Shown here: in pieces, positions 1-37,164 of the stretch
How the letters are laid out: the number at the start of each line of letters is the position of its first letter
How positions within the stretch are numbered: position 1 is the first letter of the stretch
IMG/VR virus record: IMGVR_UViG_2690315831_000002
DNA length: 37,164 nucleotides
Reading direction: 5' to 3' (one strand)
Source of the DNA: a virus
Lineage: Duplodnaviria; Heunggongvirae; Uroviricota; Caudoviricetes
Notes under the pieces: model-generated
Database searches by the model: none
Seen by the model: only the letters and a program-made list of their open reading frames with translations
Told to the model about the DNA's origin: nothing
Program-made: the position numbers and the translations under genes

Positions 1-1143
1 CTATGCTGTTTTGATATCTACGATAATCCAGTCTTTACCACGATCATCATTGTATCGGTCGGTCATTTTTCTGGATTTATGGCCTAACAACTTTTGCGTA
101 TCCAGACCCTGTTCCCGATATAACCGTTCTGAGAGAGATCGCTGCTCATGAAATGTGGGCGCAGTTCCTTGCTCCCATTTTATGCCACATTTTTCCCTGG
201 CCTTTTTAAAAGCCGTTGTCAGAGTATTTGCAGAAACCTGGTCTCCTCTGTTTGCTTGAGAGGTAGTGTGACGGTAATGGACCAGATATTTACTAACAAC
301 AGCATCCCTGCACTGAGATATAACTTCACGAAGGGTAATATTCAGAGCATCGCATTTCAGGTTAAGCGGAATAGCAAGTTTTGAACCGGTTTTTTCCTGA
401 GTAATGTGCAACATGTCGTCCCAGATATCAGAGAATTTGAAATTGCAGATATCACCTAAACGTTGTCCAGTAACAAGAGCAAGTAGCATGCCGCATTTTA
501 AATAGGGCTGCCGTCTGCTTACGCTTTCAAATATTGCCTGCCATTCGGGCAGTGACAATCTTTGGCGGTTTACTCGATTTCGCGGTTGTTTTGTTGCCTG
601 CGCTGGGTTAAATCCTGGCGGAACATGTCCTGCGTGTTGTGCTTCTTTGAAGACGTCGATCAACACCATTCTCACGACTTGCGCCATCCTGTTATGACCT
701 TCAGCCTTTACAGCATCAATTATTTCGGCAATATCAAGTGCGGTAATATCCTTGAGGTGTTGCATTCCACAATGCTCACGGAAAAGACGAATGGGTTTGC
801 CTTTTTGCCGATAGGAGTTGGGTCTTAGTTCATTATGTTGCAGCCTGTCCTCCTGGATAGAAATATATTTATCAAGCCATTCTGTCACCGTAATGTCTGA
901 GCGCCTGCCTTTCATTCTTTCCAGACGCTCATTGACGCTTAATATTTGTCGGGTACGTTGTTCAGCAATAATGGTATTTGCTTCAGTAGCAACTTGTTTT
1001 GCTTCATTCTCATCAGTTCCTAAGCTATGAAAACGACCGGATAGTGGATGTTTGTATTGCCAATATACCTTTCCGGTTCGCTTATCTAATTTGCAATATA
1101 AATTGGGTATAGAGATTTTGTGAGATCGGGGTCTAGCAGCCAT
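1..1143 (-). CDS. int: Tyrosine site-specific integrase (lambda Int family)
   Basis: Complete 380-aa ORF with its TAG stop at 1-3. The C-terminal catalytic region (HEQRSL...LLGHKS...RY) is typical of lambda-type integrases. It overlaps xis, as in lambdoid phages. Confidence 0.9.
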   Translation of the reverse strand: MAARPRSHKISIPNLYCKLDKRTGKVYWQYKHPLSGRFHSLGTDENEAKQVATEANTIIAEQRTRQILSVNERLERMKGRRSDITVTEWLDKYISIQEDRLQHNELRPNSYRQKGKPIRLFREHCGMQHLKDITALDIAEIIDAVKAEGHNRMAQVVRMVLIDVFKEAQHAGHVPPGFNPAQATKQPRNRVNRQRLSLPEWQAIFESVSRRQPYLKCGMLLALVTGQRLGDICNFKFSDIWDDMLHITQEKTGSKLAIPLNLKCDALNITLREVISQCRDAVVSKYLVHYRHTTSQANRGDQVSANTLTTAFKKAREKCGIKWEQGTAPTFHEQRSLSERLYREQGLDTQKLLGHKSRKMTDRYNDDRGKDWIIVDIKTA

Positions 1144-1369
1144 CAGCGATTATCCGTTGGAGTTTTGGGTTTGCGTTTATTGGGAGTTGCGGTTCTGCAA
1201 GCGTTCCTACAAAACGGGAATTTCGGTCAATCATCCAGTAGCGACCAACTTTTATAGCGGGTGGGGCCATCATTTTCCCTTGCGCGTATTTTTTCAGAAC
1301 TCGCTCACTTGGTGCTAAGTCCCCAAATTCTTCTTTAGCCCAGTCCTGTAAAGTGATTAGTCGAGACAT
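1133..1369 (-). CDS. xis: Excisionase
   Basis: 78 aa, overlapping the int start. The N-terminal pattern LITLQDW...PP.IK.GRYW resembles lambda Xis (LTLQEW...PPPVKDGREY). Confidence 0.75.
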   Translation of the reverse strand: MSRLITLQDWAKEEFGDLAPSERVLKKYAQGKMMAPPAIKVGRYWMIDRNSRFVGTLAEPQLPINANPKLQRIIADGC

Positions 1370-1508
1370 TTGTCCTCCTCTTAGCTGCTGAGGGAGTTTG
1401 TGACCGATATATCTGACATGATATTAAGCTCATGGCAGGTACATCTCTTGACTGGTCATAGAGATAAATTTAATGCTGAGAAATGCAGTATTGAATTTAT
1501 CAATTTTT

Positions 1509-1748
1509 CTATTTCCTGCGTATGGCACGTAACTTCTTAATGTGTTCTGCTGTATCGATCTCTTCGGCTATCCGCTCTGATTCCACTTTACTCACAGGTT
1601 CAAAGTCATGATTAAAGCGGAACATGCTGGCGATACATGTTCTGCCTTTTCGGATGTAGTGAACTTTGTTGTGAGTGGAACGCAGGATTTTGCAGGGAGT
1701 GCCGTGGTGGTCGACGTACCAGGTGTTAGGAAAAATGATTCTGAACAT
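1509..1748 (-). CDS. Hypothetical small early-left (b2/ea-region) protein
   Basis: 79-aa ORF in the leftward operon with coding-like composition. No motif recognised. Confidence 0.45.
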   Translation of the reverse strand: MFRIIFPNTWYVDHHGTPCKILRSTHNKVHYIRKGRTCIASMFRFNHDFEPVSKVESERIAEEIDTAEHIKKLRAIRRK

Positions 1749-1795
1749 TTTTACACCTCAGTTGGACGATGTTGAAATTTGCTGCTTTGAGGCCA

Positions 1796-2014
1796 TCACA
1801 ATCCCCATTGTTTGTTCTTAAGTTCGATCTCATCCTGGCAACTTGCACAAGTCCGACAACCCTGAACGGCCAGACGTCTTAGTTCATCTATCGGATCGCC
1901 ACACTCACAACAATGAGTGGCAGATATAGCCTGGTGGTTCAGGCGGTGCATTTTTATTGCTGTGTTGCGCTGTAATTCTTCAATTTCTGATGCTGAATCA
2001 ATGATGTCTGCCAT
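1796..2014 (-). CDS. DksA/TraR-type C4 zinc-finger protein
   Basis: 72 aa with two Cys pairs about 20 residues apart (CECG...CASC), the spacing of phage TraR/DksA-family zinc fingers. Confidence 0.65.
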   Translation of the reverse strand: MADIIDSASEIEELQRNTAIKMHRLNHQAISATHCCECGDPIDELRRLAVQGCRTCASCQDEIELKNKQWGL

Positions 2015-2068
2015 CTTCCATTAATCCCTGAATTGTTGGTTAATACGCTTGAGGGTGAATGCGAACAA

Positions 2069-2091
2069 TAAAAAAGGAGCCTGTAGCTCCC
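2069..2091 (-). terminator. Rho-independent terminator for leftward transcription
   Basis: On the minus strand, a GGAGC-tacag-GCTCC hairpin (2076-2080 / 2086-2090) is followed by T6 (plus-strand A run 2070-2075). Confidence 0.5.
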
Positions 2092-2112
2092 TGATGATTT
2101 TGCTTTTCATGT

Positions 2113-2328
2113 TCACCGTTCCTCAAAGACGCCGTTTAACATACCGATTGCCAGACTTAAGTGAGTCGGTGTGAATCCCATCAGCGTTACCGTTTCGCGG
2201 TGCTTCTTCAGTACGCTACGGCAAATGTCATCGACGTTTTTATCCGGAAACTGCTGTCTGGCTTTTTTGATTTCAGAATTAGCCTGACGGGCAATACTGC
2301 GAAGGGCGTTTTCCTGCTGATGTGTCAT
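2113..2328 (-). CDS. Small early-left protein in the lambda orf61 position
   Basis: ATG at 2328 (MTHQQENALR...). It sits upstream of the orf63/orf60a homologues. The longer track ORF (to 2394) overlaps the next gene and is less likely. Confidence 0.45.
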   Translation of the reverse strand: MTHQQENALRSIARQANSEIKKARQQFPDKNVDDICRSVLKKHRETVTLMGFTPTHLSLAIGMLNGVFEER

Positions 2329-2404
2329 TGAACAAGTCCCATGTCGGCAAGCATAAGCACACAGAATATGAAGCCCGCTGCCAGAAAAATGCATTCAGTG
2401 GTTG

Positions 2405-2596
2405 TCATACCTGGTCTCTCTCATCTGCTTCTGCTTTCGCCACCATCATTTCCAGCTTTTGTGAAAGGGATGCGGCTAACGTATGAAATTCTTCGTCTGT
2501 TTCTACTGGTATTGGCACAAACCTGACTCCAATTTGAGCGAGGCTATGTGCCATCTCAATGCTCGTTCTTAACTCAACAGGAGATGCTTTGTGCAT
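2405..2596 (-). CDS. Lambda orf63 homologue
   Basis: 63 aa ([23 protein letters not shown]...). I recognise it as near-identical to lambda orf63, in the same position next to exo. Confidence 0.6.
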   Translation of the reverse strand: MHKASPVELRTSIEMAHSLAQIGVRFVPIPVETDEEFHTLAASLSQKLEMMVAKAEADERDQV

Positions 2597-2751
2597 ACAG
2601 CTCCCCGTTTATTATTTATCTCCTCAGCCAGCCGCTGTGCTTTCAGGGGATTTCGGGTAACAGAAAGGCCGGGAAATACCCAGCCTCGCTTTGTAACGGA
2701 GTAGACGAAAGTGATCGCGCCTACCCGGATATTATCGTGAGGATGCTTCAT
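2569..2751 (-). CDS. Lambda orf60a homologue
   Basis: [19 protein letters not shown]... gives 60 aa from the second ATG. Position and sequence match lambda orf60a. Confidence 0.55.
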
Positions 2752-3428
2752 CGCCATTGCTCCCCAAATACAAAACCAATTTCAGCCAGTGCCTCGTCCA
2801 TTTTTTCGATGAACTCCGGCACCATCTCGTCAAAACTCGCCATGTAATTTTCATCCCGCTCAACCACGACATAATGCAGGCCTTCACGCTTCATTCGTGG
2901 GTCATAGTTGGCAAAGTACCAGGCATCTTTTCGTGTCACCCACATGCTGTACTGCACCTGGGCCATGTAAGCCGACTTTATGGCCTCGAAACCACCGAGC
3001 CGGAACTTCATGAAATCCCGGGAGGTAAACGGGCATTTCAGCTCAAGGCCATTGCCGTCACTGCATAAACCATCGGGAGAGCAGGCGGTGCGCATACTTT
3101 CGTCGCGATAGATGATCGGGGATTCAGTAACATTCACGCCGGAAGTGAATTCAAACAGGGTTCTGGCGTCGTTCTCGTACTGTTTTCCCCACGCCAGCGC
3201 CTTAGCATTAACTTCCGGAGCCACACCGGTGCAAACCTCAGCCAGCAGGGTGTGGAAGTAGGACATTTTCATGTCAGGCCACTTCTTTCCTGAGCGGGGC
3301 TTTGCTATCACGTTGTGAACTTCTGAAGCGGTGATGACGCCGAGCCGTAATTTGTGCCATGCATCATCCCCCTGTTCGACAGCTCTCACGTCGATCCCGG
3401 TACGCTGCAGGATAATGTCCGGTGTCAT
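2748..3428 (-). CDS. exo: Lambda exonuclease (Red alpha)
   Basis: 226 aa, essentially identical to lambda Exo ([36 protein letters not shown]...). Confidence 0.95.
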
Positions 3429-4210
3429 GCTGCCACCTTCTGCTCAGTGGCTTTCTGTTTCAGGAATCCAAGAGCTTTCACTGCTTCGGCCTGTGTCAGT
3501 TCTGACGATGCGCGAATGTCGCGGCGAAATATCTGGGAACAGAGCGGCAATAAGTCGTCATCCCATGTTTTGTCCAGGGCAATCAGCAGAGTGTTAATCT
3601 CCTGCATGGTTTCATCGTTAACCGGAGTGATGTCGCGTTCCGGCTGGCGTTCTGCAGTGTATGCGGTATTTTCGACAATGCGCTCGGCTTCATCCTTGTC
3701 ATAGATACCAGCAAATCCGAAGGCCAGGCGGGCACACTGAATCATGGCTTTATGCCGTAACATCCGTTTGGGATGCGACTGCCACGGGCCGGTGATTTCT
3801 CTGCCTTCGCGGGTTTTGAATGGTTCGCGTCGGCATTCATCCATCCACTCGGTAACGCAGATCGGATGATTACGGTCCTTGCGGTAAATCCGGCATGTAC
3901 AGGATTCATTGTCCTGCTCAAAGTCCATGCCATCAAACTGCTGGTTTTCATTGATGATGCGGGACCAGCCATCAACGCCCACCACCGGAACGATGCCGTT
4001 CTGCTTATCAGGGAAGGCGTAAATTTCTTTCGTCCACGGATTAAGGCCGTATTGGTTGGCGACGATCAGCAATGCGATGAACTGCGCATCGCTGGCATCG
4101 CCTTTAAATGCTGTCTGGCGAAGAGTGGTGATCAGTTCCTGTGGGTCGACAGAATCCATGCCGACACGTTCAGCCAGCTTCCCAGCCAGCGTTGCGAGTG
4201 CTGTACTCAT
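3425..4210 (-). CDS. bet: Red beta single-strand annealing protein
   Basis: 261 aa, near-identical to lambda Bet ([37 protein letters not shown]...). It overlaps exo by 4 nt. Confidence 0.95.
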
Positions 4211-4215
4211 CCGTT

Positions 4216-4512
4216 TTATACCTCTGAATCAATATCAACCTGGTGGTGAGCAATGGTTTCAACCATGTACCGGATGTGTTCTGCCATGCGCTCCTGAAAC
4301 TCAACATCGTCATCAAACGCACGGGTAATGGCTTTTTTGCTGGCCCCGTGACGTTGCAAATGATCGATGCAGAGTGATTCAAACAGGTGCTGGGGCAGAC
4401 CTTTTTCCATGTCGTCTGCCAGTTCTGCCTCTTTCTCTTCACGGGCGATCTGCTGGTAGTGACGCGCCCAGCTCTGAGCCTCAAGACGATCCTGAATGTA
4501 ATAAGCGTTCAT
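4216..4512 (-). CDS. gam: Gam RecBCD inhibitor (98-aa form)
   Basis: [21 protein letters not shown]...[10 protein letters not shown], near-identical to lambda Gam. Confidence 0.95.
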
Positions 4513-4587
4513 GGCTGAACTCCTGAAAATGGCTGTGAAAATATCGCCCGCGAAATGCCAGGCTGATTAGGAAAACAGGAAAGGGGA

Positions 4588-4998
4588 TTAGTGATTCAGG
4601 CCGTTACCGCGTCCGTCGAGAAAAACTTCCACGAGCAAATCACGGGTATAAGTGCGCTCGATGCCGCGATGCAGATATAGCCGTCCGCGTAAATTAGCTG
4701 ATGCAGTCCAGGTACCATCTTTGTGTTTGACCAGCATTCCTGGCATGACCGCACCTCGATTAACGGTCTGCGTTCCGTAATGTTGATGAACCATAAAAAC
4801 TCCTGCCCGTAAGCTGGGCTGCTGAACATATAGAGACTTCTGCGCGTATTCAGGCGGTGGATGGCCGCCGGTTGTCATAACTAAGTCGCCTCGTTGAAGC
4901 GACTGAGGTATGAAGTGTTGAGTTGATTTCAGCTGGTCACACCGACGTTCACGCGTCCGCTTCACCCCTCGCACTCCCCGGAGCCTGCTGAAATTCAA
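4588..4998 (-). CDS. Hypothetical first gene of the leftward early operon; start uncertain (TTG 4998 or ATG 4878)
   Basis: This is the only ORF between pL/OL and gam. The TTG-initiated form has an Arg-rich N-terminus ([15 protein letters not shown]). No similarity to lambda or phage 21 N, kil or cIII was recognised. Confidence 0.35.
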
Positions 4999-5061
4999 GC
5001 TGCGGATCTAAGCGGTCATCGCAACGGTGAAGTTATAAATTTTGTGATACCAACATCGATG

Positions 5062-5110
5062 CAATAGCATGACAATAGCAATAGCTATTGGTGTGGTCAA
5101 TAGCAATTAG
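5062..5110 (-). promoter_or_regulatory. Putative OL operator cluster with pL
   Basis: Heptamer CAATAGC occurs at 5062, 5073, 5079 and 5098, including the perfect 12-bp palindrome CAATAGCTATTG at 5079-5090. On the minus strand, TTGACC (5100-5095), a 17-nt spacer and TATTGT (5077-5072) form a promoter. The same heptamer recurs between cI and cro. Confidence 0.55.
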
Positions 5111-5350
5111 TATTGATAATGTTTGATATACTTGTTCTGATTGATAATTAAATGAATTTTTATAAAAAAGAGTATGAAGACTTATTGGTGTGGCTGAAAT
5201 TTGTACAGCTTTAATGTGCCTCGTGACAGAGGGGCATCGGGTTGTGGTGAGCTCGGTAGGTTGGCAGCAAATTTAATCGAATATTGGTAGTCTGAGTTCT
5301 TATGTGTATTTTTTTAGTCAGTTGCTAAATGATACATAAATGACTTATTA

Positions 5351-5375
5351 GCCCCGCCATCGCTTTGTACGGGGC
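5351..5375 (-). terminator. Hairpin immediately 3' of the SIR2-like gene (tImm-like position)
   Basis: GCCCCG (5351-5356) pairs with CGGGGC (5370-5375) around a 13-nt loop. The U-tract on the minus strand is weak; the plus strand has GTTTATTT after the hairpin. Confidence 0.35.
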
Positions 5376-5381
5376 GTTTAT

Positions 5382-6989
5382 TTAATTTATCTTTTCAACA
5401 TTTCCATGAATCAACAAGTCGTAGGCAAGAAATAGTTTCCTATACTGGGTTTTTAAATTGTCAACGTCGCATGCCTTGAATTGAACAAACGCTTCTTTTT
5501 TAACATAATCTTCAATCTCCTCTTTGGGGATATTTTTTATGTTCTTAATGACTATAGACAATTCTTTGTACTTTTTGAACGTTGCATCCTTTATATCTTT
5601 GATGTTGGTGTAAATTTTATTTGCATTGATTTTATCTAAGGTGATTTTATTGAGCAAGTCGTCTAGTTTTCCGTGGCGTTCAATGCGTTGATTTAGTTTT
5701 AACACATATTTAGCTGGCAAACTTAACTCTTTCAAATTACATGAGGTTATAGTTTTTGAAAATGGAAGTTGTAATGAGTTTACTGAACCTAATATGAAAT
5801 CTATGGCTAATTTATTAGATATTTCATTTTTATTAAATAAGTAGTCTTCAAGATAATTTATTTCTTTAACTTGTGTGAATACATACTTTTTATCGCCTAG
5901 AGCAACAACTAAATTTTTTCCTTGTTTAACACTTTCTTCAAGTCTGTCTAAGTCAGAAGGTGAAACCAATAGAGTATCTAAGTGCCCTTTTTCACCCTCA
6001 TTAATGATAAGTGTTTTAATGGCTCTTTGATACCTTAAAACATCATAAGGTGAGAGCCCTTCATCAACAGCACTGATCTCATCATAGATCTGTTTATAGT
6101 TATCTGTTTTAACAGATGTATATGTAATTTGTAGCTGTTGATCGGTAATCTGTTTTGGTACTACTTCCTGTTCATTCTCTTTATATTCAATCAAAATTAT
6201 TCTTTCAGCTGATTTTCGACCATCTTCTCTAGGTAGTTGTGAGGAAAAATCAGAAAGAAGTTTCTTTACATTCCTGTCAGTTAAAGAATATCCAAGAAAA
6301 ACTATTGGATTTTTAATCATGTTAGATAGTATCTTGGCACTAATGAGTATAGATTTGTTGTCATATTTTTCGTAATCATCTTTATTTATGATTATTGAGT
6401 GTGGATCCTTTATATCACCATGTATTTTGTATAACTCACTCCAGCCAATAGTATCTTCGAAAAAACCATTATTTCCAATATAGAGTTTTGGAATTACATT
6501 TTGCTCTTGAAGTAAATTTTCTATGAAAGCATCATAATTTGTAGTGATGATTATCTTGGCCTTTTTTATTAATGTTTTAAATGATGCTAATTCATCAAGA
6601 TTTACATCCTTTCTGATTGTGTTATTAGAAAATCTTTGGCATATGGCGTATTTAAATGGTGAAATATCTTCACTAAAAACCCTCTTGGCATCTAGTCCAT
6701 TTAATTTTAATTTGCCAGTCCTAAACAATAGATTGTAATCATTTTCAATTTTACTTGCTGCCTCTGTATAAATCTTATGATCGATATCATTATCACTGTT
6801 ATTTTTATGTGATTCTTTTATTGTTAAAAGATAACTATAGAAATCATTTGTGGGATTTGTTATTTTCCAATACTCGTTTAATAGCTCTTCCCACGTTGGG
6901 TAGTTCTCTAAATATCTTTTTGAAATGCCTGAGCCAATAAAGACTATTGGGTAATTTTTGAATTCAAAATTTTTTTTTGACATATCCAT
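5382..6989 (-). CDS. SIR2-family (SIR2_2-like) protein with an uncharacterised ~260-aa C-terminal domain; candidate NAD+-dependent defence effector
   Basis: 535 aa in a low-GC island. The ordered SIR2_2 motifs are VFIGSGIS (aa 16-23), TTNYD (149-153), KIHGD (188-192) and FLGYSLTD (231-238). It lies between OL and cI on the cI strand, the lambda rexAB slot. Confidence 0.75.
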   Translation of the reverse strand: MDMSKKNFEFKNYPIVFIGSGISKRYLENYPTWEELLNEYWKITNPTNDFYSYLLTIKESHKNNSDNDIDHKIYTEAASKIENDYNLLFRTGKLKLNGLDAKRVFSEDISPFKYAICQRFSNNTIRKDVNLDELASFKTLIKKAKIIITTNYDAFIENLLQEQNVIPKLYIGNNGFFEDTIGWSELYKIHGDIKDPHSIIINKDDYEKYDNKSILISAKILSNMIKNPIVFLGYSLTDRNVKKLLSDFSSQLPREDGRKSAERIILIEYKENEQEVVPKQITDQQLQITYTSVKTDNYKQIYDEISAVDEGLSPYDVLRYQRAIKTLIINEGEKGHLDTLLVSPSDLDRLEESVKQGKNLVVALGDKKYVFTQVKEINYLEDYLFNKNEISNKLAIDFILGSVNSLQLPFSKTITSCNLKELSLPAKYVLKLNQRIERHGKLDDLLNKITLDKINANKIYTNIKDIKDATFKKYKELSIVIKNIKNIPKEEIEDYVKKEAFVQFKACDVDNLKTQYRKLFLAYDLLIHGNVEKIN

Positions 6990-7025
6990 ATACCTTAAGC
7001 TCTGCTTGAAACATCCATTCTATAA

Positions 7026-7054
7026 ATTATGAGGATGTCAGCATGTCTCACCAA
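7026..7054 (-). promoter_or_regulatory. Possible dedicated promoter for the SIR2-like gene
   Basis: Minus strand: TTGGTG (7054-7049), a 17-nt spacer, then CATAAT (7031-7026), in the 106-bp cI-SIR2 gap. Sequence pattern only. Confidence 0.25.
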
Positions 7055-7095
7055 AACATCATCTGGTTATCTTGATGAAATCTGTCATTAATAAT

Positions 7096-7788
7096 CTACC
7101 CATGTTTTCTATATGTCTGTGGCATGCTCCCAATAACTTTCCCAAATATAAATACCCGATTCATTTCGTCTTTTTCTATCGGGTCCCACGGTGAGTAGCT
7201 CTTGTTATCAGAGATAACCAGCAGCTTATCCTTCATCATTTGCAGGCGCTTTACATGGGCTGTGTCGTCGTACAGAAACGCATAGATACCATCACCGTCG
7301 AAAGATTTAACAGTGATATCAACGAACAGAAGATCACCTGGTTCGATCGTTCCTGACATGCTGTCACCGCGTACGTTAATGATGCGGATATTTTCTGCCT
7401 TCCTGCCATCGAACATGTGACGAGCATCGTCAAACGAGTACTCAACCGAGCGTAGGACTTCTACAAACTCACGGTTGATGACACCCGGCCCAGCACTGAC
7501 TTCTATATCAAGAACGTCAATTTTGAAGTATTTGGAATGGTTGACAGCAGGCTTCCCTGATTGTTGACCGTCATTTCTCATCGGGCCTATGCCTGATGAG
7601 AGCCACTCTGTTCGAACACCCAATGCATTAGCTATTTCAACAATTTTTGTTGAGCCGCGTGCGTTGCCGCTTGTCAGTCTCCAGATTGTGGGTTGAGCTA
7701 CGCCAGACGCCTTTGCAAGAGCGCCTTGAGACATTCCAGATTGTTCCATCGCTAGGTTTAAGCGATCAGCAAGAGTTTCTTTTTTCAT
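7096..7788 (-). CDS. cI: CI-type prophage repressor (N-terminal HTH + C-terminal S24/LexA-like autopeptidase)
   Basis: The HTH is GMSQGALAKASGVAQPTIWRL. S24 signatures are GDSMSGTIEPGDLLFVD and HVKRL. ATG 7788 is preferred over the track's TTG 7824, which would overlap operator-like repeats. Confidence 0.85.
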   Translation of the reverse strand: MKKETLADRLNLAMEQSGMSQGALAKASGVAQPTIWRLTSGNARGSTKIVEIANALGVRTEWLSSGIGPMRNDGQQSGKPAVNHSKYFKIDVLDIEVSAGPGVINREFVEVLRSVEYSFDDARHMFDGRKAENIRIINVRGDSMSGTIEPGDLLFVDITVKSFDGDGIYAFLYDDTAHVKRLQMMKDKLLVISDNKSYSPWDPIEKDEMNRVFIFGKVIGSMPQTYRKHG

Positions 7789-7795
7789 AAGTTTT

Positions 7796-7895
7796 AATTT
7801 ATACGCTTGCGTATTGATGGTCAAAACACGTTTTGCTATTGATTGGATTAATACGCATTGCTATTATCCATTCATTGTAATACCAATAGGAATTG
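7796..7895. promoter_or_regulatory. Putative OR operator cluster with divergent PRM-like and pR-like promoters
   Basis: TTGC(G)TATTG-type repeats lie at 7807-7816, 7833-7841 and 7858-7866 (~25-bp spacing), with an inverted copy CAATAGG at 7884-7890. ATACGC-tt-GCGTAT is an inverted repeat at 7801-7814. Plus strand: TTGATT (7839-7844), 17 nt, TATTAT (7862-7867). Minus strand: TTGACC (7824-7819), 17 nt, TAAATT (7801-7796), ending 7 nt before the cI ATG, so the cI mRNA would be near-leaderless. Confidence 0.55.
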
Positions 7896-7898
7896 ATA

Positions 7899-8126
7899 AT
7901 GACAAATCAAACCATTCAACTCGCAATCAGTATTACAGGTAGTCAAAAACGACTGGCAGATCTATGCGGTGTAGCCCAGCCCACTGTTTGGCGTTGGCTA
8001 CACGGTGGCGGAATTGATGCCCGCTATGTAATGAAAATTGTCTCAGCCACTGGTGGAAAGATTAAACCAGCAGATATTCGTCCCGACCTTGCACCATTGT
8101 TTAACGCGAGTAATTCTGCCGCCTAA
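7899..8126 (+). CDS. cro: Cro/YdaS-type HTH regulator
   Basis: 75 aa from ATG 7899, with AGGA 8 nt upstream. The HTH is SQKRLADLCGVAQPTVWRWL. It is divergent from cI. Confidence 0.75.
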   Translation: MTNQTIQLAISITGSQKRLADLCGVAQPTVWRWLHGGGIDARYVMKIVSATGGKIKPADIRPDLAPLFNASNSAA

Positions 8127-8150
8127 ACTGCGGCGTTAACTGATAAGGCA

Positions 8151-8696
8151 ATGACTATGCAACCACTTACATACCAACAGACTAGCGGATTTAGCCCGAC
8201 TGCGGTGATAAATCGTTCTCAAATAAAACAGGTGCCAGGCCACGAAAAAATCCGTGATGCCGTTCGCGCGTGGTCGGCTGCAGATAATCAGGATGTTGTT
8301 GCCGCACTCATTGTGAATGAGTATCGGGAGCAGGGCGGCGGCACCATCGATTTCCCTGATGATGTCAGCCGTGCACGCCAGAAGCTGTTCCGCTTCCTCG
8401 ATAACAAATTCGATTCTGAAAAATACCGAAATAACGTGCGTGAACTGACCCCGGCAATTCTGGCGGTACTACCGCTGGAATATCGCGGCCACCTGGTTGA
8501 GCAGGATAGCTTCATGGCTCGGCTGGCTGAAATGGAAAAGGAACTCTGTGAGGCAAAGCAGGCGGTCATTCTCAACGCACCACGCCACCAGAAACTGAAG
8601 GAAATGAGTGAAGGTATTGTGTCGATGTTTCGTGTGGACCCGGATCTGGCTGGTCCATTAATGGCGATGGTTACCACCATGCTGGGGGCAATATGA
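8151..8696 (+). CDS. CII-position protein, possibly YdaT-like
   Basis: 181 aa between cro and O. It does not resemble lambda CII. The YdaT-like call rests on position and my general impression, not on a defined motif. Confidence 0.4.
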   Translation: MTMQPLTYQQTSGFSPTAVINRSQIKQVPGHEKIRDAVRAWSAADNQDVVAALIVNEYREQGGGTIDFPDDVSRARQKLFRFLDNKFDSEKYRNNVRELTPAILAVLPLEYRGHLVEQDSFMARLAEMEKELCEAKQAVILNAPRHQKLKEMSEGIVSMFRVDPDLAGPLMAMVTTMLGAI

Positions 8697-8782
8697 CAGG
8701 TTCAGAAATGGCGAAAGCCGGTCTGCGGGAACAGAGCCGACTTTCAGGTGCAAATCGTAACGCACTCATTGCGGAAGGAATT

Positions 8783-9712
8783 ATGGCAAACACTGCTGAG
8801 ATATTCAATTTTCCAGTGCCGGATGAGGCACAAAAGGAGCCGCGCGTGGCAGATCTCGATGATGGTTATACGCGCATTGCAAATGAGTTGCTGGAAGCTG
8901 TGATGCTGGCCGGATTAACACAGCACCAGCTTCTGGTCTTCCTGGCTGTCATGCGCAAAACATATGGCTTTAATAAAAAACTGGATTGGGTGAGCAACGA
9001 GCAACTGTCCGAATTGACCGGGATATTGCCGCACAAGTGTTCTGCTGCAAAAAGTGTTCTGGTAAAGCGTGGGATTTTGATTCAGAGCGGGCGGAATATC
9101 GGTATTAATAATGTGGTCAGTGAATGGGCAACATTACCCGAATCAGGTAAGAAAAATAAAGTTTACCTGAAAGAGGTAAATTTACCTGAATCAGGTAAGA
9201 AAAGTTTACCCAAATCAGGTAAAGGCGTTTACCCGAATCAGGTAAACACAAAAGACAAACTAACAAAAGACAATATAAAACCTTTTTCGTCCGAGAATTC
9301 TGGCGAATCCTCTGACCAACCAGAAAACGATCTTCCTGTGGTGAAACCAGATGCTGCAATTCAGAGCGGCAGCAAATGGGGGACAGCAGAAGACCTGACC
9401 GCCGCAGAGTGGATGTTTGACATGGTGAAGACCATCGCGCCCTCAGCCAGAAAACCGAATTTTGCAGGGTGGGCTAACGATATCCGCCTGATGCGTGAAC
9501 GTGATGGACGTAACCACCGCGACATGTGCGTGCTGTTCCGCTGGGCATGCCAGGACAACTTCTGGTCCGGTAACGTGCTGAGTCCGGCCAAACTCCGCGA
9601 CAAGTGGACCCAGCTCGAAATCAACCGAAACAAGCAACAGGCTGGCGTGACAGCCGGCAAACCAAAACTCGACCTGACGAACACTGACTGGATTTACGGG
9701 GTGGATTTATGA
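8783..9712 (+). CDS. O: Replication initiator O (non-lambda N-terminal iteron-binding half, lambda-identical C-terminal half)
   Basis: ATG 8783 is preceded by GGAAGGA. The C-terminus (SSENSGESSDQPENDL.VVKPDAAIQSGSKWGTAEDL...NTDWIYGVDL) matches lambda O. The ori iterons lie inside the gene. Confidence 0.9.
   Translation: MANTAEIFNFPVPDEAQKEPRVADLDDGYTRIANELLEAVMLAGLTQHQLLVFLAVMRKTYGFNKKLDWVSNEQLSELTGILPHKCSAAKSVLVKRGILIQSGRNIGINNVVSEWATLPESGKKNKVYLKEVNLPESGKKSLPKSGKGVYPNQVNTKDKLTKDNIKPFSSENSGESSDQPENDLPVVKPDAAIQSGSKWGTAEDLTAAEWMFDMVKTIAPSARKPNFAGWANDIRLMRERDGRNHRDMCVLFRWACQDNFWSGNVLSPAKLRDKWTQLEINRNKQQAGVTAGKPKLDLTNTDWIYGVDL
9134..9245. repeat. Replication-origin iterons (5 copies) inside O
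   Basis: 17-bp units TTACC(C/T)RAANNAGGTAA start at 9134, 9163, 9182, 9206 and 9229. Each is an inverted repeat TTACC-N7-GGTAA. An A-rich tract follows at 9246-9290. Confidence 0.85.
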
Positions 9713-10410
9713 AAAACATCGCCGCACAGATGGTTAACTTTGACCGTGAGCAGATGCGCCGGATCGCCAACAATATGCCGGAACAGTACGACGAAAAGCC
9801 GCAGGTACAGCAGGTAGCGCAGATCATCAATGGTGTGTTCAGCCAGTTACTGGCAACTTTCCCTGCGAGCCTGGCTAACCGGGATCAGAACGAACTGAAC
9901 GAAATCCGCCGCCAGTGGGTTCTGGCTTTCCGGGAAAACGGGATCACCACAATGGAACAGGTTAACGCAGGAATGCGCGTAGCCCGTCGGCAGAATCGAC
10001 CATTCCTGCCATCACCCGGGCAGTTTGTTGCCTGGTGCCGGGAAGAAACATCCGTTACCGCTGGGCTGCCAAACGCCAGCGAGCTGGTTGATATGGTTTA
10101 CGAGTATTGCCGGAAGCGTGGCCTGTATCCGGACGCAGAGTCTTATCCATGGAAATCAAACGCGCACTACTGGTTGGTTACCAACCTGTACCAGAACATG
10201 CGGGCCAATGCGCTGACTGACGCGGAATTACGGCGTAAAGCTGCCGATGAGCTGACCTGTATGACCGCGCGAATTAACCGTGGTGAGGCGATACCTGAAC
10301 CAGTAAAACAACTTCCTGTCATGGGCGGTAGACCTCTAAATCGTGCACAGGCTCTGGCGAAGATCGCAGAAATCAAAGCTAAGTTCGGACTGAAAGGAGC
10401 AAGTGTATGA
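9709..10410 (+). CDS. P: Replication protein P (DnaB loader)
   Basis: 233 aa, near-identical to lambda P (MKNIAAQMVNFDREQMRRIANNMPEQYDEKPQVQQVAQIINGVFSQLLATFPAS...). Confidence 0.95.
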   Translation: MKNIAAQMVNFDREQMRRIANNMPEQYDEKPQVQQVAQIINGVFSQLLATFPASLANRDQNELNEIRRQWVLAFRENGITTMEQVNAGMRVARRQNRPFLPSPGQFVAWCREETSVTAGLPNASELVDMVYEYCRKRGLYPDAESYPWKSNAHYWLVTNLYQNMRANALTDAELRRKAADELTCMTARINRGEAIPEPVKQLPVMGGRPLNRAQALAKIAEIKAKFGLKGASV

Positions 10411-10442
10411 CGGGCAAAGAGGCAATTATTCATTATGAGTAA
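10407..10442 (+). pseudogene. ren: ren remnant (first 10 codons only)
   Basis: ATGACGGGCAAAGAGGCAATTATTCATTAT encodes MTGKEAIIHY, the N-terminus of lambda Ren. It overlaps the P stop as in lambda and ends in a stop two codons later, where low-GC DNA begins. Confidence 0.7.
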
Positions 10443-10508
10443 CTTTCTAAATTTTTTGAGCCAGATTAGTGGTCTTGGATTCAGTTTACGTCTCAGATAC
10501 TGAGAAGA

Positions 10509-10523
10509 ATCACAATTTGTGAT
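10509..10523. promoter_or_regulatory. 15-bp palindrome upstream of the PRTase-like gene (candidate operator)
   Basis: ATCACAA-T-TTGTGAT has perfect 7-bp arms and lies ~90 bp upstream of ATG 10614. No binding protein is assigned. Confidence 0.25.
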
Positions 10524-10613
10524 ACATGTTAACATTATGACTTTTAAGGCTTTAACTGAATTATTTTAAGAGTATTCTGACCCTTTCGTATCAATGCATG
10601 AACAGGAATCCAC

Positions 10614-11633
10614 ATGTGTTACAGTAATGTTACAGATCGTGATCTTATGGGGCAAATTGCTACTAAACTAAATGACTATCGAAACCCTCCTCAAGGTGGC
10701 ATGAGCATTGATCATGTTAATCGATGGATTAATCAATTTGAGTTAACTGATAGGCGATTTGTCTTAGAGGAAACGGACCGATTAATGGGGATTGGATACT
10801 TTTCTGAGAACGACTATCGCAGGGTTATTAGTAGTATCGCCACTGATGAGCAAAATGAAAGTTTCTTTCAAACTGCAGCGTTTCTCGATATTCAGAACCA
10901 AGGTACCAGTCAATCTGAGTTTTTGGATTTACTTCGAGATGATTGTGTAGAAGAATTCAACGTTGTGACCAGACTTTCACAACGTCAAAGAGTTAGTTCA
11001 TTCCGTGAATTTATTTACGTTGACGATGTTTTATTCTCCGGAGCTAAGGCAATCAATGATTTAATTTGGTTTATTGAGCACTTTAAACTCCAAAATATTA
11101 CAATATTGGTGTACTTTTTAGGTGGGCACACATATTCAACATGGAAGATAAAAGACCAACTTGAACGAAGATTTGCGGGCAGAAATATTTCAGTTGGCGT
11201 TGGTGGAGGTGAGTTTGTATTTGTTGAAAATAAACTCCGAAATAGTTCGAATTCGGAGGTTTTATGGCCAAAAGCGCAAAGTGTATCAATACCTGAATGG
11301 GCTGACGGTCAAATACATTATTTAGGAACATATCGAAACGGTTACGTCGCGAATAAAATTTTTCCTGATGAGCAGAGACGTGATCGTTTTGAAACTATTC
11401 TGACAAAAGTTGGGTTTGATATCCTTGGTCATAGTCAAAATCCCTCTGCTGTCATAAAGCCCTTAGGCTTTTCAACTTTCAATGGTGTTGGGTTTGGCGG
11501 AACTATCTTTACTTTCAGAAACTGCCCAAATAATACCCCTCTCGCGTACTGGTGGGGAACTTATCTTCGAACAGGAAATAGAGCTCTGGATTGCTGGTAT
11601 CCACTTATGAAGCGTAATGTGTATAATCGGTGA
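10614..11633 (+). CDS. Type I phosphoribosyltransferase-like (PRTase-fold) protein, function unknown
   Basis: 339 aa, low GC. The call rests on one motif: REFIYVDDVLFSGAKAINDL (aa 131-150), which resembles the PRPP-binding loop (hydrophobic run-DD-x-x-x-(S/T)G). The first ~130 and last ~190 aa are unassigned. Confidence 0.45.
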   Translation: MCYSNVTDRDLMGQIATKLNDYRNPPQGGMSIDHVNRWINQFELTDRRFVLEETDRLMGIGYFSENDYRRVISSIATDEQNESFFQTAAFLDIQNQGTSQSEFLDLLRDDCVEEFNVVTRLSQRQRVSSFREFIYVDDVLFSGAKAINDLIWFIEHFKLQNITILVYFLGGHTYSTWKIKDQLERRFAGRNISVGVGGGEFVFVENKLRNSSNSEVLWPKAQSVSIPEWADGQIHYLGTYRNGYVANKIFPDEQRRDRFETILTKVGFDILGHSQNPSAVIKPLGFSTFNGVGFGGTIFTFRNCPNNTPLAYWWGTYLRTGNRALDCWYPLMKRNVYNR

Positions 11634-12247
11634 TCATGAGCTATAGACTATACCTGTTTCACAACACAGTTTCTTTCAGGAAAACCACCGAGAAATGGGG
11701 TGGTCTTTCCAACATGGCCAAAGGATATCCGCTCTTCGTTAATGGTATACCCATTCAATCGAGTGAAATTCTTTACCAAGCATGCCGATATCCAGACTAT
11801 CCAGATATCCAAAGGGTTATTATTACCCAAGCCAACCCTTACGAAGCTAAACAAACCGCCAGAACCTTCGAGGCCAAAACCCGTACTGGTTGGGAAAAAA
11901 ATCGAGTTTCGGTAATGAAATGGTGTGTCTGCGTTAAGCTTTGCCAGAACTGGGAATCGTTCTTCGCGCTATTGGATAGCACAGGAGATCATGACATTGT
12001 TGAGCACTCAGAGAAGGACCAATTTTGGGGGGCTAGTAAGGACTCCGAAGGTAACTTTTATGGCATGAACGTGTTAGGTCGTATCCTTATGGATGCGAGA
12101 GATATTGCAAGAAAGAAGGGGCCTGCAGGGTTTGCTACGATACCGCCGCTACCCTTGGATAGGTTTCTTCTGCTCGGGGAGCAAATACGTGATGTCACTT
12201 TCTCTCCACCACCGATGGATTCAGGGCAAAGCTTATCGCTTTTTTAA
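11630..12247 (+). CDS. NADAR (DUF1768, YbiA-like) domain protein
   Basis: It aligns by eye to E. coli YbiA along the whole domain: LSNMA..P..VNG....SSEILYQACRY versus FSNFA..PI.VDG.WPTSEHYFQAQKF, and IVEHSEKDQFWGA...G.NVLGRILMDAR versus LVEHTENDAYWGD...GKNRLGYLLMELR. The start is GTG 11630 (overlapping the upstream stop) or ATG 11636. Confidence 0.8.
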   Translation: MIMSYRLYLFHNTVSFRKTTEKWGGLSNMAKGYPLFVNGIPIQSSEILYQACRYPDYPDIQRVIITQANPYEAKQTARTFEAKTRTGWEKNRVSVMKWCVCVKLCQNWESFFALLDSTGDHDIVEHSEKDQFWGASKDSEGNFYGMNVLGRILMDARDIARKKGPAGFATIPPLPLDRFLLLGEQIRDVTFSPPPMDSGQSLSLF

Positions 12248-12288
12248 TGTGGCTGTTGTTCCTCTCTCGGTCGTGACAGTTCTGCAAC

Positions 12289-12309
12289 CCCGCTTTGGCG
12301 GATTTTTTA
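12289..12309 (+). terminator. Weak terminator-like hairpin after the NADAR gene
   Basis: CCGC-tttg-GCGG is followed by ATTTTTT. The stem is only 4 bp. Confidence 0.25.
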
Positions 12310-12531
12310 TAAATTATGCAACTTATTGACTTGATACCGATATTTCAGACTTTAACATAGCAGCCAAAATCTAGGACGAAGGCGACAAAGTAAACGTTGA
12401 ATTGGCTGCCATCGGCGTAGCGTTCAAAGAGTGGATGAATATGTCGGTTATAGCGGAAGCGGTGATGCGTGAGCAGACATCGCTCTGCCCAAGGCATCCG
12501 CCCCTCGACATCTTAAGCAGGAAGGTGAAAA

Positions 12532-13014
12532 ATGATAAGTGCAGAAGGACTGCAGCGGTTACTTAATTTATCGGAGCCTCCATCTGATGAACTGATTGAT
12601 GTTTATCTTCAATTCAGCATGATTTTTCCTAGGGTCGAACAAAGTTTTTTTGGTGGCTTTGCTAAGGGGGAAGACAGTTTAAATTATGCTCGAACGTTAC
12701 TTGACGCCGGGATAAAGGTGCCCAACGAACTTTTTCACGATTTTAAGCAGAGATACATTTTGAACGGGGATGCGCAGGAAAGACTTGACGCCCTCTGTTT
12801 CGGTCGAGAGAGAGATAAGCGGGGAATAGTTAATGGGCTTCAAAATGACGCAGCAACAGATCTAAACACCATGTCTACAGTATTAAAGATAGTTATAAGG
12901 ATAAGAAATAACCTTTTCCACGGAAATAAAGACGCTTATCTTTTTGTTGATTCTCAAGAGCAAGCGCAACTATTGAGATGGTGCGTGAGATTTCTCCAAG
13001 GATTATTAAATTAA
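12532..13014 (+). CDS. Small HEPN-domain protein (Rx4H motif)
   Basis: 160 aa, predicted helical. R125-NNLF-H130 lies within [12 protein letters not shown], near the C-terminus as in HEPN RNases. AGGAAGGTG precedes the ATG. Confidence 0.55.
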
Positions 13015-13203
13015 TCTGCCTTTGATTTTCACTAATCAACTCGCCATAATCATGTCATCGGAGCCTGAACAACTCCGGTGACTTCTGCGCTAAACGGGGA
13101 CGTTTATGCGCACATACAATCCAAACTCTCTTCTCCCTTCACAGATGCAGAAATGCACCTGCGATTTTTTGCATCCAGCGCCTGACCTCTGCGGAGGTGA
13201 AGC

Positions 13204-13659
13204 GTGAACCTACCACAAGATGGCATCAAACTGCATCGTGGTAACTTCACCGCTATCGGTCAGCAGATCCAGCCTTATCTGGAGGACGGCAAATGCTTTC
13301 GCATGGTGCTTAAACCGTGGCGCGAGAGACGCAGTCTTTCCCAGAATGCACTTAGCCACATGTGGTACAGCGAAATCAGTGAATACCTCATAAGCAGGGG
13401 GAAATCGTTCGCTACTGCAGCATGGGTAAAAGATGCTCTCAAACACACATACCTCGGTTATGAAACCAAAGACCTGGTTGATGTCGTAACCGGTGAAATC
13501 ACCACTATTCAGTCGTTACGCCATACCTCCGATCTTGATACCGGAGAGATGTATGTCTTCCTGTGTAAGGTTGAAGCCTGGGCGATGAATATTGGCTGCC
13601 ACCTGACTATTCCGCCGAGCTGCGAGTTCGAGCTGCTGCGCGACAAGCAGGAGGCGTAA
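13204..13659 (+). CDS. ybcN: YbcN-family nin-region protein (DLP12 type)
   Basis: 151 aa with a GTG start. [59 protein letters not shown] is recognised as near-identical to E. coli YbcN. Confidence 0.85.
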
Positions 13660-13829
13660 TGGCTACACCGCTTATTCGTGTCATGAACGGGCACATTTAC
13701 AGAGTACCAAATCGTCGTAAGCGTAAACCTGAGCTGAAGCCTTCCGAAATACCAACACTGCTCGGATATACCGCCAGCCTGGTTGATAAAAAATGGTTGC
13801 GACTGGCAGCAAGGAGGAATCATGGCTGA
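13659..13829 (+). CDS. ninE: NinE
   Basis: This 56-aa ORF is absent from the track. [56 protein letters not shown] matches DLP12 NinE. It has a TAATG overlap with ybcN. Confidence 0.8.
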   Translation: MATPLIRVMNGHIYRVPNRRKRKPELKPSEIPTLLGYTASLVDKKWLRLAARRNHG

Positions 13830-14112
13830 TTTGAGAAAAGCAGCGCGTGGTCGGGAATGCCAGGTAAGAATCCCTGGCGTATGTAATGGCAACCCTGAAA
13901 CGTCTGTACTGGCACATATCCGGCTGGCTGGATTGTGCGGCACCGGTATTAAACCGCCAGACCTTATTGCCACCATTGCCTGTTCTGCCTGTCACGACGA
14001 AATCGACCGCCGCACGCATTTTGTCGATGCTGAGTACGCAAAAGAATGCGCGCTGGAAGGTATGGCGAGAACGCAGGTTATCTGGCTGAAAGAGGGGGTA
14101 ATCAAGGCGTGA
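13822..14112 (+). CDS. ybcO: YbcO (DUF1364) nin-region protein
   Basis: 96 aa from ATG 13822 ([32 protein letters not shown]...), recognised as DLP12 YbcO. Confidence 0.8.
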
Positions 14113-14471
14113 ATACTTACCACATCACACTACCCTGGCCGCCGAGCAATAACCGCTACTACAGGCATAATCGCGGGCGCACGCACATCAGCGCAGAAGG
14201 GCAGGCATACCGTGATAACGTCGCCCGAATCATTAAAGGCTCAATGCTGGATATCGGTCTGGCTATGCCTGTGAAAATCCGCATTGAGTGCCACATGCCG
14301 GATCGCCGTCGCCGTGACCTGGATAATCTGCAAAAAGCCGCTTTTGACGCACTCACTAAAGCAGGTTTCTGGCTGGATGATGAGCTGGTCGTTGATTACC
14401 GCGTTGTGAAGATGCCTGTTACCAAAGGTGGGAAGCTGGAACTGACCATCACTGAACTGGGGAATGAATGA
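14109..14471 (+). CDS. rusA: RusA Holliday-junction resolvase
   Basis: 120 aa from GTG 14109. [41 protein letters not shown]...[22 protein letters not shown] is near-identical to E. coli RusA. Confidence 0.9.
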
Positions 14472-14608
14472 TGTTTGAGTCTTATATGGCAGAACGTATT
14501 CGCCACCGCTGGATACGCCTGCGCTTATATCGTTTCCCCGGTTCTGTTTTGACCGATTACCGGATACTGAAGAATTACGCCAAAACACTGAAAGGAGCTG
14601 CCGCATGA
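14468..14608 (+). CDS. ylcG: YlcG small protein
   Basis: This 46-aa ORF is absent from the track. [46 protein letters not shown] resembles DLP12 YlcG. It overlaps the rusA stop and the Q start. Confidence 0.7.
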
Positions 14609-15294
14609 ATACCCAATATTTACAGTATGTCCGCGAGCAACTCATTGTGGCTACTGCTGATTTGAGCGGAGCAACGAAAGGCCAGCTTGAAGCCTGGCTG
14701 GAGCATGCACAATTTGATACTGGTACATATAAACGAAAGAAGCTGCGCATTCTGGATGAGGTAACGGGCAAGATGATTACGCTGGATAATCCGCCGATTT
14801 CCGGTAAGCAGTCGTACGCAAAAGGTTCATCCATTGCACTGGTCAGCCAGGTTGAGTTCTCAACATCTTCATGGCGCCGCGCGGTTCTGTCTCTCGAAGA
14901 ACATCAGAAAGCGTGGTTGCTGTGGAGTTACAGTGAAAACATCAGCTTTGAATACCAGGTGGCGATCACCCAGTGGGCGTGGTCTGAATTCAGGGGGTAT
15001 CTCGGCGCGAAGAGGGTGGCAGGCAAGACCATGGAGCGCCTGAAGAAGCTGATATGGTTGGCAGCGCAGGATGTGAAGAGCGAGCTGGCTGGGCGTGAGA
15101 CTTATGAATACCGGGAACTGGCATCACTGGTGGGAGTGACATCAAAAAACTGGTCTGAGACATTCACTGAACGCTGGGTTGCAATGAAGCACATTTTTCT
15201 ACAGCTTGATAGCGAAGCTTTATTGCTTGTAACGAGAACACGTTCAAAACAAAAGACCACATTTTCACAGCAAAGTATTGCAAAACTGGATTAA
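14605..15294 (+). CDS. Putative late-gene antiterminator (Q-like)
   Basis: 229 aa in the Q position, after rusA/ylcG and before the lysis genes. My impression of similarity to Qin/phi80-type Q proteins is from memory only. Confidence 0.6.
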   Translation: MNTQYLQYVREQLIVATADLSGATKGQLEAWLEHAQFDTGTYKRKKLRILDEVTGKMITLDNPPISGKQSYAKGSSIALVSQVEFSTSSWRRAVLSLEEHQKAWLLWSYSENISFEYQVAITQWAWSEFRGYLGAKRVAGKTMERLKKLIWLAAQDVKSELAGRETYEYRELASLVGVTSKNWSETFTERWVAMKHIFLQLDSEALLLVTRTRSKQKTTFSQQSIAKLD

Positions 15295-15367
15295 AAAGCA
15301 TATATTTCATGTAAATCTGATATTCTGCCAATGTTGCATGTGCAACTGTTCGTAGATGTAGTAAGGG

Positions 15368-15396
15368 TTGACTATCCAATTTCTAGGATATAGATT
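15368..15396 (+). promoter_or_regulatory. Candidate late promoter PR'
   Basis: TTGACT (15368-15373), a 17-nt spacer, then TAGATT (15391-15396), 74 bp downstream of the Q stop. Lambda PR' also has TTGACT as its -35. Confidence 0.4.
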
Positions 15397-15515
15397 TTTC
15401 TGCAATAAAGGTTTTGGGAATGAAGGGGCGGCTCCCAAAAGATAACCGCCAAGTTGGTAACTTCGACTCGATAATTGGTCTGGGACTCCAACCGTGTCGG
15501 CTGAGAGGTCGACGT

Positions 15516-16319
15516 CTATTTCTTTTTGGGAAGTGGATACTTTAAGCTAACATTTTGAGTTTCTATATCTCGTGGCCCTCGAGTTTTATCATAAAAATAC
15601 CAGATATTAAATTTTCTCTCAGTGTGCCATGTATCATATTGCAAGTGATCCCAGCCTAAATATGAAGCAACATAGTTTGATACTCTTATTTTGGCTTCAG
15701 ATGAAGCTTTTCCTTGATATGCGCACATAACCGCACCTAAGAAAAAATCGGCTAGCTGAATGTTTTCAGATGCTTTAGAGTCTTTTGTCACTACACTGCT
15801 GATTATCCCTTTACGACCAAATTTTCTATTCAATATGTTATTGGCAATAACATTTAGTTCTTCATCAGCCTTTTTATAACGAGATGCGATAGGATCAACT
15901 TCAATCCTGAAGTAACTGTCTCTTTCAGGGTGTGCAGAAATTACAGAGCTAATTTTTGTGGTAATGAGATTTGTGAAGTGCTTTCTCCTTGCCAGGTCAT
16001 AATCTCCATTATGAAATGCCTTATTTACTATTGATTTTTCAACCACGATACAATGAAAAGCTAGCCAAGGAACTCTAAAGAATAAGTCGATCAGCTCAAG
16101 ATAAAATTCAGAGTATCTTTTTGAATGGGCTTTTTGCCATTTTATTTCTTCAAAAAAAACATGTTTTCTGCGTAGTTCTCTGATTAGTTGACAGAAATCC
16201 CCACGGCGTTGGTACTTCATCCACAGACTGCCAAAGCCGTAGAAACGTTGTCCATCAATGCCAGATTCATCGCAAGCAATATGCCAAATTAACTTACCAA
16301 TGTTATCTTTTTCTGTCAT
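15516..16319 (-). CDS. DUF3800-like protein
   Basis: 267 aa in a low-GC island. It has the N-terminal CDESG motif (IACDESGIDG) and the C-terminal QLADFFLGAV motif typical of DUF3800. It is antisense to the late operon. Confidence 0.6.
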   Translation of the reverse strand: MTEKDNIGKLIWHIACDESGIDGQRFYGFGSLWMKYQRRGDFCQLIRELRRKHVFFEEIKWQKAHSKRYSEFYLELIDLFFRVPWLAFHCIVVEKSIVNKAFHNGDYDLARRKHFTNLITTKISSVISAHPERDSYFRIEVDPIASRYKKADEELNVIANNILNRKFGRKGIISSVVTKDSKASENIQLADFFLGAVMCAYQGKASSEAKIRVSNYVASYLGWDHLQYDTWHTERKFNIWYFYDKTRGPRDIETQNVSLKYPLPKKK

Positions 16320-16547
16320 CTGCTGGTAATACTCTTAGTCCTTAAAGCATAGTATTTAACCATACATGTAACTCATTGATAAAGATCGTTTTATGCAAGT
16401 TGCATATATTGGTTTTTGAAGGCCATTCGCTTGGTTATAAGATTTTTTAGTTATTTTGAATTGACTGTTTATAACAATATTTCCCATGTAAGTTTTTAAT
16501 CATTAGCGTCCCGGCCTTTCGTCGGCGGCGAAACATTGGCTATTCAT

Positions 16548-16853
16548 ATGCACGAAAAAGAGAGCCTTGCCGGAGCGTTCTGGCTCGTTTTGCTGATCAT
16601 CGCAGGTTGGGGCGGTCTGGTCCGCTACCTGATAGATGTGAAGCAGAGTAAAGCAACGTGGAGTTGGATAAATGCTCTGGCTCAGATAGTGGTATCGGGA
16701 TTCACCGGTGTTATTGGTGGCCTGATCAGTATCGAAAGTGGATTCAGTATTTACATGATTCTCGCGACAGCGGGGATTAGTGGTGCGATGGGTTCGGTTG
16801 CACTGACGTACTTCTGGGAACGACTGACAGGGGTGAAAAATGCAAAATCTTAA
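16548..16853 (+). CDS. Class I holin (three predicted TM helices)
   Basis: It lies directly upstream of endolysin R and overlaps it. The three hydrophobic segments are AFWLVLLIIAGWGGLV, ALAQIVVSGFTGVIGGLISI and IYMILATAGISGAMGSVALTYFW. ATG 16548 is preferred over TTG 16536. Confidence 0.75.
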   Translation: MHEKESLAGAFWLVLLIIAGWGGLVRYLIDVKQSKATWSWINALAQIVVSGFTGVIGGLISIESGFSIYMILATAGISGAMGSVALTYFWERLTGVKNAKS

Positions 16854-17316
16854 TCCTCAGCGTAAAGCTTTCCTCGATATGTTGGCGTGGTCAGAGGGAA
16901 CGGATAACGGGCGACAACCGACACGTAACCACGGTTATGATGTTATTGTTGGTGGTGAACTGTTTACTGATTACTCCGATCATCCTCGCAAACTTGTCAC
17001 GCTAAACCCGAAACTTAAATCAACAGCTGCCGGACGTTATCAGCTTCTTTCCCGTTGGTGGGATGCTTACCGTAAACAGCTTGGTTTGAAAGACTTCTCC
17101 CCCAAAAGCCAGGACGCTGTGGCATTGCAGCAGATTAAAGAGCGTGGCGCTTTACCGATGATTGATCGCGGTGATATTCGTCAGGCAATTGACCGTTGCA
17201 GCAATATCTGGGCTTCACTGCCGGGTGCTGGTTATGGTCAGTTCGAGCATAAGGCTGACAGCCTGATTGCAAAATTCAAAGAAGCAGGCGGAACGGTCAG
17301 AGAGATTGAGGTATGA
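16840..17316 (+). CDS. R: Endolysin R (lambda lytic transglycosylase)
   Basis: 158 aa, near-identical to lambda R ([46 protein letters not shown]...). Confidence 0.95.
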
Positions 17317-17774
17317 GCAGAGTAACCGCGATTATCTCCGCTCTGGTTATCTGCATCATCGTCTGCCTGTCATGGGCTGTTAATCATTACCACGATAACG
17401 CCATTACCTACAAAGCCCAGCGCGACAAAAATGCCAGAGAACTGAAGCTGGCGAACTCGACAATTACTGACATGCAGATGCGTCAGCGTGATGTTGCTGC
17501 GCTCGATGCAAAATACACGAAGGAGTTAGCTGATGCGAAAGCTGAAAATGATGCTCTGCGTGATGATGTTGCCGCTGGTCGTCGTCGGTTGCACATCAAA
17601 GCAGTCTGTCAGTCAGTGCGTGAAGCCACCACCGCCTCCGGCGTGGATAATGCAGCCTCCCCCCGACTGGCAGACACCGCTGAACGGGATTATTTCACCC
17701 TCAGAGAGAGGCTGATTACTATGCAAAAACAACTGGAAGGAACCCAGAAGTATATTAATGAGCAGTGCCGATAG
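17313..17774 (+). CDS. Rz: Spanin inner-membrane subunit Rz
   Basis: 153 aa, lambda Rz-like, with an N-terminal TM segment and a coiled coil. Confidence 0.9.
17533..17715 (+). CDS. Rz1: Spanin outer-membrane lipoprotein Rz1, embedded in Rz in the +1 frame
   Basis: 60 aa with lipobox LVVVGC and a proline-rich region ([16 protein letters not shown]), as in lambda Rz1. Confidence 0.9.
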
Positions 17775-17805
17775 AGCTGCCCATATCGATGGGCAACTCA
17801 TGCAA

Positions 17806-18099
17806 TTATTGTGAGCAATACACACGCGCTTCCAGCGGAGTATAAATGCCTAAAGTAATAAAACCGAGAAATCCATTTACGAATGTTTGCTGGGTTTCTG
17901 TTTTAACAACATTTTCTGCGCCGCCACAAATTTTGGCTGCATCAACAGTTTTCTCCTGTCCAATTCCCGAAACGAAGAAATGATGGGTGATGGTTTCCTT
18001 TGGTGTTACTGCTGTCGGTTTGTTTCCAACAGTAAACGTCTGTTGAGCACATCCTGTAATAAGCATTGCCAGAGCGGCAGAAAACAACATTTTTTTCAT
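17806..18099 (-). CDS. bor: Bor serum-resistance lipoprotein
   Basis: 97 aa from ATG 18099 (MKKMLFSAALAMLITGCAQQTFTVGNKPTAVTPKETITHHFFVSGIGQEK...), lambda Bor with lipobox LITGC. Confidence 0.9.
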   Translation of the reverse strand: MKKMLFSAALAMLITGCAQQTFTVGNKPTAVTPKETITHHFFVSGIGQEKTVDAAKICGGAENVVKTETQQTFVNGFLGFITLGIYTPLEARVYCSQ

Positions 18100-18267
18100 C
18101 TTATTATCCTGCATTGTTAAAAACGGCAGAATCCTATGTGACAACAATTAAACGATAGTTAAATGGATTGATGAAAATTAAAACTATATAGGTGGATGCT
18201 CAGCCTATTGGAGGAGGGGGGGGCACTCAGAATCCTGTGGAATGAAATAAACCGCTCTATCTGTTCA

Positions 18268-18492
18268 TTACCCTTTTAGCAGCGCTGTATCGTCGCCGTA
18301 TTCCCGCATTAACCATGACCGTAGCCCGACGGGGAATTCCTTCTGCGTGAGTGTGCGGGAATAATCAAAAACGATGCACACCGGGTTTTTACCGCGTTTA
18401 TGGTTCGCGGGGGTGTCCCTCATGCTCGCCAGTCCTGTGCGGGGGTGGAAGAAACAGGACGTGTATTCAGGTCTGTGTGACTGTGGTCGCAA
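18268..18492 (-). CDS. Hypothetical ORF in the lambda right-end region
   Basis: 74-aa ORF between bor and cos. No motif recognised, and it may be non-coding. Confidence 0.25.
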   Translation of the reverse strand: MRPQSHRPEYTSCFFHPRTGLASMRDTPANHKRGKNPVCIVFDYSRTLTQKEFPVGLRSWLMREYGDDTALLKG

Positions 18493-18539
18493 GACTTTTG
18501 TCGTTCAGCTATTAAATCCCATTACGAAGTAGACCAGAA

Positions 18540-18760
18540 CGGCCAACGGGTCCTTTCCGGCGATCCGACAGGTTACGGGGCGGCGACCTCGCGGGTTTTC
18601 GCTATTTATGAAAATTTTCCGGTTTAAGGCGTTTCCGTTCTTCTTCGCCGTAACTTAATGTTTTTATTTAAAACACCCCCTGAAAAGAAAGGAAACGACA
18701 GATGCTGAAAACGGGCTTTTTGGCCTCTGTCGTTTCCTTTTTCTGTTTTTGTCCGTGGAA
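18540..18760 (+). other. cos site (cosQ-cosN-cosB); 12-nt cohesive end GGGCGGCGACCT at 18578-18589
   Basis: CGACAGGTTACG|GGGCGGCGACCTCGCGGGTTTTCGCTATTTATGAAAATTTTCCGG matches the joined lambda right and left ends. nu1 follows. Confidence 0.9.
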
Positions 18761-18766
18761 TGAACA

Positions 18767-19286
18767 ATGGAAGTCAACAAAAAGCAGCTGGCTGACATTT
18801 TCGGCGCGAGCATCCGTACCATTCAGAACTGGCAGGAGCAGGGAATGCCCGTTCTGCGAGGCGGTGGCAAGGGTAATGAGGTGCTTTATGATTCTGCCGT
18901 CGTCATAAAATGGTATGCCGAAAGGGATGCTGAAATTGAGAACGAAAAGCTGCGGCGGGAAGTTGAAGAACTGCTGCAGGCCAGCGAGACAGATCTCCAG
19001 CCAGGGACTATTGAGTACGAACGCCATCGACTTACGCGTGCGCAGGCCGACGCACAGGAGCTAAAAAATGCCAGAGACTCCGCTGAAGTGGTGGAAACCG
19101 CATTCTGTACTTTCGTGCTGTCGCGGATCGCAGGTGAAATTGCCAGTATTCTCGACGGGATCCCCCTGTCGGTGCAGCGGCGTTTTCCGGAACTGGAAAA
19201 CCGACATGTTGATTTCCTGAAACGGGATATCATCAAAGCCATGAACAAAGCAGCCGCGCTGGATGAACTGATACCGGGGTTGCTGA

Positions 19287-19312
<26 letters not shown>
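18767..19312 (+). CDS. nu1: Terminase small subunit
   Basis: 181 aa, near-identical to lambda Nu1 (MEVNKKQLADIFGASIRTIQNWQEQGMPV...). Confidence 0.95.
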
Positions 19313-22993
<3,681 letters not shown>

Positions 22994-23013
<20 letters not shown>

Positions 23014-24313
23014 TCTCCCGCATATTGCCAGCATGGCTTTTAATGAGCCGCTGATGCTTGAACCCGCCTATGCGCGGGTTTTCTTTTGTGCGCTTGCAGG
23101 CCAGCTTGGGATCAGTCGCCTGACGGATGCAGTATCCGGCGACAGCCTGACTGCCGGAGAGGCACCCGCGGCGCTGGCGTTATCCGGTGATGATGACGGA
23201 CCACGACAGGCCCGCAGTTATCAGGTCATGAACGGCATCGCCGTGCTGCCGGTGTCCGGTACGCTGGTCAGCCGGACGCGGGCGCTGCAGCCGTATTCGG
23301 GAATGACCGGTTACAACGGCATTATCGCTCGTCTGCAACAGGCTGCCAGCGATCCGATGGTGGACGGCATTCTGCTCGATATGGACACACCGGGCGGGAT
23401 GGTGGCGGGAGCATTTGACTGTGCTGACATCATCGCCCGTGTGCGTGACATAAAGCCGGTATGGGCGCTGGCCAACGACATGAACTGCAGTGCAGGTCAG
23501 CTGCTTGCCAGCGCCGCCTCCCGGCGTCTGGTCACGCAGACCGCCCGGACAGGCTCCATCGGCGTCATGATGGCTCACAGTAATTACGGTGCTGCGCTGG
23601 AGAAACAGGGCGTGGAAATCACGCTGATTTACAGCGGCAGCCATAAGGTGGATGGCAACCCCTACAGCCATCTACCGGATGATGTCCGGGAAACACTGCA
23701 GTCCCGGATGGATGCAACCCGCCGGATGTTTGCACAGAAGGTGTCGGCATATACCGGCCTGTCCGTGCAGGCTGTGCTGGATACCGAGGCTGCAGTGTAC
23801 AGCGGTCAGGAGGCCATTGATGCCGGACTGGCTGATGAACTTGTCAACAGCACCGATGCGATCACCGTTATGCGTGATGCACTGGATGCACGTAAATCCC
23901 GTCTCTCAGGAGGGCGAATGACCAAAGAGACTCAATCAACAACTGTTTCAGCCACTGCTTCGCAGGCTGACGTTACTGGCGTGGTGCAAGCGACGGAGGG
24001 CGAGAACGCCAGCGCTGCGCAGCCGGACGTGAACGCGCAGATCACCGCAGCGGTTGCGGCAGAAAACAGTCGCATTATGGGGATCCTCAACTGTGAGGAG
24101 GCTCACGGACGCGAAGAACAGGCACGCGTGCTGGCCGAAACCCCCGGTATGACCGTGGAAACGGCCCGCCGTATTCTGGCTGCAGCACCACAGAGTGCAC
24201 AGGCGCGCAGTGACACTGCGCTGGATCGTCTGATGCAGGGGGCACCGGCACCGCTGGCTGCAGGTAACCCGGCATCTGATGCCGTTAACGATTTGCTGAA
24301 CACACCAGTGTAA
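22994..24313 (+). CDS. C: Head maturation protease C, with scaffold Nu3 nested in frame
   Basis: GTG 22994 gives 439 aa (VTAELRNLPHIASMAFNEPLMLEPAYARVFF...), matching lambda gpC. The track ORF's upstream extension overlaps B. Confidence 0.9.
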
Positions 24314-24322
24314 GGGATGTTT

Positions 24323-24655
24323 ATGACGAGCAAAGAAACCTTTACCCATTACCAGCCGCTGGGCAACAGTGACCCGGCACATACGGCAACCGCGCCCGGC
24401 GGATTGAGTGCGAAAGCGCCTGCAATGACCCCGCTGATGCTGGACACCTCCACCCGTAAGCTGGTTGCGTGGGATGGCACCACCGACGGTACTGCCGTTG
24501 GCATTCTGGCGGTTGATGCTGACCAGACCAGCACCACGCTGACGTTCTACAAGTCCGGCACGTTCCGTTATGAGGATGTGCTCTGGCCGGAGGCTGCCAG
24601 CGACGAGACGAAAAAACGGACCGCGTTTGCCGGAACGGCAATCAGCATCGTTTAA
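24323..24655 (+). CDS. D: Head decoration protein D
   Basis: 110 aa from ATG 24323 ([40 protein letters not shown]...), lambda gpD. Confidence 0.95.
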
Positions 24656-24676
24656 CCTTACCCTTCATCACTAAAG

Positions 24677-24697
24677 GCCGCCTGTGCGGCTTTTTTT
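24677..24697 (+). terminator. D-E intergenic stem-loop (GCCGC-ctgt-GCGGC followed by T7)
   Basis: The hairpin and T-run are read directly from the sequence. The same structure sits between D and E in lambda. Confidence 0.5.
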
Positions 24698-24710
24698 ACG
24701 GGATTTTTTT

Positions 24711-25403
24711 ATGTCGATGTACACAACCGCCCAGCTGCTGGCGGCAAATGAGCAGAAATTTAAGTTTGATCCGCTGTTTCTGCGTCTCTTTTTCCGTGAG
24801 AGCTATCCCTTCACCACGGAGAAAGTCTATCTCTCACAAATTCCGGGACTGGTATCCGGTGCGCCTGTATGGGCGTCTGAACATCAGTCCACGCTGAGCG
24901 CGGGGTATCTTCATGCCCGGACGAACGTTCCCAGCAGTGATGATCTGAACGGGATTAACGTGAAATACCGTTATGAGTTTACGGACACACTGGGGATGGT
25001 GACGTCGTTCAGCTATGCAGGAGACAAGAATCGCCAGCTTACCCGTTACAGCGATACCCGCTGGCATGAAGATTCCGTGCGTAACCGCTGGTTCAGCGTG
25101 ATGGCGGGGCCGTCTGTACGCGTGAATGAATGGTTCAGCGCGTATGCGATGGCAGGCGTGGCTTACAGCCGTGTGTCGACTTTTTCCGGGGATTATCTCC
25201 GCGTAACTGACAACAAGGGAAAAACGCACGACGTGCTGACCGGAAGTGATGACGCTCGCCACAGTAACACCTCTCTGGCGTGGGGAGCTGGCGTGCAGTT
25301 TAACCCGACCGAATCCGTGGCCGTTGATGTCGCTTATGAAGGCTCCGGCAGTGGCAACTGGCGCACTGACGGGTTCATCGTGGGTGTCGGTTATAAGTTC
25401 TGA
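24711..25403 (+). pseudogene. In-frame chimera: major capsid E codons 1-48 fused to a Lom/Ail-family outer-membrane protein that lacks most of its signal peptide
   Basis: MSMYTTAQLLAANEQKFKFDPLFLRLFFRESYPFTTEKVYLSQIPGLV is the lambda E N-terminus. From 24855 the ORF reads SGAPVWASEHQSTLSAGYLH...GINVKYRYEFTD...WRTDGFIVGVGYKF, a Lom-family beta-barrel. The lambda sequence ...CTGGTAAACATGGCG is replaced by ...CTGGTATCCGGTGCG. Confidence 0.85.
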
Positions 25404-25430
25404 TTAGCCAGGTAACACAGTGTTATGACA

Positions 25431-25456
25431 GCCCGCCGGTTCAGGCGGGCTTTTTT
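25431..25456 (+). terminator. Rho-independent terminator after lom
   Basis: GCCCGCC-ggttca-GGCGGGC is followed by T6. Confidence 0.8.
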
Positions 25457-25467
25457 GTGGGGTGAAT

Positions 25468-27012
25468 ATGGCAGTAAAGATTTCAGGTGTACTGAAAGAC
25501 GGTGCAGGTAAACCGGTACAGAACTGCACAATCCAGCTGAAAGCAAAACGTAACAGCACCACGGTGGTGGTGAACACGCTGGCCTCAGAAAATCCGGATG
25601 AAGCCGGGCGTTACAGCATGGACGTTGAGTACGGTCAGTACAGCGTTATTCTGTTGGTGGAAGGATTCCCGCCGTCACATGCCGGGACCATCACCGTGTA
25701 TGAAGATTCTCAACCCGGTACGCTGAATGATTTTCTCGGTGCCATGACGGAGGATGATGCCCGTCCGGAGGCACTGCGCCGTTTTGAACTGATGGTGGAA
25801 GAGGTGGCGCGTAACGCGTCCGCAGTGGCACAGAACACGGCAGCCGCGAAGAAGTCAGCCAGCGATGCCGGCACATCAGCCCGTGAGGCGGCAACCCATG
25901 CGACTGATGCTGCAGGCTCAGCACGCGCAGCCAGCACGTCAGCCGGACAGGCCGCTTCGTCGGCTCAGTCAGCGTCTTCCAGCGCAGGAACGGCATCAAC
26001 AAAGGCCACTGAAGCATCAAAAAGTGCTGCCGCTGCAGAGTCCTCAAAAAGCGCGGCGGCCACCAGTGCCGGTGCGGCGAAAACGTCAGAAACGAATGCT
26101 GCAGTGTCACAAAAATCTGCAGCTACTTCTGCATCCACCGCGACCACGAAAGCGTCAGAAGCTGCCACCTCAGCCCGGGATGCGGCGGCCTCAAAAGAGG
26201 TAGCGAAATCATCAGAAACGAACGCATCATCAAGTGCCAGTAGTGCAGCTTCCTCGGCAACGGCGGCAGGAAATTCCGCGAAGGCCGCAAAAACGTCTGA
26301 GACGAATGCGGATAACAGCGCACAGGCGGCAGCAGACTCACAAACTGCATCGGCAAACTCCGCGACAGCAGCCAAAAAATCAGAAACCAACGCGAAAAAT
26401 AGCGAGGCAGCAGCAAAGAGCAGCGAAACAAACGCTAAAGCCAGCGAAACTAATGCTAAATCCAGTGAAACAAACGCGGCGAAATCTGCGGCGGACGCAC
26501 TTAATTATCGCAACCAGGCCCAGGGTATTGTTGGTACTAACATCGGTTTGGGATCATCACCGCGTGATTGCTCTGACATCTCAGGAAATCCATCAGGTTA
26601 TATTGGCTTTATGCGCATCATGGCTGATGCAACAGGTTTCCCGTCTATTGCATCCGGTGAAAGCAGTCTTACGGGGTTTATTAGTCAGGTAGATGGAACT
26701 CCAGCGTATACAGGTGTATTTCAGGGATGGACTACTCGCTCGCTTTATACCTATCGCTGGAGTCCGACAACAGGCCCGCAATGGACACGCCACGCTCGCA
26801 AAAATGAAGTGGACCGTCTTGACCAATGGAATAGCGAAACATGGTTATATAACCATGATAAATCCATGCGCCTGGGTTTAACCGGATCAACATGGGGGTG
26901 TTACAGCGACACACAAAAAAATGGATACCACTTGATGTTTCTCATGGTGGCACTGGCGCAAATAGCCTTGATGACGCCAAAACTAATTTGCAAATCCCTG
27001 AGGGTGGGTTAA
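25468..27012 (+). CDS. stf: Side tail fibre Stf, N-terminal portion (frame interrupted near 26915-26921)
   Basis: MAVKISGVLKDG.GKPVQNCTIQLKA.RNSTTVVVNT...DEAGRYSMDVEYGQYSVIL matches the lambda Stf N-terminus. An Ala/Ser-rich rod follows. Confidence 0.85.
   Translation: MAVKISGVLKDGAGKPVQNCTIQLKAKRNSTTVVVNTLASENPDEAGRYSMDVEYGQYSVILLVEGFPPSHAGTITVYEDSQPGTLNDFLGAMTEDDARPEALRRFELMVEEVARNASAVAQNTAAAKKSASDAGTSAREAATHATDAAGSARAASTSAGQAASSAQSASSSAGTASTKATEASKSAAAAESSKSAAATSAGAAKTSETNAAVSQKSAATSASTATTKASEAATSARDAAASKEVAKSSETNASSSASSAASSATAAGNSAKAAKTSETNADNSAQAAADSQTASANSATAAKKSETNAKNSEAAAKSSETNAKASETNAKSSETNAAKSAADALNYRNQAQGIVGTNIGLGSSPRDCSDISGNPSGYIGFMRIMADATGFPSIASGESSLTGFISQVDGTPAYTGVFQGWTTRSLYTYRWSPTTGPQWTRHARKNEVDRLDQWNSETWLYNHDKSMRLGLTGSTWGCYSDTQKNGYHLMFLMVALAQIALMTPKLICKSLRVG
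26083..26480 (+). repeat. Coding repeats in the Stf rod: SETNA motif about 7 times, with tandem 7-aa units K(A/S)SETNA at 26374-26480
   Basis: Protein segments AKTSETNA, AKSSETNA, AKTSETNA and KKSETNAKNSEAAAKSSETNAKASETNAKSSETNAAK. The corresponding DNA repeats are imperfect. Confidence 0.6.
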
Positions 27013-29069
27013 CAAAAGCGATGACCATTAATGCACCTGGTGGTGCAGTGGATGGCAAATACTACCCTGTCATAATAGACACATCCGCAATGGAAGGTTA
27101 CGGCAACCTGACATGTCCTATTGATATAAAAACAGCAGGACGTTCATCATCAGACCCGCTTAATAGCAATACATTTAGTGGATATTTTCGATGCGGTGGC
27201 TGGAGTGACTCCAGAGATATAGCTTGCGGCTCATTTGTTGCCTATGACAAAAATGAGCTAGGGATACTTTGCCTTAAAGTATCGCAGAAAGACTATCCGC
27301 AATATGTAGCGTTCTATATCCATAAAGCCGCTTTCCCGATATTATTGCAAACAGGCTATAAAGCACGAGTCATTGTACCAACAGAAGATTATATAATCGG
27401 CACAAGCGGCGTTAAATATAAATTTGGTGTATCAACGTCAACAGAGGGTAACGCCGAGAACGCTGTTAAAAATGCTCTCGATTTCACTGGCGGTGAAAGC
27501 GGGTTTTATAGCAACCTGCCGTTCCGGCAAGGATACGCCTATAATGTCGCATTAACAAACGGGATGGTTCTTGATAAGAATTTTGTCTTAACCGCTCCAG
27601 TATTTATGAACAATGGCGAGGTTAAAGCAACAAAATCTTTCACCGCGTACGGTACGGATGTTTCAAACAGAACATTTGTTTCTCAAGGATTACAATCCGA
27701 AGGAGGTCCGGTTGTCGATCAAACTGAACTAAGGGCTGGTAACGGGCAAGGTGAAATTGTTGTCAGGGACATAAATAATTCAGGGAACAGCAAGTTCTTT
27801 AATTTTAACCTTGATGGTACCTTCAGTTCTTATCAGGGATTGGTTGTTCACACAGGGCAAAACTGGAGCACTCAACATACAGAGAATGTAAATAAGTTTA
27901 AGCCAATAGCAGGGAGCGCAGGCGGTCCTGACGGAACAATGGTTGTTGGCGGGTTCCATGCTCAATTTAGCGGTAATTACGTCACACAATTCGCCGGTCG
28001 CAACTCCAAATTTTGGGCAAGAAGCTTTGAGGCTGGGGTTGATAAGGGATGGAAACGACTATTAACAGTAGACGATCTCAATTCATCTACCGATCTTGCT
28101 GTCAGGTCATTAACCACATCTAACCCGGTAAAATCTGGCGGAGGGCGAATTGATGTCCTTGGAAGCACGTCAGACTATAGCAAAATGGATTGCTTTGTAC
28201 GTGGGTTTGATAGCACCGGTAATTCTCTCGCGTGGGCGTTGGGTTCATCAGTCGGCGTAAGTAAGATGCTGTCGCTAAAAAATTTCTTTAGCGGAGCTGA
28301 GATACTGCTAAATGGTAATGACGGCGCGGTTCAACTCAAAACAGGTGCTGTTAACGGGGCTACAGCGCAGACGCTCACTATCAACAAGAATGAGGTTAAC
28401 TCAACCGTTGATTTAACCCTTACAAAGCAATCAGGGACTGGTAATCGTTTTGTTTTACAGAACTCAGGTAATGCAGAACTACCGTTTTCTGTCAGGGTGT
28501 GGGGTTCCAGTACTCGACAAAACGTTTTTGAGGTTGGAACGTCTGCTGCGTATCTGTTTTATGCGCAAAAAACGTCAGCAGGCCAGTTGTTTGATGTAAA
28601 TGGCGCTATTAATTGCACAACGCTGAATCAGTCATCAGACCGCGACCTTAAAGACGATATTCTCGTTATCAGCGACGCGACGAAAGCAATCCGTAAAATG
28701 AACGGATACACCTACACGCTCAAGGAAAACGGGATGCCTTATGCTGGCGTTATTGCACAGGAAGTAATGGAGGCGATACCAGAAGCTGTGGGATCGTTTA
28801 CTCATTATGGTGAAGAGTTGCAAGGTCCGACCGTTGACGGCAACGAGCTACGCGAAGAAACTCGCTATCTTAATGTTGACTACTCCGCCGTGACGGGTTT
28901 ACTTGTTCAGGTCGCCCGTGAAACAGATGATCGCGTTACCGCGCTGGAAGAGGAAAACACAACGCTACGTCAAAATCTGGCAACAGCAGGCACCCGGATC
29001 AGCACTCTGGAAAATCAGGTAAGCGAACTGGTTGCACTTGTCCGGCAGTTAACAGGAAGCGAACATTGA
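26892..29069 (+). CDS. Side tail fibre, C-terminal portion in an alternative frame; ends in an intramolecular-chaperone (peptidase S74-like) domain
   Basis: WIPLDVSHGGTGANSLDDAKTNLQI is a typical fibre linker motif. The C-terminus (SSDRDLKDDI...MNGYTYTLKENG...AGVIAQEV...NVDYSAVTGLLVQ plus a coiled coil) resembles endosialidase-type autocleaving chaperone domains. Confidence 0.75.
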   Translation: MGVLQRHTKKWIPLDVSHGGTGANSLDDAKTNLQIPEGGLTKAMTINAPGGAVDGKYYPVIIDTSAMEGYGNLTCPIDIKTAGRSSSDPLNSNTFSGYFRCGGWSDSRDIACGSFVAYDKNELGILCLKVSQKDYPQYVAFYIHKAAFPILLQTGYKARVIVPTEDYIIGTSGVKYKFGVSTSTEGNAENAVKNALDFTGGESGFYSNLPFRQGYAYNVALTNGMVLDKNFVLTAPVFMNNGEVKATKSFTAYGTDVSNRTFVSQGLQSEGGPVVDQTELRAGNGQGEIVVRDINNSGNSKFFNFNLDGTFSSYQGLVVHTGQNWSTQHTENVNKFKPIAGSAGGPDGTMVVGGFHAQFSGNYVTQFAGRNSKFWARSFEAGVDKGWKRLLTVDDLNSSTDLAVRSLTTSNPVKSGGGRIDVLGSTSDYSKMDCFVRGFDSTGNSLAWALGSSVGVSKMLSLKNFFSGAEILLNGNDGAVQLKTGAVNGATAQTLTINKNEVNSTVDLTLTKQSGTGNRFVLQNSGNAELPFSVRVWGSSTRQNVFEVGTSAAYLFYAQKTSAGQLFDVNGAINCTTLNQSSDRDLKDDILVISDATKAIRKMNGYTYTLKENGMPYAGVIAQEVMEAIPEAVGSFTHYGEELQGPTVDGNELREETRYLNVDYSAVTGLLVQVARETDDRVTALEEENTTLRQNLATAGTRISTLENQVSELVALVRQLTGSEH

Positions 29070-29240
29070 TATCCTTCAAGCCCTGAAGGAGGCTGTTCCT
29101 GGTACGTTCAGACTGTTGCTGAGCTGGAGATCGCAACGGAGGAAGAGAAAGCGTTTCTGGCCGCATGGAAAACATATCGGGTATTGCTGAACCGTGTTGA
29201 TACAGTAAACCCCGTCTGGCCTCCACCTTCGAAGCGATAG
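29070..29240 (+). pseudogene. tfa: Tail-fibre assembly protein (Tfa) 3' remnant
   Basis: The frame from 29112 reads [31 protein letters not shown]...WPPP*, matching the conserved Tfa C-terminus ([26 protein letters not shown]). No N-terminal two-thirds is present. Confidence 0.7.
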
Positions 29241-29544
29241 CCCAGCAACTCCTAAATAGCTGCGCATAATACCGCTACACCTGCCGTTTTACTGACATTT
29301 GGAATATTGCGTGAGGGCAACATATCGAGGGGCAGATACAGCTCGGTCAAATAGAAAAACAGCCCCACTATTTACCATGCAATAGCTGGTCAAAAGGAGA
29401 GCACTATTCCGCTCCGCGTAGTATTTTGTGTTTATAGTGATAACTTAGGTAATGCTTAGTCACTAAGATACTTTGCTATTGGAGAGCGATTTATAATGTG
29501 GGCGCAACAGATTTTTACTATTGCGCCACTTGCTCTTGTGAGTA

Positions 29545-30633
29545 CTATTCGCTATAAGTTAATGTTGGTTTTGAAAGTCTTTTGGATATTGTTTTTCCGA
29601 TATTAATGAATGGAGTTTCAATATATTTATAAATAAAGAATGATAAGAACAAGCTAAGAGCAATAATGAATGAAAACTTAGAGAACCCAGGTTTTTCATA
29701 AAGCGGAATGAAATCCTTAAAATTAATTAAAAATAGCATTACTATCGCATGGGATAAATACAGAGAGTAAGAGATATCACCTAGCTTACTGAGTATTTTA
29801 TTTTCCCTTAATCCGAAGTTAACTTCATAAAGTAAAACTCCCGTAATTATGGAGGCTGCCCACAATCCGAAGTTTAAAGGGCCATGACCAAATCTGAATT
29901 GATAAAAATATGAGCAAACACCAAATGAAACCAAAAGGAATGATATCGCCTTTGCGTTTTTTATATATTTAAATTTTCTGTGTATTATATACAGAAACAT
30001 CCCATAAACGAATTCTAACAGCATGGGTGATGACATTAAGTTTAGAAAGCCAATATGCCAATGACCTGTATCACCAATCGTAAACTTACTTGATAGAGAA
30101 AGGCTGTTGGAAAATTTCAACTGTATGAGAAGTAGCGGGACTATCAATGCAATAACTGATATTAATAATCTGTTTTTATGACTCAGCGATATTGCAAGCA
30201 TAAAAATGAAATAAAAATAGACTTCAAAGGTTAATGTCCATGCTGGATAAAGCACGTTGTATCCGAAGAATGGCGCTTCTGAATAATAGTCCAGGTGAAG
30301 CAGAAACAATGAACGCAATAATTCACTTTCGGTGAAGACTGGGTTCAATAAAAAGAATAAGATTGTGCAAATGAAAAATACAGGGTAAATCCTGAAAAAA
30401 CGCCTGGTCATAAAGTTAATAGGGGAATTTGTTTCTTTTTTTTGACTCGATAACATTATTATAAATCCACTTATAATAAAAAACAGATCAACCCCAAAAC
30501 CACCACTAATAAACAATAAATCACCTAGATCTTTTTGTGCGTAAACTTCATTTAGGTATTGTTTATTGTGATATGCAACAACGAGTAATGCTGCTACACC
30601 TCGCAAATAGTGAATTGATTTTACCTTCTTCAT
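29545..30633 (-). CDS. Integral-membrane acyltransferase (Acyl_transf_3 family; OafA/Oac-like, probable O-antigen/surface glycan acetylase)
   Basis: 362 aa with ~10 hydrophobic segments. The N-terminal signature IHYLRGVAALLVVAYH and the DLFFIISGF motif are present. It is very low in GC. Confidence 0.8.
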   Translation of the reverse strand: MKKVKSIHYLRGVAALLVVAYHNKQYLNEVYAQKDLGDLLFISGGFGVDLFFIISGFIIMLSSQKKETNSPINFMTRRFFRIYPVFFICTILFFLLNPVFTESELLRSLFLLHLDYYSEAPFFGYNVLYPAWTLTFEVYFYFIFMLAISLSHKNRLLISVIALIVPLLLIQLKFSNSLSLSSKFTIGDTGHWHIGFLNLMSSPMLLEFVYGMFLYIIHRKFKYIKNAKAISFLLVSFGVCSYFYQFRFGHGPLNFGLWAASIITGVLLYEVNFGLRENKILSKLGDISYSLYLSHAIVMLFLINFKDFIPLYEKPGFSKFSFIIALSLFLSFFIYKYIETPFINIGKTISKRLSKPTLTYSE

Positions 30634-30843
30634 TTTTATATAATCACTGTTCCAATTTTTTTTATTTTACAAACAATTCTATCTAGCTCATTAGTACACA
30701 AAGTCAGATTGGTAGCAATAAAAAAACAAGATATGTGATGACATGGCGCGGGGCTCAGAACCACTCGTGTATTTTCGCCACTGGCTATGACTGGCTGCAC
30801 CTGCAAGATCTGCCATTTGTGTGCCAGTATACCCAAGCTCTGA

Positions 30844-31350
30844 CTTTATGTTTACCAGATCCTCTGGAGTGCCGGGGAGTATAATCGTTGATTAATCGAA
30901 TCTGCAACTATTTCAGAACGACCTAGGTTAAAGTGCGCTCTGCAGTCTCTTATATAAGGTGATACTTTAATTGTCTGGAAACTGGACAGGTTAGGAAGGA
31001 GCAGGAAACATCTTATTATACTTACCGAGTAGCTGCGGGTAAGGGGGGGGGGGTTCCGTAGCCTGACAGGTAACATTGACACGTCAACATCGATGGTTTT
31101 TTTTATTTTTCCATGTGATGGAGCCCTGGTTGAAATGAAGCGTGAACTGATTGATGACTGAACAAAAGTTGGACTGGAAGATGCTCGCGCACAGGGAGGA
31201 ATTGGTGGACGTCGTCCTAAACTTACATCAGAACAATGGGCGCAGGCCGGGCGATTAATTGCATCAAAAGTCCCGCGTCAGAAGGTGGCGATCATCTATG
31301 ATATTGGTGTATCGACTTTGTATAAGAGGTTTCCAGCCAGGATTATATAA
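30844..31350 (+). pseudogene. pin: Pin/Hin/Gin-family serine invertase pseudogene
   Basis: A single frame reads GDTLIVWKLDRLGRS...FRSLT.NIDTS...GALVEMKRELI...GGIGGRRPKLTSEQWAQAGRLIA...STLYKRFP. It carries in-frame stops at 30889 and at three later positions. About 20 N-terminal codons, including the catalytic Ser, are absent. A G11 run lies at 31043-31053. Confidence 0.8.
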
Positions 31351-31673
31351 AACTGCAGACACGCCGTATGCAAGACGTGCTGCGGTTGGCTGATGCACTT
31401 TCGAGAGTGTATGTATTGAATAATTTCCAACCGTCATTAATTTTATTTATTTTTTGCATGAGAGGATTTGAACCTCCGAGCCTCGACACCTTATGACAAC
31501 GCGATATTCCCTTGATGACCGCTATGCGCCAAAATAACCAATTGATAAATAAGTTGATTTTAATTAGTTGGAAGCAAGTCAGGTCAAATTCAGCATGCCG
31601 CTCTCTGTATCGGGTAGTTAAATTTTTCTATAACTGATAGTAATATGTTAAAACTCACACAGATAAATTATCA

Positions 31674-33656
31674 TTGCTCAACAAGTATAATGGAGTTCCC
31701 GTGGATACAGCAGAACATGATGGCAAATTTGCTTGGGCTAGTTTTTATGAGGCTTTTGCCAACGCGTTACTGACTTGGCGAAATCGTAGAGATGAATTAG
31801 TCAAAGGTATTCATCTAATTGCCTCAGGTGTGGAAGGAATGTCCCATCTGCAGGACAAATCTATTATGGGAGAGATCTTTCCCTTAAAAGACATTTGTCC
31901 GTTTACTACTATGGGCTTGTTCAATCGTAACTTGACCGACAGCAATCGCAAAATTATTGCTGCCAAGCTAGCGAATTTGTTGGGCGTGAACGAACCGATT
32001 CCTGACTCCTTTGCCGGAATCCCGCTGTTGAATAACCAAAAATCTTGGTTCTTTGGTTATGAAAAGTCACGCGACCCTAATGACATTGAATGCTTGTGGG
32101 AAATGTTCTCGCAGGCAATGACCTTTGCGGATAACCAGAATACTAACTCTGCAGACTTCACTGCCGCATATGACATCGCTTCTACAGTAATGAATGTCGG
32201 TTGGAATCTCACCATGGGGTTGTACTGGACCCGTCCTTGGTTCTACCCTACTTTAGATAGCCAGTCGCAGTATTACATTCAGACAGTGTTAAACATTAAG
32301 ATCATTAAAAACGGGGCAAAAGGTCGCTGTAGTGGACAAAGTTACCTGAGTCTTATGCGGGCGCTGAACGAGGTCTTTACCCAACCAAACTATCCGGTTC
32401 ATTCTTTCCCAGAACTTTCTTTATCAGCGTGGAATACAGATCTTAGCCAGTCTAAAGATGAGGTGGCAAATAGAACGTGGAAAGCCTCTTTACTGAATAA
32501 AATTAAGGCGTTATGCCTGAAAAAAAATGGCCCTTATTTCACTGCTTCGGAGTTGGAAGAAAACTACTTGGACGTATTCAAGGTAGAGCATCCTGAGAGC
32601 AAAACAGTTACAAGCTCAATCTACTTTTATCTACAGAAACTATGCAATGATGATGAGTTAAAGTCCCTTGAGTCCGGAAATTATGAATACCTGAATTTTG
32701 AGAAAAACGAATCCCAGACGATAACTGAGGAAACTGTCGAAGAGAGTGCGCCGTTGCCAAAACTCACTCACGTTCCTTATGACATCAGTCATCTGGTGCA
32801 GGATGGCTGTTTCTTGGAAGAGGCTAAGATCCAACTCACACTTCAGCGCCTGATCGACAAGAAAAACCTGATATTACAAGGACCACCCGGAACTGGAAAA
32901 ACCTGGTTAGCGCGACGTTTGGCGTACTGCTTGATGGGAGAAAAAGCACCTGAGCGTATTAGCGCGGTGCAATTTCACCCGAACCTCTCTTACGAAGACT
33001 TTATTCGCGGCTGGCGTCCAGGTAAAGAAGGGCAATTGACGCTAATTGATGGACCTTTTGTAAATGCAATCAAAACTGCAGTCAATAATCCTACCTCGAA
33101 ATATGTGGTGATAATTGAAGAGATTAATCGTGGCAATCCGGCGCAAATCTTCGGTGAAACACTCACGTTGATGGAAGCAGATAAACGCACGCCGACTGAG
33201 GCATTATCTCTTTCCTATCCTAAAAATGATGATGAAAAAATATACATTCCTGAGAATCTATATATCATCGGTACGATGAATATTGCAGACCGCTCACTCG
33301 CACTACTTGACCTAGCGCTGCGCCGTCGTTTCGCGTTTATCGATCTAAAGCCAGCTTTTAATGACGCGTGGAGAAACTGGGTAAATTATAATTACGCAAT
33401 TGATTTTGACATGTTAGCATTCATCAAATCTCGACTGACGGTACTTAACGATATGCTGGCAAAAGATGTTACCTTAGGACCACAGTTTTGTATCGGTCAC
33501 AGCTATGTCACCCCAGCTATCGGCCAAAAAATCAACGATGCCCAGGCTTGGTATGAACAAGTCGTTGATACAGAGATCTGCCCTTTGCTCGCCGAATATT
33601 GGTTCGATGCTCCAAATAAAGTCGATGAAGCCAGAAAAGTGTTATTAGCAAAATGA
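31674..33656 (+). CDS. McrB-family AAA+ GTPase subunit of a type IV (modification-dependent) restriction system, with a ~390-aa unassigned N-terminal domain
   Basis: Motifs are Walker A LQGPPGTGKTW, the McrB signature VVIIEEINRGNPAQIFGE (compare EcoKMcrB DEINRANLSKVFGE) and IIGTMNIADRSLALLDLALRRRFAF. The start is TTG 31674 or, more likely, GTG 31701, which is preceded by GGAG at a 5-nt spacing. Confidence 0.85.
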   Translation: MLNKYNGVPVDTAEHDGKFAWASFYEAFANALLTWRNRRDELVKGIHLIASGVEGMSHLQDKSIMGEIFPLKDICPFTTMGLFNRNLTDSNRKIIAAKLANLLGVNEPIPDSFAGIPLLNNQKSWFFGYEKSRDPNDIECLWEMFSQAMTFADNQNTNSADFTAAYDIASTVMNVGWNLTMGLYWTRPWFYPTLDSQSQYYIQTVLNIKIIKNGAKGRCSGQSYLSLMRALNEVFTQPNYPVHSFPELSLSAWNTDLSQSKDEVANRTWKASLLNKIKALCLKKNGPYFTASELEENYLDVFKVEHPESKTVTSSIYFYLQKLCNDDELKSLESGNYEYLNFEKNESQTITEETVEESAPLPKLTHVPYDISHLVQDGCFLEEAKIQLTLQRLIDKKNLILQGPPGTGKTWLARRLAYCLMGEKAPERISAVQFHPNLSYEDFIRGWRPGKEGQLTLIDGPFVNAIKTAVNNPTSKYVVIIEEINRGNPAQIFGETLTLMEADKRTPTEALSLSYPKNDDEKIYIPENLYIIGTMNIADRSLALLDLALRRRFAFIDLKPAFNDAWRNWVNYNYAIDFDMLAFIKSRLTVLNDMLAKDVTLGPQFCIGHSYVTPAIGQKINDAQAWYEQVVDTEICPLLAEYWFDAPNKVDEARKVLLAK

Positions 33657-34774
33657 CGACAATAACCGGGAGTGAGCAACATACAGCATCACGTATTCCC
33701 ATGCGAAATATCTGGATGCTGATGCTGTACGCTTCAGATCTGTTTCGTCAGTTAGGGCGCAATCAGATCGCAGTAGAAGATAACCCAGCAGAAATCCCCG
33801 ACCTGGTGGCGACAATCCTCCTTCATGAGATTACGCTGCGCCGACGTCGCAATTTAAATATGGGATACCAAACTTGTCATGCGGCCCTGAACCGGGTGAG
33901 AGGGCGCATTGACATACTGTATACTGCCAGTCATCAACTACTGGAACGGGGACAGGTTGCCTGCCATTTTCAAGACATAACCCTCAACACCCCCCGAAAT
34001 CGCTATGTTCGCTGTGCGTTAGAACGTCTGGCCTCAATCATAGTGAAACCGTCTTTGGCGGCAGATTGCCATTTTATGGCAATATCACTTCGCCGTGAGG
34101 GGATAAATGGAGGATATCCTGCCCCCCACGAATTACCCTCAGTGTGGCGTTTTGGACGCCATGATGCCGCAGATAAACCGATGGTCGATGCCGCACGATT
34201 AGCTTTTGAACTGCTGATGCCGACCGAAGATCAAGGCCAATATCTTTTACCTGCGCCCTCAAATAACCTTTACTGGATGAGAAGACTATTTGAAAAAGGT
34301 ATCGCTGGCTTATATCGTGTACACCTTGCCAAAACAACTTGGCAGGTCTCTGCAGGGAAAGAGCTGAAATGGGCGTTGAGCGATCAAAGTGCAGGTAGTG
34401 CAGAGATTTTCCCGACAATGAAGTCAGACATTATTCTGGAACACAAGACTGCCCAGCGGCGTATTATTATCGATACCAAATTTAATTCGATTCTGACAAA
34501 GGGTTGGCATCGGGAGCAATCACTACGTAATGGCTATATTTATCAGCTATATACCTACCTTAGAACACAGGAGAACAAGACGGATCCGCTTTCGCTCAAT
34601 GCCGCTGGTCTTCTACTTCATCCAGCTGTTGGCTATATGCTTAATGAGTATGTTGTCACTCAGGGACATAAGATCCATTTTGCTACAGTAGATATGACGG
34701 TAGATGCTAAAGCAATTAAAAAACAATTGCTGGCAATAGCCCATGATTGTGCAGGAGTCGCGGTTGATGACTAA
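33653..34774 (+). CDS. McrC-family nuclease subunit (PD-(D/E)xK)
   Basis: 373 aa with a 4-nt overlap with the McrB-like gene. The C-terminal motif SDIILEHK...RIIIDTKFN fits the McrC D...(D/E)xK catalytic core. Confidence 0.8.
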   Translation: MTTITGSEQHTASRIPMRNIWMLMLYASDLFRQLGRNQIAVEDNPAEIPDLVATILLHEITLRRRRNLNMGYQTCHAALNRVRGRIDILYTASHQLLERGQVACHFQDITLNTPRNRYVRCALERLASIIVKPSLAADCHFMAISLRREGINGGYPAPHELPSVWRFGRHDAADKPMVDAARLAFELLMPTEDQGQYLLPAPSNNLYWMRRLFEKGIAGLYRVHLAKTTWQVSAGKELKWALSDQSAGSAEIFPTMKSDIILEHKTAQRRIIIDTKFNSILTKGWHREQSLRNGYIYQLYTYLRTQENKTDPLSLNAAGLLLHPAVGYMLNEYVVTQGHKIHFATVDMTVDAKAIKKQLLAIAHDCAGVAVDD

Positions 34775-35253
34775 CCATCCTATAAGGCACTGGCTGTAAT
34801 ATAATCATTAGTTTCAATTAAGTAGCTGTTATCCGTGCTTAGTCATCATATGACGCACCACGGTCTAATTTTCCTGCTCATACATTGATATATCCTTGTC
34901 GAGCCCGGAAAGTCGCAGTCCACTATTAGGTATACCGATTGCCAGCACCAAAAGCTTCTTTGTAATTATTATATCGGGGAATGCCTATTTTTTAGTGACA
35001 ATATCAGATAGCAAATAATAAGCGGTGCCGGTAATGGATGTTATGTTTAATGTATAGACACAGCCATCATAAAATAAACGTCTGTTGTTCGCTCATAACC
35101 GACATTTATCTCAGTTATGGAAGATAATTATGTATGCAGATAATGGGGCAGACAGTCGTGGAGTAAACAAGGTTTTGCACTGCTTGGCGGCATCGTTATC
35201 TTATTTTTAATTATGTGCCTCTTAACATAAGTTGGGACAAAACAGAGACACAT

Positions 35254-35285
35254 AAGGTCTCACAAAGGTCTGCAAGGCCTCACAT
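35254..35285 (+). repeat. Three tandem 10-11-bp direct repeats (AAGGTCTCACA / AAGGTCTGCA / AAGGCCTCACA)
   Basis: Read directly from the sequence. They lie ~190-220 bp phage-side of the icd junction in AT-rich non-coding DNA. Confidence 0.6.
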
Positions 35286-35473
35286 GTATTGAGGTGTTAA
35301 TAAAATGTAGACTTGTAATTTGGATATAAATGGTAGAGAAAACCTTTCCCCAAAATAAAAACGAACGTCAATGAAATCAAACGGTTGAATAAAGTTGATT
35401 TTGGCTAATAAAAAAACAATAAAATAATTTTTATCATTAAATATCAATGACTTGAACTTAATGTTTTTATATA

Positions 35474-35638
35474 CTGTTACGCCATATGGGCTGGACTGAA
35501 GCCGCAGACCTGATTGTTAAAGGTATGGAAGGCGCAATCAATGCGAAGACCGTAACCTATGACTTCGAGCGTCTGATGGAAGGCGCTAAACTGCTGAAAT
35601 GTTCAGAATTTGGTGATGCGATCATCAAGAACATGTAA
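35474..35638 (+). pseudogene. icd: Displaced 3' end of isocitrate dehydrogenase gene icd (attR side)
   Basis: It translates as [54 protein letters not shown], the Icd C-terminus. There is no upstream icd sequence, and unrelated AT-rich DNA precedes it. Confidence 0.9.
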
Positions 35639-35661
35639 TCACTACATGTGTTTAATATTGC

Positions 35662-35690
35662 AACGGGCGTATAACACGCCCGTTGTTTTA
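35662..35690 (+). terminator. icd rho-independent terminator
   Basis: AACGGGCGT-ataac-ACGCCCGTT is followed by GTTTTA. Confidence 0.8.
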
Positions 35691-35740
35691 TTTATGTAGG
35701 TATTATTAATAGCATATCGAGCATATTTATATAAAACCCT

Positions 35741-36064
35741 TTACTTGAGCCCATATGGGCATATTTTTATAATGCAACTATTATGCAAACATTTATTTGT
35801 TATTTTGCTTTCTCCTGGAGGACACTCTTGACTGCTTTTGAGTAGACTCCATAAATCCTTGTTGAATGGTGCGATGTTATAAATAGTAATAGGATATTCT
35901 TTATCTTTAAGGATAATTCCAGATTTAACCGGTGTAAATATACTGCCAGGAGGGAGAAATATAGTAGATTGATACCAGATGATCATTTTCATATTACCCC
36001 ATATGGCTGAAAAAGATATGCCGCATGAAGGTTGAATTATCGTGTCAATTACTATCCACTTCAT
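35741..36064 (-). CDS. iraM: Anti-adaptor protein IraM (RssB inhibitor)
   Basis: 107 aa ([60 protein letters not shown]...), recognised as E. coli IraM (YcgW). It is in the expected position after the icd remnant. Confidence 0.85.
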
Positions 36065-36501
36065 TTGTTATGTCTTATCCCACGGTATTTAATATAGTTC
36101 ATTTGGATGTTCATTTCTTTATTTTGCATATGAGTATATTACCCCTTCAAAAAATAAATTAATTAAAACGATTGCTTATATAAAACAAAATTTAAAGCAA
36201 GGAATCTCAATGGATGTTAAACAAAATGAGATTTAGTGAAAACAATAAATTATTCACTTCGTTTTAGATTTGTTTAGCTATAATGTTATACATTCAAATG
36301 ACTGAACATCCTGTAATTAAAACATAGCCTTTATGCTACTTTGTGCCAATTTGCTAAACATTATGGTTGCCTTTTTATATAACGATAATAATGAATATAA
36401 GCATGACATGAGAATAAGGTTTCAATTTTTGAGTTATATAGGAAAGGTTTAACCTGTTCCTGGCTAAAATACATATAACTGGATGATGACTAAACCAAAA
36501 C

Positions 36502-36549
36502 ACATGTGCGTTAAGTATTGAAACGGGCGTATGGCACACCCGTTGTTTT
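36502..36549 (+). repeat. Second, diverged copy of the icd-downstream segment including the terminator hairpin
   Basis: ACATGTGCGTTAAGTATTGAAACGGGCGTATGGCACACCCGTTGTTTT versus 35644-35689 ACATGTGTTTAATATTGCAACGGGCGTATAACACGCCCGTTGTTTT, about 85% identical by eye. Confidence 0.65.
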
Positions 36550-36759
36550 TATAAATATATTAACCGTTATAAAATAACGTATAGAAAGTCAAGTGATCAC
36601 ATTTCAAATATCAATTTGATAGTATTGGCATGGTGATTATTTATGGGTAGCAATAAAAGGACAGTATTTATCATCCATAGGGATAGTCTCTGTACTTTTA
36701 TTCCCATTATGCTAATGCCTTACTGAATTATGAAGCATTTCTTAAGCATCCAACTTTAG

Positions 36760-37164
36760 CTAGATTAATGGTTTATTATTTTCTACATCTTCAATATATA
36801 AAAGCGTATTATCAATGGCGTAGTAACTGCGTTTGTTATGATTAACATCAGTAACCCACCGGAAAACGCCCGCGCCTGCTAGTGTTGAACAGTATTCCCG
36901 AAATGTAGATTTTCCGCAAATATGAAGCAATGCGGCCTCTTTTATTTTAGCAGGGTTCTTGGTCGTACTAACTTTTAACAGGTTCCTGGTTCCTCTTAAT
37001 AACAAAACCGTGTCATCGTGAGTAATAATTCTGATGTTATCCGTAGCCAGATAATAAATGTAATGTGCAATACGGTGATGTTTTAATTCTGAATAAAACC
37101 AGGAGAAGTTTTGCTCTTTTCTCACTTGCTCAAACATCTTTTGAAAAACAACGACCTGATCCAT
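36760..37164 (-). CDS. ycgX: YcgX (DUF1398) protein
   Basis: 134 aa with its ATG at the window edge. MDQVVVFQKMFEQVRKEQNFSWFYSELKHHRIAHYIYYLATDN... is recognised as E. coli YcgX. Confidence 0.8.
   Translation of the reverse strand: MDQVVVFQKMFEQVRKEQNFSWFYSELKHHRIAHYIYYLATDNIRIITHDDTVLLLRGTRNLLKVSTTKNPAKIKEAALLHICGKSTFREYCSTLAGAGVFRWVTDVNHNKRSYYAIDNTLLYIEDVENNKPLI

Follow-up and report, generated by a model that had tools for sequence, protein, structure and literature searches.

A lambdoid prophage carries, in the P-to-nin slot, a PRTase-NADAR gene pair that is very probably a divergent DS-32 anti-phage cassette

The window analyzed here is a 37,164-nt stretch of Caudoviricetes DNA (IMG/VR record IMGVR_UViG_2690315831_000002), in which two genes, referred to as A and B, together span positions 10614-12247 (Table 1). 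In phage λ, ren and ninA lie between P and the rest of the nin region. In the window, it is the pair that occupies this P-to-nin slot, with lambda-type O and P genes on one side and NinB on the other, in a lambdoid prophage that is integrated at icd. The GC content is 37-38% over 10501-11500 compared with ~50% in the upstream P gene, and gene B, at 43-48%, is less extreme than the gene A region. The two genes are closely joined, in the manner of a single transcription unit. The TGA stop codon of gene A (11631-11633) is overlapped by a GTG at 11630, and the ATG at 11636, which lies 2 nt past the stop, is the start of gene B (MSYRLY...) that is also used by RefSeq and by the DS-32B prototype. 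A sequence-only reading of this DNA had described a low-GC pair at the position of lambda ren with a layout suited to translational coupling, and it was accurate in both respects.

Table 1. Positions of the gene pair, its motifs, and its neighbors in the window
Feature	Position (nt)	Strand	Description
Lambda-type O	8693-9712		PF04492; upstream of the pair
Lambda-type P	9709-10410		PF06992; upstream of the pair
Conserved upstream block AAGAGTATTCTGA	10568-10580	+	Contains -10-like TATTCT (10573-10578), 36 nt 5' of the start codon
Shine-Dalgarno AGGA	10604-10607		Ahead of gene A
Gene A	10614-11633	+	ATG start, 339 aa; DS-32A-family PRTase-CE; RefSeq WP_032217952.1, "phosphoribosyltransferase-like anti-phage protein"
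PRPP-loop-like motif FIYVDDVLFSGAKA	11010-11051	+	Gene A residues 133-146; acidic dyad D137-D138, then S142-G143
Family signature R-N-C-P-N-N-x-P-L-x-x-W-W-G	11517-11558	+	Gene A residues 302-315; matches retron type III PNNxP
Gene B	11636-12247	+	203 aa; YbiA-type NADAR, DS-32B family; predicted N-glycosidase; RefSeq WP_032217954.1, "NADAR family anti-phage protein"
Second catalytic Glu, E44	11765-11767	+	Gene B
NADAR catalytic strand I-V-E-H-S-E-K-D-Q-F-W-G	11996-12031	+	Gene B residues 121-132, including E123
NinB	13204-13659		Downstream of the pair

The conserved block upstream of gene A is a candidate promoter of the cassette's own. Divergent alleles, among them the 51%-identical prototype, have the block upstream as well, while the rest of the spacer is not conserved; a consensus promoter scan of 10411-10613 called no promoter, either at this block or elsewhere in that interval. 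A perfect palindrome, ATCACAA-T-TTGTGAT (10509-10523), was considered as a shared operator and rejected, as other alleles do not conserve it upstream. At the other end of the pair, no terminator was called 3' of gene B; an element found there by eye, CCGCTTTGGCGG with ATTTTTTA (12290-12309), has a stem of only 4 bp. No Rfam family was found anywhere in the window, and the repeats around the module were at chance level only. The AF2 model of a 160-aa neighboring ORF, made without an alignment, was unusable (pLDDT 40). A DUF3800 gene located 3.3 kb downstream had seemed to offer a tie to the PRTase by way of retrons, but DUF3800 goes with type VII rather than type III retrons (PMC7736814), and this connection was dropped.

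Gene A is a member of the PRTase-CE family over nearly its whole length. Residues 35-334 match Pfam PF24390 (E 2.2e-39), and consequently the regions flanking the PRPP-loop-like motif, which the sequence-only reading had found unassignable, belong to a defined family domain. The NCBIfam equivalog model NF053875 (DS32_1_antiphage) is matched with 304.4 bits against a cut-off of 250, from residue 12 to 334 of the protein and from position 2 to 322 of the 322 in the model. Furthermore, the protein is 51% identical, gap-free over 338 aa, to WP_000097610.1, the tested DS-32A, and it matches the PADLOC model PRTase_III-A over residues 34-334 (E 2.2e-8). A search of the PDB by sequence gave no meaningful match. 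The AF2 model (pLDDT 90, pTM 0.88) shows a type I PRTase core, that is, a five-stranded parallel β sheet with flanking helices, and with the structure comparison it upholds the PRTase fold that had been suspected from the motif FIYVDDVLFSGAKA. In the model, this motif runs from a strand (E132-140) into a helix (H144-156), which is the type I PRTase arrangement; its loop, F-I-Y-V-D137-D138-V-L-F-S-G-A-K, is made up of a hydrophobic strand, two acidic residues, and a small-residue phosphate-binding turn. Among 96 family members, Y135, D137, D138, F141, and G143 are each at least 97% conserved. The same is true of the loop containing Q94, G97, S99, and Q100, and of the PNNxP block, with R302, N303, C304, P305, N306, N307, P309, L310, and W313. 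A Gx14PNNxP motif has been reported for retron PRTases (PMC12746101), and gene A satisfies this signature, its PNNxP (P305-N306-N307-x-P309) following a cluster of glycines at 291, 293, and 295. Phosphoribosyl transfer dependent on PRPP is a putative activity of the protein, judging from these motifs.

The product of gene B had been called a NADAR from the sequence, and the profile searches agree, with 83.9 bits against Pfam PF08719 (E 1.9e-23, cut-off 35.1). The NCBIfam equivalog NF053876 (DS32_2_antiphage) is matched over the full model, 1-181 of 181, with 260.1 bits (cut-off 240), and the protein is 82% identical to WP_032260665.1, the tested DS-32B. It also matches the structure of E. coli YbiA (2b3w, E 4.3e-12) and TIGR02464, the YbiA family of N-glycosidases of riboflavin intermediates (69.7 bits). 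In 80 NADARs partnered with a PRTase, E44, E123, W131, and G132 never vary and D128 has a conservation of 99%, and the catalytic positions of gene B align with E48, E124, D129, and W132 of YbiA. The residue in the last strand distinguishes the NADAR groups: Glu in YbiA, Asp in BC4488 and the DarT1-linked proteins, and His in phage gp30.3 (PMC11125620). By its E123 at this position, gene B is classed with the YbiA subfamily, and the invariant catalytic residues suggest that it would hydrolyze an N-glycosidic bond.

Given that both NCBIfam equivalog cut-offs are passed, the pair is almost certainly a two-gene anti-phage cassette of the DS-32 type that occupies the P-to-nin slot as a moron and would protect the lysogen from other phages. 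DS-32, composed of the PRTase WP_000097610.1 and the NADAR WP_032260665.1, was reported by DeWeirdt, Mahoney & Laub in the DefensePredictor work (bioRxiv 10.1101/2025.01.08.631726; Science 2026; PMC13092281). When cloned, it defends E. coli with a -log EOP of 3.7 on Bas26, a T5-like phage, and of 1.6 on RB69, results flagged as replicated (PMC13092281). The prototype allele, from strain 504239, likewise lies in the P-to-nin slot. In E. coli A35, which has DNA identical to the pair, RefSeq already uses the anti-phage protein names. Thus, the system is known, published, and validated, and the claim that it represents an undescribed module fails: NCBIfam has models for both proteins and RefSeq labels the exact sequence. 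It should be noted that the copy in the window is, by its percent identities, a divergent DS-32 allele and that defense has been shown for the prototype allele alone. The DefensePredictor text and tables were searched for toxicity data on DS-32, and for mutants or single-gene constructs of it, and none turned up.

The pairing itself was surveyed in the best 80 of 281 genomic relatives, which come from many phyla. A NADAR gene lies directly downstream of the PRTase gene in 79 of the 80 genomes, and the contig of the remaining one stops 96 nt after the PRTase gene. In all 79 assessable loci, the PRTase comes first, the junction is overlapping or abutting, and the NADAR is the better conserved of the two proteins. 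Such a recurrence of both the order and the tight junction, in 79 of 80 genomes that are only distantly related, is not due to chance, and the pairing is, on this genomic evidence, ancient and obligate. No intact PRTase gene without a NADAR was seen, either among the best 80 of the 281 relatives or in the E. coli loci; in two ETEC genomes, IS5 interrupts the PRTase gene and leaves the NADAR intact. An apparent combination of an intact PRTase with a broken NADAR (L099/L150) was discounted, as the single difference is 1 nt lost in an A7 run (11895-11901). In L150, the gene B frameshift is probably a sequencing error, because it lies in a homopolymer run and a second homopolymer difference is found nearby. 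The two domains also occur naturally as a single chain, in the PRTase-CE-NADAR fusion P0140. LRR, Sel1, FGE-sulfatase, DnaJ, and HRDC modules are attached to the PRTase rather than to the NADAR, which is kept in all four fusion contexts checked (BRCT, LRR, FGE-sulfatase, and HRDC). The BRCT-PRTase-CE fusion P0049 was rejected as a designed fusion, given that a split ligA lies just upstream and the cassette has likely inserted into the ligA 3' end.

In E. coli, the pair is found in 63 of 5,426 complete genomes, on the chromosome every time, and the three loci inspected are all lambdoid prophages. In other phyla, the relatives are often inside type I R-M operons, in some of which the NADAR is fused to HsdS; the majority are on bacterial chromosomes, flanked by HsdM, HsdR, or GmrSD. 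This survey of co-occurrence and defense-gene neighbors, which the sequence-only reading had called for, favors its view of the pair as conflict cargo rather than housekeeping genes. There are metabolic members among both the PRTases and the YbiA-type glycosidases, and one could imagine a nucleotide-salvage operon that is in a prophage by chance. However, the distribution of the pair and its published phenotype already amount to a refutation of this idea: only those 63 complete E. coli genomes have the pair, its GC content is atypical, the alleles are swapped at the moron slot, its relatives are sporadic across phyla and lie within R-M operons, and a homologue has an experimentally determined defense phenotype.

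Relatives in phages present a different picture for the two genes. Gene A has no match by megablast or tblastn in 50,697 sequenced phage records, and PRTase-CE is absent from them. Three large phages, represented by genomes or contigs of 177-485 kb, carry orphan NADARs of the gene B clade and have no PRTase-CE within reach of the searches; NADARs of this kind are found in Dolichospermum phage Dfl-JY45 and in LR745208.1. In the 485-kb phage, tblastn gave a marginal match to the RNCPNN motif close to the NADAR, which was rejected after an unfiltered profile search whose best E value was 1.4; as this search found nothing, that NADAR is taken to be a true orphan. These distributions bear on the second hypothesis of the sequence-only reading, in which the pair is a phage counter-defense that strips host DarT-like ADP-ribosyl lesions and rebuilds nucleotide or NAD pools from PRPP. 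The pair is indeed borne by a prophage here, the phage NADAR AdfN, which is found in T4, neutralizes DarTG1 (PMC11257639), and the NARP1 papers describe phages that rebuild NAD+ with PRPP-related enzymes. Nevertheless, the tested homologue is protective in E. coli that carries no phage and consequently acts as a defense, PRTase-CE is missing from the sequenced phage records, and most relatives are chromosomal with R-M or GmrSD genes as neighbors. Gene A is also unlike the NAD-salvage PRTases, its only family matches being to PRTase-CE and retron effector models. Counter-defense is therefore a very improbable role.

The first hypothesis had been a toxin/antitoxin-like module in which a PRTase-like enzyme makes a (phospho)ribosyl adduct and the NADAR removes it. 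Its defense role is borne out by the tested DS-32 homologue, and its chemistry is still the best mechanistic guess. In this model, which we advance tentatively and which has somewhat less than an even chance of being correct, the two enzymes oppose each other on one type of bond: the PRTase would make an N-phosphoribosyl adduct from PRPP, and the NADAR would remove it. The model starts from family membership, the fold, the conservation of motifs and catalytic residues, the obligate pairing, and the defense by a homologue, and it is the substrate, the direction of the antagonism, and the trigger that we infer. Following the pattern of DarT1-NADAR, gene A would be the effector, with its type I PRTase core, intact acidic dyad, and family-specific C-terminal module. 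It would take 5-phosphoribose from PRPP and link it N-glycosidically to a nitrogen, most likely an exocyclic amine, of a base in a nucleotide or nucleic acid, and this reaction would use up PRPP and block replication. Gene B would cleave the adduct and keep uninfected cells safe. Infection would then shift the balance toward the PRTase, leading to abortive infection or to direct poisoning of the phage DNA.

The PRTase is assigned the effector role because of its fold, its dyad and loops conserved to at least 97%, and its toxic homologues. The PRTase of retron type III-A3 is a toxic effector, PRPP falling by ~50% once it is triggered (PMC12746101), and the PRTase of ShosT acts as a toxin, which it no longer does once its acidic dyad is mutated (PMC11961720). 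In addition, the PRTase rather than the NADAR is the partner that has gained the extra modules. The substrates of the YbiA family, in work by Frelin in 2015, were reportedly 5-phosphoribosylamino compounds; these carry the type of bond that a PRTase makes, and thus a NADAR fits as the antidote. The antidote role is also assigned because gene B is YbiA-type with invariant catalytic residues and NADARs are the antitoxins of DarT1 and YarT (PMC11125620), because the tight toxin-then-NADAR order of all 79 loci matches that of DarT1-NADAR, and because no intact PRTase was seen without a NADAR and IS5 hits only the PRTase. Finally, the orphan phage NADARs parallel the use of AdfN against DarTG1, although they could have another purpose. 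Against the mechanism is the finding that the Retron-Eco11 PRTase by itself is non-toxic, though it is processed to a fragment (PMC12746101). Furthermore, no acceptor substrate has so far been reported for any defense PRTase (ShosT, retron type III, Ophion OpnC, or DS-32A).

As an account of the P0140 fusion and of the conservation of the NADAR, two enzymes that cooperate do no worse than a toxin with its antidote. In the main rival model, the PRTase makes an N-phosphoribosyl adduct plus PPi and the NADAR cleaves it to ribose-5-phosphate and the acceptor. The net result of this futile cycle is catalytic hydrolysis of PRPP, which starves phage nucleotide synthesis, and the NADAR is then needed for defense rather than self-protection. 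Such a cycle would agree with the depletion of PRPP by the homologous Retron-Eco11 PRTase upon activation, with the coupling in ShosT of a PRTase to a product-removing pyrophosphatase, and with the strict co-occurrence and invariant NADAR active site described above. However, each characterized NADAR of a two-gene conflict system is an antidote (DarT1-NADAR, YarT-YbiA), counter-defense would be a senseless role for the orphan NADARs of large phages if a NADAR aids defense, and a constitutive cycle requires a separate off-switch, of which none is visible in the two-gene cassette. We regard this rival as unlikely. The greater conservation of the NADAR has also been considered in another light, with the NADAR as the effector and the PRTase-like protein as a non-catalytic sensor or regulator that releases or activates the glycosidase against an N-glycosidic substrate of the phage or host. 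The PRTase fold can serve as a receptor of nucleotides, PRPP, or (p)ppGpp, as in PyrR and PurR, the repeats on the PRTase subunit (LRR, Sel1, FGE-sulfatase) are of the sensor type, and there are the NADAR-HsdS fusions of some R-M operons. Nonetheless, the dyad and catalytic-looking loops of the PRTase are at least 97% conserved, the retron and ShosT homologues are catalytic effectors that lose function when the active site is mutated, and YbiA-type NADARs are small repair or antidote enzymes without known toxicity. Thus, a PRTase that merely regulates a NADAR effector seems decidedly improbable.

If the opposing-enzyme model is correct, it would have wider consequences, and the proposal that combines them all is a rather doubtful one. 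DS-32A would be the first PRPP-dependent base phosphoribosyltransferase known as an immune effector. It would leave a new, reversible N-(5-phosphoribosyl) mark or lesion on guanine, cytosine, or adenine, at the exocyclic amine, and the base could be part of DNA, of RNA, or of the nucleotide pool. This would be the phosphoribose counterpart of ADP-ribosylation by DarT, with the YbiA-type NADAR as the eraser. The orphan NADARs of the gene B clade in large phages would serve specifically to counter DS-32, and in type I R-M operons, some of which have a NADAR-HsdS fusion, the cassette would be a back-up layer tied to the R-M complex. The value that remains in the pair is mechanistic. DS-32 is the sole case of a defense PRTase whose obligate partner hints at the chemistry, because this partner is an intact N-glycosidase whose relatives cleave bonds between ribosyl groups and exocyclic amines. 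The strict pairing, the fusion, the PNNxP shared with retrons, the embedding in R-M operons, and the phage NADARs turn this hint into direct experiments.

Among known systems, DS-32 itself is likewise composed of genes from these two families, the PRTase before the NADAR on one strand and joined closely or with an overlap, and it shares with the window the P-to-nin slot of lambdoid prophages in E. coli. The proteins have diverged to 51% (PRTase) and 82% (NADAR) identity. Gene A is 4 residues shorter than its DS-32 counterpart, and because of this the genes abut with a 2-nt gap rather than overlapping by 11 nt as in DS-32. ShosTA ("DprA-PRTase"; PMC11961720, PMC12961424) is also a two-gene defense, with a PRTase toxin that binds PRPP and upsets nucleotide metabolism; ShosT bound PRPP and none of the purines tested (PMC11961720). 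However, ShosT has an N-terminal pyrophosphatase and an APRT-like PRTase, and its antitoxin is a DprA-like DNA-binding protein instead of a glycosidase-type NADAR. Gene A did not match the PADLOC ShosT models at E values up to 1, and no ShosT entry was recognized among its listed top structural matches.

Retrons of type III-A (Retron-Eco11; PMC12746101, PMC7736814) share with gene A a homologous PRTase-like domain, the PRPP loop, and PNNxP, and their effector lowers PRPP and causes abortive infection. Their triggers are helicases encoded by T-even and T5 phages, D10 and UvsW in the case of Retron-Eco11, and DS-32 restricts phages from these very groups. Unlike the window, where the neighbors are O, P, and NinB and there is no Rfam match, these retrons have an RT and an msr/msd ncRNA, and no RT-like cluster was found among the flanking ORFs of the 79 loci. 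A winged-helix lobe is fused to the retron PRTase or lies downstream of it; gene A ends at residue 339 without one and is followed by the NADAR gene, so that the partner is an enzyme instead of RT-msDNA.

The DarT1-NADAR (DarTG1) and YarT-YbiA cassettes (PMC11125620, PMC11257639) have the transferase-first, NADAR-second arrangement that is seen in the window. In these cassettes, the NADAR takes off a ribosyl group that is attached N-glycosidically to a base, there is a role in phage defense, and phages carry orphan NADAR antidotes. The partner of YarT is of the YbiA type (Glu), like gene B, whereas the NADAR linked to DarT1 carries Asp at this last-strand position. The transferases differ as well. 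DarT is an ADP-ribosyltransferase that uses NAD+, whereas gene A matches PRTase-CE alone in Pfam and no DarT family, in accord with the statement of the DS-32 authors that DS-32A has neither structural nor sequence similarity to DarT (PMC13092281). With its PRTase fold, gene A would use PRPP, and the adduct in the window would thus be phosphoribose rather than the ADP-ribose of DarT1-NADAR.

The gene pair that has lambda-type O and P on its 5' side and NinB on its 3' side, and is thus assigned to the P-to-nin slot, is already known: it is DS-32, present here as a divergent allele whose defensive role would follow by homology. Gene A, the PRTase-like member, matches Pfam PF24390 PRTase-CE over residues 35-334 (E 2.2e-39), and gene B matches Pfam NADAR (E 1.9e-23). 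Each protein also exceeds the cut-off of its NCBIfam equivalog model for DS-32, with 304 bits for gene A against NF053875 'DS32_1_antiphage' (cut-off 250 bits) and 260 bits for gene B against NF053876 'DS32_2_antiphage' (cut-off 240), and RefSeq labels the identical genes of E. coli A35 'phosphoribosyltransferase-like anti-phage protein' and 'NADAR family anti-phage protein'. The DefensePredictor study defines DS-32 (lab code NADR) as a system of two genes, PRTase and NADAR; its authors cloned it from an isolate of E. coli, and plaque assays confirmed its activity, with -log EOP values, flagged as replicated, of 3.7 for Bas26, 1.6 for RB69, 0.9 for SECphi18, and 0.6 for T5 (PMC13092281). Bas26 is a T5-like phage of the Markadamsvirinae. 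Given the models, the RefSeq names, and this published validation, the view of the sequence-only reading that no such system had been described was out of date; its interpretation as a PRTase fold, a NADAR domain, and a conflict module was sound at the domain level, and ORF calls and the RefSeq start bear out its two ORFs and their junction. The authors of DS-32 liken DS-32B to the DarTG NADAR antitoxin, find DS-32A unlike DarT, suggest that toxin-antitoxin partners have been swapped, and report no mechanistic test of the system (PMC13092281). Identity to their tested pair is 51% (without gaps) for the gene A protein and 82% for the gene B protein. Interest is confined to how the system works, a question on which comparison of the relatives offers specific testable leads.

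Coordinates of the genes and gene fragments discussed (L numbers are retrieved relative loci, in their own coordinates)
Feature	Coordinates	Strand	Remarks
Gene A (PRTase-like)	window 10614..11633	+	ORF, 339 aa
Gene B (NADAR)	window, ATG 11636 to 12247	+	ORF, 203 aa
SIR2_2-domain protein, 535 aa	window 5382-6989	-	rexAB position, between N region and repressor
'DNA polymerase III subunit theta' fragment	window 12390-12566	+	truncated pseudogene; RefSeq annotation of identical A35 sequence
160-aa ORF	window 12532-13014	+	just 3' of pair
DUF3800 protein, 267 aa	window 15516-16319	-	between Q and lysis genes, low GC
Acyl_transf_3 family acyltransferase, 362 aa	window 29545-30633	-	low-GC patch, late region
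Orphan NADAR, Dolichospermum phage Dfl-JY45	L088 2983-3621		209-kb genome
Orphan NADAR, uncultured phage LR745208.1	L089 2980-3615 (= L165)		485 kb
Orphan NADAR, IMG/VR contig	L170 4830-5591		177 kb

The gene A stop, TGA at 11631-11633, is followed 2 nt later by the gene B ATG; a GTG at 11630 overlaps this stop, yet the start used both by RefSeq and by the DS-32B prototype is the ATG (MSYRLY...). GC is 37-38% across gene A versus ~50% in the flanks. The block AAGAGTATTCTGA at 10568-10580, with its -10-like hexamer TATTCT, is kept upstream of divergent alleles, whereas the remaining spacer is not, which suggests that the pair may have its own promoter there. A consensus promoter scan made no call at this block, an Rfam scan of the window returned no family, and a repeat search around the pair gave nothing meaningful. 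A perfect 7-1-7 palindrome, ATCACAA-T-TTGTGAT, lies at 10509-10523, ~90 nt 5' of the PRTase start; it carries one mismatch in the 95% allele and is degenerate or absent in more distant ones.

The prophage region is a hotspot for exchange of defence cargo. Positions 10420-12530 match the lambdoid prophage integrated at icd in E. coli A35 at 100%, the IMG/VR contig IMGVR_UViG_2579778871_000006 is nearly the same as the window (99.99% identity), and the prototype allele also occupies the P-to-nin slot, in a different lambdoid prophage. In that prophage (E. coli 504239), P and the PRTase gene flank a methyltransferase pseudogene of the MT-A70 family (L175 5437-6021), whose reading frame contains an internal stop. 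The SIR2_2 gene of the window, very low in GC (28-36%), encodes a full-length match to PADLOC candidate defence family PDC-S25 (779 bits) that also weakly matches ThsA SIR2 models, and probably serves the prophage as a further defence moron besides DS-32. In the sister prophage of E. coli SCU-485, whose DS-32 pair is ~95% identical, the rex slot (L002 2795-4521) holds not SIR2 but a DUF3037 protein and the HipA-family kinase WP_000389051.1, listed in the DefensePredictor tables under code HIPA (DS-6); thus, one prophage backbone swaps defence cargo at several slots. The acyltransferase gene is probably another moron, possibly one for surface-polysaccharide modification.

Two neighbouring genes are set apart from the pair. 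The 160-aa ORF matches phrog_27260 end to end (E 1e-91) and is without annotation in the RefSeq A35 record; the theta fragment overlaps its start. It is predicted to be all-helical, its R-x4-H motif (RIRNNLFHG) recalls HEPN, neither Pfam nor PADLOC gave a match, and its single-sequence AF2 model reaches a pLDDT of only 40. It is not part of DS-32, since it is missing in the SCU-485 prophage. The DUF3800 protein matches PADLOC candidate family PDC-M04A; it has no tie to DS-32 because DUF3800 goes with type VII retrons rather than the PRTase type (III) (retron classification paper).

In E. coli the pair is rare (63/5,426 complete genomes, chromosomal in every case) and falls into three allele groups: identical, ~95%, and ~76% over the 3' part. 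Beyond E. coli, a profile from 40 homologues found 1,210 representative clusters at E <= 1e-3, 575 of them at <= 1e-30, and scanning a single genome for each species confirmed 281 relatives. The best 80 of these 281, from Proteobacteria, Acidobacteriota, Chloroflexota, Planctomycetota, Patescibacteria, Spirochaetia and others, were inspected: a same-strand NADAR gene lies immediately 3' of the PRTase gene in 79, and the contig of the 80th stops 96 nt past it. The two genes abut or overlap in nearly all of the 79 loci, and all 39 IMG/VR contigs with PRTase-CE carry NADAR. Flank clustering, with one representative of each cluster confirmed by Pfam, placed HsdM-like neighbours upstream in 29 loci, HsdR-like downstream in 18, and GmrSD-like in 7. 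A housekeeping role is given next to no weight, and a counter-defence module is very improbable. Many distant genomes carry the cassette with hsdM on one side and hsdR on the other. Uninterrupted ORFs join NADAR in frame to HsdS (Methylase_S; L119 5855-8170, L120 2981-5176, L126 5717-8203) or to a DUF1156 DNA methylase (L163 4902-9023).

The AlphaFold2 model of the gene A protein is confident (pLDDT 90, pTM 0.88), and neither a PDB sequence search nor structural matches gave a solved counterpart for its N-terminal helical region or C-terminal 130 residues. Among 96 sequences, at least 97% conservation is seen for the acidic dyad D137-D138, within the motif FIYVDDVLFSGAKA (residues 133-146), for the loop Q94/G97/S99/Q100, possibly the PPi loop, and for the block R302-N-C-P-N-N-x-P-L...W313...W328-x-P-L...R334 of the C-terminal region, the most conserved part. 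The PRTase toxin ShosT binds PRPP, but none of the purines tested, and requires its acidic dyad for toxicity (PMC11961720). In some members of the gene A family the PRTase is extended by an LRR, Sel1, FGE-sulfatase, DnaJ-like, HRDC, or BRCT module, and NADAR remains the next gene in the 4/4 fusion contexts checked. Because such sensor-type modules accrete on it, the PRTase appears to be the regulated effector subunit. At L083, an NAD-dependent DNA ligase split into an N-terminal part and an HHH fragment immediately precedes a BRCT-PRTase-CE 'fusion' (1943-5323), and it looks as if the cassette had inserted in the ligA 3' end, capturing the ligA BRCT domain.

The gene B protein is matched by the E. 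coli YbiA structure (E 4e-12). Invariant in 80 PRTase-partnered NADARs are E44, E123, W131, G132, the G143-x-N-x-L-G stretch, and R155, with D128 at 99%; the conserved residues align with YbiA E48, E124, D129, and W132. The last-strand residue is Glu in the YbiA subfamily, Asp in the DarT1-linked group, and His in phage gp30.3 (PMC11125620). The closest NCBIfam function model, riboflavin-intermediate N-glycosidase, gives 69.7 bits, below its cut-off of 73.7.

PRTases use PRPP to make N-(5-phosphoribosyl) bonds, and 5-phosphoribosylamino-pyrimidines were reportedly found to be NADAR substrates by Frelin in 2015. Characterised NADARs cleave the ribosyl-N bond at an exocyclic amine, in ADP-ribosyl-guanine (PMC11125620) and in ADP-ribosyl-cytidine (PMC12945103). 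The simplest reading, held at somewhat under an even chance, is that the two products are opposing enzymes: gene A would write a phosphoribosyl adduct, consuming PRPP, and gene B, as antidote, would erase it. Arguing for the antidote are the precedents of DarT1-NADAR and YarT-YbiA (PMC11125620), the gene order shared with DarT1-NADAR, and two ETEC genomes in which IS5 interrupts gene A and gene B is whole. Furthermore, no intact gene A without gene B was seen in the inspected loci (the best 80 of 281 relatives, E. coli genomes, and IMG/VR contigs). A single IMG/VR contig with the identical allele (L150 ~5259, window 11895-11901) has an A7 run 1 nt shorter, which frameshifts NADAR, and a second homopolymer-length difference upstream; taken as real, this would be an intact PRTase with a broken NADAR, but sequencing error is most likely.

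The main rival, rather unlikely, has the two enzymes cooperate in a futile cycle whose net effect is hydrolysis of PRPP. It draws support from the natural one-chain PRTase-CE-NADAR fusion (P0140, 540 aa), the stronger conservation of NADAR (mean identity to the window proteins 48% versus 32% for PRTase, NADAR being higher in 79/79 loci), and PRPP depletion by the retron homologue: the helicases UvsW of T4 and D10 of T5 trigger the Retron-Eco11 effector, which cuts PRPP roughly in half and aborts infection (PMC12746101). NADAR itself as the effector is less probable again, and the remaining weight falls to an explanation not yet imagined.

Three large phage genomes or contigs carry orphan NADARs, on which the antidote reading also draws. 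With an HMM of partnered NADARs, on which YbiA scores 84 bits, INPHARED yielded those of LR745208.1 (330 bits) and Dfl-JY45 (259 bits), and an IMG/VR contig a third (234 bits); searches detected no PRTase-CE in the entire phage collection or in the flanks of all three genes. These members of the DS-32B clade are candidate anti-DS-32 counter-defence genes, paralleling the T-even phage NADAR AdfN, which acts against DarTG1 (PMC11257639). On the PRTase side, the likeness is to retron type III PRTase-like effectors, whose reported signature PNNxP is also found in the gene A protein (PMC12746101) and whose PADLOC model, PRTase_III-A, matches residues 34-334 (E 2e-8).

Follow-up and report, generated by a model that had tools for sequence, protein, structure and literature searches.

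An uncharacterised and widespread family of probable solo HEPN-type defence RNases, with a member in the theta–ninB interval of a lambdoid prophage

A small gene in the early region of a lambdoid prophage encodes a 160-aa protein with an Rx4H motif, the signature of HEPN RNases. It lies on the same strand as an upstream PRTase/NADAR gene pair. This arrangement raises the question of whether the protein is a stand-alone abortive-infection RNase, a third component of the neighbouring module, or a relic that has lost its antitoxin, three readings between which an earlier note on this DNA did not choose. The window, by which we mean the whole 37,164-nt stretch of viral DNA analysed (IMG/VR record IMGVR_UViG_2690315831_000002), is a defective lambdoid prophage at icd. 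In an identical E. coli copy, frameshifts interrupt the portal and tail-fibre genes. The cargo of this prophage includes SIR2/PDC-S25, the PRTase/NADAR pair (DS-32), DUF3800/PDC-M04A, iss, lom, and a McrBC-like pair.

The 160-aa gene is an ATG-started open reading frame at 12532..13014 on the forward strand (RefSeq WP_000622059; PHROG 27260). Its product matches phrog_27260 (function unknown) from end to end, with an E value of 1e-91. The extended Rx4H motif, R123-I-R125-N-N-L-F-H130-G-N-K133, is a putative catalytic site encoded at 12898..12930 (+). Direct reading of the sequence places the R125 codon at 12904-12906 and the H130 codon at 12919-12921, in agreement with the reading frame and the R125-NNLF-H130 motif reported earlier. 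The codon of an invariant acidic residue, E36, which falls in the first long helix (residues 19-39), is at 12637..12639 (+). Scans of the protein with Pfam, NCBIfam, and PADLOC 2.0 gave no match to any model, and neither the family accessions nor the PHROG identifier nor the motif string could be traced in the literature.

Signals around the gene were examined for clues to its expression. A Shine-Dalgarno-like GGAAGGTG at 12520..12527 (+) is, judging from its sequence, a plausible ribosome-binding site for the 160-aa gene. It lies inside the last codons of a decayed theta gene, and the junction ...AAGCAGGAAGGTGAAAAATGATAAGT is conserved in the E. coli, Salmonella, and Klebsiella copies. The start of the gene is 284 nt from the stop of the NADAR gene (12247), so the arrangement and strand given earlier hold, with a gap 1 nt shorter than the 285 bp then stated. 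Between the two genes, a weak 4-bp GC hairpin with a T-run (12290..12309, +) may form a leaky terminator; it consists of CCGC-TTTG-GCGG at 12290-12301 followed by ATTTTTTAT. This hairpin had been noted before and is present, but a terminator scan found it too weak to be called and the region folds at the level of shuffled sequence (z = -0.04). Promoter-like sites near the gene, with candidates close to 12331-12358 and 12505-12533, do not exceed their frequency in shuffled sequence, and no convincing promoter of its own was detected, so expression of the 160-aa gene in the lysogen is putative. An Rfam search of 10300-13400 identified no RNA family. No MNT-type gene was found among the ORFs scanned around the 160-aa gene or in the annotation of the identical E. 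coli copy, which bears out the earlier observation. GC content is ~42% in the 160-aa gene and 37-43% in this gene and DS-32 together, compared with 50-56% in the phage backbone.

The protein belongs to a previously undescribed and widespread family whose members are ~155-180 aa long. An exhaustive HMMER search recovered 174 representative relatives, nearly all of 155-180 aa, and a word-indexed profile search added 144 clusters, all labelled hypothetical. These clusters come from Alpha-, Beta-, and Gammaproteobacteria, from Bacteroidota, and from one archaeal MAG. In a scan of one genome per species, at least 183 species carried the family, from phyla that include Proteobacteria, Cyanobacteria, Planctomycetota, Nitrospira, Acidobacteriota, and Desulfobacterota. 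The homologues in E. coli, Klebsiella aerogenes, Salmonella, and Enterobacter are close ones (75-97% identity), and the 160-aa gene itself is present in 56 of 5,426 complete E. coli genomes (1%). PADLOC, run over 77 family members, produced four single chance-level matches only. A Pfam scan of the longer family members revealed no informative domain fusion.

Conservation in this family is concentrated in polar residues around the motif and upstream of it. Seven residues (E36, R74, R123, R125, N127, H130, and K133) are invariant in an alignment of 77 sequences with 19-78% identity to the window protein. In a second alignment, of 149 further members, the columns R-x-R-N-N...H-G-x-K are again invariant and E36 is conserved in at least 90% of sequences. 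G131 and K133 are conserved family-wide, and the residue after R125 is N or H across the family. About 0.2 occurrences of Rx4H are expected by chance in one 160-aa protein, which is not significant alone; the weight of the motif comes from its invariance across the 77 and 149 family members, which are divergent (19-50% identity), and not from its occurrence in a single protein. Values of dN/dS between the E. coli, Klebsiella, and Salmonella copies are 0.10-0.16, indicating purifying selection. The gene is real and has been maintained by selection.

HEPN domains have a core of 100-120 aa and four helices, in which an Rx4-6H motif marks the point where core helix 3 ends and the loop to helix 4 starts (Anantharaman et al. 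2013, PMC3710099). The arginine is usually followed by a polar N, D, or H, a conserved acidic residue is often found upstream, typically in an Ex3[KR] motif, and extra helices are frequently inserted between helices 2 and 3 (PMC3710099). In the 160-aa protein, R125-N-N-L-F-H130 has both the Rx4-6H spacing and the polar residue after the arginine. The structure was predicted with AlphaFold2. A shallow alignment gave one confident model out of five, and re-prediction with the 77-sequence alignment gave an all-helical model with a pLDDT of 93.1 and a pTM of 0.89 on which all five models agree. The model has helices at residues 4-11, 19-39, 46-58, 65-77, 81-89, 93-104, 110-130, 133-138, and 141-159. 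Rx4H is predicted at the C-terminal end of helix 110-130, followed by a loop and short turn and then by the final helix 141-159, so that by predicted secondary structure the motif sits where it does in HEPN domains. The model also shows inserted helices after the first ones and ahead of helix 110-130, as is typical of HEPN. Invariant E36, in helix 19-39, may correspond to the upstream acidic residue, but does not have the Ex3[KR] form.

We searched for a more direct link to known HEPN proteins. Foldseek against the PDB with the pLDDT 93 model returned nothing (best E value 0.78, TM at most 0.3). PDB-chain searches with two profiles and with the single protein gave chance matches only, among them no HEPN protein and no HepS. 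No curated HEPN model reached threshold for any family member scanned. Weak, sub-threshold Pfam matches fell on HEPN_RiboL-PSP (PF18735; two matches, best 1e-4), DUF3644 (two), and DUF4209 (one); DUF3644 and DUF4209 are HEPN families (PMC3710099). HEPN families thus account for five of the seven weak Pfam matches in the first scan, of 77 members. The scan of 149 members gave unrelated chance matches only and no HEPN match. Overall, weak HEPN matches came from 5 of the 226 family members scanned against Pfam, and the window protein itself gave none. A comparison by hhalign with the DUF4145 protein of E. coli IAI1 found nothing, and this protein is a poor comparator because the arginine of the motif is missing there (GNHGSH). 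Placement of the 160-aa family in the HEPN RNase superfamily is therefore probable. The earlier identification as a HEPN protein stands as far as size, helical structure, and a conserved Rx4H in the HEPN position are concerned, but the link through fold and profile searches is weak.

The family could alternatively have a novel helical fold in which the motif serves other chemistry or ligand binding and resembles HEPN by convergence. Such a fold would agree with the searches above, in which neither a significant match to a solved HEPN nor a curated HEPN profile above threshold was obtained. The nine predicted helices also exceed the 100-120-aa HEPN core, and invariant R74-Y75, R123, and K133 lie outside the HEPN signature. 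However, the form of the motif and its position at the end of the penultimate core helix agree with the published description of HEPN domains, as may the upstream acidic residue; most of the weak Pfam matches in the 77-member scan point to HEPN families, and these families are well known for their divergence and frequent helical inserts. We consider a fold outside the HEPN superfamily rather unlikely.

Gene neighbourhoods were compared across the family to identify conserved partners. In the genomes of 79 species, 414 neighbours (within three genes) formed 349 clusters, the commonest of which was found in seven loci. The family has no constant partner. Tightly linked genes occur upstream or downstream in about a third of loci, and these differ from locus to locus in length and in the family they belong to. 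Genes for defence and from mobile elements abound in the neighbourhoods. Among the immediate neighbours are type I HsdR, pAgo, Hachiman HamA, PARIS AriA, TIR effectors, and AbiEii-like ATPases, as well as several PADLOC candidate systems, integrases, and transposases. The Vreelandella copy adjoins a Lamassu operon, and the Agrobacterium copy adjoins a NERD/UvrD helicase and a SACS/NOV_C protein. Recurrent neighbours of 531, 514, and 187 aa had no Pfam or PADLOC match.

In the window, the 160-aa gene is directly preceded by a decayed gene for a phage DNA polymerase III theta subunit (HolE / P1 Hot-like) at 12342..12535 (+). Its lesions were identified by frame analysis and by aligning the DNA with theta genes that are intact in Salmonella and Klebsiella. 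The start codon has changed from ATG to ATT (12342-12344), an in-frame TAG is present at 12372-12374, and a frameshifting deletion of 55 nt follows 12476, lying between two CGNGAGCAG repeats. The remnant matches Pfam DNA_pol3_theta (PF06440) at 1e-06 and NCBIfam PRK10969 at 3e-07, with scores of 28.8-30.2 bits that are below the cut-offs, and PGAP annotates a theta pseudogene at this position. It is collinear with intact prophage theta proteins, which are themselves ~73% identical to P1 Hot. A 43-codon ORF within the remnant runs from an ATG at 12435 to a stop at 12566, and the 54-codon frame around it matches positions 20-45 only of the theta profile. This ORF had been described as starting at ATG 12440 and as a remnant or a small partner of the HEPN-like gene. 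The remnant reading is right, but the ATG lies at 12435 and the source is theta, not an antitoxin. The decayed gene keeps the theta C-terminus, whose codons hold the putative ribosome-binding site of the 160-aa gene, and its TGA (12533-12535) overlaps the ATG of that gene.

The same arrangement was found with intact theta genes elsewhere. In the Klebsiella and Salmonella homologues, an intact theta gene lies directly upstream with a stop/start overlap of ATGA. Among the 18 family clusters in 56 IMG/VR prophage loci, 5 have theta or its remnant as the direct neighbour; these theta-linked clusters share 21-34% identity, and the adjacent theta proteins 59-90%. The family protein diverges fast (21-30% identity) beside a conserved theta. 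Theta has been broken by independent lesions in at least 10 lineages while the family ORF stays intact. These lesions include a TGA at codon 25 (the common E. coli type), a TAA at codon 28 (copy L050), and frameshifts and deletions elsewhere. In the cultured phages HK639, RothD (Klebsiella), and SEN34, as well as in P1 with hot, theta occupies the same slot without any family member; in HK639 and RothD this slot precedes ninB, and other small genes follow theta. The theta 3' junction is also used by HK639_61 and by an unrelated 67-aa ORF (GTGA overlap). Homology among lambdoid genomes resumes at 13013-13021, just past the 160-aa stop codon, as judged from HK639, phage 82, lambda-like phages, and E. 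coli prophages without the 160-aa gene. The conserved pre-ninB segment at 13015..13203 (+), recognised by this homology, forms the right border of the slot. In enterobacterial prophages the family gene typically lies at the theta 3' end and upstream of ninB; outside enterobacterial prophages, theta was never a family neighbour. The simplest reading is that the interval from theta to the pre-ninB segment is a cassette slot for cargo.

Its position could also mean that the gene serves the phage. It would then encode a delayed-early enzyme, such as an RNase or an RNA-modifying protein used in host takeover or counter-defence, and its retention in prophages would be incidental. The gene lies within the early nin region, with the replication genes on one side and ninB on the other, and is co-oriented with early transcription. 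It appears translationally coupled to theta and has no convincing promoter of its own, and in intact phages its transcription would go with the delayed-early nin region. Against this, searches with three different family queries found no family member in 50,697 deposited phage genomes. The gene also stays intact in defective prophages whose phage genes decay, and many family members are in defence islands outside phages. A phage-serving role is on this evidence unlikely.

A second reading suggested by the position is that the 160-aa protein and the Hot-like phage theta form a functional pair. Theta could inhibit its partner or, made while the prophage goes through its own lytic cycle, provide self-immunity; or the HEPN-like protein could sense the Pol III epsilon-theta module or target it. 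Adjacency to theta in 5 of 18 clusters, despite their low identity, and the ATGA overlap in the cluster of the window agree with such a pair. Decay of theta is also seen mainly in prophages, at least some of them defective, where self-immunity would be dispensable. If true, the module, formed by the enterobacterial alleles, would consist of an RNase that protects the lysogen and a translationally coupled theta made only in the prophage's own lytic cycle; in another version, the RNase would monitor theta through its epsilon-binding activity. This would explain both why theta decays while the RNase is kept and why highly divergent alleles all sit at the theta 3' junction. However, cultured phages carry theta in the slot without a family member, unrelated genes share the theta 3' junction, and theta is not a neighbour beyond enterobacterial prophages. 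Theta has been lost repeatedly while the 160-aa gene remained intact and apparently harmless, which argues against theta as an essential antitoxin. Overall, we regard a functional pair with theta as improbable.

The PRTase/NADAR pair upstream was identified as DS-32. DS-32A, a PRTase-like anti-phage protein encoded at 10614..11633 (+), matches the NCBIfam equivalog DS32_1_antiphage with 304 bits (cut-off 250) and Pfam PRTase-CE. DS-32B, a NADAR family anti-phage protein encoded at 11630..12247 (+), matches DS32_2_antiphage with 260 bits (cut-off 240) and Pfam NADAR. PGAP names both genes anti-phage proteins in the identical E. coli copy. DS-32 was validated as a two-gene defence system (DefensePredictor preprint, bioRxiv 10.1101/2025.01.08.631726). 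The 160-aa protein matches no NCBIfam DS-32 model.

Distribution in E. coli was used to ask if the 160-aa gene belongs to this system as an accessory or effector component. Of the 5,426 complete genomes, 56 have the 160-aa gene and 63 have DS-32, and the two are adjacent in only 3. In most DS-32 carriers (~40 E. coli genomes), the place of the 160-aa gene is taken by the unrelated ORF of 67 aa. Conversely, 53 of the 56 carriers of the 160-aa gene are without DS-32, and in both copies inspected (IAI1 and FDAARGOS_1251) a DUF4145-domain gene is found upstream instead. There is no PRTase or NADAR gene near the Klebsiella and Salmonella homologues. The three-gene arrangement, whose conservation in other prophages had been proposed as a check, is therefore limited to the 3 E. 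coli genomes and absent from the Klebsiella and Salmonella loci. The shared strand, the short gap with only a weak hairpin in it, and the GC content of both modules, below that of the backbone, are compatible with a three-gene module. The published system has two genes, however, and in the window a decayed theta gene stands between the modules. A third-component role is thus largely refuted by distribution, and we rate it very improbable; the suggestion of the earlier note to this effect is not supported, whereas the separability of the 160-aa gene from the upstream pair, for which the note had allowed, agrees with their different distributions. By its distribution, the 160-aa gene is independent of DS-32. 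They are separate systems that have in common a low GC content and a cargo slot in the early region of a lambdoid prophage.

Finally, the idea that the ORF is spurious, or that it is an inert relic without its antitoxin as the earlier note had allowed, draws on PGAP having left the gene unannotated in one identical genome and on broken family ORFs in a few lineages only (L023-L025 and L050), and it is excluded by the low dN/dS across genera and the 174 representative homologues with their invariant polar residues, along with the confident structure prediction, leaving it a negligible probability.

We propose, at roughly even odds (a probability of about 0.5), that the 160-aa protein is a solo, trigger-activated HEPN-type abortive-infection RNase that is independent of DS-32, has no antitoxin, and is analogous to HepS. 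The gene would have been acquired horizontally as cargo in a fixed lambdoid slot, after theta and before ninB, with the theta 3' end supplying its ribosome-binding site. The protein may be made in the lysogen as an inactive oligomer and activated by a signal of infection by another phage. Once active, it would cleave tRNA or other RNA without a metal, through an active site formed between two Rx4H motifs in the oligomer. This would be a composite site of R125, N126-N127, and H130, assisted by E36, R74, R123, and K133. Cleavage of RNA would then abort the infection, as for HepS (see below). What we infer is that the protein is an RNase, that it inhibits itself as an oligomer, that a trigger releases it, and that it has a role in defence; what is shown is a gene under purifying selection with invariant catalytic-type residues and a motif in the HEPN position, which is independent of DS-32, is retained while theta decays beside it, and lies among defence genes.

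What is new here is probably an uncharacterised family of solo HEPN-type defence RNases. If its members are active as solo RNases, the HEPN repertoire gains another widespread single-gene abortive-infection family, one that is missed by PADLOC, NCBIfam, and Pfam models. The theta–ninB junction of lambdoid prophages is marked as a slot for defence-cargo cassettes, which is useful for mining systems. A false lead for DS-32 is also removed, as DS-32 needs no HEPN effector. The present gain is a well-defined candidate and not a new principle.

Comparison with known systems places the family near several of them. Likeness to the HEPN superfamily extends to Rx4H, the N or H after the arginine, the position of the motif, the helical inserts, the defence-island or prophage context, and perhaps the acidic residue. 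The family differs in its additional invariant residues (R74-Y75, R123, and K133), and its resemblance to solved HEPNs in structure does not rise above noise. The theta copy in the window is homologous to P1 Hot and E. coli HolE, but it is a pseudogene and gives no full-length theta match. HepT of the type VII toxin-antitoxin system HepT/MntA (HEPN-MNT) is likewise a small HEPN-type Rx4H protein, but no MNT/NTase gene flanks the family member, either in the window or at the Klebsiella, Salmonella, Agrobacterium, Vreelandella, and Flavobacterium loci. HepT has an RX4HXY motif with a tyrosine that is modified by AMPylation. This tyrosine, at H+2, is missing in the 160-aa protein, which has H130-G-N-K instead.

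The view that small HEPN toxins normally need an MNT or other antitoxin, from which the earlier note had started, is outdated, as HepS (HEPN Solo), encoded in the Gifsy-1 prophage of Salmonella Typhimurium 14028, is a solo Abi protein (PMC13043305). At rest HepS is a non-toxic, autoinhibited tetramer; once activated by the tail-tip protein J, it cuts tRNAs in their anticodon loops (PMC13043305). In the deposited genome of LT2 Gifsy-1 no HepS candidate was found, as this gene is specific to strain 14028. The 160-aa protein and HepS have no detectable sequence relation (in a 2026 copy of the PDB, assumed to include the HepS entries), so their likeness is one of analogy and not of membership. For HepS, the tetramer, the J trigger, and the anticodon-nuclease activity are demonstrated, whereas the 160-aa family is known here from sequence and a model. 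Both are small, single-domain Rx4H proteins (R100-H105 in HepS and R125-H130 in the 160-aa protein) without an antitoxin or partner, and both are encoded by accessory genes downstream of the replication genes in a lambdoid prophage. By this analogy, HepS appears to be the best functional analogue of the 160-aa protein.

The interval between the phage DNA polymerase III theta gene (HolE / P1 Hot-like) and ninB marks a cassette-like cargo slot, because its occupants share the theta 3' junction and homology picks up again immediately 3' of the cargo stop codon. The 3' end of theta provides both the Shine-Dalgarno sequence and the overlapping or abutting start of the next gene, whichever that is. 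Genes using this junction include the 160-aa HEPN-like gene, an unrelated 67-aa ORF, and HK639_61 of the cultured phage HK639. In the window, the theta/cargo junction lies at 12519-12535 and homology resumes at 13015-13021; the corresponding positions in compared loci L002 and L073 are about 5100-5125 and 1743-1746, respectively (positions local to each locus).

A variable defence-cargo site is also present upstream of theta, since a DUF4145 gene replaces the two-gene PRTase/NADAR system DS-32 in the inspected E. coli copies (IAI1 type). The encoded 250-aa DUF4145-domain protein (2557-3309 in both L071 and L072) belongs to a HEPN family and carries a variant motif, GNHGSH, without the arginine. 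GC content is 37-43% over DS-32 and the 160-aa gene (window 10300-13100), whereas the replication and nin genes on either side have 50-56%, and this low GC is consistent with both being horizontally acquired cargo.

Where it adjoins the family gene, theta (Hot-like) has been broken independently in 10 or more prophage lineages, by lesions that differ between lineages and comprise nonsense codons, frameshifts, and deletions. Inactivated copies occur in the window (12342-12535) and in loci L017-L026, L029, L036, L040, L048, L050, L057, L066, L070, L071, and L072. The family ORF, twice the length of theta, is mostly intact beside these inactivated neighbours. The family gene is itself split into two ORFs in a few prophage copies (L023; L024, 4001-4483; L025, 4001-4484; L050, 3932-4465), and is therefore dispensable in some lineages. 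Poly-glutamine runs of up to ~30 Q precede the conserved domain at the start of some enterobacterial family ORFs (L055, 3923-4534; L060, 3878-4531).

In Vreelandella (L012 and L013), the family gene overlaps an unannotated 187-aa gene (L012, 5488-6051) by 11 nt, and the pair lies directly upstream of a Lamassu operon (L012, 6340-9186) encoding a Cap4-nuclease LmuA and LmuB (8e-201). Two unannotated proteins, of 531 and 514 aa, are encoded on either side of the family gene in Rhizobiales (L008, 3380-4975 and 5734-7278). A 514-aa ORF recurs at the same downstream position in three viral contigs (L041-L043, 4518-6062), a match of position and length, and the family ORF looks truncated in these contigs. 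Such a flanking ORF may be a lineage-specific partner of the family gene.

The window as a whole represents a defective lambdoid prophage, with icd as its integration site. In an identical copy (NZ_CP191562.1, 267275-302742; L077), frameshifts disrupt the genes for the portal and tail fibre, the tail genes are mostly absent, and one recombinase is a pseudogene. The defence-type cargo genes are intact. A 535-aa SIR2-family protein (5382-6989, minus strand), encoded upstream of the cI-like repressor gene, matches both PADLOC candidate PDC-S25 (8.8e-235) and the STALD region of ThsA, and its gene is a probable further defence gene of this prophage. Downstream of Q and on the opposite strand, a DUF3800 protein (15516-16319, minus strand) matches PADLOC candidate PDC-M04A (3.4e-34). 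The far end of the element, adjoining the duplicated icd fragment, carries an AAA ATPase and McrC pair (31674-34774, plus strand) that resembles McrBC type IV restriction.

Follow-up and report, generated by a model that had tools for sequence, protein, structure and literature searches.

The window, here the whole 37,164-nt stretch of IMG/VR record IMGVR_UViG_2690315831_000002 (Caudoviricetes), carries a DUF3800 gene between its late antiterminator gene and its lysis genes. The gene lies on the opposite strand, in the Q-to-lysis moron slot, just as the original prediction from the sequence had placed it, with Q upstream and holin, lysozyme and Rz downstream. The principal features of the locus are as follows.

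14605-15294, plus strand: late antiterminator Q of the phage-82 type (PF06323, E=1.4e-95)
~15340-16503: inserted low-GC cassette of 1.16 kb (small-RNA gene plus DUF3800 gene), delimited by the loss and return of homology with the empty-site PhiR47_2
15403-15527, plus strand: small RNA of ~125 nt, paralog of the lambda 6S late-leader core, with predicted ends
15516-16319, minus strand: DUF3800 gene, ATG start, 267 aa, a predicted nuclease of RNase H-like (type 2 RNase H / PIWI-like) fold
16548-17774, plus strand: lysis genes (LydA-type holin at 16536/16548-16853, lysozyme, Rz)

At the nucleotide level the Q gene is 90.6% identical to Q of phage 82, 92.6% to that of PhiR47_2 and 85% to that of 434. 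The GC content is 0.34-0.39 over positions 15150-16500 versus approximately 0.5 in the flanks. Downstream of the lysis genes, a Bor/Iss gene is found on the other strand. Of 5426 complete E. coli genomes, 86 contain an identical 1.24-kb region, and in strain A35 the same prophage is integrated at icd. The prophage, which also encodes SIR2 and PRTase+NADAR genes, appears defective, no major capsid or tail genes being seen. Across 66 genomic loci, no conserved protein-coding neighbour of DUF3800 was found.

The assignment of the open reading frame to DUF3800, originally made from motifs, is borne out by profile searches. Pfam PF12686 matches residues 16-197 (E=1.2e-10; 42.7 bits, with the gathering score set at 21), phrog_3732 matches the full length (E=5e-137), and the PADLOC profile PDC-M04A (PDLC04353) covers residues 13-243 (E=3.4e-34); the search of NCBIfam returned no match, and RefSeq labels the identical gene only as 'DUF3800 domain-containing protein'. 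The motifs CDESG and IQLADFFLGA occupy residues 16-20 and 187-196, respectively. More than 500 homologs, single-domain proteins of about 265 aa with 53-98% identity, are distributed over Enterobacterales, Vibrio, Shewanella, Alteromonas and Aeromonas, and also Myxococcota and Acidobacteriota; PF12686 is precomputed on every listed homolog. Alignment of 30 diverse homologs shows that D17, E18, D142, D152, E153, D180, Q188 and D191 are invariant. This set comprises both a DE motif (D17-E18, in CDESG) and a QxxD motif (Q188-x-x-D191, in IQLADF), the two motifs given for DUF3800 by Mestre 2020 (PMC7736814). The RNase H fold with DE/QxxD motifs has been described for the family in independent accounts, Mestre 2020 and Altae-Tran 2023.

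A sequence search of the PDB revealed no relative of the protein, and the Pfam RNase HII profile does not match it. The AlphaFold model is nevertheless confident (pLDDT 90.4, pTM 0.89), and its comparison with known folds identifies a type-2 RNase H / PIWI-like arrangement, shared with Argonaute and with the RuvC domain of Cas9/IscB, beside which endonuclease V is also named. The BFVD search with the model retrieved only DUF3800, RNase H and RuvC-like proteins, at low TM. In the order of secondary-structure elements, D17/E18 are found where beta1 ends, D142 comes after beta4, and Q188/D191 belong to the helix that follows beta5. Judged from this topology, the carboxylates would sit at the expected RNase H-type active site, with D17/E18/D142/D191 as the candidate catalytic tetrad. 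The check for a catalytic fold that had been proposed thus ends in a confident model of type-2 RNase H / PIWI-like fold carrying invariant acidic residues. Taking into account this fold together with the full conserved acidic set, a Mg2+-dependent nuclease is the most likely activity, its predicted substrates being RNA/DNA hybrids or else other nucleic acids of duplex or structured form.

In agreement with the earlier statement that DUF3800 has no established function, none was found in the searchable literature up to 2026, which reports no activity or phenotype for any DUF3800 protein; published integron-cassette defence screens make no mention of such a protein. The family has, however, been linked to retron type VII (PMC7736814, Mestre 2020), to Cas12a2/Cas12a3 loci in the form of TPR-DUF3800, and to a Cas13-associated kinase operon (Csx32). 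Furthermore, at least 11 unrelated structured RNA motifs adjoin DUF3800 genes in either orientation, often terminator-ended (PMC5737381).

The limits of the insert are readily apparent from the comparison with PhiR47_2, which has a closely similar Q and the same holin but no DUF3800: the alignment breaks at ~15340 and resumes at ~16503. Consequently, the insert includes the promoter at 15368-15396. The promoter elements around the two genes are the following.

15278-15340, plus strand: 82-type late promoter and qut site, from promoter search and conservation in Q82 phages
15278-15283, plus strand: late promoter -35 TTGCAA
15301-15306, plus strand: late promoter -10 TATATT
15318-15326, plus strand: extended -10-like pause element TGaTATTCT
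15327-15329, plus strand: GCC at +15 to +17
15337, plus strand: +25 pause, preceded by an AT-rich stretch
15368-15396, plus strand: cassette promoter TTGACT-17-TAGATT, which drives the small RNA
16354-16396, minus strand: DUF3800 promoter, with -35 TTATCA (16382-16377), a 17-nt spacer and extended -10 TGgTTAAAT (hexamer 16359-16354)

The register of the GCC at +15-17 would place +1 at 15313, and the window fits the pause architecture published for 82 pR' (PMC5001585). The promoter region 15278-15340 is kept with Q in Q82-type phages, homology ending at ~15340 in PhiR47_2 and ~15323 in 434, and in locus L281 the same sequence runs directly into a native leader core. The 82-type Q, the match to 82 pR' and the end of homology together locate the Q-responsive promoter at 15278-15306. 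The original prediction had instead assigned a PR'-like promoter to 15368-15396. Such a promoter is present there and is lambda-PR'-like, but it is not that of the resident Q: its candidacy as the Q-responsive PR' is rejected, Q being of the 82 type with its cognate pR' and pause at 15278-15337.

As a bare consensus match, the cassette promoter does not exceed chance expectation (2 sites found against 4.7 expected). The consensus TTGACn-N(15-17)-(CA)TGTAGATT recurs, however, at a fixed position in dozens of cassettes, behind five Q families. This conserved position, along with the homology of the transcript to the lambda PR' leader, argues that the promoter is real. Its region contains neither the lambda pause element nor the 82 pause element; the promoter is PR'-like by descent, yet separate from the one that the resident Q uses. 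A caution for annotation follows, namely that a lambda-like PR' beside a Q gene may not serve that Q.

On the minus strand, the DUF3800 promoter (TTATCA-17-TGnTTAAAT) is conserved among 46 unique upstream regions when these are aligned. The flank comparison likewise shows a conserved 40-nt block ahead of DUF3800, and the conserved block AAAACGATCTT upstream of the promoter includes a GATC site. The presence of an own sigma-70 promoter, recognised by its sequence, is consistent with the predicted expression of DUF3800 in the lysogen. Between DUF3800 and the holin (16320-16535), no plus-strand promoter-like site was found. Q-modified late transcription must therefore cross the cassette antisense, and the logic of antisense read-through put forward in the original prediction survives. 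The accompanying scenario, silencing of the gene when the prophage goes lytic, is weakened by the lack of capsid and tail genes, as silencing on induction may have little biological relevance in an apparently defective prophage.

The second component of the cassette emerges from the conservation beyond the DUF3800 stop codon: the 105-125 nt past it are 74-94% identical in 12 Enterobacterales loci, whereas the proteins reach just 71-87%. An alignment of 13 loci analysed with RNAalifold yields four helices and a pseudoknot of 3-4 bp, located in the window as follows.

15416-15419/15433-15436, plus strand: pseudoknot PK
15427-15431/15446-15450, plus strand: helix P1
15453-15457/15488-15492, plus strand: helix P2
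15465-15468/15477-15480, plus strand: helix P3
15496-15502/15507-15513, plus strand: helix P4, with the GNRA loop GAGA at 15503-15506
15517-15527, plus strand: U-rich tail, overlapping the stop and the last Lys codons of DUF3800

In this alignment, 99.4% of the paired cells are standard and five pairs show double changes, against none in six of six slid-partner controls. The set of 92 unique small-RNA sequences gives 96.5% canonical cells versus 29-53% with shifted partners; P3, P4 and the pseudoknot show several pair types, whereas the retrieval pattern fixed P1 and P2, which are therefore uninformative in this set. The strand is indicated by the G.U pairs, either invariant or intermediate (e.g. 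UA/CG/UG at one P4 position), and by the GNRA tetraloop (GAGA or GUGA), the U-rich tail after P4 and the positioned TTGACn...TAGATT, all of which are valid on the plus strand only. The small RNA is consequently convergent with DUF3800. A terminator-like site was scored at its end, where the hairpin is followed by the U-run. Folding energies compared with shuffled sequences are not significant on either strand (z of +0.66 on the plus and -1.02 on the minus strand), so that, lacking thermodynamic support, the case for the structure rests on covariation. The compensatory changes within the cassette lineage, which include the copies in P2 contexts, show that the RNA is under selection there.

No family was returned by Rfam at the gathering threshold, or even at E<=10, whether the query was the window, the locus or the isolated element; snoRNA matches at E 3-4.5 are set aside as chance. 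The DUF3800-I to -XI models in Rfam do not match the small RNA, a comparison made for motifs II to XI through Rfam only. Near 11 distant homolog loci, none of the curated DUF3800 RNA motifs was found.

The origin of the small RNA became evident with a covariance model, R1, built from the cassette RNAs. Its match in lambda, at 44612-44727 (65.1 bits, E=2.1e-17), lies between PR' (TTGACT-17-TAAATT), which it follows directly, and tR'; the small RNA is therefore a homolog of the core of lambda 6S RNA. It took the covariance model to reveal this: when the element was compared with GenBank phages by blastn, lambda was not among the matches at E<=1e-5. Lambda 6S RNA has been known since 1971 and, to our knowledge, has no assigned function. 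It binds Hfq, and processing in vivo shortens it from 194 to ~121 nt; StxS, its analogue in Stx phages, is a trans-acting sRNA. With the present alignment, the lambda 6S core appears as a pseudoknotted, covarying structure with precisely defined helices.

A search with a 20-nt pattern of the core yielded 93 metagenomic contigs and more than 120 viral ones. The flanks are lambdoid, with lambda Q or another Q family upstream and lambda S holin, tRNA genes or DUF3800 downstream, and DUF3800 is absent at 132 of the 184 core instances with room for it. The initial idea of the block as a DUF3800-specific partner RNA was revised in view of these gene-free instances and of the match to lambda 6S. Where a phage has no DUF3800, the promoter specific to its Q and the region transcribed first lead straight into the core; examples are the 114 nt that follow lambda Q and, in a Q82-type phage, '...TATATTTCGTGTAAATCTGATATTGTGCG...' ahead of the core. 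At loci with DUF3800, the native promoter precedes a second one, TTGACn-17-TAGATT, behind which lie a short 5' segment and then the core, closed by the P4 hairpin with its U-run; a native terminator is visible upstream of the cassette in several of them (e.g. L003, L006 and L213). The retention of the core across different Q specificities, and its copying into a mobile cassette, argue for an independent function of the RNA.

RNA and gene recur as a unit. In all 62 paired instances DUF3800 is convergent, the gene ending directly after P4. The pair lies behind Q genes of the lambda, 21, 82 and DUF1133 types and behind a fifth putative Q family (c16, no Pfam match), and also after tRNA genes. It further occupies at least 10 P2-type loci, for example in phage Chuche, between gpA and the portal gene, a region which we take to be the tin/old defence hotspot (Rousset 2022). 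Neither the small RNA nor its joint movement with the gene had been noticed in the original prediction. The cassette-type RNAs form one sequence clade; 38 of the 43 unique ones are paired with DUF3800, and among the seven clade RNAs scored as unpaired, two adjoin a broken or truncated DUF3800 and five carry other cargo or none. RNA and protein distances co-diverge (Mantel rho 0.72, p=0.001). No conserved complementarity of the small RNA to the DUF3800 5' UTR was detected (mean z 0.24). Compared with type I and type III toxin-antitoxin loci, it shows a predicted convergent 3' overlap of ~10 nt, together with predicted antisense to any 3' UTR, and it has no repeat array.

The protein also occurs by itself. 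At the Vibrio, Shewanella, Alteromonas and Myxococcota homolog loci, no copies of R1 were found. No such RNA accompanies the homologs in Vibrio, Colwellia, Ferrimonas and Psychromonas (61-68% identity in the first three). The block shared downstream of the marine homologs is presumably integron attC-like, as read by eye against the VCR consensus. This suggests, at the level of sequence, that the marine DUF3800 homologs are single-gene integron cassettes without RNA. Taken together, these standalone homologs and the gene-free leaders show that neither the RNA nor the gene strictly needs the other, and the former also argue against toxicity of DUF3800. The gene family, its fold and its status as a defence candidate are already known, and the gene itself is already annotated. 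By comparison with Rfam 15 and the searchable literature, older print-only work excepted, the two-part cassette, the RNA as a 6S-core paralog and its pseudoknotted, covarying core fold appear to be new.

The reading we favour, and hold to be somewhat probable, is that DUF3800 is an accessory nuclease expressed in the lysogen, probably defensive, which forms one half of a cassette with a convergent 6S-like RNA and terminator. Since RNA and gene are mutually dispensable, the nuclease is regarded as the accessory function, with its 3' end shielded and possibly tuned by the convergent RNA and its terminator. The 1.16-kb mobile cassette would thus consist of an intact DUF3800 gene with its own promoter and of a convergent, self-promoted RNA of ~125 nt, predicted to be terminated by the hairpin and U-run, placed just downstream of the 82-type late promoter's pause/qut site. 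During lysogeny, transcription from the two constitutive promoters, PR'82 and that of the cassette, would stop at the cassette hairpin, where DUF3800 has its 3' end. The gene, thereby protected from antisense transcription, would be expressed from its own promoter, and the small RNA, which overlaps the 3' end of the DUF3800 mRNA, may tune it. Upon induction, Q82-modified polymerase would ignore the terminator and traverse the entire gene in antisense on its way to holin, lysozyme and Rz. The role would be of the anti-phage defence kind, a nucleolytic attack on invading or replicating nucleic acid.

The defence component of this proposal is consistent with the match to a PADLOC candidate and with the occurrence in the P2 hotspot and in putative integron cassettes. 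PDC-M04B has no match among Q, holin, endolysin, Rz, RusA, YbcO and the two short flanking ORFs scanned with PADLOC, and no paper describing PDC-M04 was found in the literature. Further defence-type context is seen in the SIR2 and PRTase+NADAR genes of the prophage and in the links of the family to retron VII, Cas12a2/a3 and Cas13. Some observations count against the favoured reading. The P4 hairpin is not the terminator in lambda itself, and the U-run starts 2-5 nt past the P4 stem, which makes the efficiency of termination uncertain. An insulator role also leaves a conserved, self-promoted, structured RNA unexplained, even in P2 contexts, and the standalone marine homologs indicate that the protein needs no such RNA.

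The main rival to the accessory nuclease is a two-component RNA-protein system in which the small RNA gates, guides or neutralises the nuclease; in its variants the RNA is antitoxin-like, a sensor, or a mimic of the lambdoid late leader, and an infection-driven change in the RNA unleashes or directs the enzyme. This partnership, which we regard as possible but doubtful, fits the known associations of DUF3800 with RNA, since at least 11 unrelated structured RNAs adjoin such genes (PMC5737381) and retron type VII pairs the protein with an RNA-DNA hybrid product. It also draws on a fold common to the RNA-guided Argonaute and Cas9/IscB RuvC, and on a convergent 3' overlap resembling some type I toxin-antitoxin loci. 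The pairing in 38 of 43 unique cassette-type RNAs, and its persistence in P2-type loci, where there is no operon for a late leader to serve, point in the same direction, as do the compensatory changes in the cassette lineage and the RNA/protein co-divergence, but tight physical linkage alone would yield the latter. The core, moreover, is kept in 132 lambdoid loci without DUF3800, so its conservation is independent of the protein; five cassette-type RNAs carry other cargo or none, and the Vibrio, Colwellia and Ferrimonas homologs (61-68%) seem to be single-gene integron cassettes without RNA. The variable 5' segment of ~10 nt is too short for a conventional guide, and conserved complementarity to the DUF3800 5' UTR is lacking.

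Two other explanations are less likely than both the accessory nuclease and the RNA-protein partnership. A phage-intrinsic role, in late-leader/6S processing, in R-loop or primer removal during replication, or in lysis timing, with no host protection, is very improbable. The gene does head the late operon beside a 6S-like RNA, lambda 6S is itself processed (194 to ~121 nt) in vivo, the fold matches RNase H-type enzymes, and many phages encode enzymes of this type (e.g. T4 RNase H). Such a role is, however, hard to reconcile with a low-GC, moron-typical gene that is antisense to the late operon under its own promoter, is absent at 132 of 184 leaders with room and from close Q82-type relatives, and recurs without a conserved neighbour in P2 hotspots, putative integron cassettes and non-phage islands. 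The alternative of a selfish homing-type element supposes that DUF3800 is a DNA endonuclease cutting the leader-core DNA of cassette-free lambdoid phages, the gene and its own immune core variant then being copied in by recombinational repair. Its appeal is that the gene always adjoins a sequence highly conserved among cassette-free lambdoid phages, that the cassette-type cores are a distinct clade spread into phages with five Q types, and that RNase H-fold enzymes include DNA endonucleases. In many recipients, however, the cassette follows the native terminator in leaders without the core, contrary to prediction, and the P2 and integron contexts have no such target; furthermore, the G.U pairs, the GNRA loop and the conserved promoter are RNA-specific constraints rather than mere target-site conservation. 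Homing is therefore considered highly unlikely.

A broader idea goes beyond this locus and is unlikely as it stands, namely that DUF3800 enzymes are RNA-dependent nucleases, each subfamily gated or guided by its own adjacent structured RNA, and that the cassette RNA is a captured 6S core which senses or targets lambdoid phages. If it were true, lambdoid phages would be sensed or targeted specifically, via the non-coding element that they conserve best. One principle would then account for the eleven orphan RNA motifs of DUF3800, for its pairing in retron type VII and for its associations with Cas12a2/Cas13, and the lambda 6S RNA fold would gain its first functional context. DUF3800 is a widespread RNase H-fold family that recurs by retrons, Cas12a2/a3, Cas13 and about a dozen orphan structured RNAs. 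At 1.16 kb the cassette is compact and easily cloned, E. coli is its native host, and its protein and RNA can both be mutated.

Several known systems share individual traits with this cassette. The predicted fold is common to type 2 RNase H (RNase HII/H2A) and Argonaute PIWI, from which DUF3800 differs in having only 6-12% sequence identity and an extra conserved C-terminal region (approximately residues 200-267). With PADLOC PDC-M04 it shares component A, as judged from the strong HMM match; that system is a candidate only and nominally multi-gene, whereas no second component lies among the scanned neighbours here. The prophage defence morons, in the stx slot between Q and S and in P2 tin/old, resemble the cassette in where they sit, in having a low GC and a promoter of their own, in being transcribed oppositely or independently, and in a cargo that varies among related phages; the cassette is distinguished by its RNase H-like cargo and by bringing its own small-RNA gene and putative terminator, its defence role being predicted.

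On the RNA side, the lambda 6S / PR' leader has the same promoter form (TTGACT-17-TA[A/G]ATT) and is likewise a short, constitutively made, terminated RNA heading the late region, StxS of Stx phages being its functional analogue. The cassette RNA differs in that it is a second copy, part of an inserted cassette and uncoupled from the resident 82-type Q; its 5' segment is much shorter, it lacks the lambda pause element, and it is predicted to end at the P4 hairpin rather than at tR'. The motifs of Weinberg et al. 2017 (RF02968, RF02969 and others) involve the same protein family and an adjoining, terminator-ended structured RNA in a non-UTR layout. In contrast to these, the cassette RNA matches none of the curated motifs and is a 6S-core homolog, widespread without DUF3800.

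Comparison of the structural genes at window positions 24317-29069 with those of the near-identical prophage of E. coli A35 (L002, 27030-31776) reveals that portal, protease and head-decoration genes are followed by a Lom-like gene and then by a frameshifted tail-fibre gene. Across this interval, no major capsid or tail genes are found between the head-decoration genes and the Lom-like and tail-fibre genes, and the prophage looks defective. Despite this apparent defect, it retains Q and the genes for lysis, together with several morons of the defence type. The Q gene of the A35 prophage (L002 17310-18000) is annotated as frameshifted, whereas the Q ORF of the window (14605-15294) is intact and encodes 229 aa.

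Further genes of the window are located as follows.

5382-6989, (-) strand: SIR2-family gene, 535 aa, in the immunity region, adjoining the repressor
10614-11633 and 11630-12247, both (+) strand: phosphoribosyltransferase-like gene and NADAR-family gene, in the nin region
29545-30633, (-) strand: acyltransferase gene, before the McrBC-like pair
31674-34774, (+) strand: McrBC-like pair (AAA ATPase and McrC), named according to the A35 annotation

The SIR2-family gene matches PADLOC PDC-S25 (E=9e-235), and its SIR2 similarity is ThsA-like. The phosphoribosyltransferase-like and NADAR-family genes overlap by 4 nt; their counterparts in A35 are labeled as anti-phage proteins by RefSeq, and PADLOC returns weak matches for the pair (PRTase_III-A, PDC-M42C). 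The McrBC-like genes sit shortly past the prophage end, downstream of the acyltransferase gene.

Immediately upstream of the -35 element of the DUF3800 gene lies a strongly conserved block that is also present in 46 related loci:

16383-16396, (-) strand: AAAACGATCTT block

It contains a Dam GATC site and could represent a UP element or an operator. In marine homologs of DUF3800 (hosts Colwellia, Vibrio, Psychromonas and Ferrimonas), an attC-like sequence (CTAAC...GCGTTA), recognized by eye, occurs approximately 95 nt past the stop codon (loci L013, L014, L018, L019, L021, L022, L023 and L067); the gene would constitute a single-gene integron cassette there.

At five further loci (L139, L251, L212, L228 and L242), 6S-like RNAs of the cassette type, again preceded by the TTGACn-17-TAGATT promoter, are accompanied not by DUF3800 but by other small convergent genes, or lie right next to a P2-type portal gene. 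Because these RNAs occur with non-DUF3800 neighbours, the RNA unit suggests itself as a marker of a cargo-exchange site. One viral contig, L106, carries the leader-core pattern twice (417-436 and 1988-2007, both on the (-) strand, 1.57 kb apart), which may be a native leader and a cassette copy in tandem.

The late-leader ("6S") core is found at the following positions.

Window 15410-15527
Lambda NC_001416 44612-44727 (L297 813-928)
Loci L083-L295

This core is without an Rfam family, and according to the literature found, the function of the lambda 6S leader RNA is not known. Four helices and a pseudoknot make up the conserved fold of this core segment of the lambda PR' "6S" leader, with compensatory changes among 92 unique sequences whose source phages differ in Q specificity.

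What the first reader, a model, noticed from the sequence alone, without database searches (positions are those of the whole stretch)
31674..34774. McrBC-type restriction pair with an unassigned ~390-aa specificity domain at the attR end, the e14 mcrA niche
Seen in sequence:
- The AAA+ part of the 660-aa protein carries the diagnostic McrB motifs GPPGTGKT, EEINRGNPAQIFGE and MNIADRSLALLDLALRRRF.
- The overlapping downstream gene carries the McrC D...IDTKF nuclease core.
- The N-terminal ~390 aa do not resemble the EcoKMcrB DNA-binding domain as I recall it, so the modified base or sequence recognised is unknown.

Established knowledge: in E. coli K-12 the e14 element, integrated at the same icd site, carries the type IV enzyme McrA at the equivalent end next to the icd remnant. 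The same niche therefore appears to be recurrently filled with modification-dependent restriction.
Basis: partly seen in the sequence, partly recalled or inferred. Interest (0 to 1): 0.5.

Follow-up and report, generated by a model that had tools for sequence, protein, structure and literature searches.

The report
Prophage McrBC restriction pair, uncharacterised reader
A defective phage-21/e14-type prophage in E. coli carries, exactly where K-12's e14 carries mcrA, an intact McrB/McrC-type restriction enzyme pair whose DNA-recognition end is not the known methylcytosine reader. It is instead a widespread domain of unknown function (DUF8425) plus a DpnI-like winged helix, an architecture noted in the literature but never tested.

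Summary
Two intact, overlapping genes encode an McrB-type AAA+ GTPase and an McrC nuclease.

- **Conserved parts.** The McrB C-terminal 280 aa match EcoKMcrB (E 4e-77). McrC passes NCBI's McrC equivalog cut-off and keeps its D…D-x-K catalytic residues.
- **N-terminal region.** It does not align to the EcoKMcrB reader. It is two domains, not one:
  - aa 17-256 is Pfam DUF8425. It has 2420 cluster representatives, is almost always fused to McrB-type AAA_5, and was followed by McrC in 9 of 9 contexts.
- **Prior art.** This "NTD-wH-NTPase + McrC" class was named in 2024 (PMC11037411) and left uncharacterised.
- **Selection.** All domains are under purifying selection (dN/dS 0.10-0.35).
- **Occurrence.** The pair is in 305 of 5426 complete E. 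coli genomes.
- **Position.** It replaces e14's mcrA cassette precisely, between the pin 3' end and icdC. That slot is a general cargo hotspot (also an AAA+HNH pair, sitABCD, ompT), not a restriction-only niche.
- **Lead.** DUF8425 weakly but consistently resembles HhH-GPD DNA glycosylases. This is unproven.

Verdict: a real, ordinary-looking member of a catalogued but untested McrBC subclass, with unknown target.

The parts
31363..35471 (+). Cargo cassette that replaces the e14 mcrA cassette, bounded by the pin-like recombinase remnant and the icd duplicate
   Evidence: blastn of the window against K-12 e14: homology to the pinE 3' end stops at 31362 and resumes at 35472. e14 order is pinE-mcrA-icdC; here it is pin pseudogene, AAA ATPase, mcrC, icd remnant.
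31701..33656 (+). mcrB-like gene, 651 aa from the GTG (the ORF is open from the TTG at 31674, 660 aa)
   Evidence: ORF. GGAG 5 nt before the GTG. RefSeq start. Relatives are 651 aa. GTG conserved in Pectobacterium; dN/dS 0.15 overall.
31722..32441 (+). DUF8425 domain (aa 17-256 of the 660-aa ORF): mostly helical, function unknown, with a nearly invariant Asp at aa 195
32529..32693 (+). Winged-helix domain of DpnI_C type (aa ~286-340); recognition helix VTSSIYFYLQKLCN
32805..33635 (+). McrB-type AAA+ GTPase core plus lid (aa 378-654): Walker A G402-T409, Walker B E482-E483, N536-I-A-D539, R550-R552
   Evidence: 6hz4_A / 6ut6_A EcoKMcrB, E 4e-77. AAA_5 E 3.5e-27. NCBIfam McrB model positions 176-452. 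McrB_lid PF28529 on the 99%-identical P0001. dN/dS 0.10.
33653..34774 (+). mcrC, 373 aa, start overlapping the mcrB stop (ATGA); PD-(D/E)xK residues D259, D274, K276
   Evidence: NCBIfam McrC equivalog 355.6 bits against a cut-off of 338. PF10117 E 5e-21. 6hz4_M E 3e-15 with METDITI/IVDAKY aligned to MKSDIIL/IIDTKF. 87% identical to Pectobacterium McrC from residue 1. dN/dS 0.16.
35234..35471 (+). Conserved ~240-bp phage-21-type attachment-site arm just before the icd duplicate
   Evidence: Shared by about 1466 E. coli genomes whatever the cargo, and by 27 phage records including phage 21 M61865.
35472..35638 (+). icd 3' duplicate (icdC-type remnant) marking attR
   Evidence: 95.6% identical to the K-12 icdC-iraM region from 35472 onwards. 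Annotated as a partial isocitrate dehydrogenase. ORF 35486-35638.

Best explanation
This is a functional two-gene McrBC-type defence nuclease carried as cargo by a defective phage-21/e14-type prophage.

By analogy with EcoKMcrBC (established knowledge), the 651-aa subunit forms GTP-dependent AAA+ rings, and McrC binds them, stimulates GTP hydrolysis and cuts DNA with its PD-(D/E)xK site. What differs is how DNA is chosen. The methylcytosine-flipping DUF3578 domain is replaced by DUF8425 followed by a DpnI-like winged helix.

I infer that these two domains together select the target, which is foreign DNA carrying a mark that E. coli's own DNA lacks. That mark is not Dam G6mATC.

Shown: gene integrity, family membership of the motor and the nuclease, domain composition, purifying selection, strict McrC linkage, and position in the prophage.
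For: Motor and nuclease:
- The motor aligns to EcoKMcrB (E 4e-77) with Walker A, N-x-x-D and the Arg cluster intact.
- McrC is above the curated McrC cut-off, and its catalytic D..D.K aligns with EcoKMcrC.
- mcrB precedes mcrC with a conserved ATGA overlap.

Selection and spread:
- dN/dS against Pectobacterium is 0.17 (DUF8425), 0.35 (winged helix), 0.10 (AAA+) and 0.16 (McrC).
- 305 of 5426 complete E. coli genomes carry the pair at >=99% identity.

Family behaviour:
- DUF8425 is fused to AAA_5 in 51 of 55 long family members.
- It is followed by a PF10117 McrC gene in 9 of 9 contexts read, one of them a degenerate 109-aa remnant. None has a neighbouring DNA methyltransferase, as expected for type IV.

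Winged helix:
- The fold is DpnI-like.
- DpnI pocket residues E228, K229, R231 and Q232 (PMC3424567) correspond here to S, S, Y and F. This fits residence in a Dam+ host.

Position: it occupies the slot that holds the type IV enzyme McrA in e14.
Against: - No experiment exists for any member of this subclass. The only reported attempt was a failed purification (PMC11037411).
- Walker B is E-E rather than D-E. This is the majority state in the clade, 105 of 151 members.
- The E. coli allele alone has R->C and F->S at two winged-helix positions conserved in every other relative and in DpnI. That domain may be decaying.
- DUF8425 is about as conserved across phyla as the motor: 47-60% identity to non-enterobacterial members. 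This is unusual for a fast-evolving specificity module and allows a non-reader role.
- PADLOC models did not recognise McrC, and scored the ATPase only as a generic restriction-enzyme ATPase.
Confidence: 0.65

Rival explanations
1. N6-methyladenine-dependent McrBC. The DpnI-type winged helix is the reader and senses fully methylated 6mApT, as shown for other winged-helix fusion nucleases, and DUF8425 is an accessory.
For: The winged helix is the top structural match to DpnI. Relatives hit Pfam DpnI_C and 4esj by sequence. Winged-helix fusions to HNH, GIY-YIG and PD-(D/E)XK nucleases are 6mA-dependent (PMC11037411).
Against: - E. coli is Dam+ (established knowledge), so a G6mATC or 6mApT reader would attack its own chromosome.
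- DpnI's pocket and base-contact residues are replaced (S, S, Y, F in place of E228, K229, R231, Q232). In the enterobacterial clade the A-R-Q/N triplet of non-enterobacterial relatives has become S/Y-F/Y/H-Y.
- This copy has no sequence-level DpnI_C hit.
- Most DUF8425-McrB proteins have no winged helix at all.
Confidence: 0.1
2. DUF8425 is a diverged HhH-GPD (DNA-glycosylase-fold) module that flips out and inspects, or even excises, a modified base. The McrB ring and McrC convert that recognition into a double-strand break.
For: - Foldseek: nearly all of the top 50 PDB hits to the DUF8425 model are HhH-GPD glycosylases from several families (SsOgg, MjOgg, Tm1821, OGG1, MutY).
- Local hhalign against a MutY profile gives a co-linear 147-column alignment, pairwise P 0.014. 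It pairs the (G/N)-V-G hairpin with MutY's GVG, and F-P-T-L-D with MutY's F-P-I-L-D (D138). That Asp is D in 93% and E in 5% of 254 members and sits at a helix N-cap after a helix-hairpin-helix.
- HhH-GPD enzymes such as plant DME/ROS1 read 5-methylcytosine (established knowledge).
Against: - There is no HMM-level similarity to Pfam HhH-GPD or to PDB glycosylases.
- The GVG hairpin is only about 50-75% conserved and reads N-V-G in E. coli.
- The MutY profile was shallow (Neff 1.7).
Confidence: 0.25
3. Not modification-dependent. DUF8425 senses something other than a DNA mark (a phage protein, a DNA structure or RNA), so the system acts as an abortive-infection or structure-triggered nuclease, as proposed for CoCoNuT-type McrBC relatives.
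For: - DUF8425 is as conserved as the motor across phyla and is tied to AAA_5 rather than shuffled among nucleases.
- Accessory domains vary around it: a ~160-aa N-terminal extension, DpnI_C, Mrr_N, TPR.
- McrBC relatives with non-DNA targets have been proposed (PMC11090510).
Against: - The motor carries the N-x-x-D signature of the classical branch (PMC11090510).
- The accessory domains that do occur (DpnI_C, Mrr_N) are DNA-modification readers.
- Neighbours include Mrr-type type IV enzymes.
Confidence: 0.12
4. An inactive relic riding in a decaying prophage.
For: The prophage is defective: Q, ybcN and the tail fibre are frameshifted and the pin gene is a remnant. The E. coli allele has two unique substitutions at conserved winged-helix positions. 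One strain has an IS3 in place of the pair.
Against: Both ORFs are intact and all catalytic motifs are present. dN/dS is 0.10-0.35. 289 genomes hold at least 80% of the pair at >=99% identity.
Confidence: 0.08

Closest known systems
EcoKMcrBC (E. coli K-12 type IV, GTP-dependent restriction enzyme)
   Same: - Two-gene operon with mcrB before mcrC and overlapping stop/start.
- The AAA+ GTPase core and lid align over ~275 residues (E 4e-77), with Walker A, N-x-x-D and the Arg cluster.
- McrC has the aligned PD-(D/E)xK residues.
   Different: - The N-terminal DUF3578/ADAM 5mC-flipping domain is absent, replaced by DUF8425 plus a winged helix.
- Walker B is E-E, not D-E.
- McrC is far more diverged than the motor (E 3e-15).
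- It lies in a prophage at icd rather than in the immigration control region.
'NTD-wH-NTPase' + McrC-like systems (Helbrecht et al. 2024, PMC11037411)
   Same: [quoted passage not shown] Relatives of this protein carry a clear DpnI_C domain.
   Different: That paper gives no accession I could match to this protein and reports no activity. The E. coli winged helix is too diverged for a sequence hit and lacks DpnI's pocket residues.
R.DpnI (type IIM, G6mATC-dependent)
   Different: There is no DpnI catalytic domain. Methyl-pocket and base-contact residues are not conserved, and the host is Dam+.
EcoKMcrA in e14
   Same: The same chromosomal slot (between pin and icdC at attR of an icd-integrated lambdoid element) and the same broad class, type IV. 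Similar frequency in E. coli: 340 against 305 genomes.
   Different: McrA is an unrelated single-chain HNH enzyme with a different reader domain.
TgMcrB (YTH), LlaJI.R1 (B3-like) and other McrB homologues with alternative N-terminal readers
   Same: The principle is the same: a conserved McrB motor and a swapped N-terminal DNA-recognition module (established knowledge; cited in PMC11037411 and PMC12707154).
   Different: DUF8425 is mostly helical and has no significant similarity to PUA/YTH/EVE, B3 or DUF3578 folds.

Membership tests
McrBC (type IV, GTP-dependent) | McrB-type AAA+ core with Walker A, Walker B and the N-x-x-D GTP-specificity signature | tested here: met
   GPPGTGKT, IIEEINR and N536-I-A-D539 align with EcoKMcrB (E 4e-77). 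Walker B is E-E, the majority state in this clade.
McrBC (type IV, GTP-dependent) | McrC partner with an N-terminal McrB-binding domain and a PD-(D/E)xK nuclease | tested here: met
   NCBIfam McrC equivalog 355.6 bits against a cut-off of 338. PF10117. D259, D274 and K276 align with EcoKMcrC catalytic residues.
McrBC (type IV, GTP-dependent) | Operon with mcrB upstream of mcrC and no cognate methyltransferase | tested here: met
   ATGA overlap. No DNA methyltransferase is annotated in the prophage, nor next to relatives in 9 contexts.
McrBC (type IV, GTP-dependent) | GTP-dependent cleavage of modified DNA | not testable with these tools
   Needs biochemistry or phage and plasmid challenge.
EcoKMcrB equivalog (5mC-specific McrB) | N-terminal DUF3578/ADAM base-flipping domain; full-length match to NCBIfam NF008457 | tested here: not met
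   265.5 bits against a cut-off of 637, covering only model positions 176-452. No PF12102 hit. PDB full-length McrB aligns only from residue 174.
NTD-wH-NTPase / McrC class (PMC11037411) | Unknown N-terminal domain + DpnI-like winged helix + McrB-like NTPase, paired with McrC | tested here: met
DpnI-type 6mA-reading winged helix | Recognition-helix residues that form the methyl pockets and contact GATC (E228, K229, R231, Q232, Q235) | tested here: not met
   The equivalents are S314, S315, Y317, F318 and Q321, so only the last is kept. There is no Pfam DpnI_C hit for this copy.
HhH-GPD DNA glycosylase superfamily (for DUF8425) | Helix-hairpin-helix followed by a Gly/Pro-rich loop and a conserved Asp; significant fold or profile similarity | tested here: inconclusive

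The most novel reading that the evidence does not exclude
DUF8425 is a highly diverged HhH-GPD (DNA-glycosylase-fold) base-flipping module. This would make it the first McrBC subclass in which a glycosylase-derived domain, possibly still catalytic through its conserved Asp, reads a modified base (for example a modified purine) and hands the DNA to a GTP-driven nuclease. The E. coli prophage copy would be a tractable model for about 2400 such protein clusters.
Probability: 0.22. Interest if true: 0.7.

Novelty: new member of a known kind. Interest (0 to 1): 0.4.

Why it matters
McrBC is the textbook GTP-dependent restriction enzyme, yet only a few of its alternative readers have known targets. 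This pair puts an untested, very widespread subclass (DUF8425-McrB, 2420 cluster representatives) into ordinary E. coli, in 305 of 5426 complete genomes, where the genetics is easy.

Finding its target would do three things:
- Assign a function to a large DUF.
- Show which phage or plasmid DNA marks natural E. coli populations police in addition to 5mC and hmC.
- Show whether a DpnI-type winged helix can be retuned away from Dam sites.

It also documents the pin-to-attR junction of icd-integrated prophages as a swap site for defence and fitness cargo.

Tried and rejected
- **Local Pfam, NCBIfam and PADLOC** on the N-terminal 375 aa, whole and split. No family was found, even at E <= 10. The local Pfam copy predates DUF8425.
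- **phmmer and profile hmmsearch against PDB sequences.** Nothing for DUF8425. Nothing for the E. coli winged helix alone.
- **AFDB50 fold search.** The library was not available.
- **Pfam scan of 66 short DUF8425 proteins at E <= 10**, looking for HhH-GPD. No such hit. DUF6932 appeared weakly in 8 members and was not followed up.
- **hhalign against single Nth, MutY and AlkA sequences.** Not significant. Global-mode hhalign gave nothing.
- **Genome scan for MutY relatives** to deepen the glycosylase profile. It returned only sequences at least 77% identical, so the profile stayed shallow.
- **Pfam on the ~160-aa N-terminal extension of relatives.** No hit.
- **ADP-ribosylglycohydrolase remnant downstream of mcrC in the window.** tblastn found none.
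- **Promoter and terminator scans of the cassette.** Counts were close to the shuffled expectation, so they were not used.
- **Literature searches** for the RefSeq accessions and for 'DUF8425'. No papers.
- **Restriction-only niche.** Rejected after reading five other occupants of the slot.
Full report
**1. What is there**

The window is a lambdoid prophage integrated in icd. It is 99.9% identical to E. coli A35, from the integrase gene to ycgX.

ORFs 31674-33656 and 33653-34774 on the + strand are intact. The larger product has:
- a Pfam AAA_5 domain (E 3.5e-27);
- an alignment to EcoKMcrB structures 6hz4/6ut6 over aa 375-652 (E about 1e-76);
- a match to NCBIfam's McrB model only over positions 176-452, scoring 265 bits against a cut-off of 637.

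The smaller product reaches NCBIfam's McrC equivalog cut-off (355.6 bits against 338) and Pfam PF10117. It aligns to EcoKMcrC, with METDITI/IVDAKY opposite MKSDIIL/IIDTKF.

**2. Gene boundaries**

The McrB-like gene most likely starts at the GTG at 31701, giving 651 aa:
- a GGAG lies 5 nt upstream;
- RefSeq uses this start;
- the Pectobacterium orthologue starts with the same GTG;
- the close relatives are 651 aa.

The ATGA overlap is conserved in Pectobacterium, where the gene is called as overlapping. The 16 codons upstream of RefSeq's start are conserved, with synonymous changes and an in-frame 3-nt indel. They also align with the N-terminus of the McrC model.

**3. The N-terminal region is two domains**

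Relatives of this protein hit Pfam DpnI_C (E 1e-12) and the DpnI chain directly (E 1e-5 and 2e-4). Others carry an Mrr_N winged helix instead. The E. coli copy gives no sequence-level hit.

DpnI's methyl pockets are lined by E228, K229, R231 and Q232, with Q235 nearby (PMC3424567). Via the alignment of relatives to DpnI and a pattern-anchored comparison of the recognition helices, the equivalents here are S314, S315, Y317, F318 and Q321.

Non-enterobacterial relatives share A-R-Q/N at three of these positions. All enterobacterial ones have S/Y-F/Y/H-Y. The E. coli allele alone also has R->C and F->S at two positions conserved in every other relative and in DpnI.

**4. DUF8425**

The first ~250 aa carry the precomputed Pfam family PF28527, which the collection labels DUF8425. 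PF28529 is McrB_lid. The local Pfam copy lacks both, which is why direct scans were empty.

Modelled alone, the domain is very confident (pLDDT 92, pTM 0.91) and mostly helical.

A profile of the domain finds 2420 cluster representatives in 1.84 billion (886 at E <= 1e-30). Of 55 long members:
- 51 carry AAA_5;
- none had a recognised nuclease domain among the 25 families listed;
- a few add Mrr_N or TPR.

In 9 of 9 genomic contexts the next gene is a PF10117 McrC, degenerate in one. No DNA methyltransferase is adjacent.

Many relatives have a further ~160-aa N-terminal extension that E. coli lacks. It has no Pfam match.

**5. Literature**

Helbrecht et al. [quoted passage not shown] They report one failed purification and no activity data.

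No paper in the library mentions DUF8425 or the RefSeq accessions. The class is catalogued but untested.

**6. Is it functional?**

| Region | dN/dS against the Pectobacterium orthologue |
|---|---|
| DUF8425 | 0.17 |
| Winged-helix core | 0.35 |
| AAA+ and lid | 0.10 |
| McrC | 0.16 |

The pair is present at >=99% identity in 305 of 5426 complete E. coli genomes, always chromosomal. Walker B is E-E rather than D-E, which is the commoner state in the clade (105 of 151).

**7. What DUF8425 might be**

- Almost all of Foldseek's top 50 hits are Ogg, OGG1 or MutY.
- The model has helix 150-160, a hairpin, then helix 169-177, followed by a Pro-rich loop and an Asp at the N-cap of the next helix.
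- Local hhalign against a shallow MutY profile gives a co-linear 147-column alignment (pairwise P 0.014, probability 3%). It pairs (G/N)-V-G with MutY's GVG, and F-P-T-L-D with F-P-I-L-D (D138). That Asp is D in 93% and E in 5% of 254 members.
- HMM-level searches see nothing.

I treat this as a lead, not a finding.

**8. The niche**

K-12 e14 runs pinE-mcrA-icdC-iraM. Here a pin-like pseudogene is followed by the McrBC pair, about 700 bp of non-coding DNA, the icd remnant and iraM.

Homology to e14 ends 12 bp after the pin stop and resumes at icdC. The cassettes are therefore exact positional replacements.

The last ~240 bp before icdC are shared by about 1466 genomes and by phage-21-type phages. 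The McrBC cassette itself is in none of 50,697 phage records.

Five other occupants of the slot were read:

| Strain | Cargo next to icdC |
|---|---|
| STK77-E | AAA ATPase + 'retron system putative HNH endonuclease' |
| Es_ST80_L1_NDM_10_2017 | sitABCD |
| E41-1 | sitABCD |
| O157:H7 F3113 | ompT, a hydrolase and an acetyltransferase |
| PEC148 | an IS3 where the McrBC pair should be |

mcrA is in 340 genomes. The slot is a cargo hotspot that sometimes holds defence systems, including two unrelated type IV enzymes.

**9. Mechanism and verdict**

The best-supported reading (0.65) is a working McrBC-type, GTP-dependent nuclease whose targeting end is DUF8425 plus a retuned winged helix. It would act on foreign DNA bearing a mark other than Dam methylation. 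The rivals and their weights:

| Reading | Weight |
|---|---|
| DUF8425 is a glycosylase-fold reader | 0.25 |
| The trigger is not a DNA modification | 0.12 |
| The winged helix reads 6mA | 0.10 |
| Inactive relic | 0.08 |

The glycosylase-fold reading would refine the best explanation rather than replace it, so these weights are not exclusive. The target is unknown and cannot be deduced with these tools.

This is a real, intact member of a known but uncharacterised McrBC subclass. It is moderately interesting, mainly as a tractable E. coli entry point to a large DUF.

Noticed in passing
window 5382-6983 (-), 10614-12247 (+), 15515-16318 (-): The same prophage carries other defence-type cargo in the near-identical strain A35: a SIR2 family protein in a 29-33% GC patch, a 'phosphoribosyltransferase-like anti-phage protein' + 'NADAR family anti-phage protein' pair, and a DUF3800 protein. 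Coordinates were transferred from the A35 annotation.
   Followed up: no
window 17805-18098 (-), 29545-30633 (-): The serum-survival lipoprotein gene iss and an Acyl_transf_3 acyltransferase (E 2.6e-34) are further morons in the late region.
   Followed up: no
window ~13100-31350: The prophage is defective. ybcN, Q and the tail-fibre gene are frameshifted, the pin-like recombinase is a remnant with an internal stop, and lom and the tail fibre follow the head decoration gene directly, with no major capsid or tail genes between them.
   Followed up: no
window 32643-32645 and 32664-32666 (aa C324 and S331 of the 660-aa ORF): The E. coli allele (cluster P0001, 1100 member sequences) has Cys and Ser where every other relative and DpnI have Arg and Phe in the winged helix: LQKLCNDDELKSL against LQKLRNDDELKFL. 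This may mean the domain is decaying or has been retuned.
   Followed up: partly
relatives P0021, P0023, P0027, P0032 and many others, aa 1-160: Most DUF8425-McrB proteins outside Enterobacterales have an extra ~160-aa N-terminal extension (consensus ...CWFVGA...GIWENG...GDRIAIKS...VSVMAIKAIG...REWYF...). It has no Pfam hit and is absent from the E. coli protein.
   Followed up: partly
L012 11366-12295; L009 11088-11300: An ADP-ribosylglycohydrolase gene (PF03747) lies immediately downstream of McrC in two unrelated contexts, as a fragment in one of them. No remnant of it is present in the window.
   Followed up: partly
L015 3948-4703; plasmid hits H69-H71: DUF8425 also occurs as a stand-alone 251-aa gene just upstream of a DUF8425-McrB gene. 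In Bacteroidales plasmids, DNA annotated as 'FRG domain-containing protein' is 29% identical to aa 7-195 of the tblastn query, which starts at the GTG at 31701.
   Followed up: no
L005 2712-4701 (E. coli STK77-E): In the same slot next to icdC this strain has an AAA family ATPase plus a 'retron system putative HNH endonuclease', another candidate defence pair.
   Followed up: no
window 33701 (RefSeq mcrC start) against 33653: RefSeq annotates mcrC 16 codons shorter than comparative evidence supports.
   Followed up: yes
window 34775-35233: About 460 bp of AT-rich non-coding DNA between mcrC and the conserved att arm travels only with this cassette: 301 genomes cover at least 80% of the 697-bp interval 34775-35471. 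Its content was not examined.
   Followed up: no
alignment A5 members: Pfam DUF6932 matched 8 of 66 short DUF8425-containing proteins weakly (best E 0.0019). The region matched was not determined.
   Followed up: no
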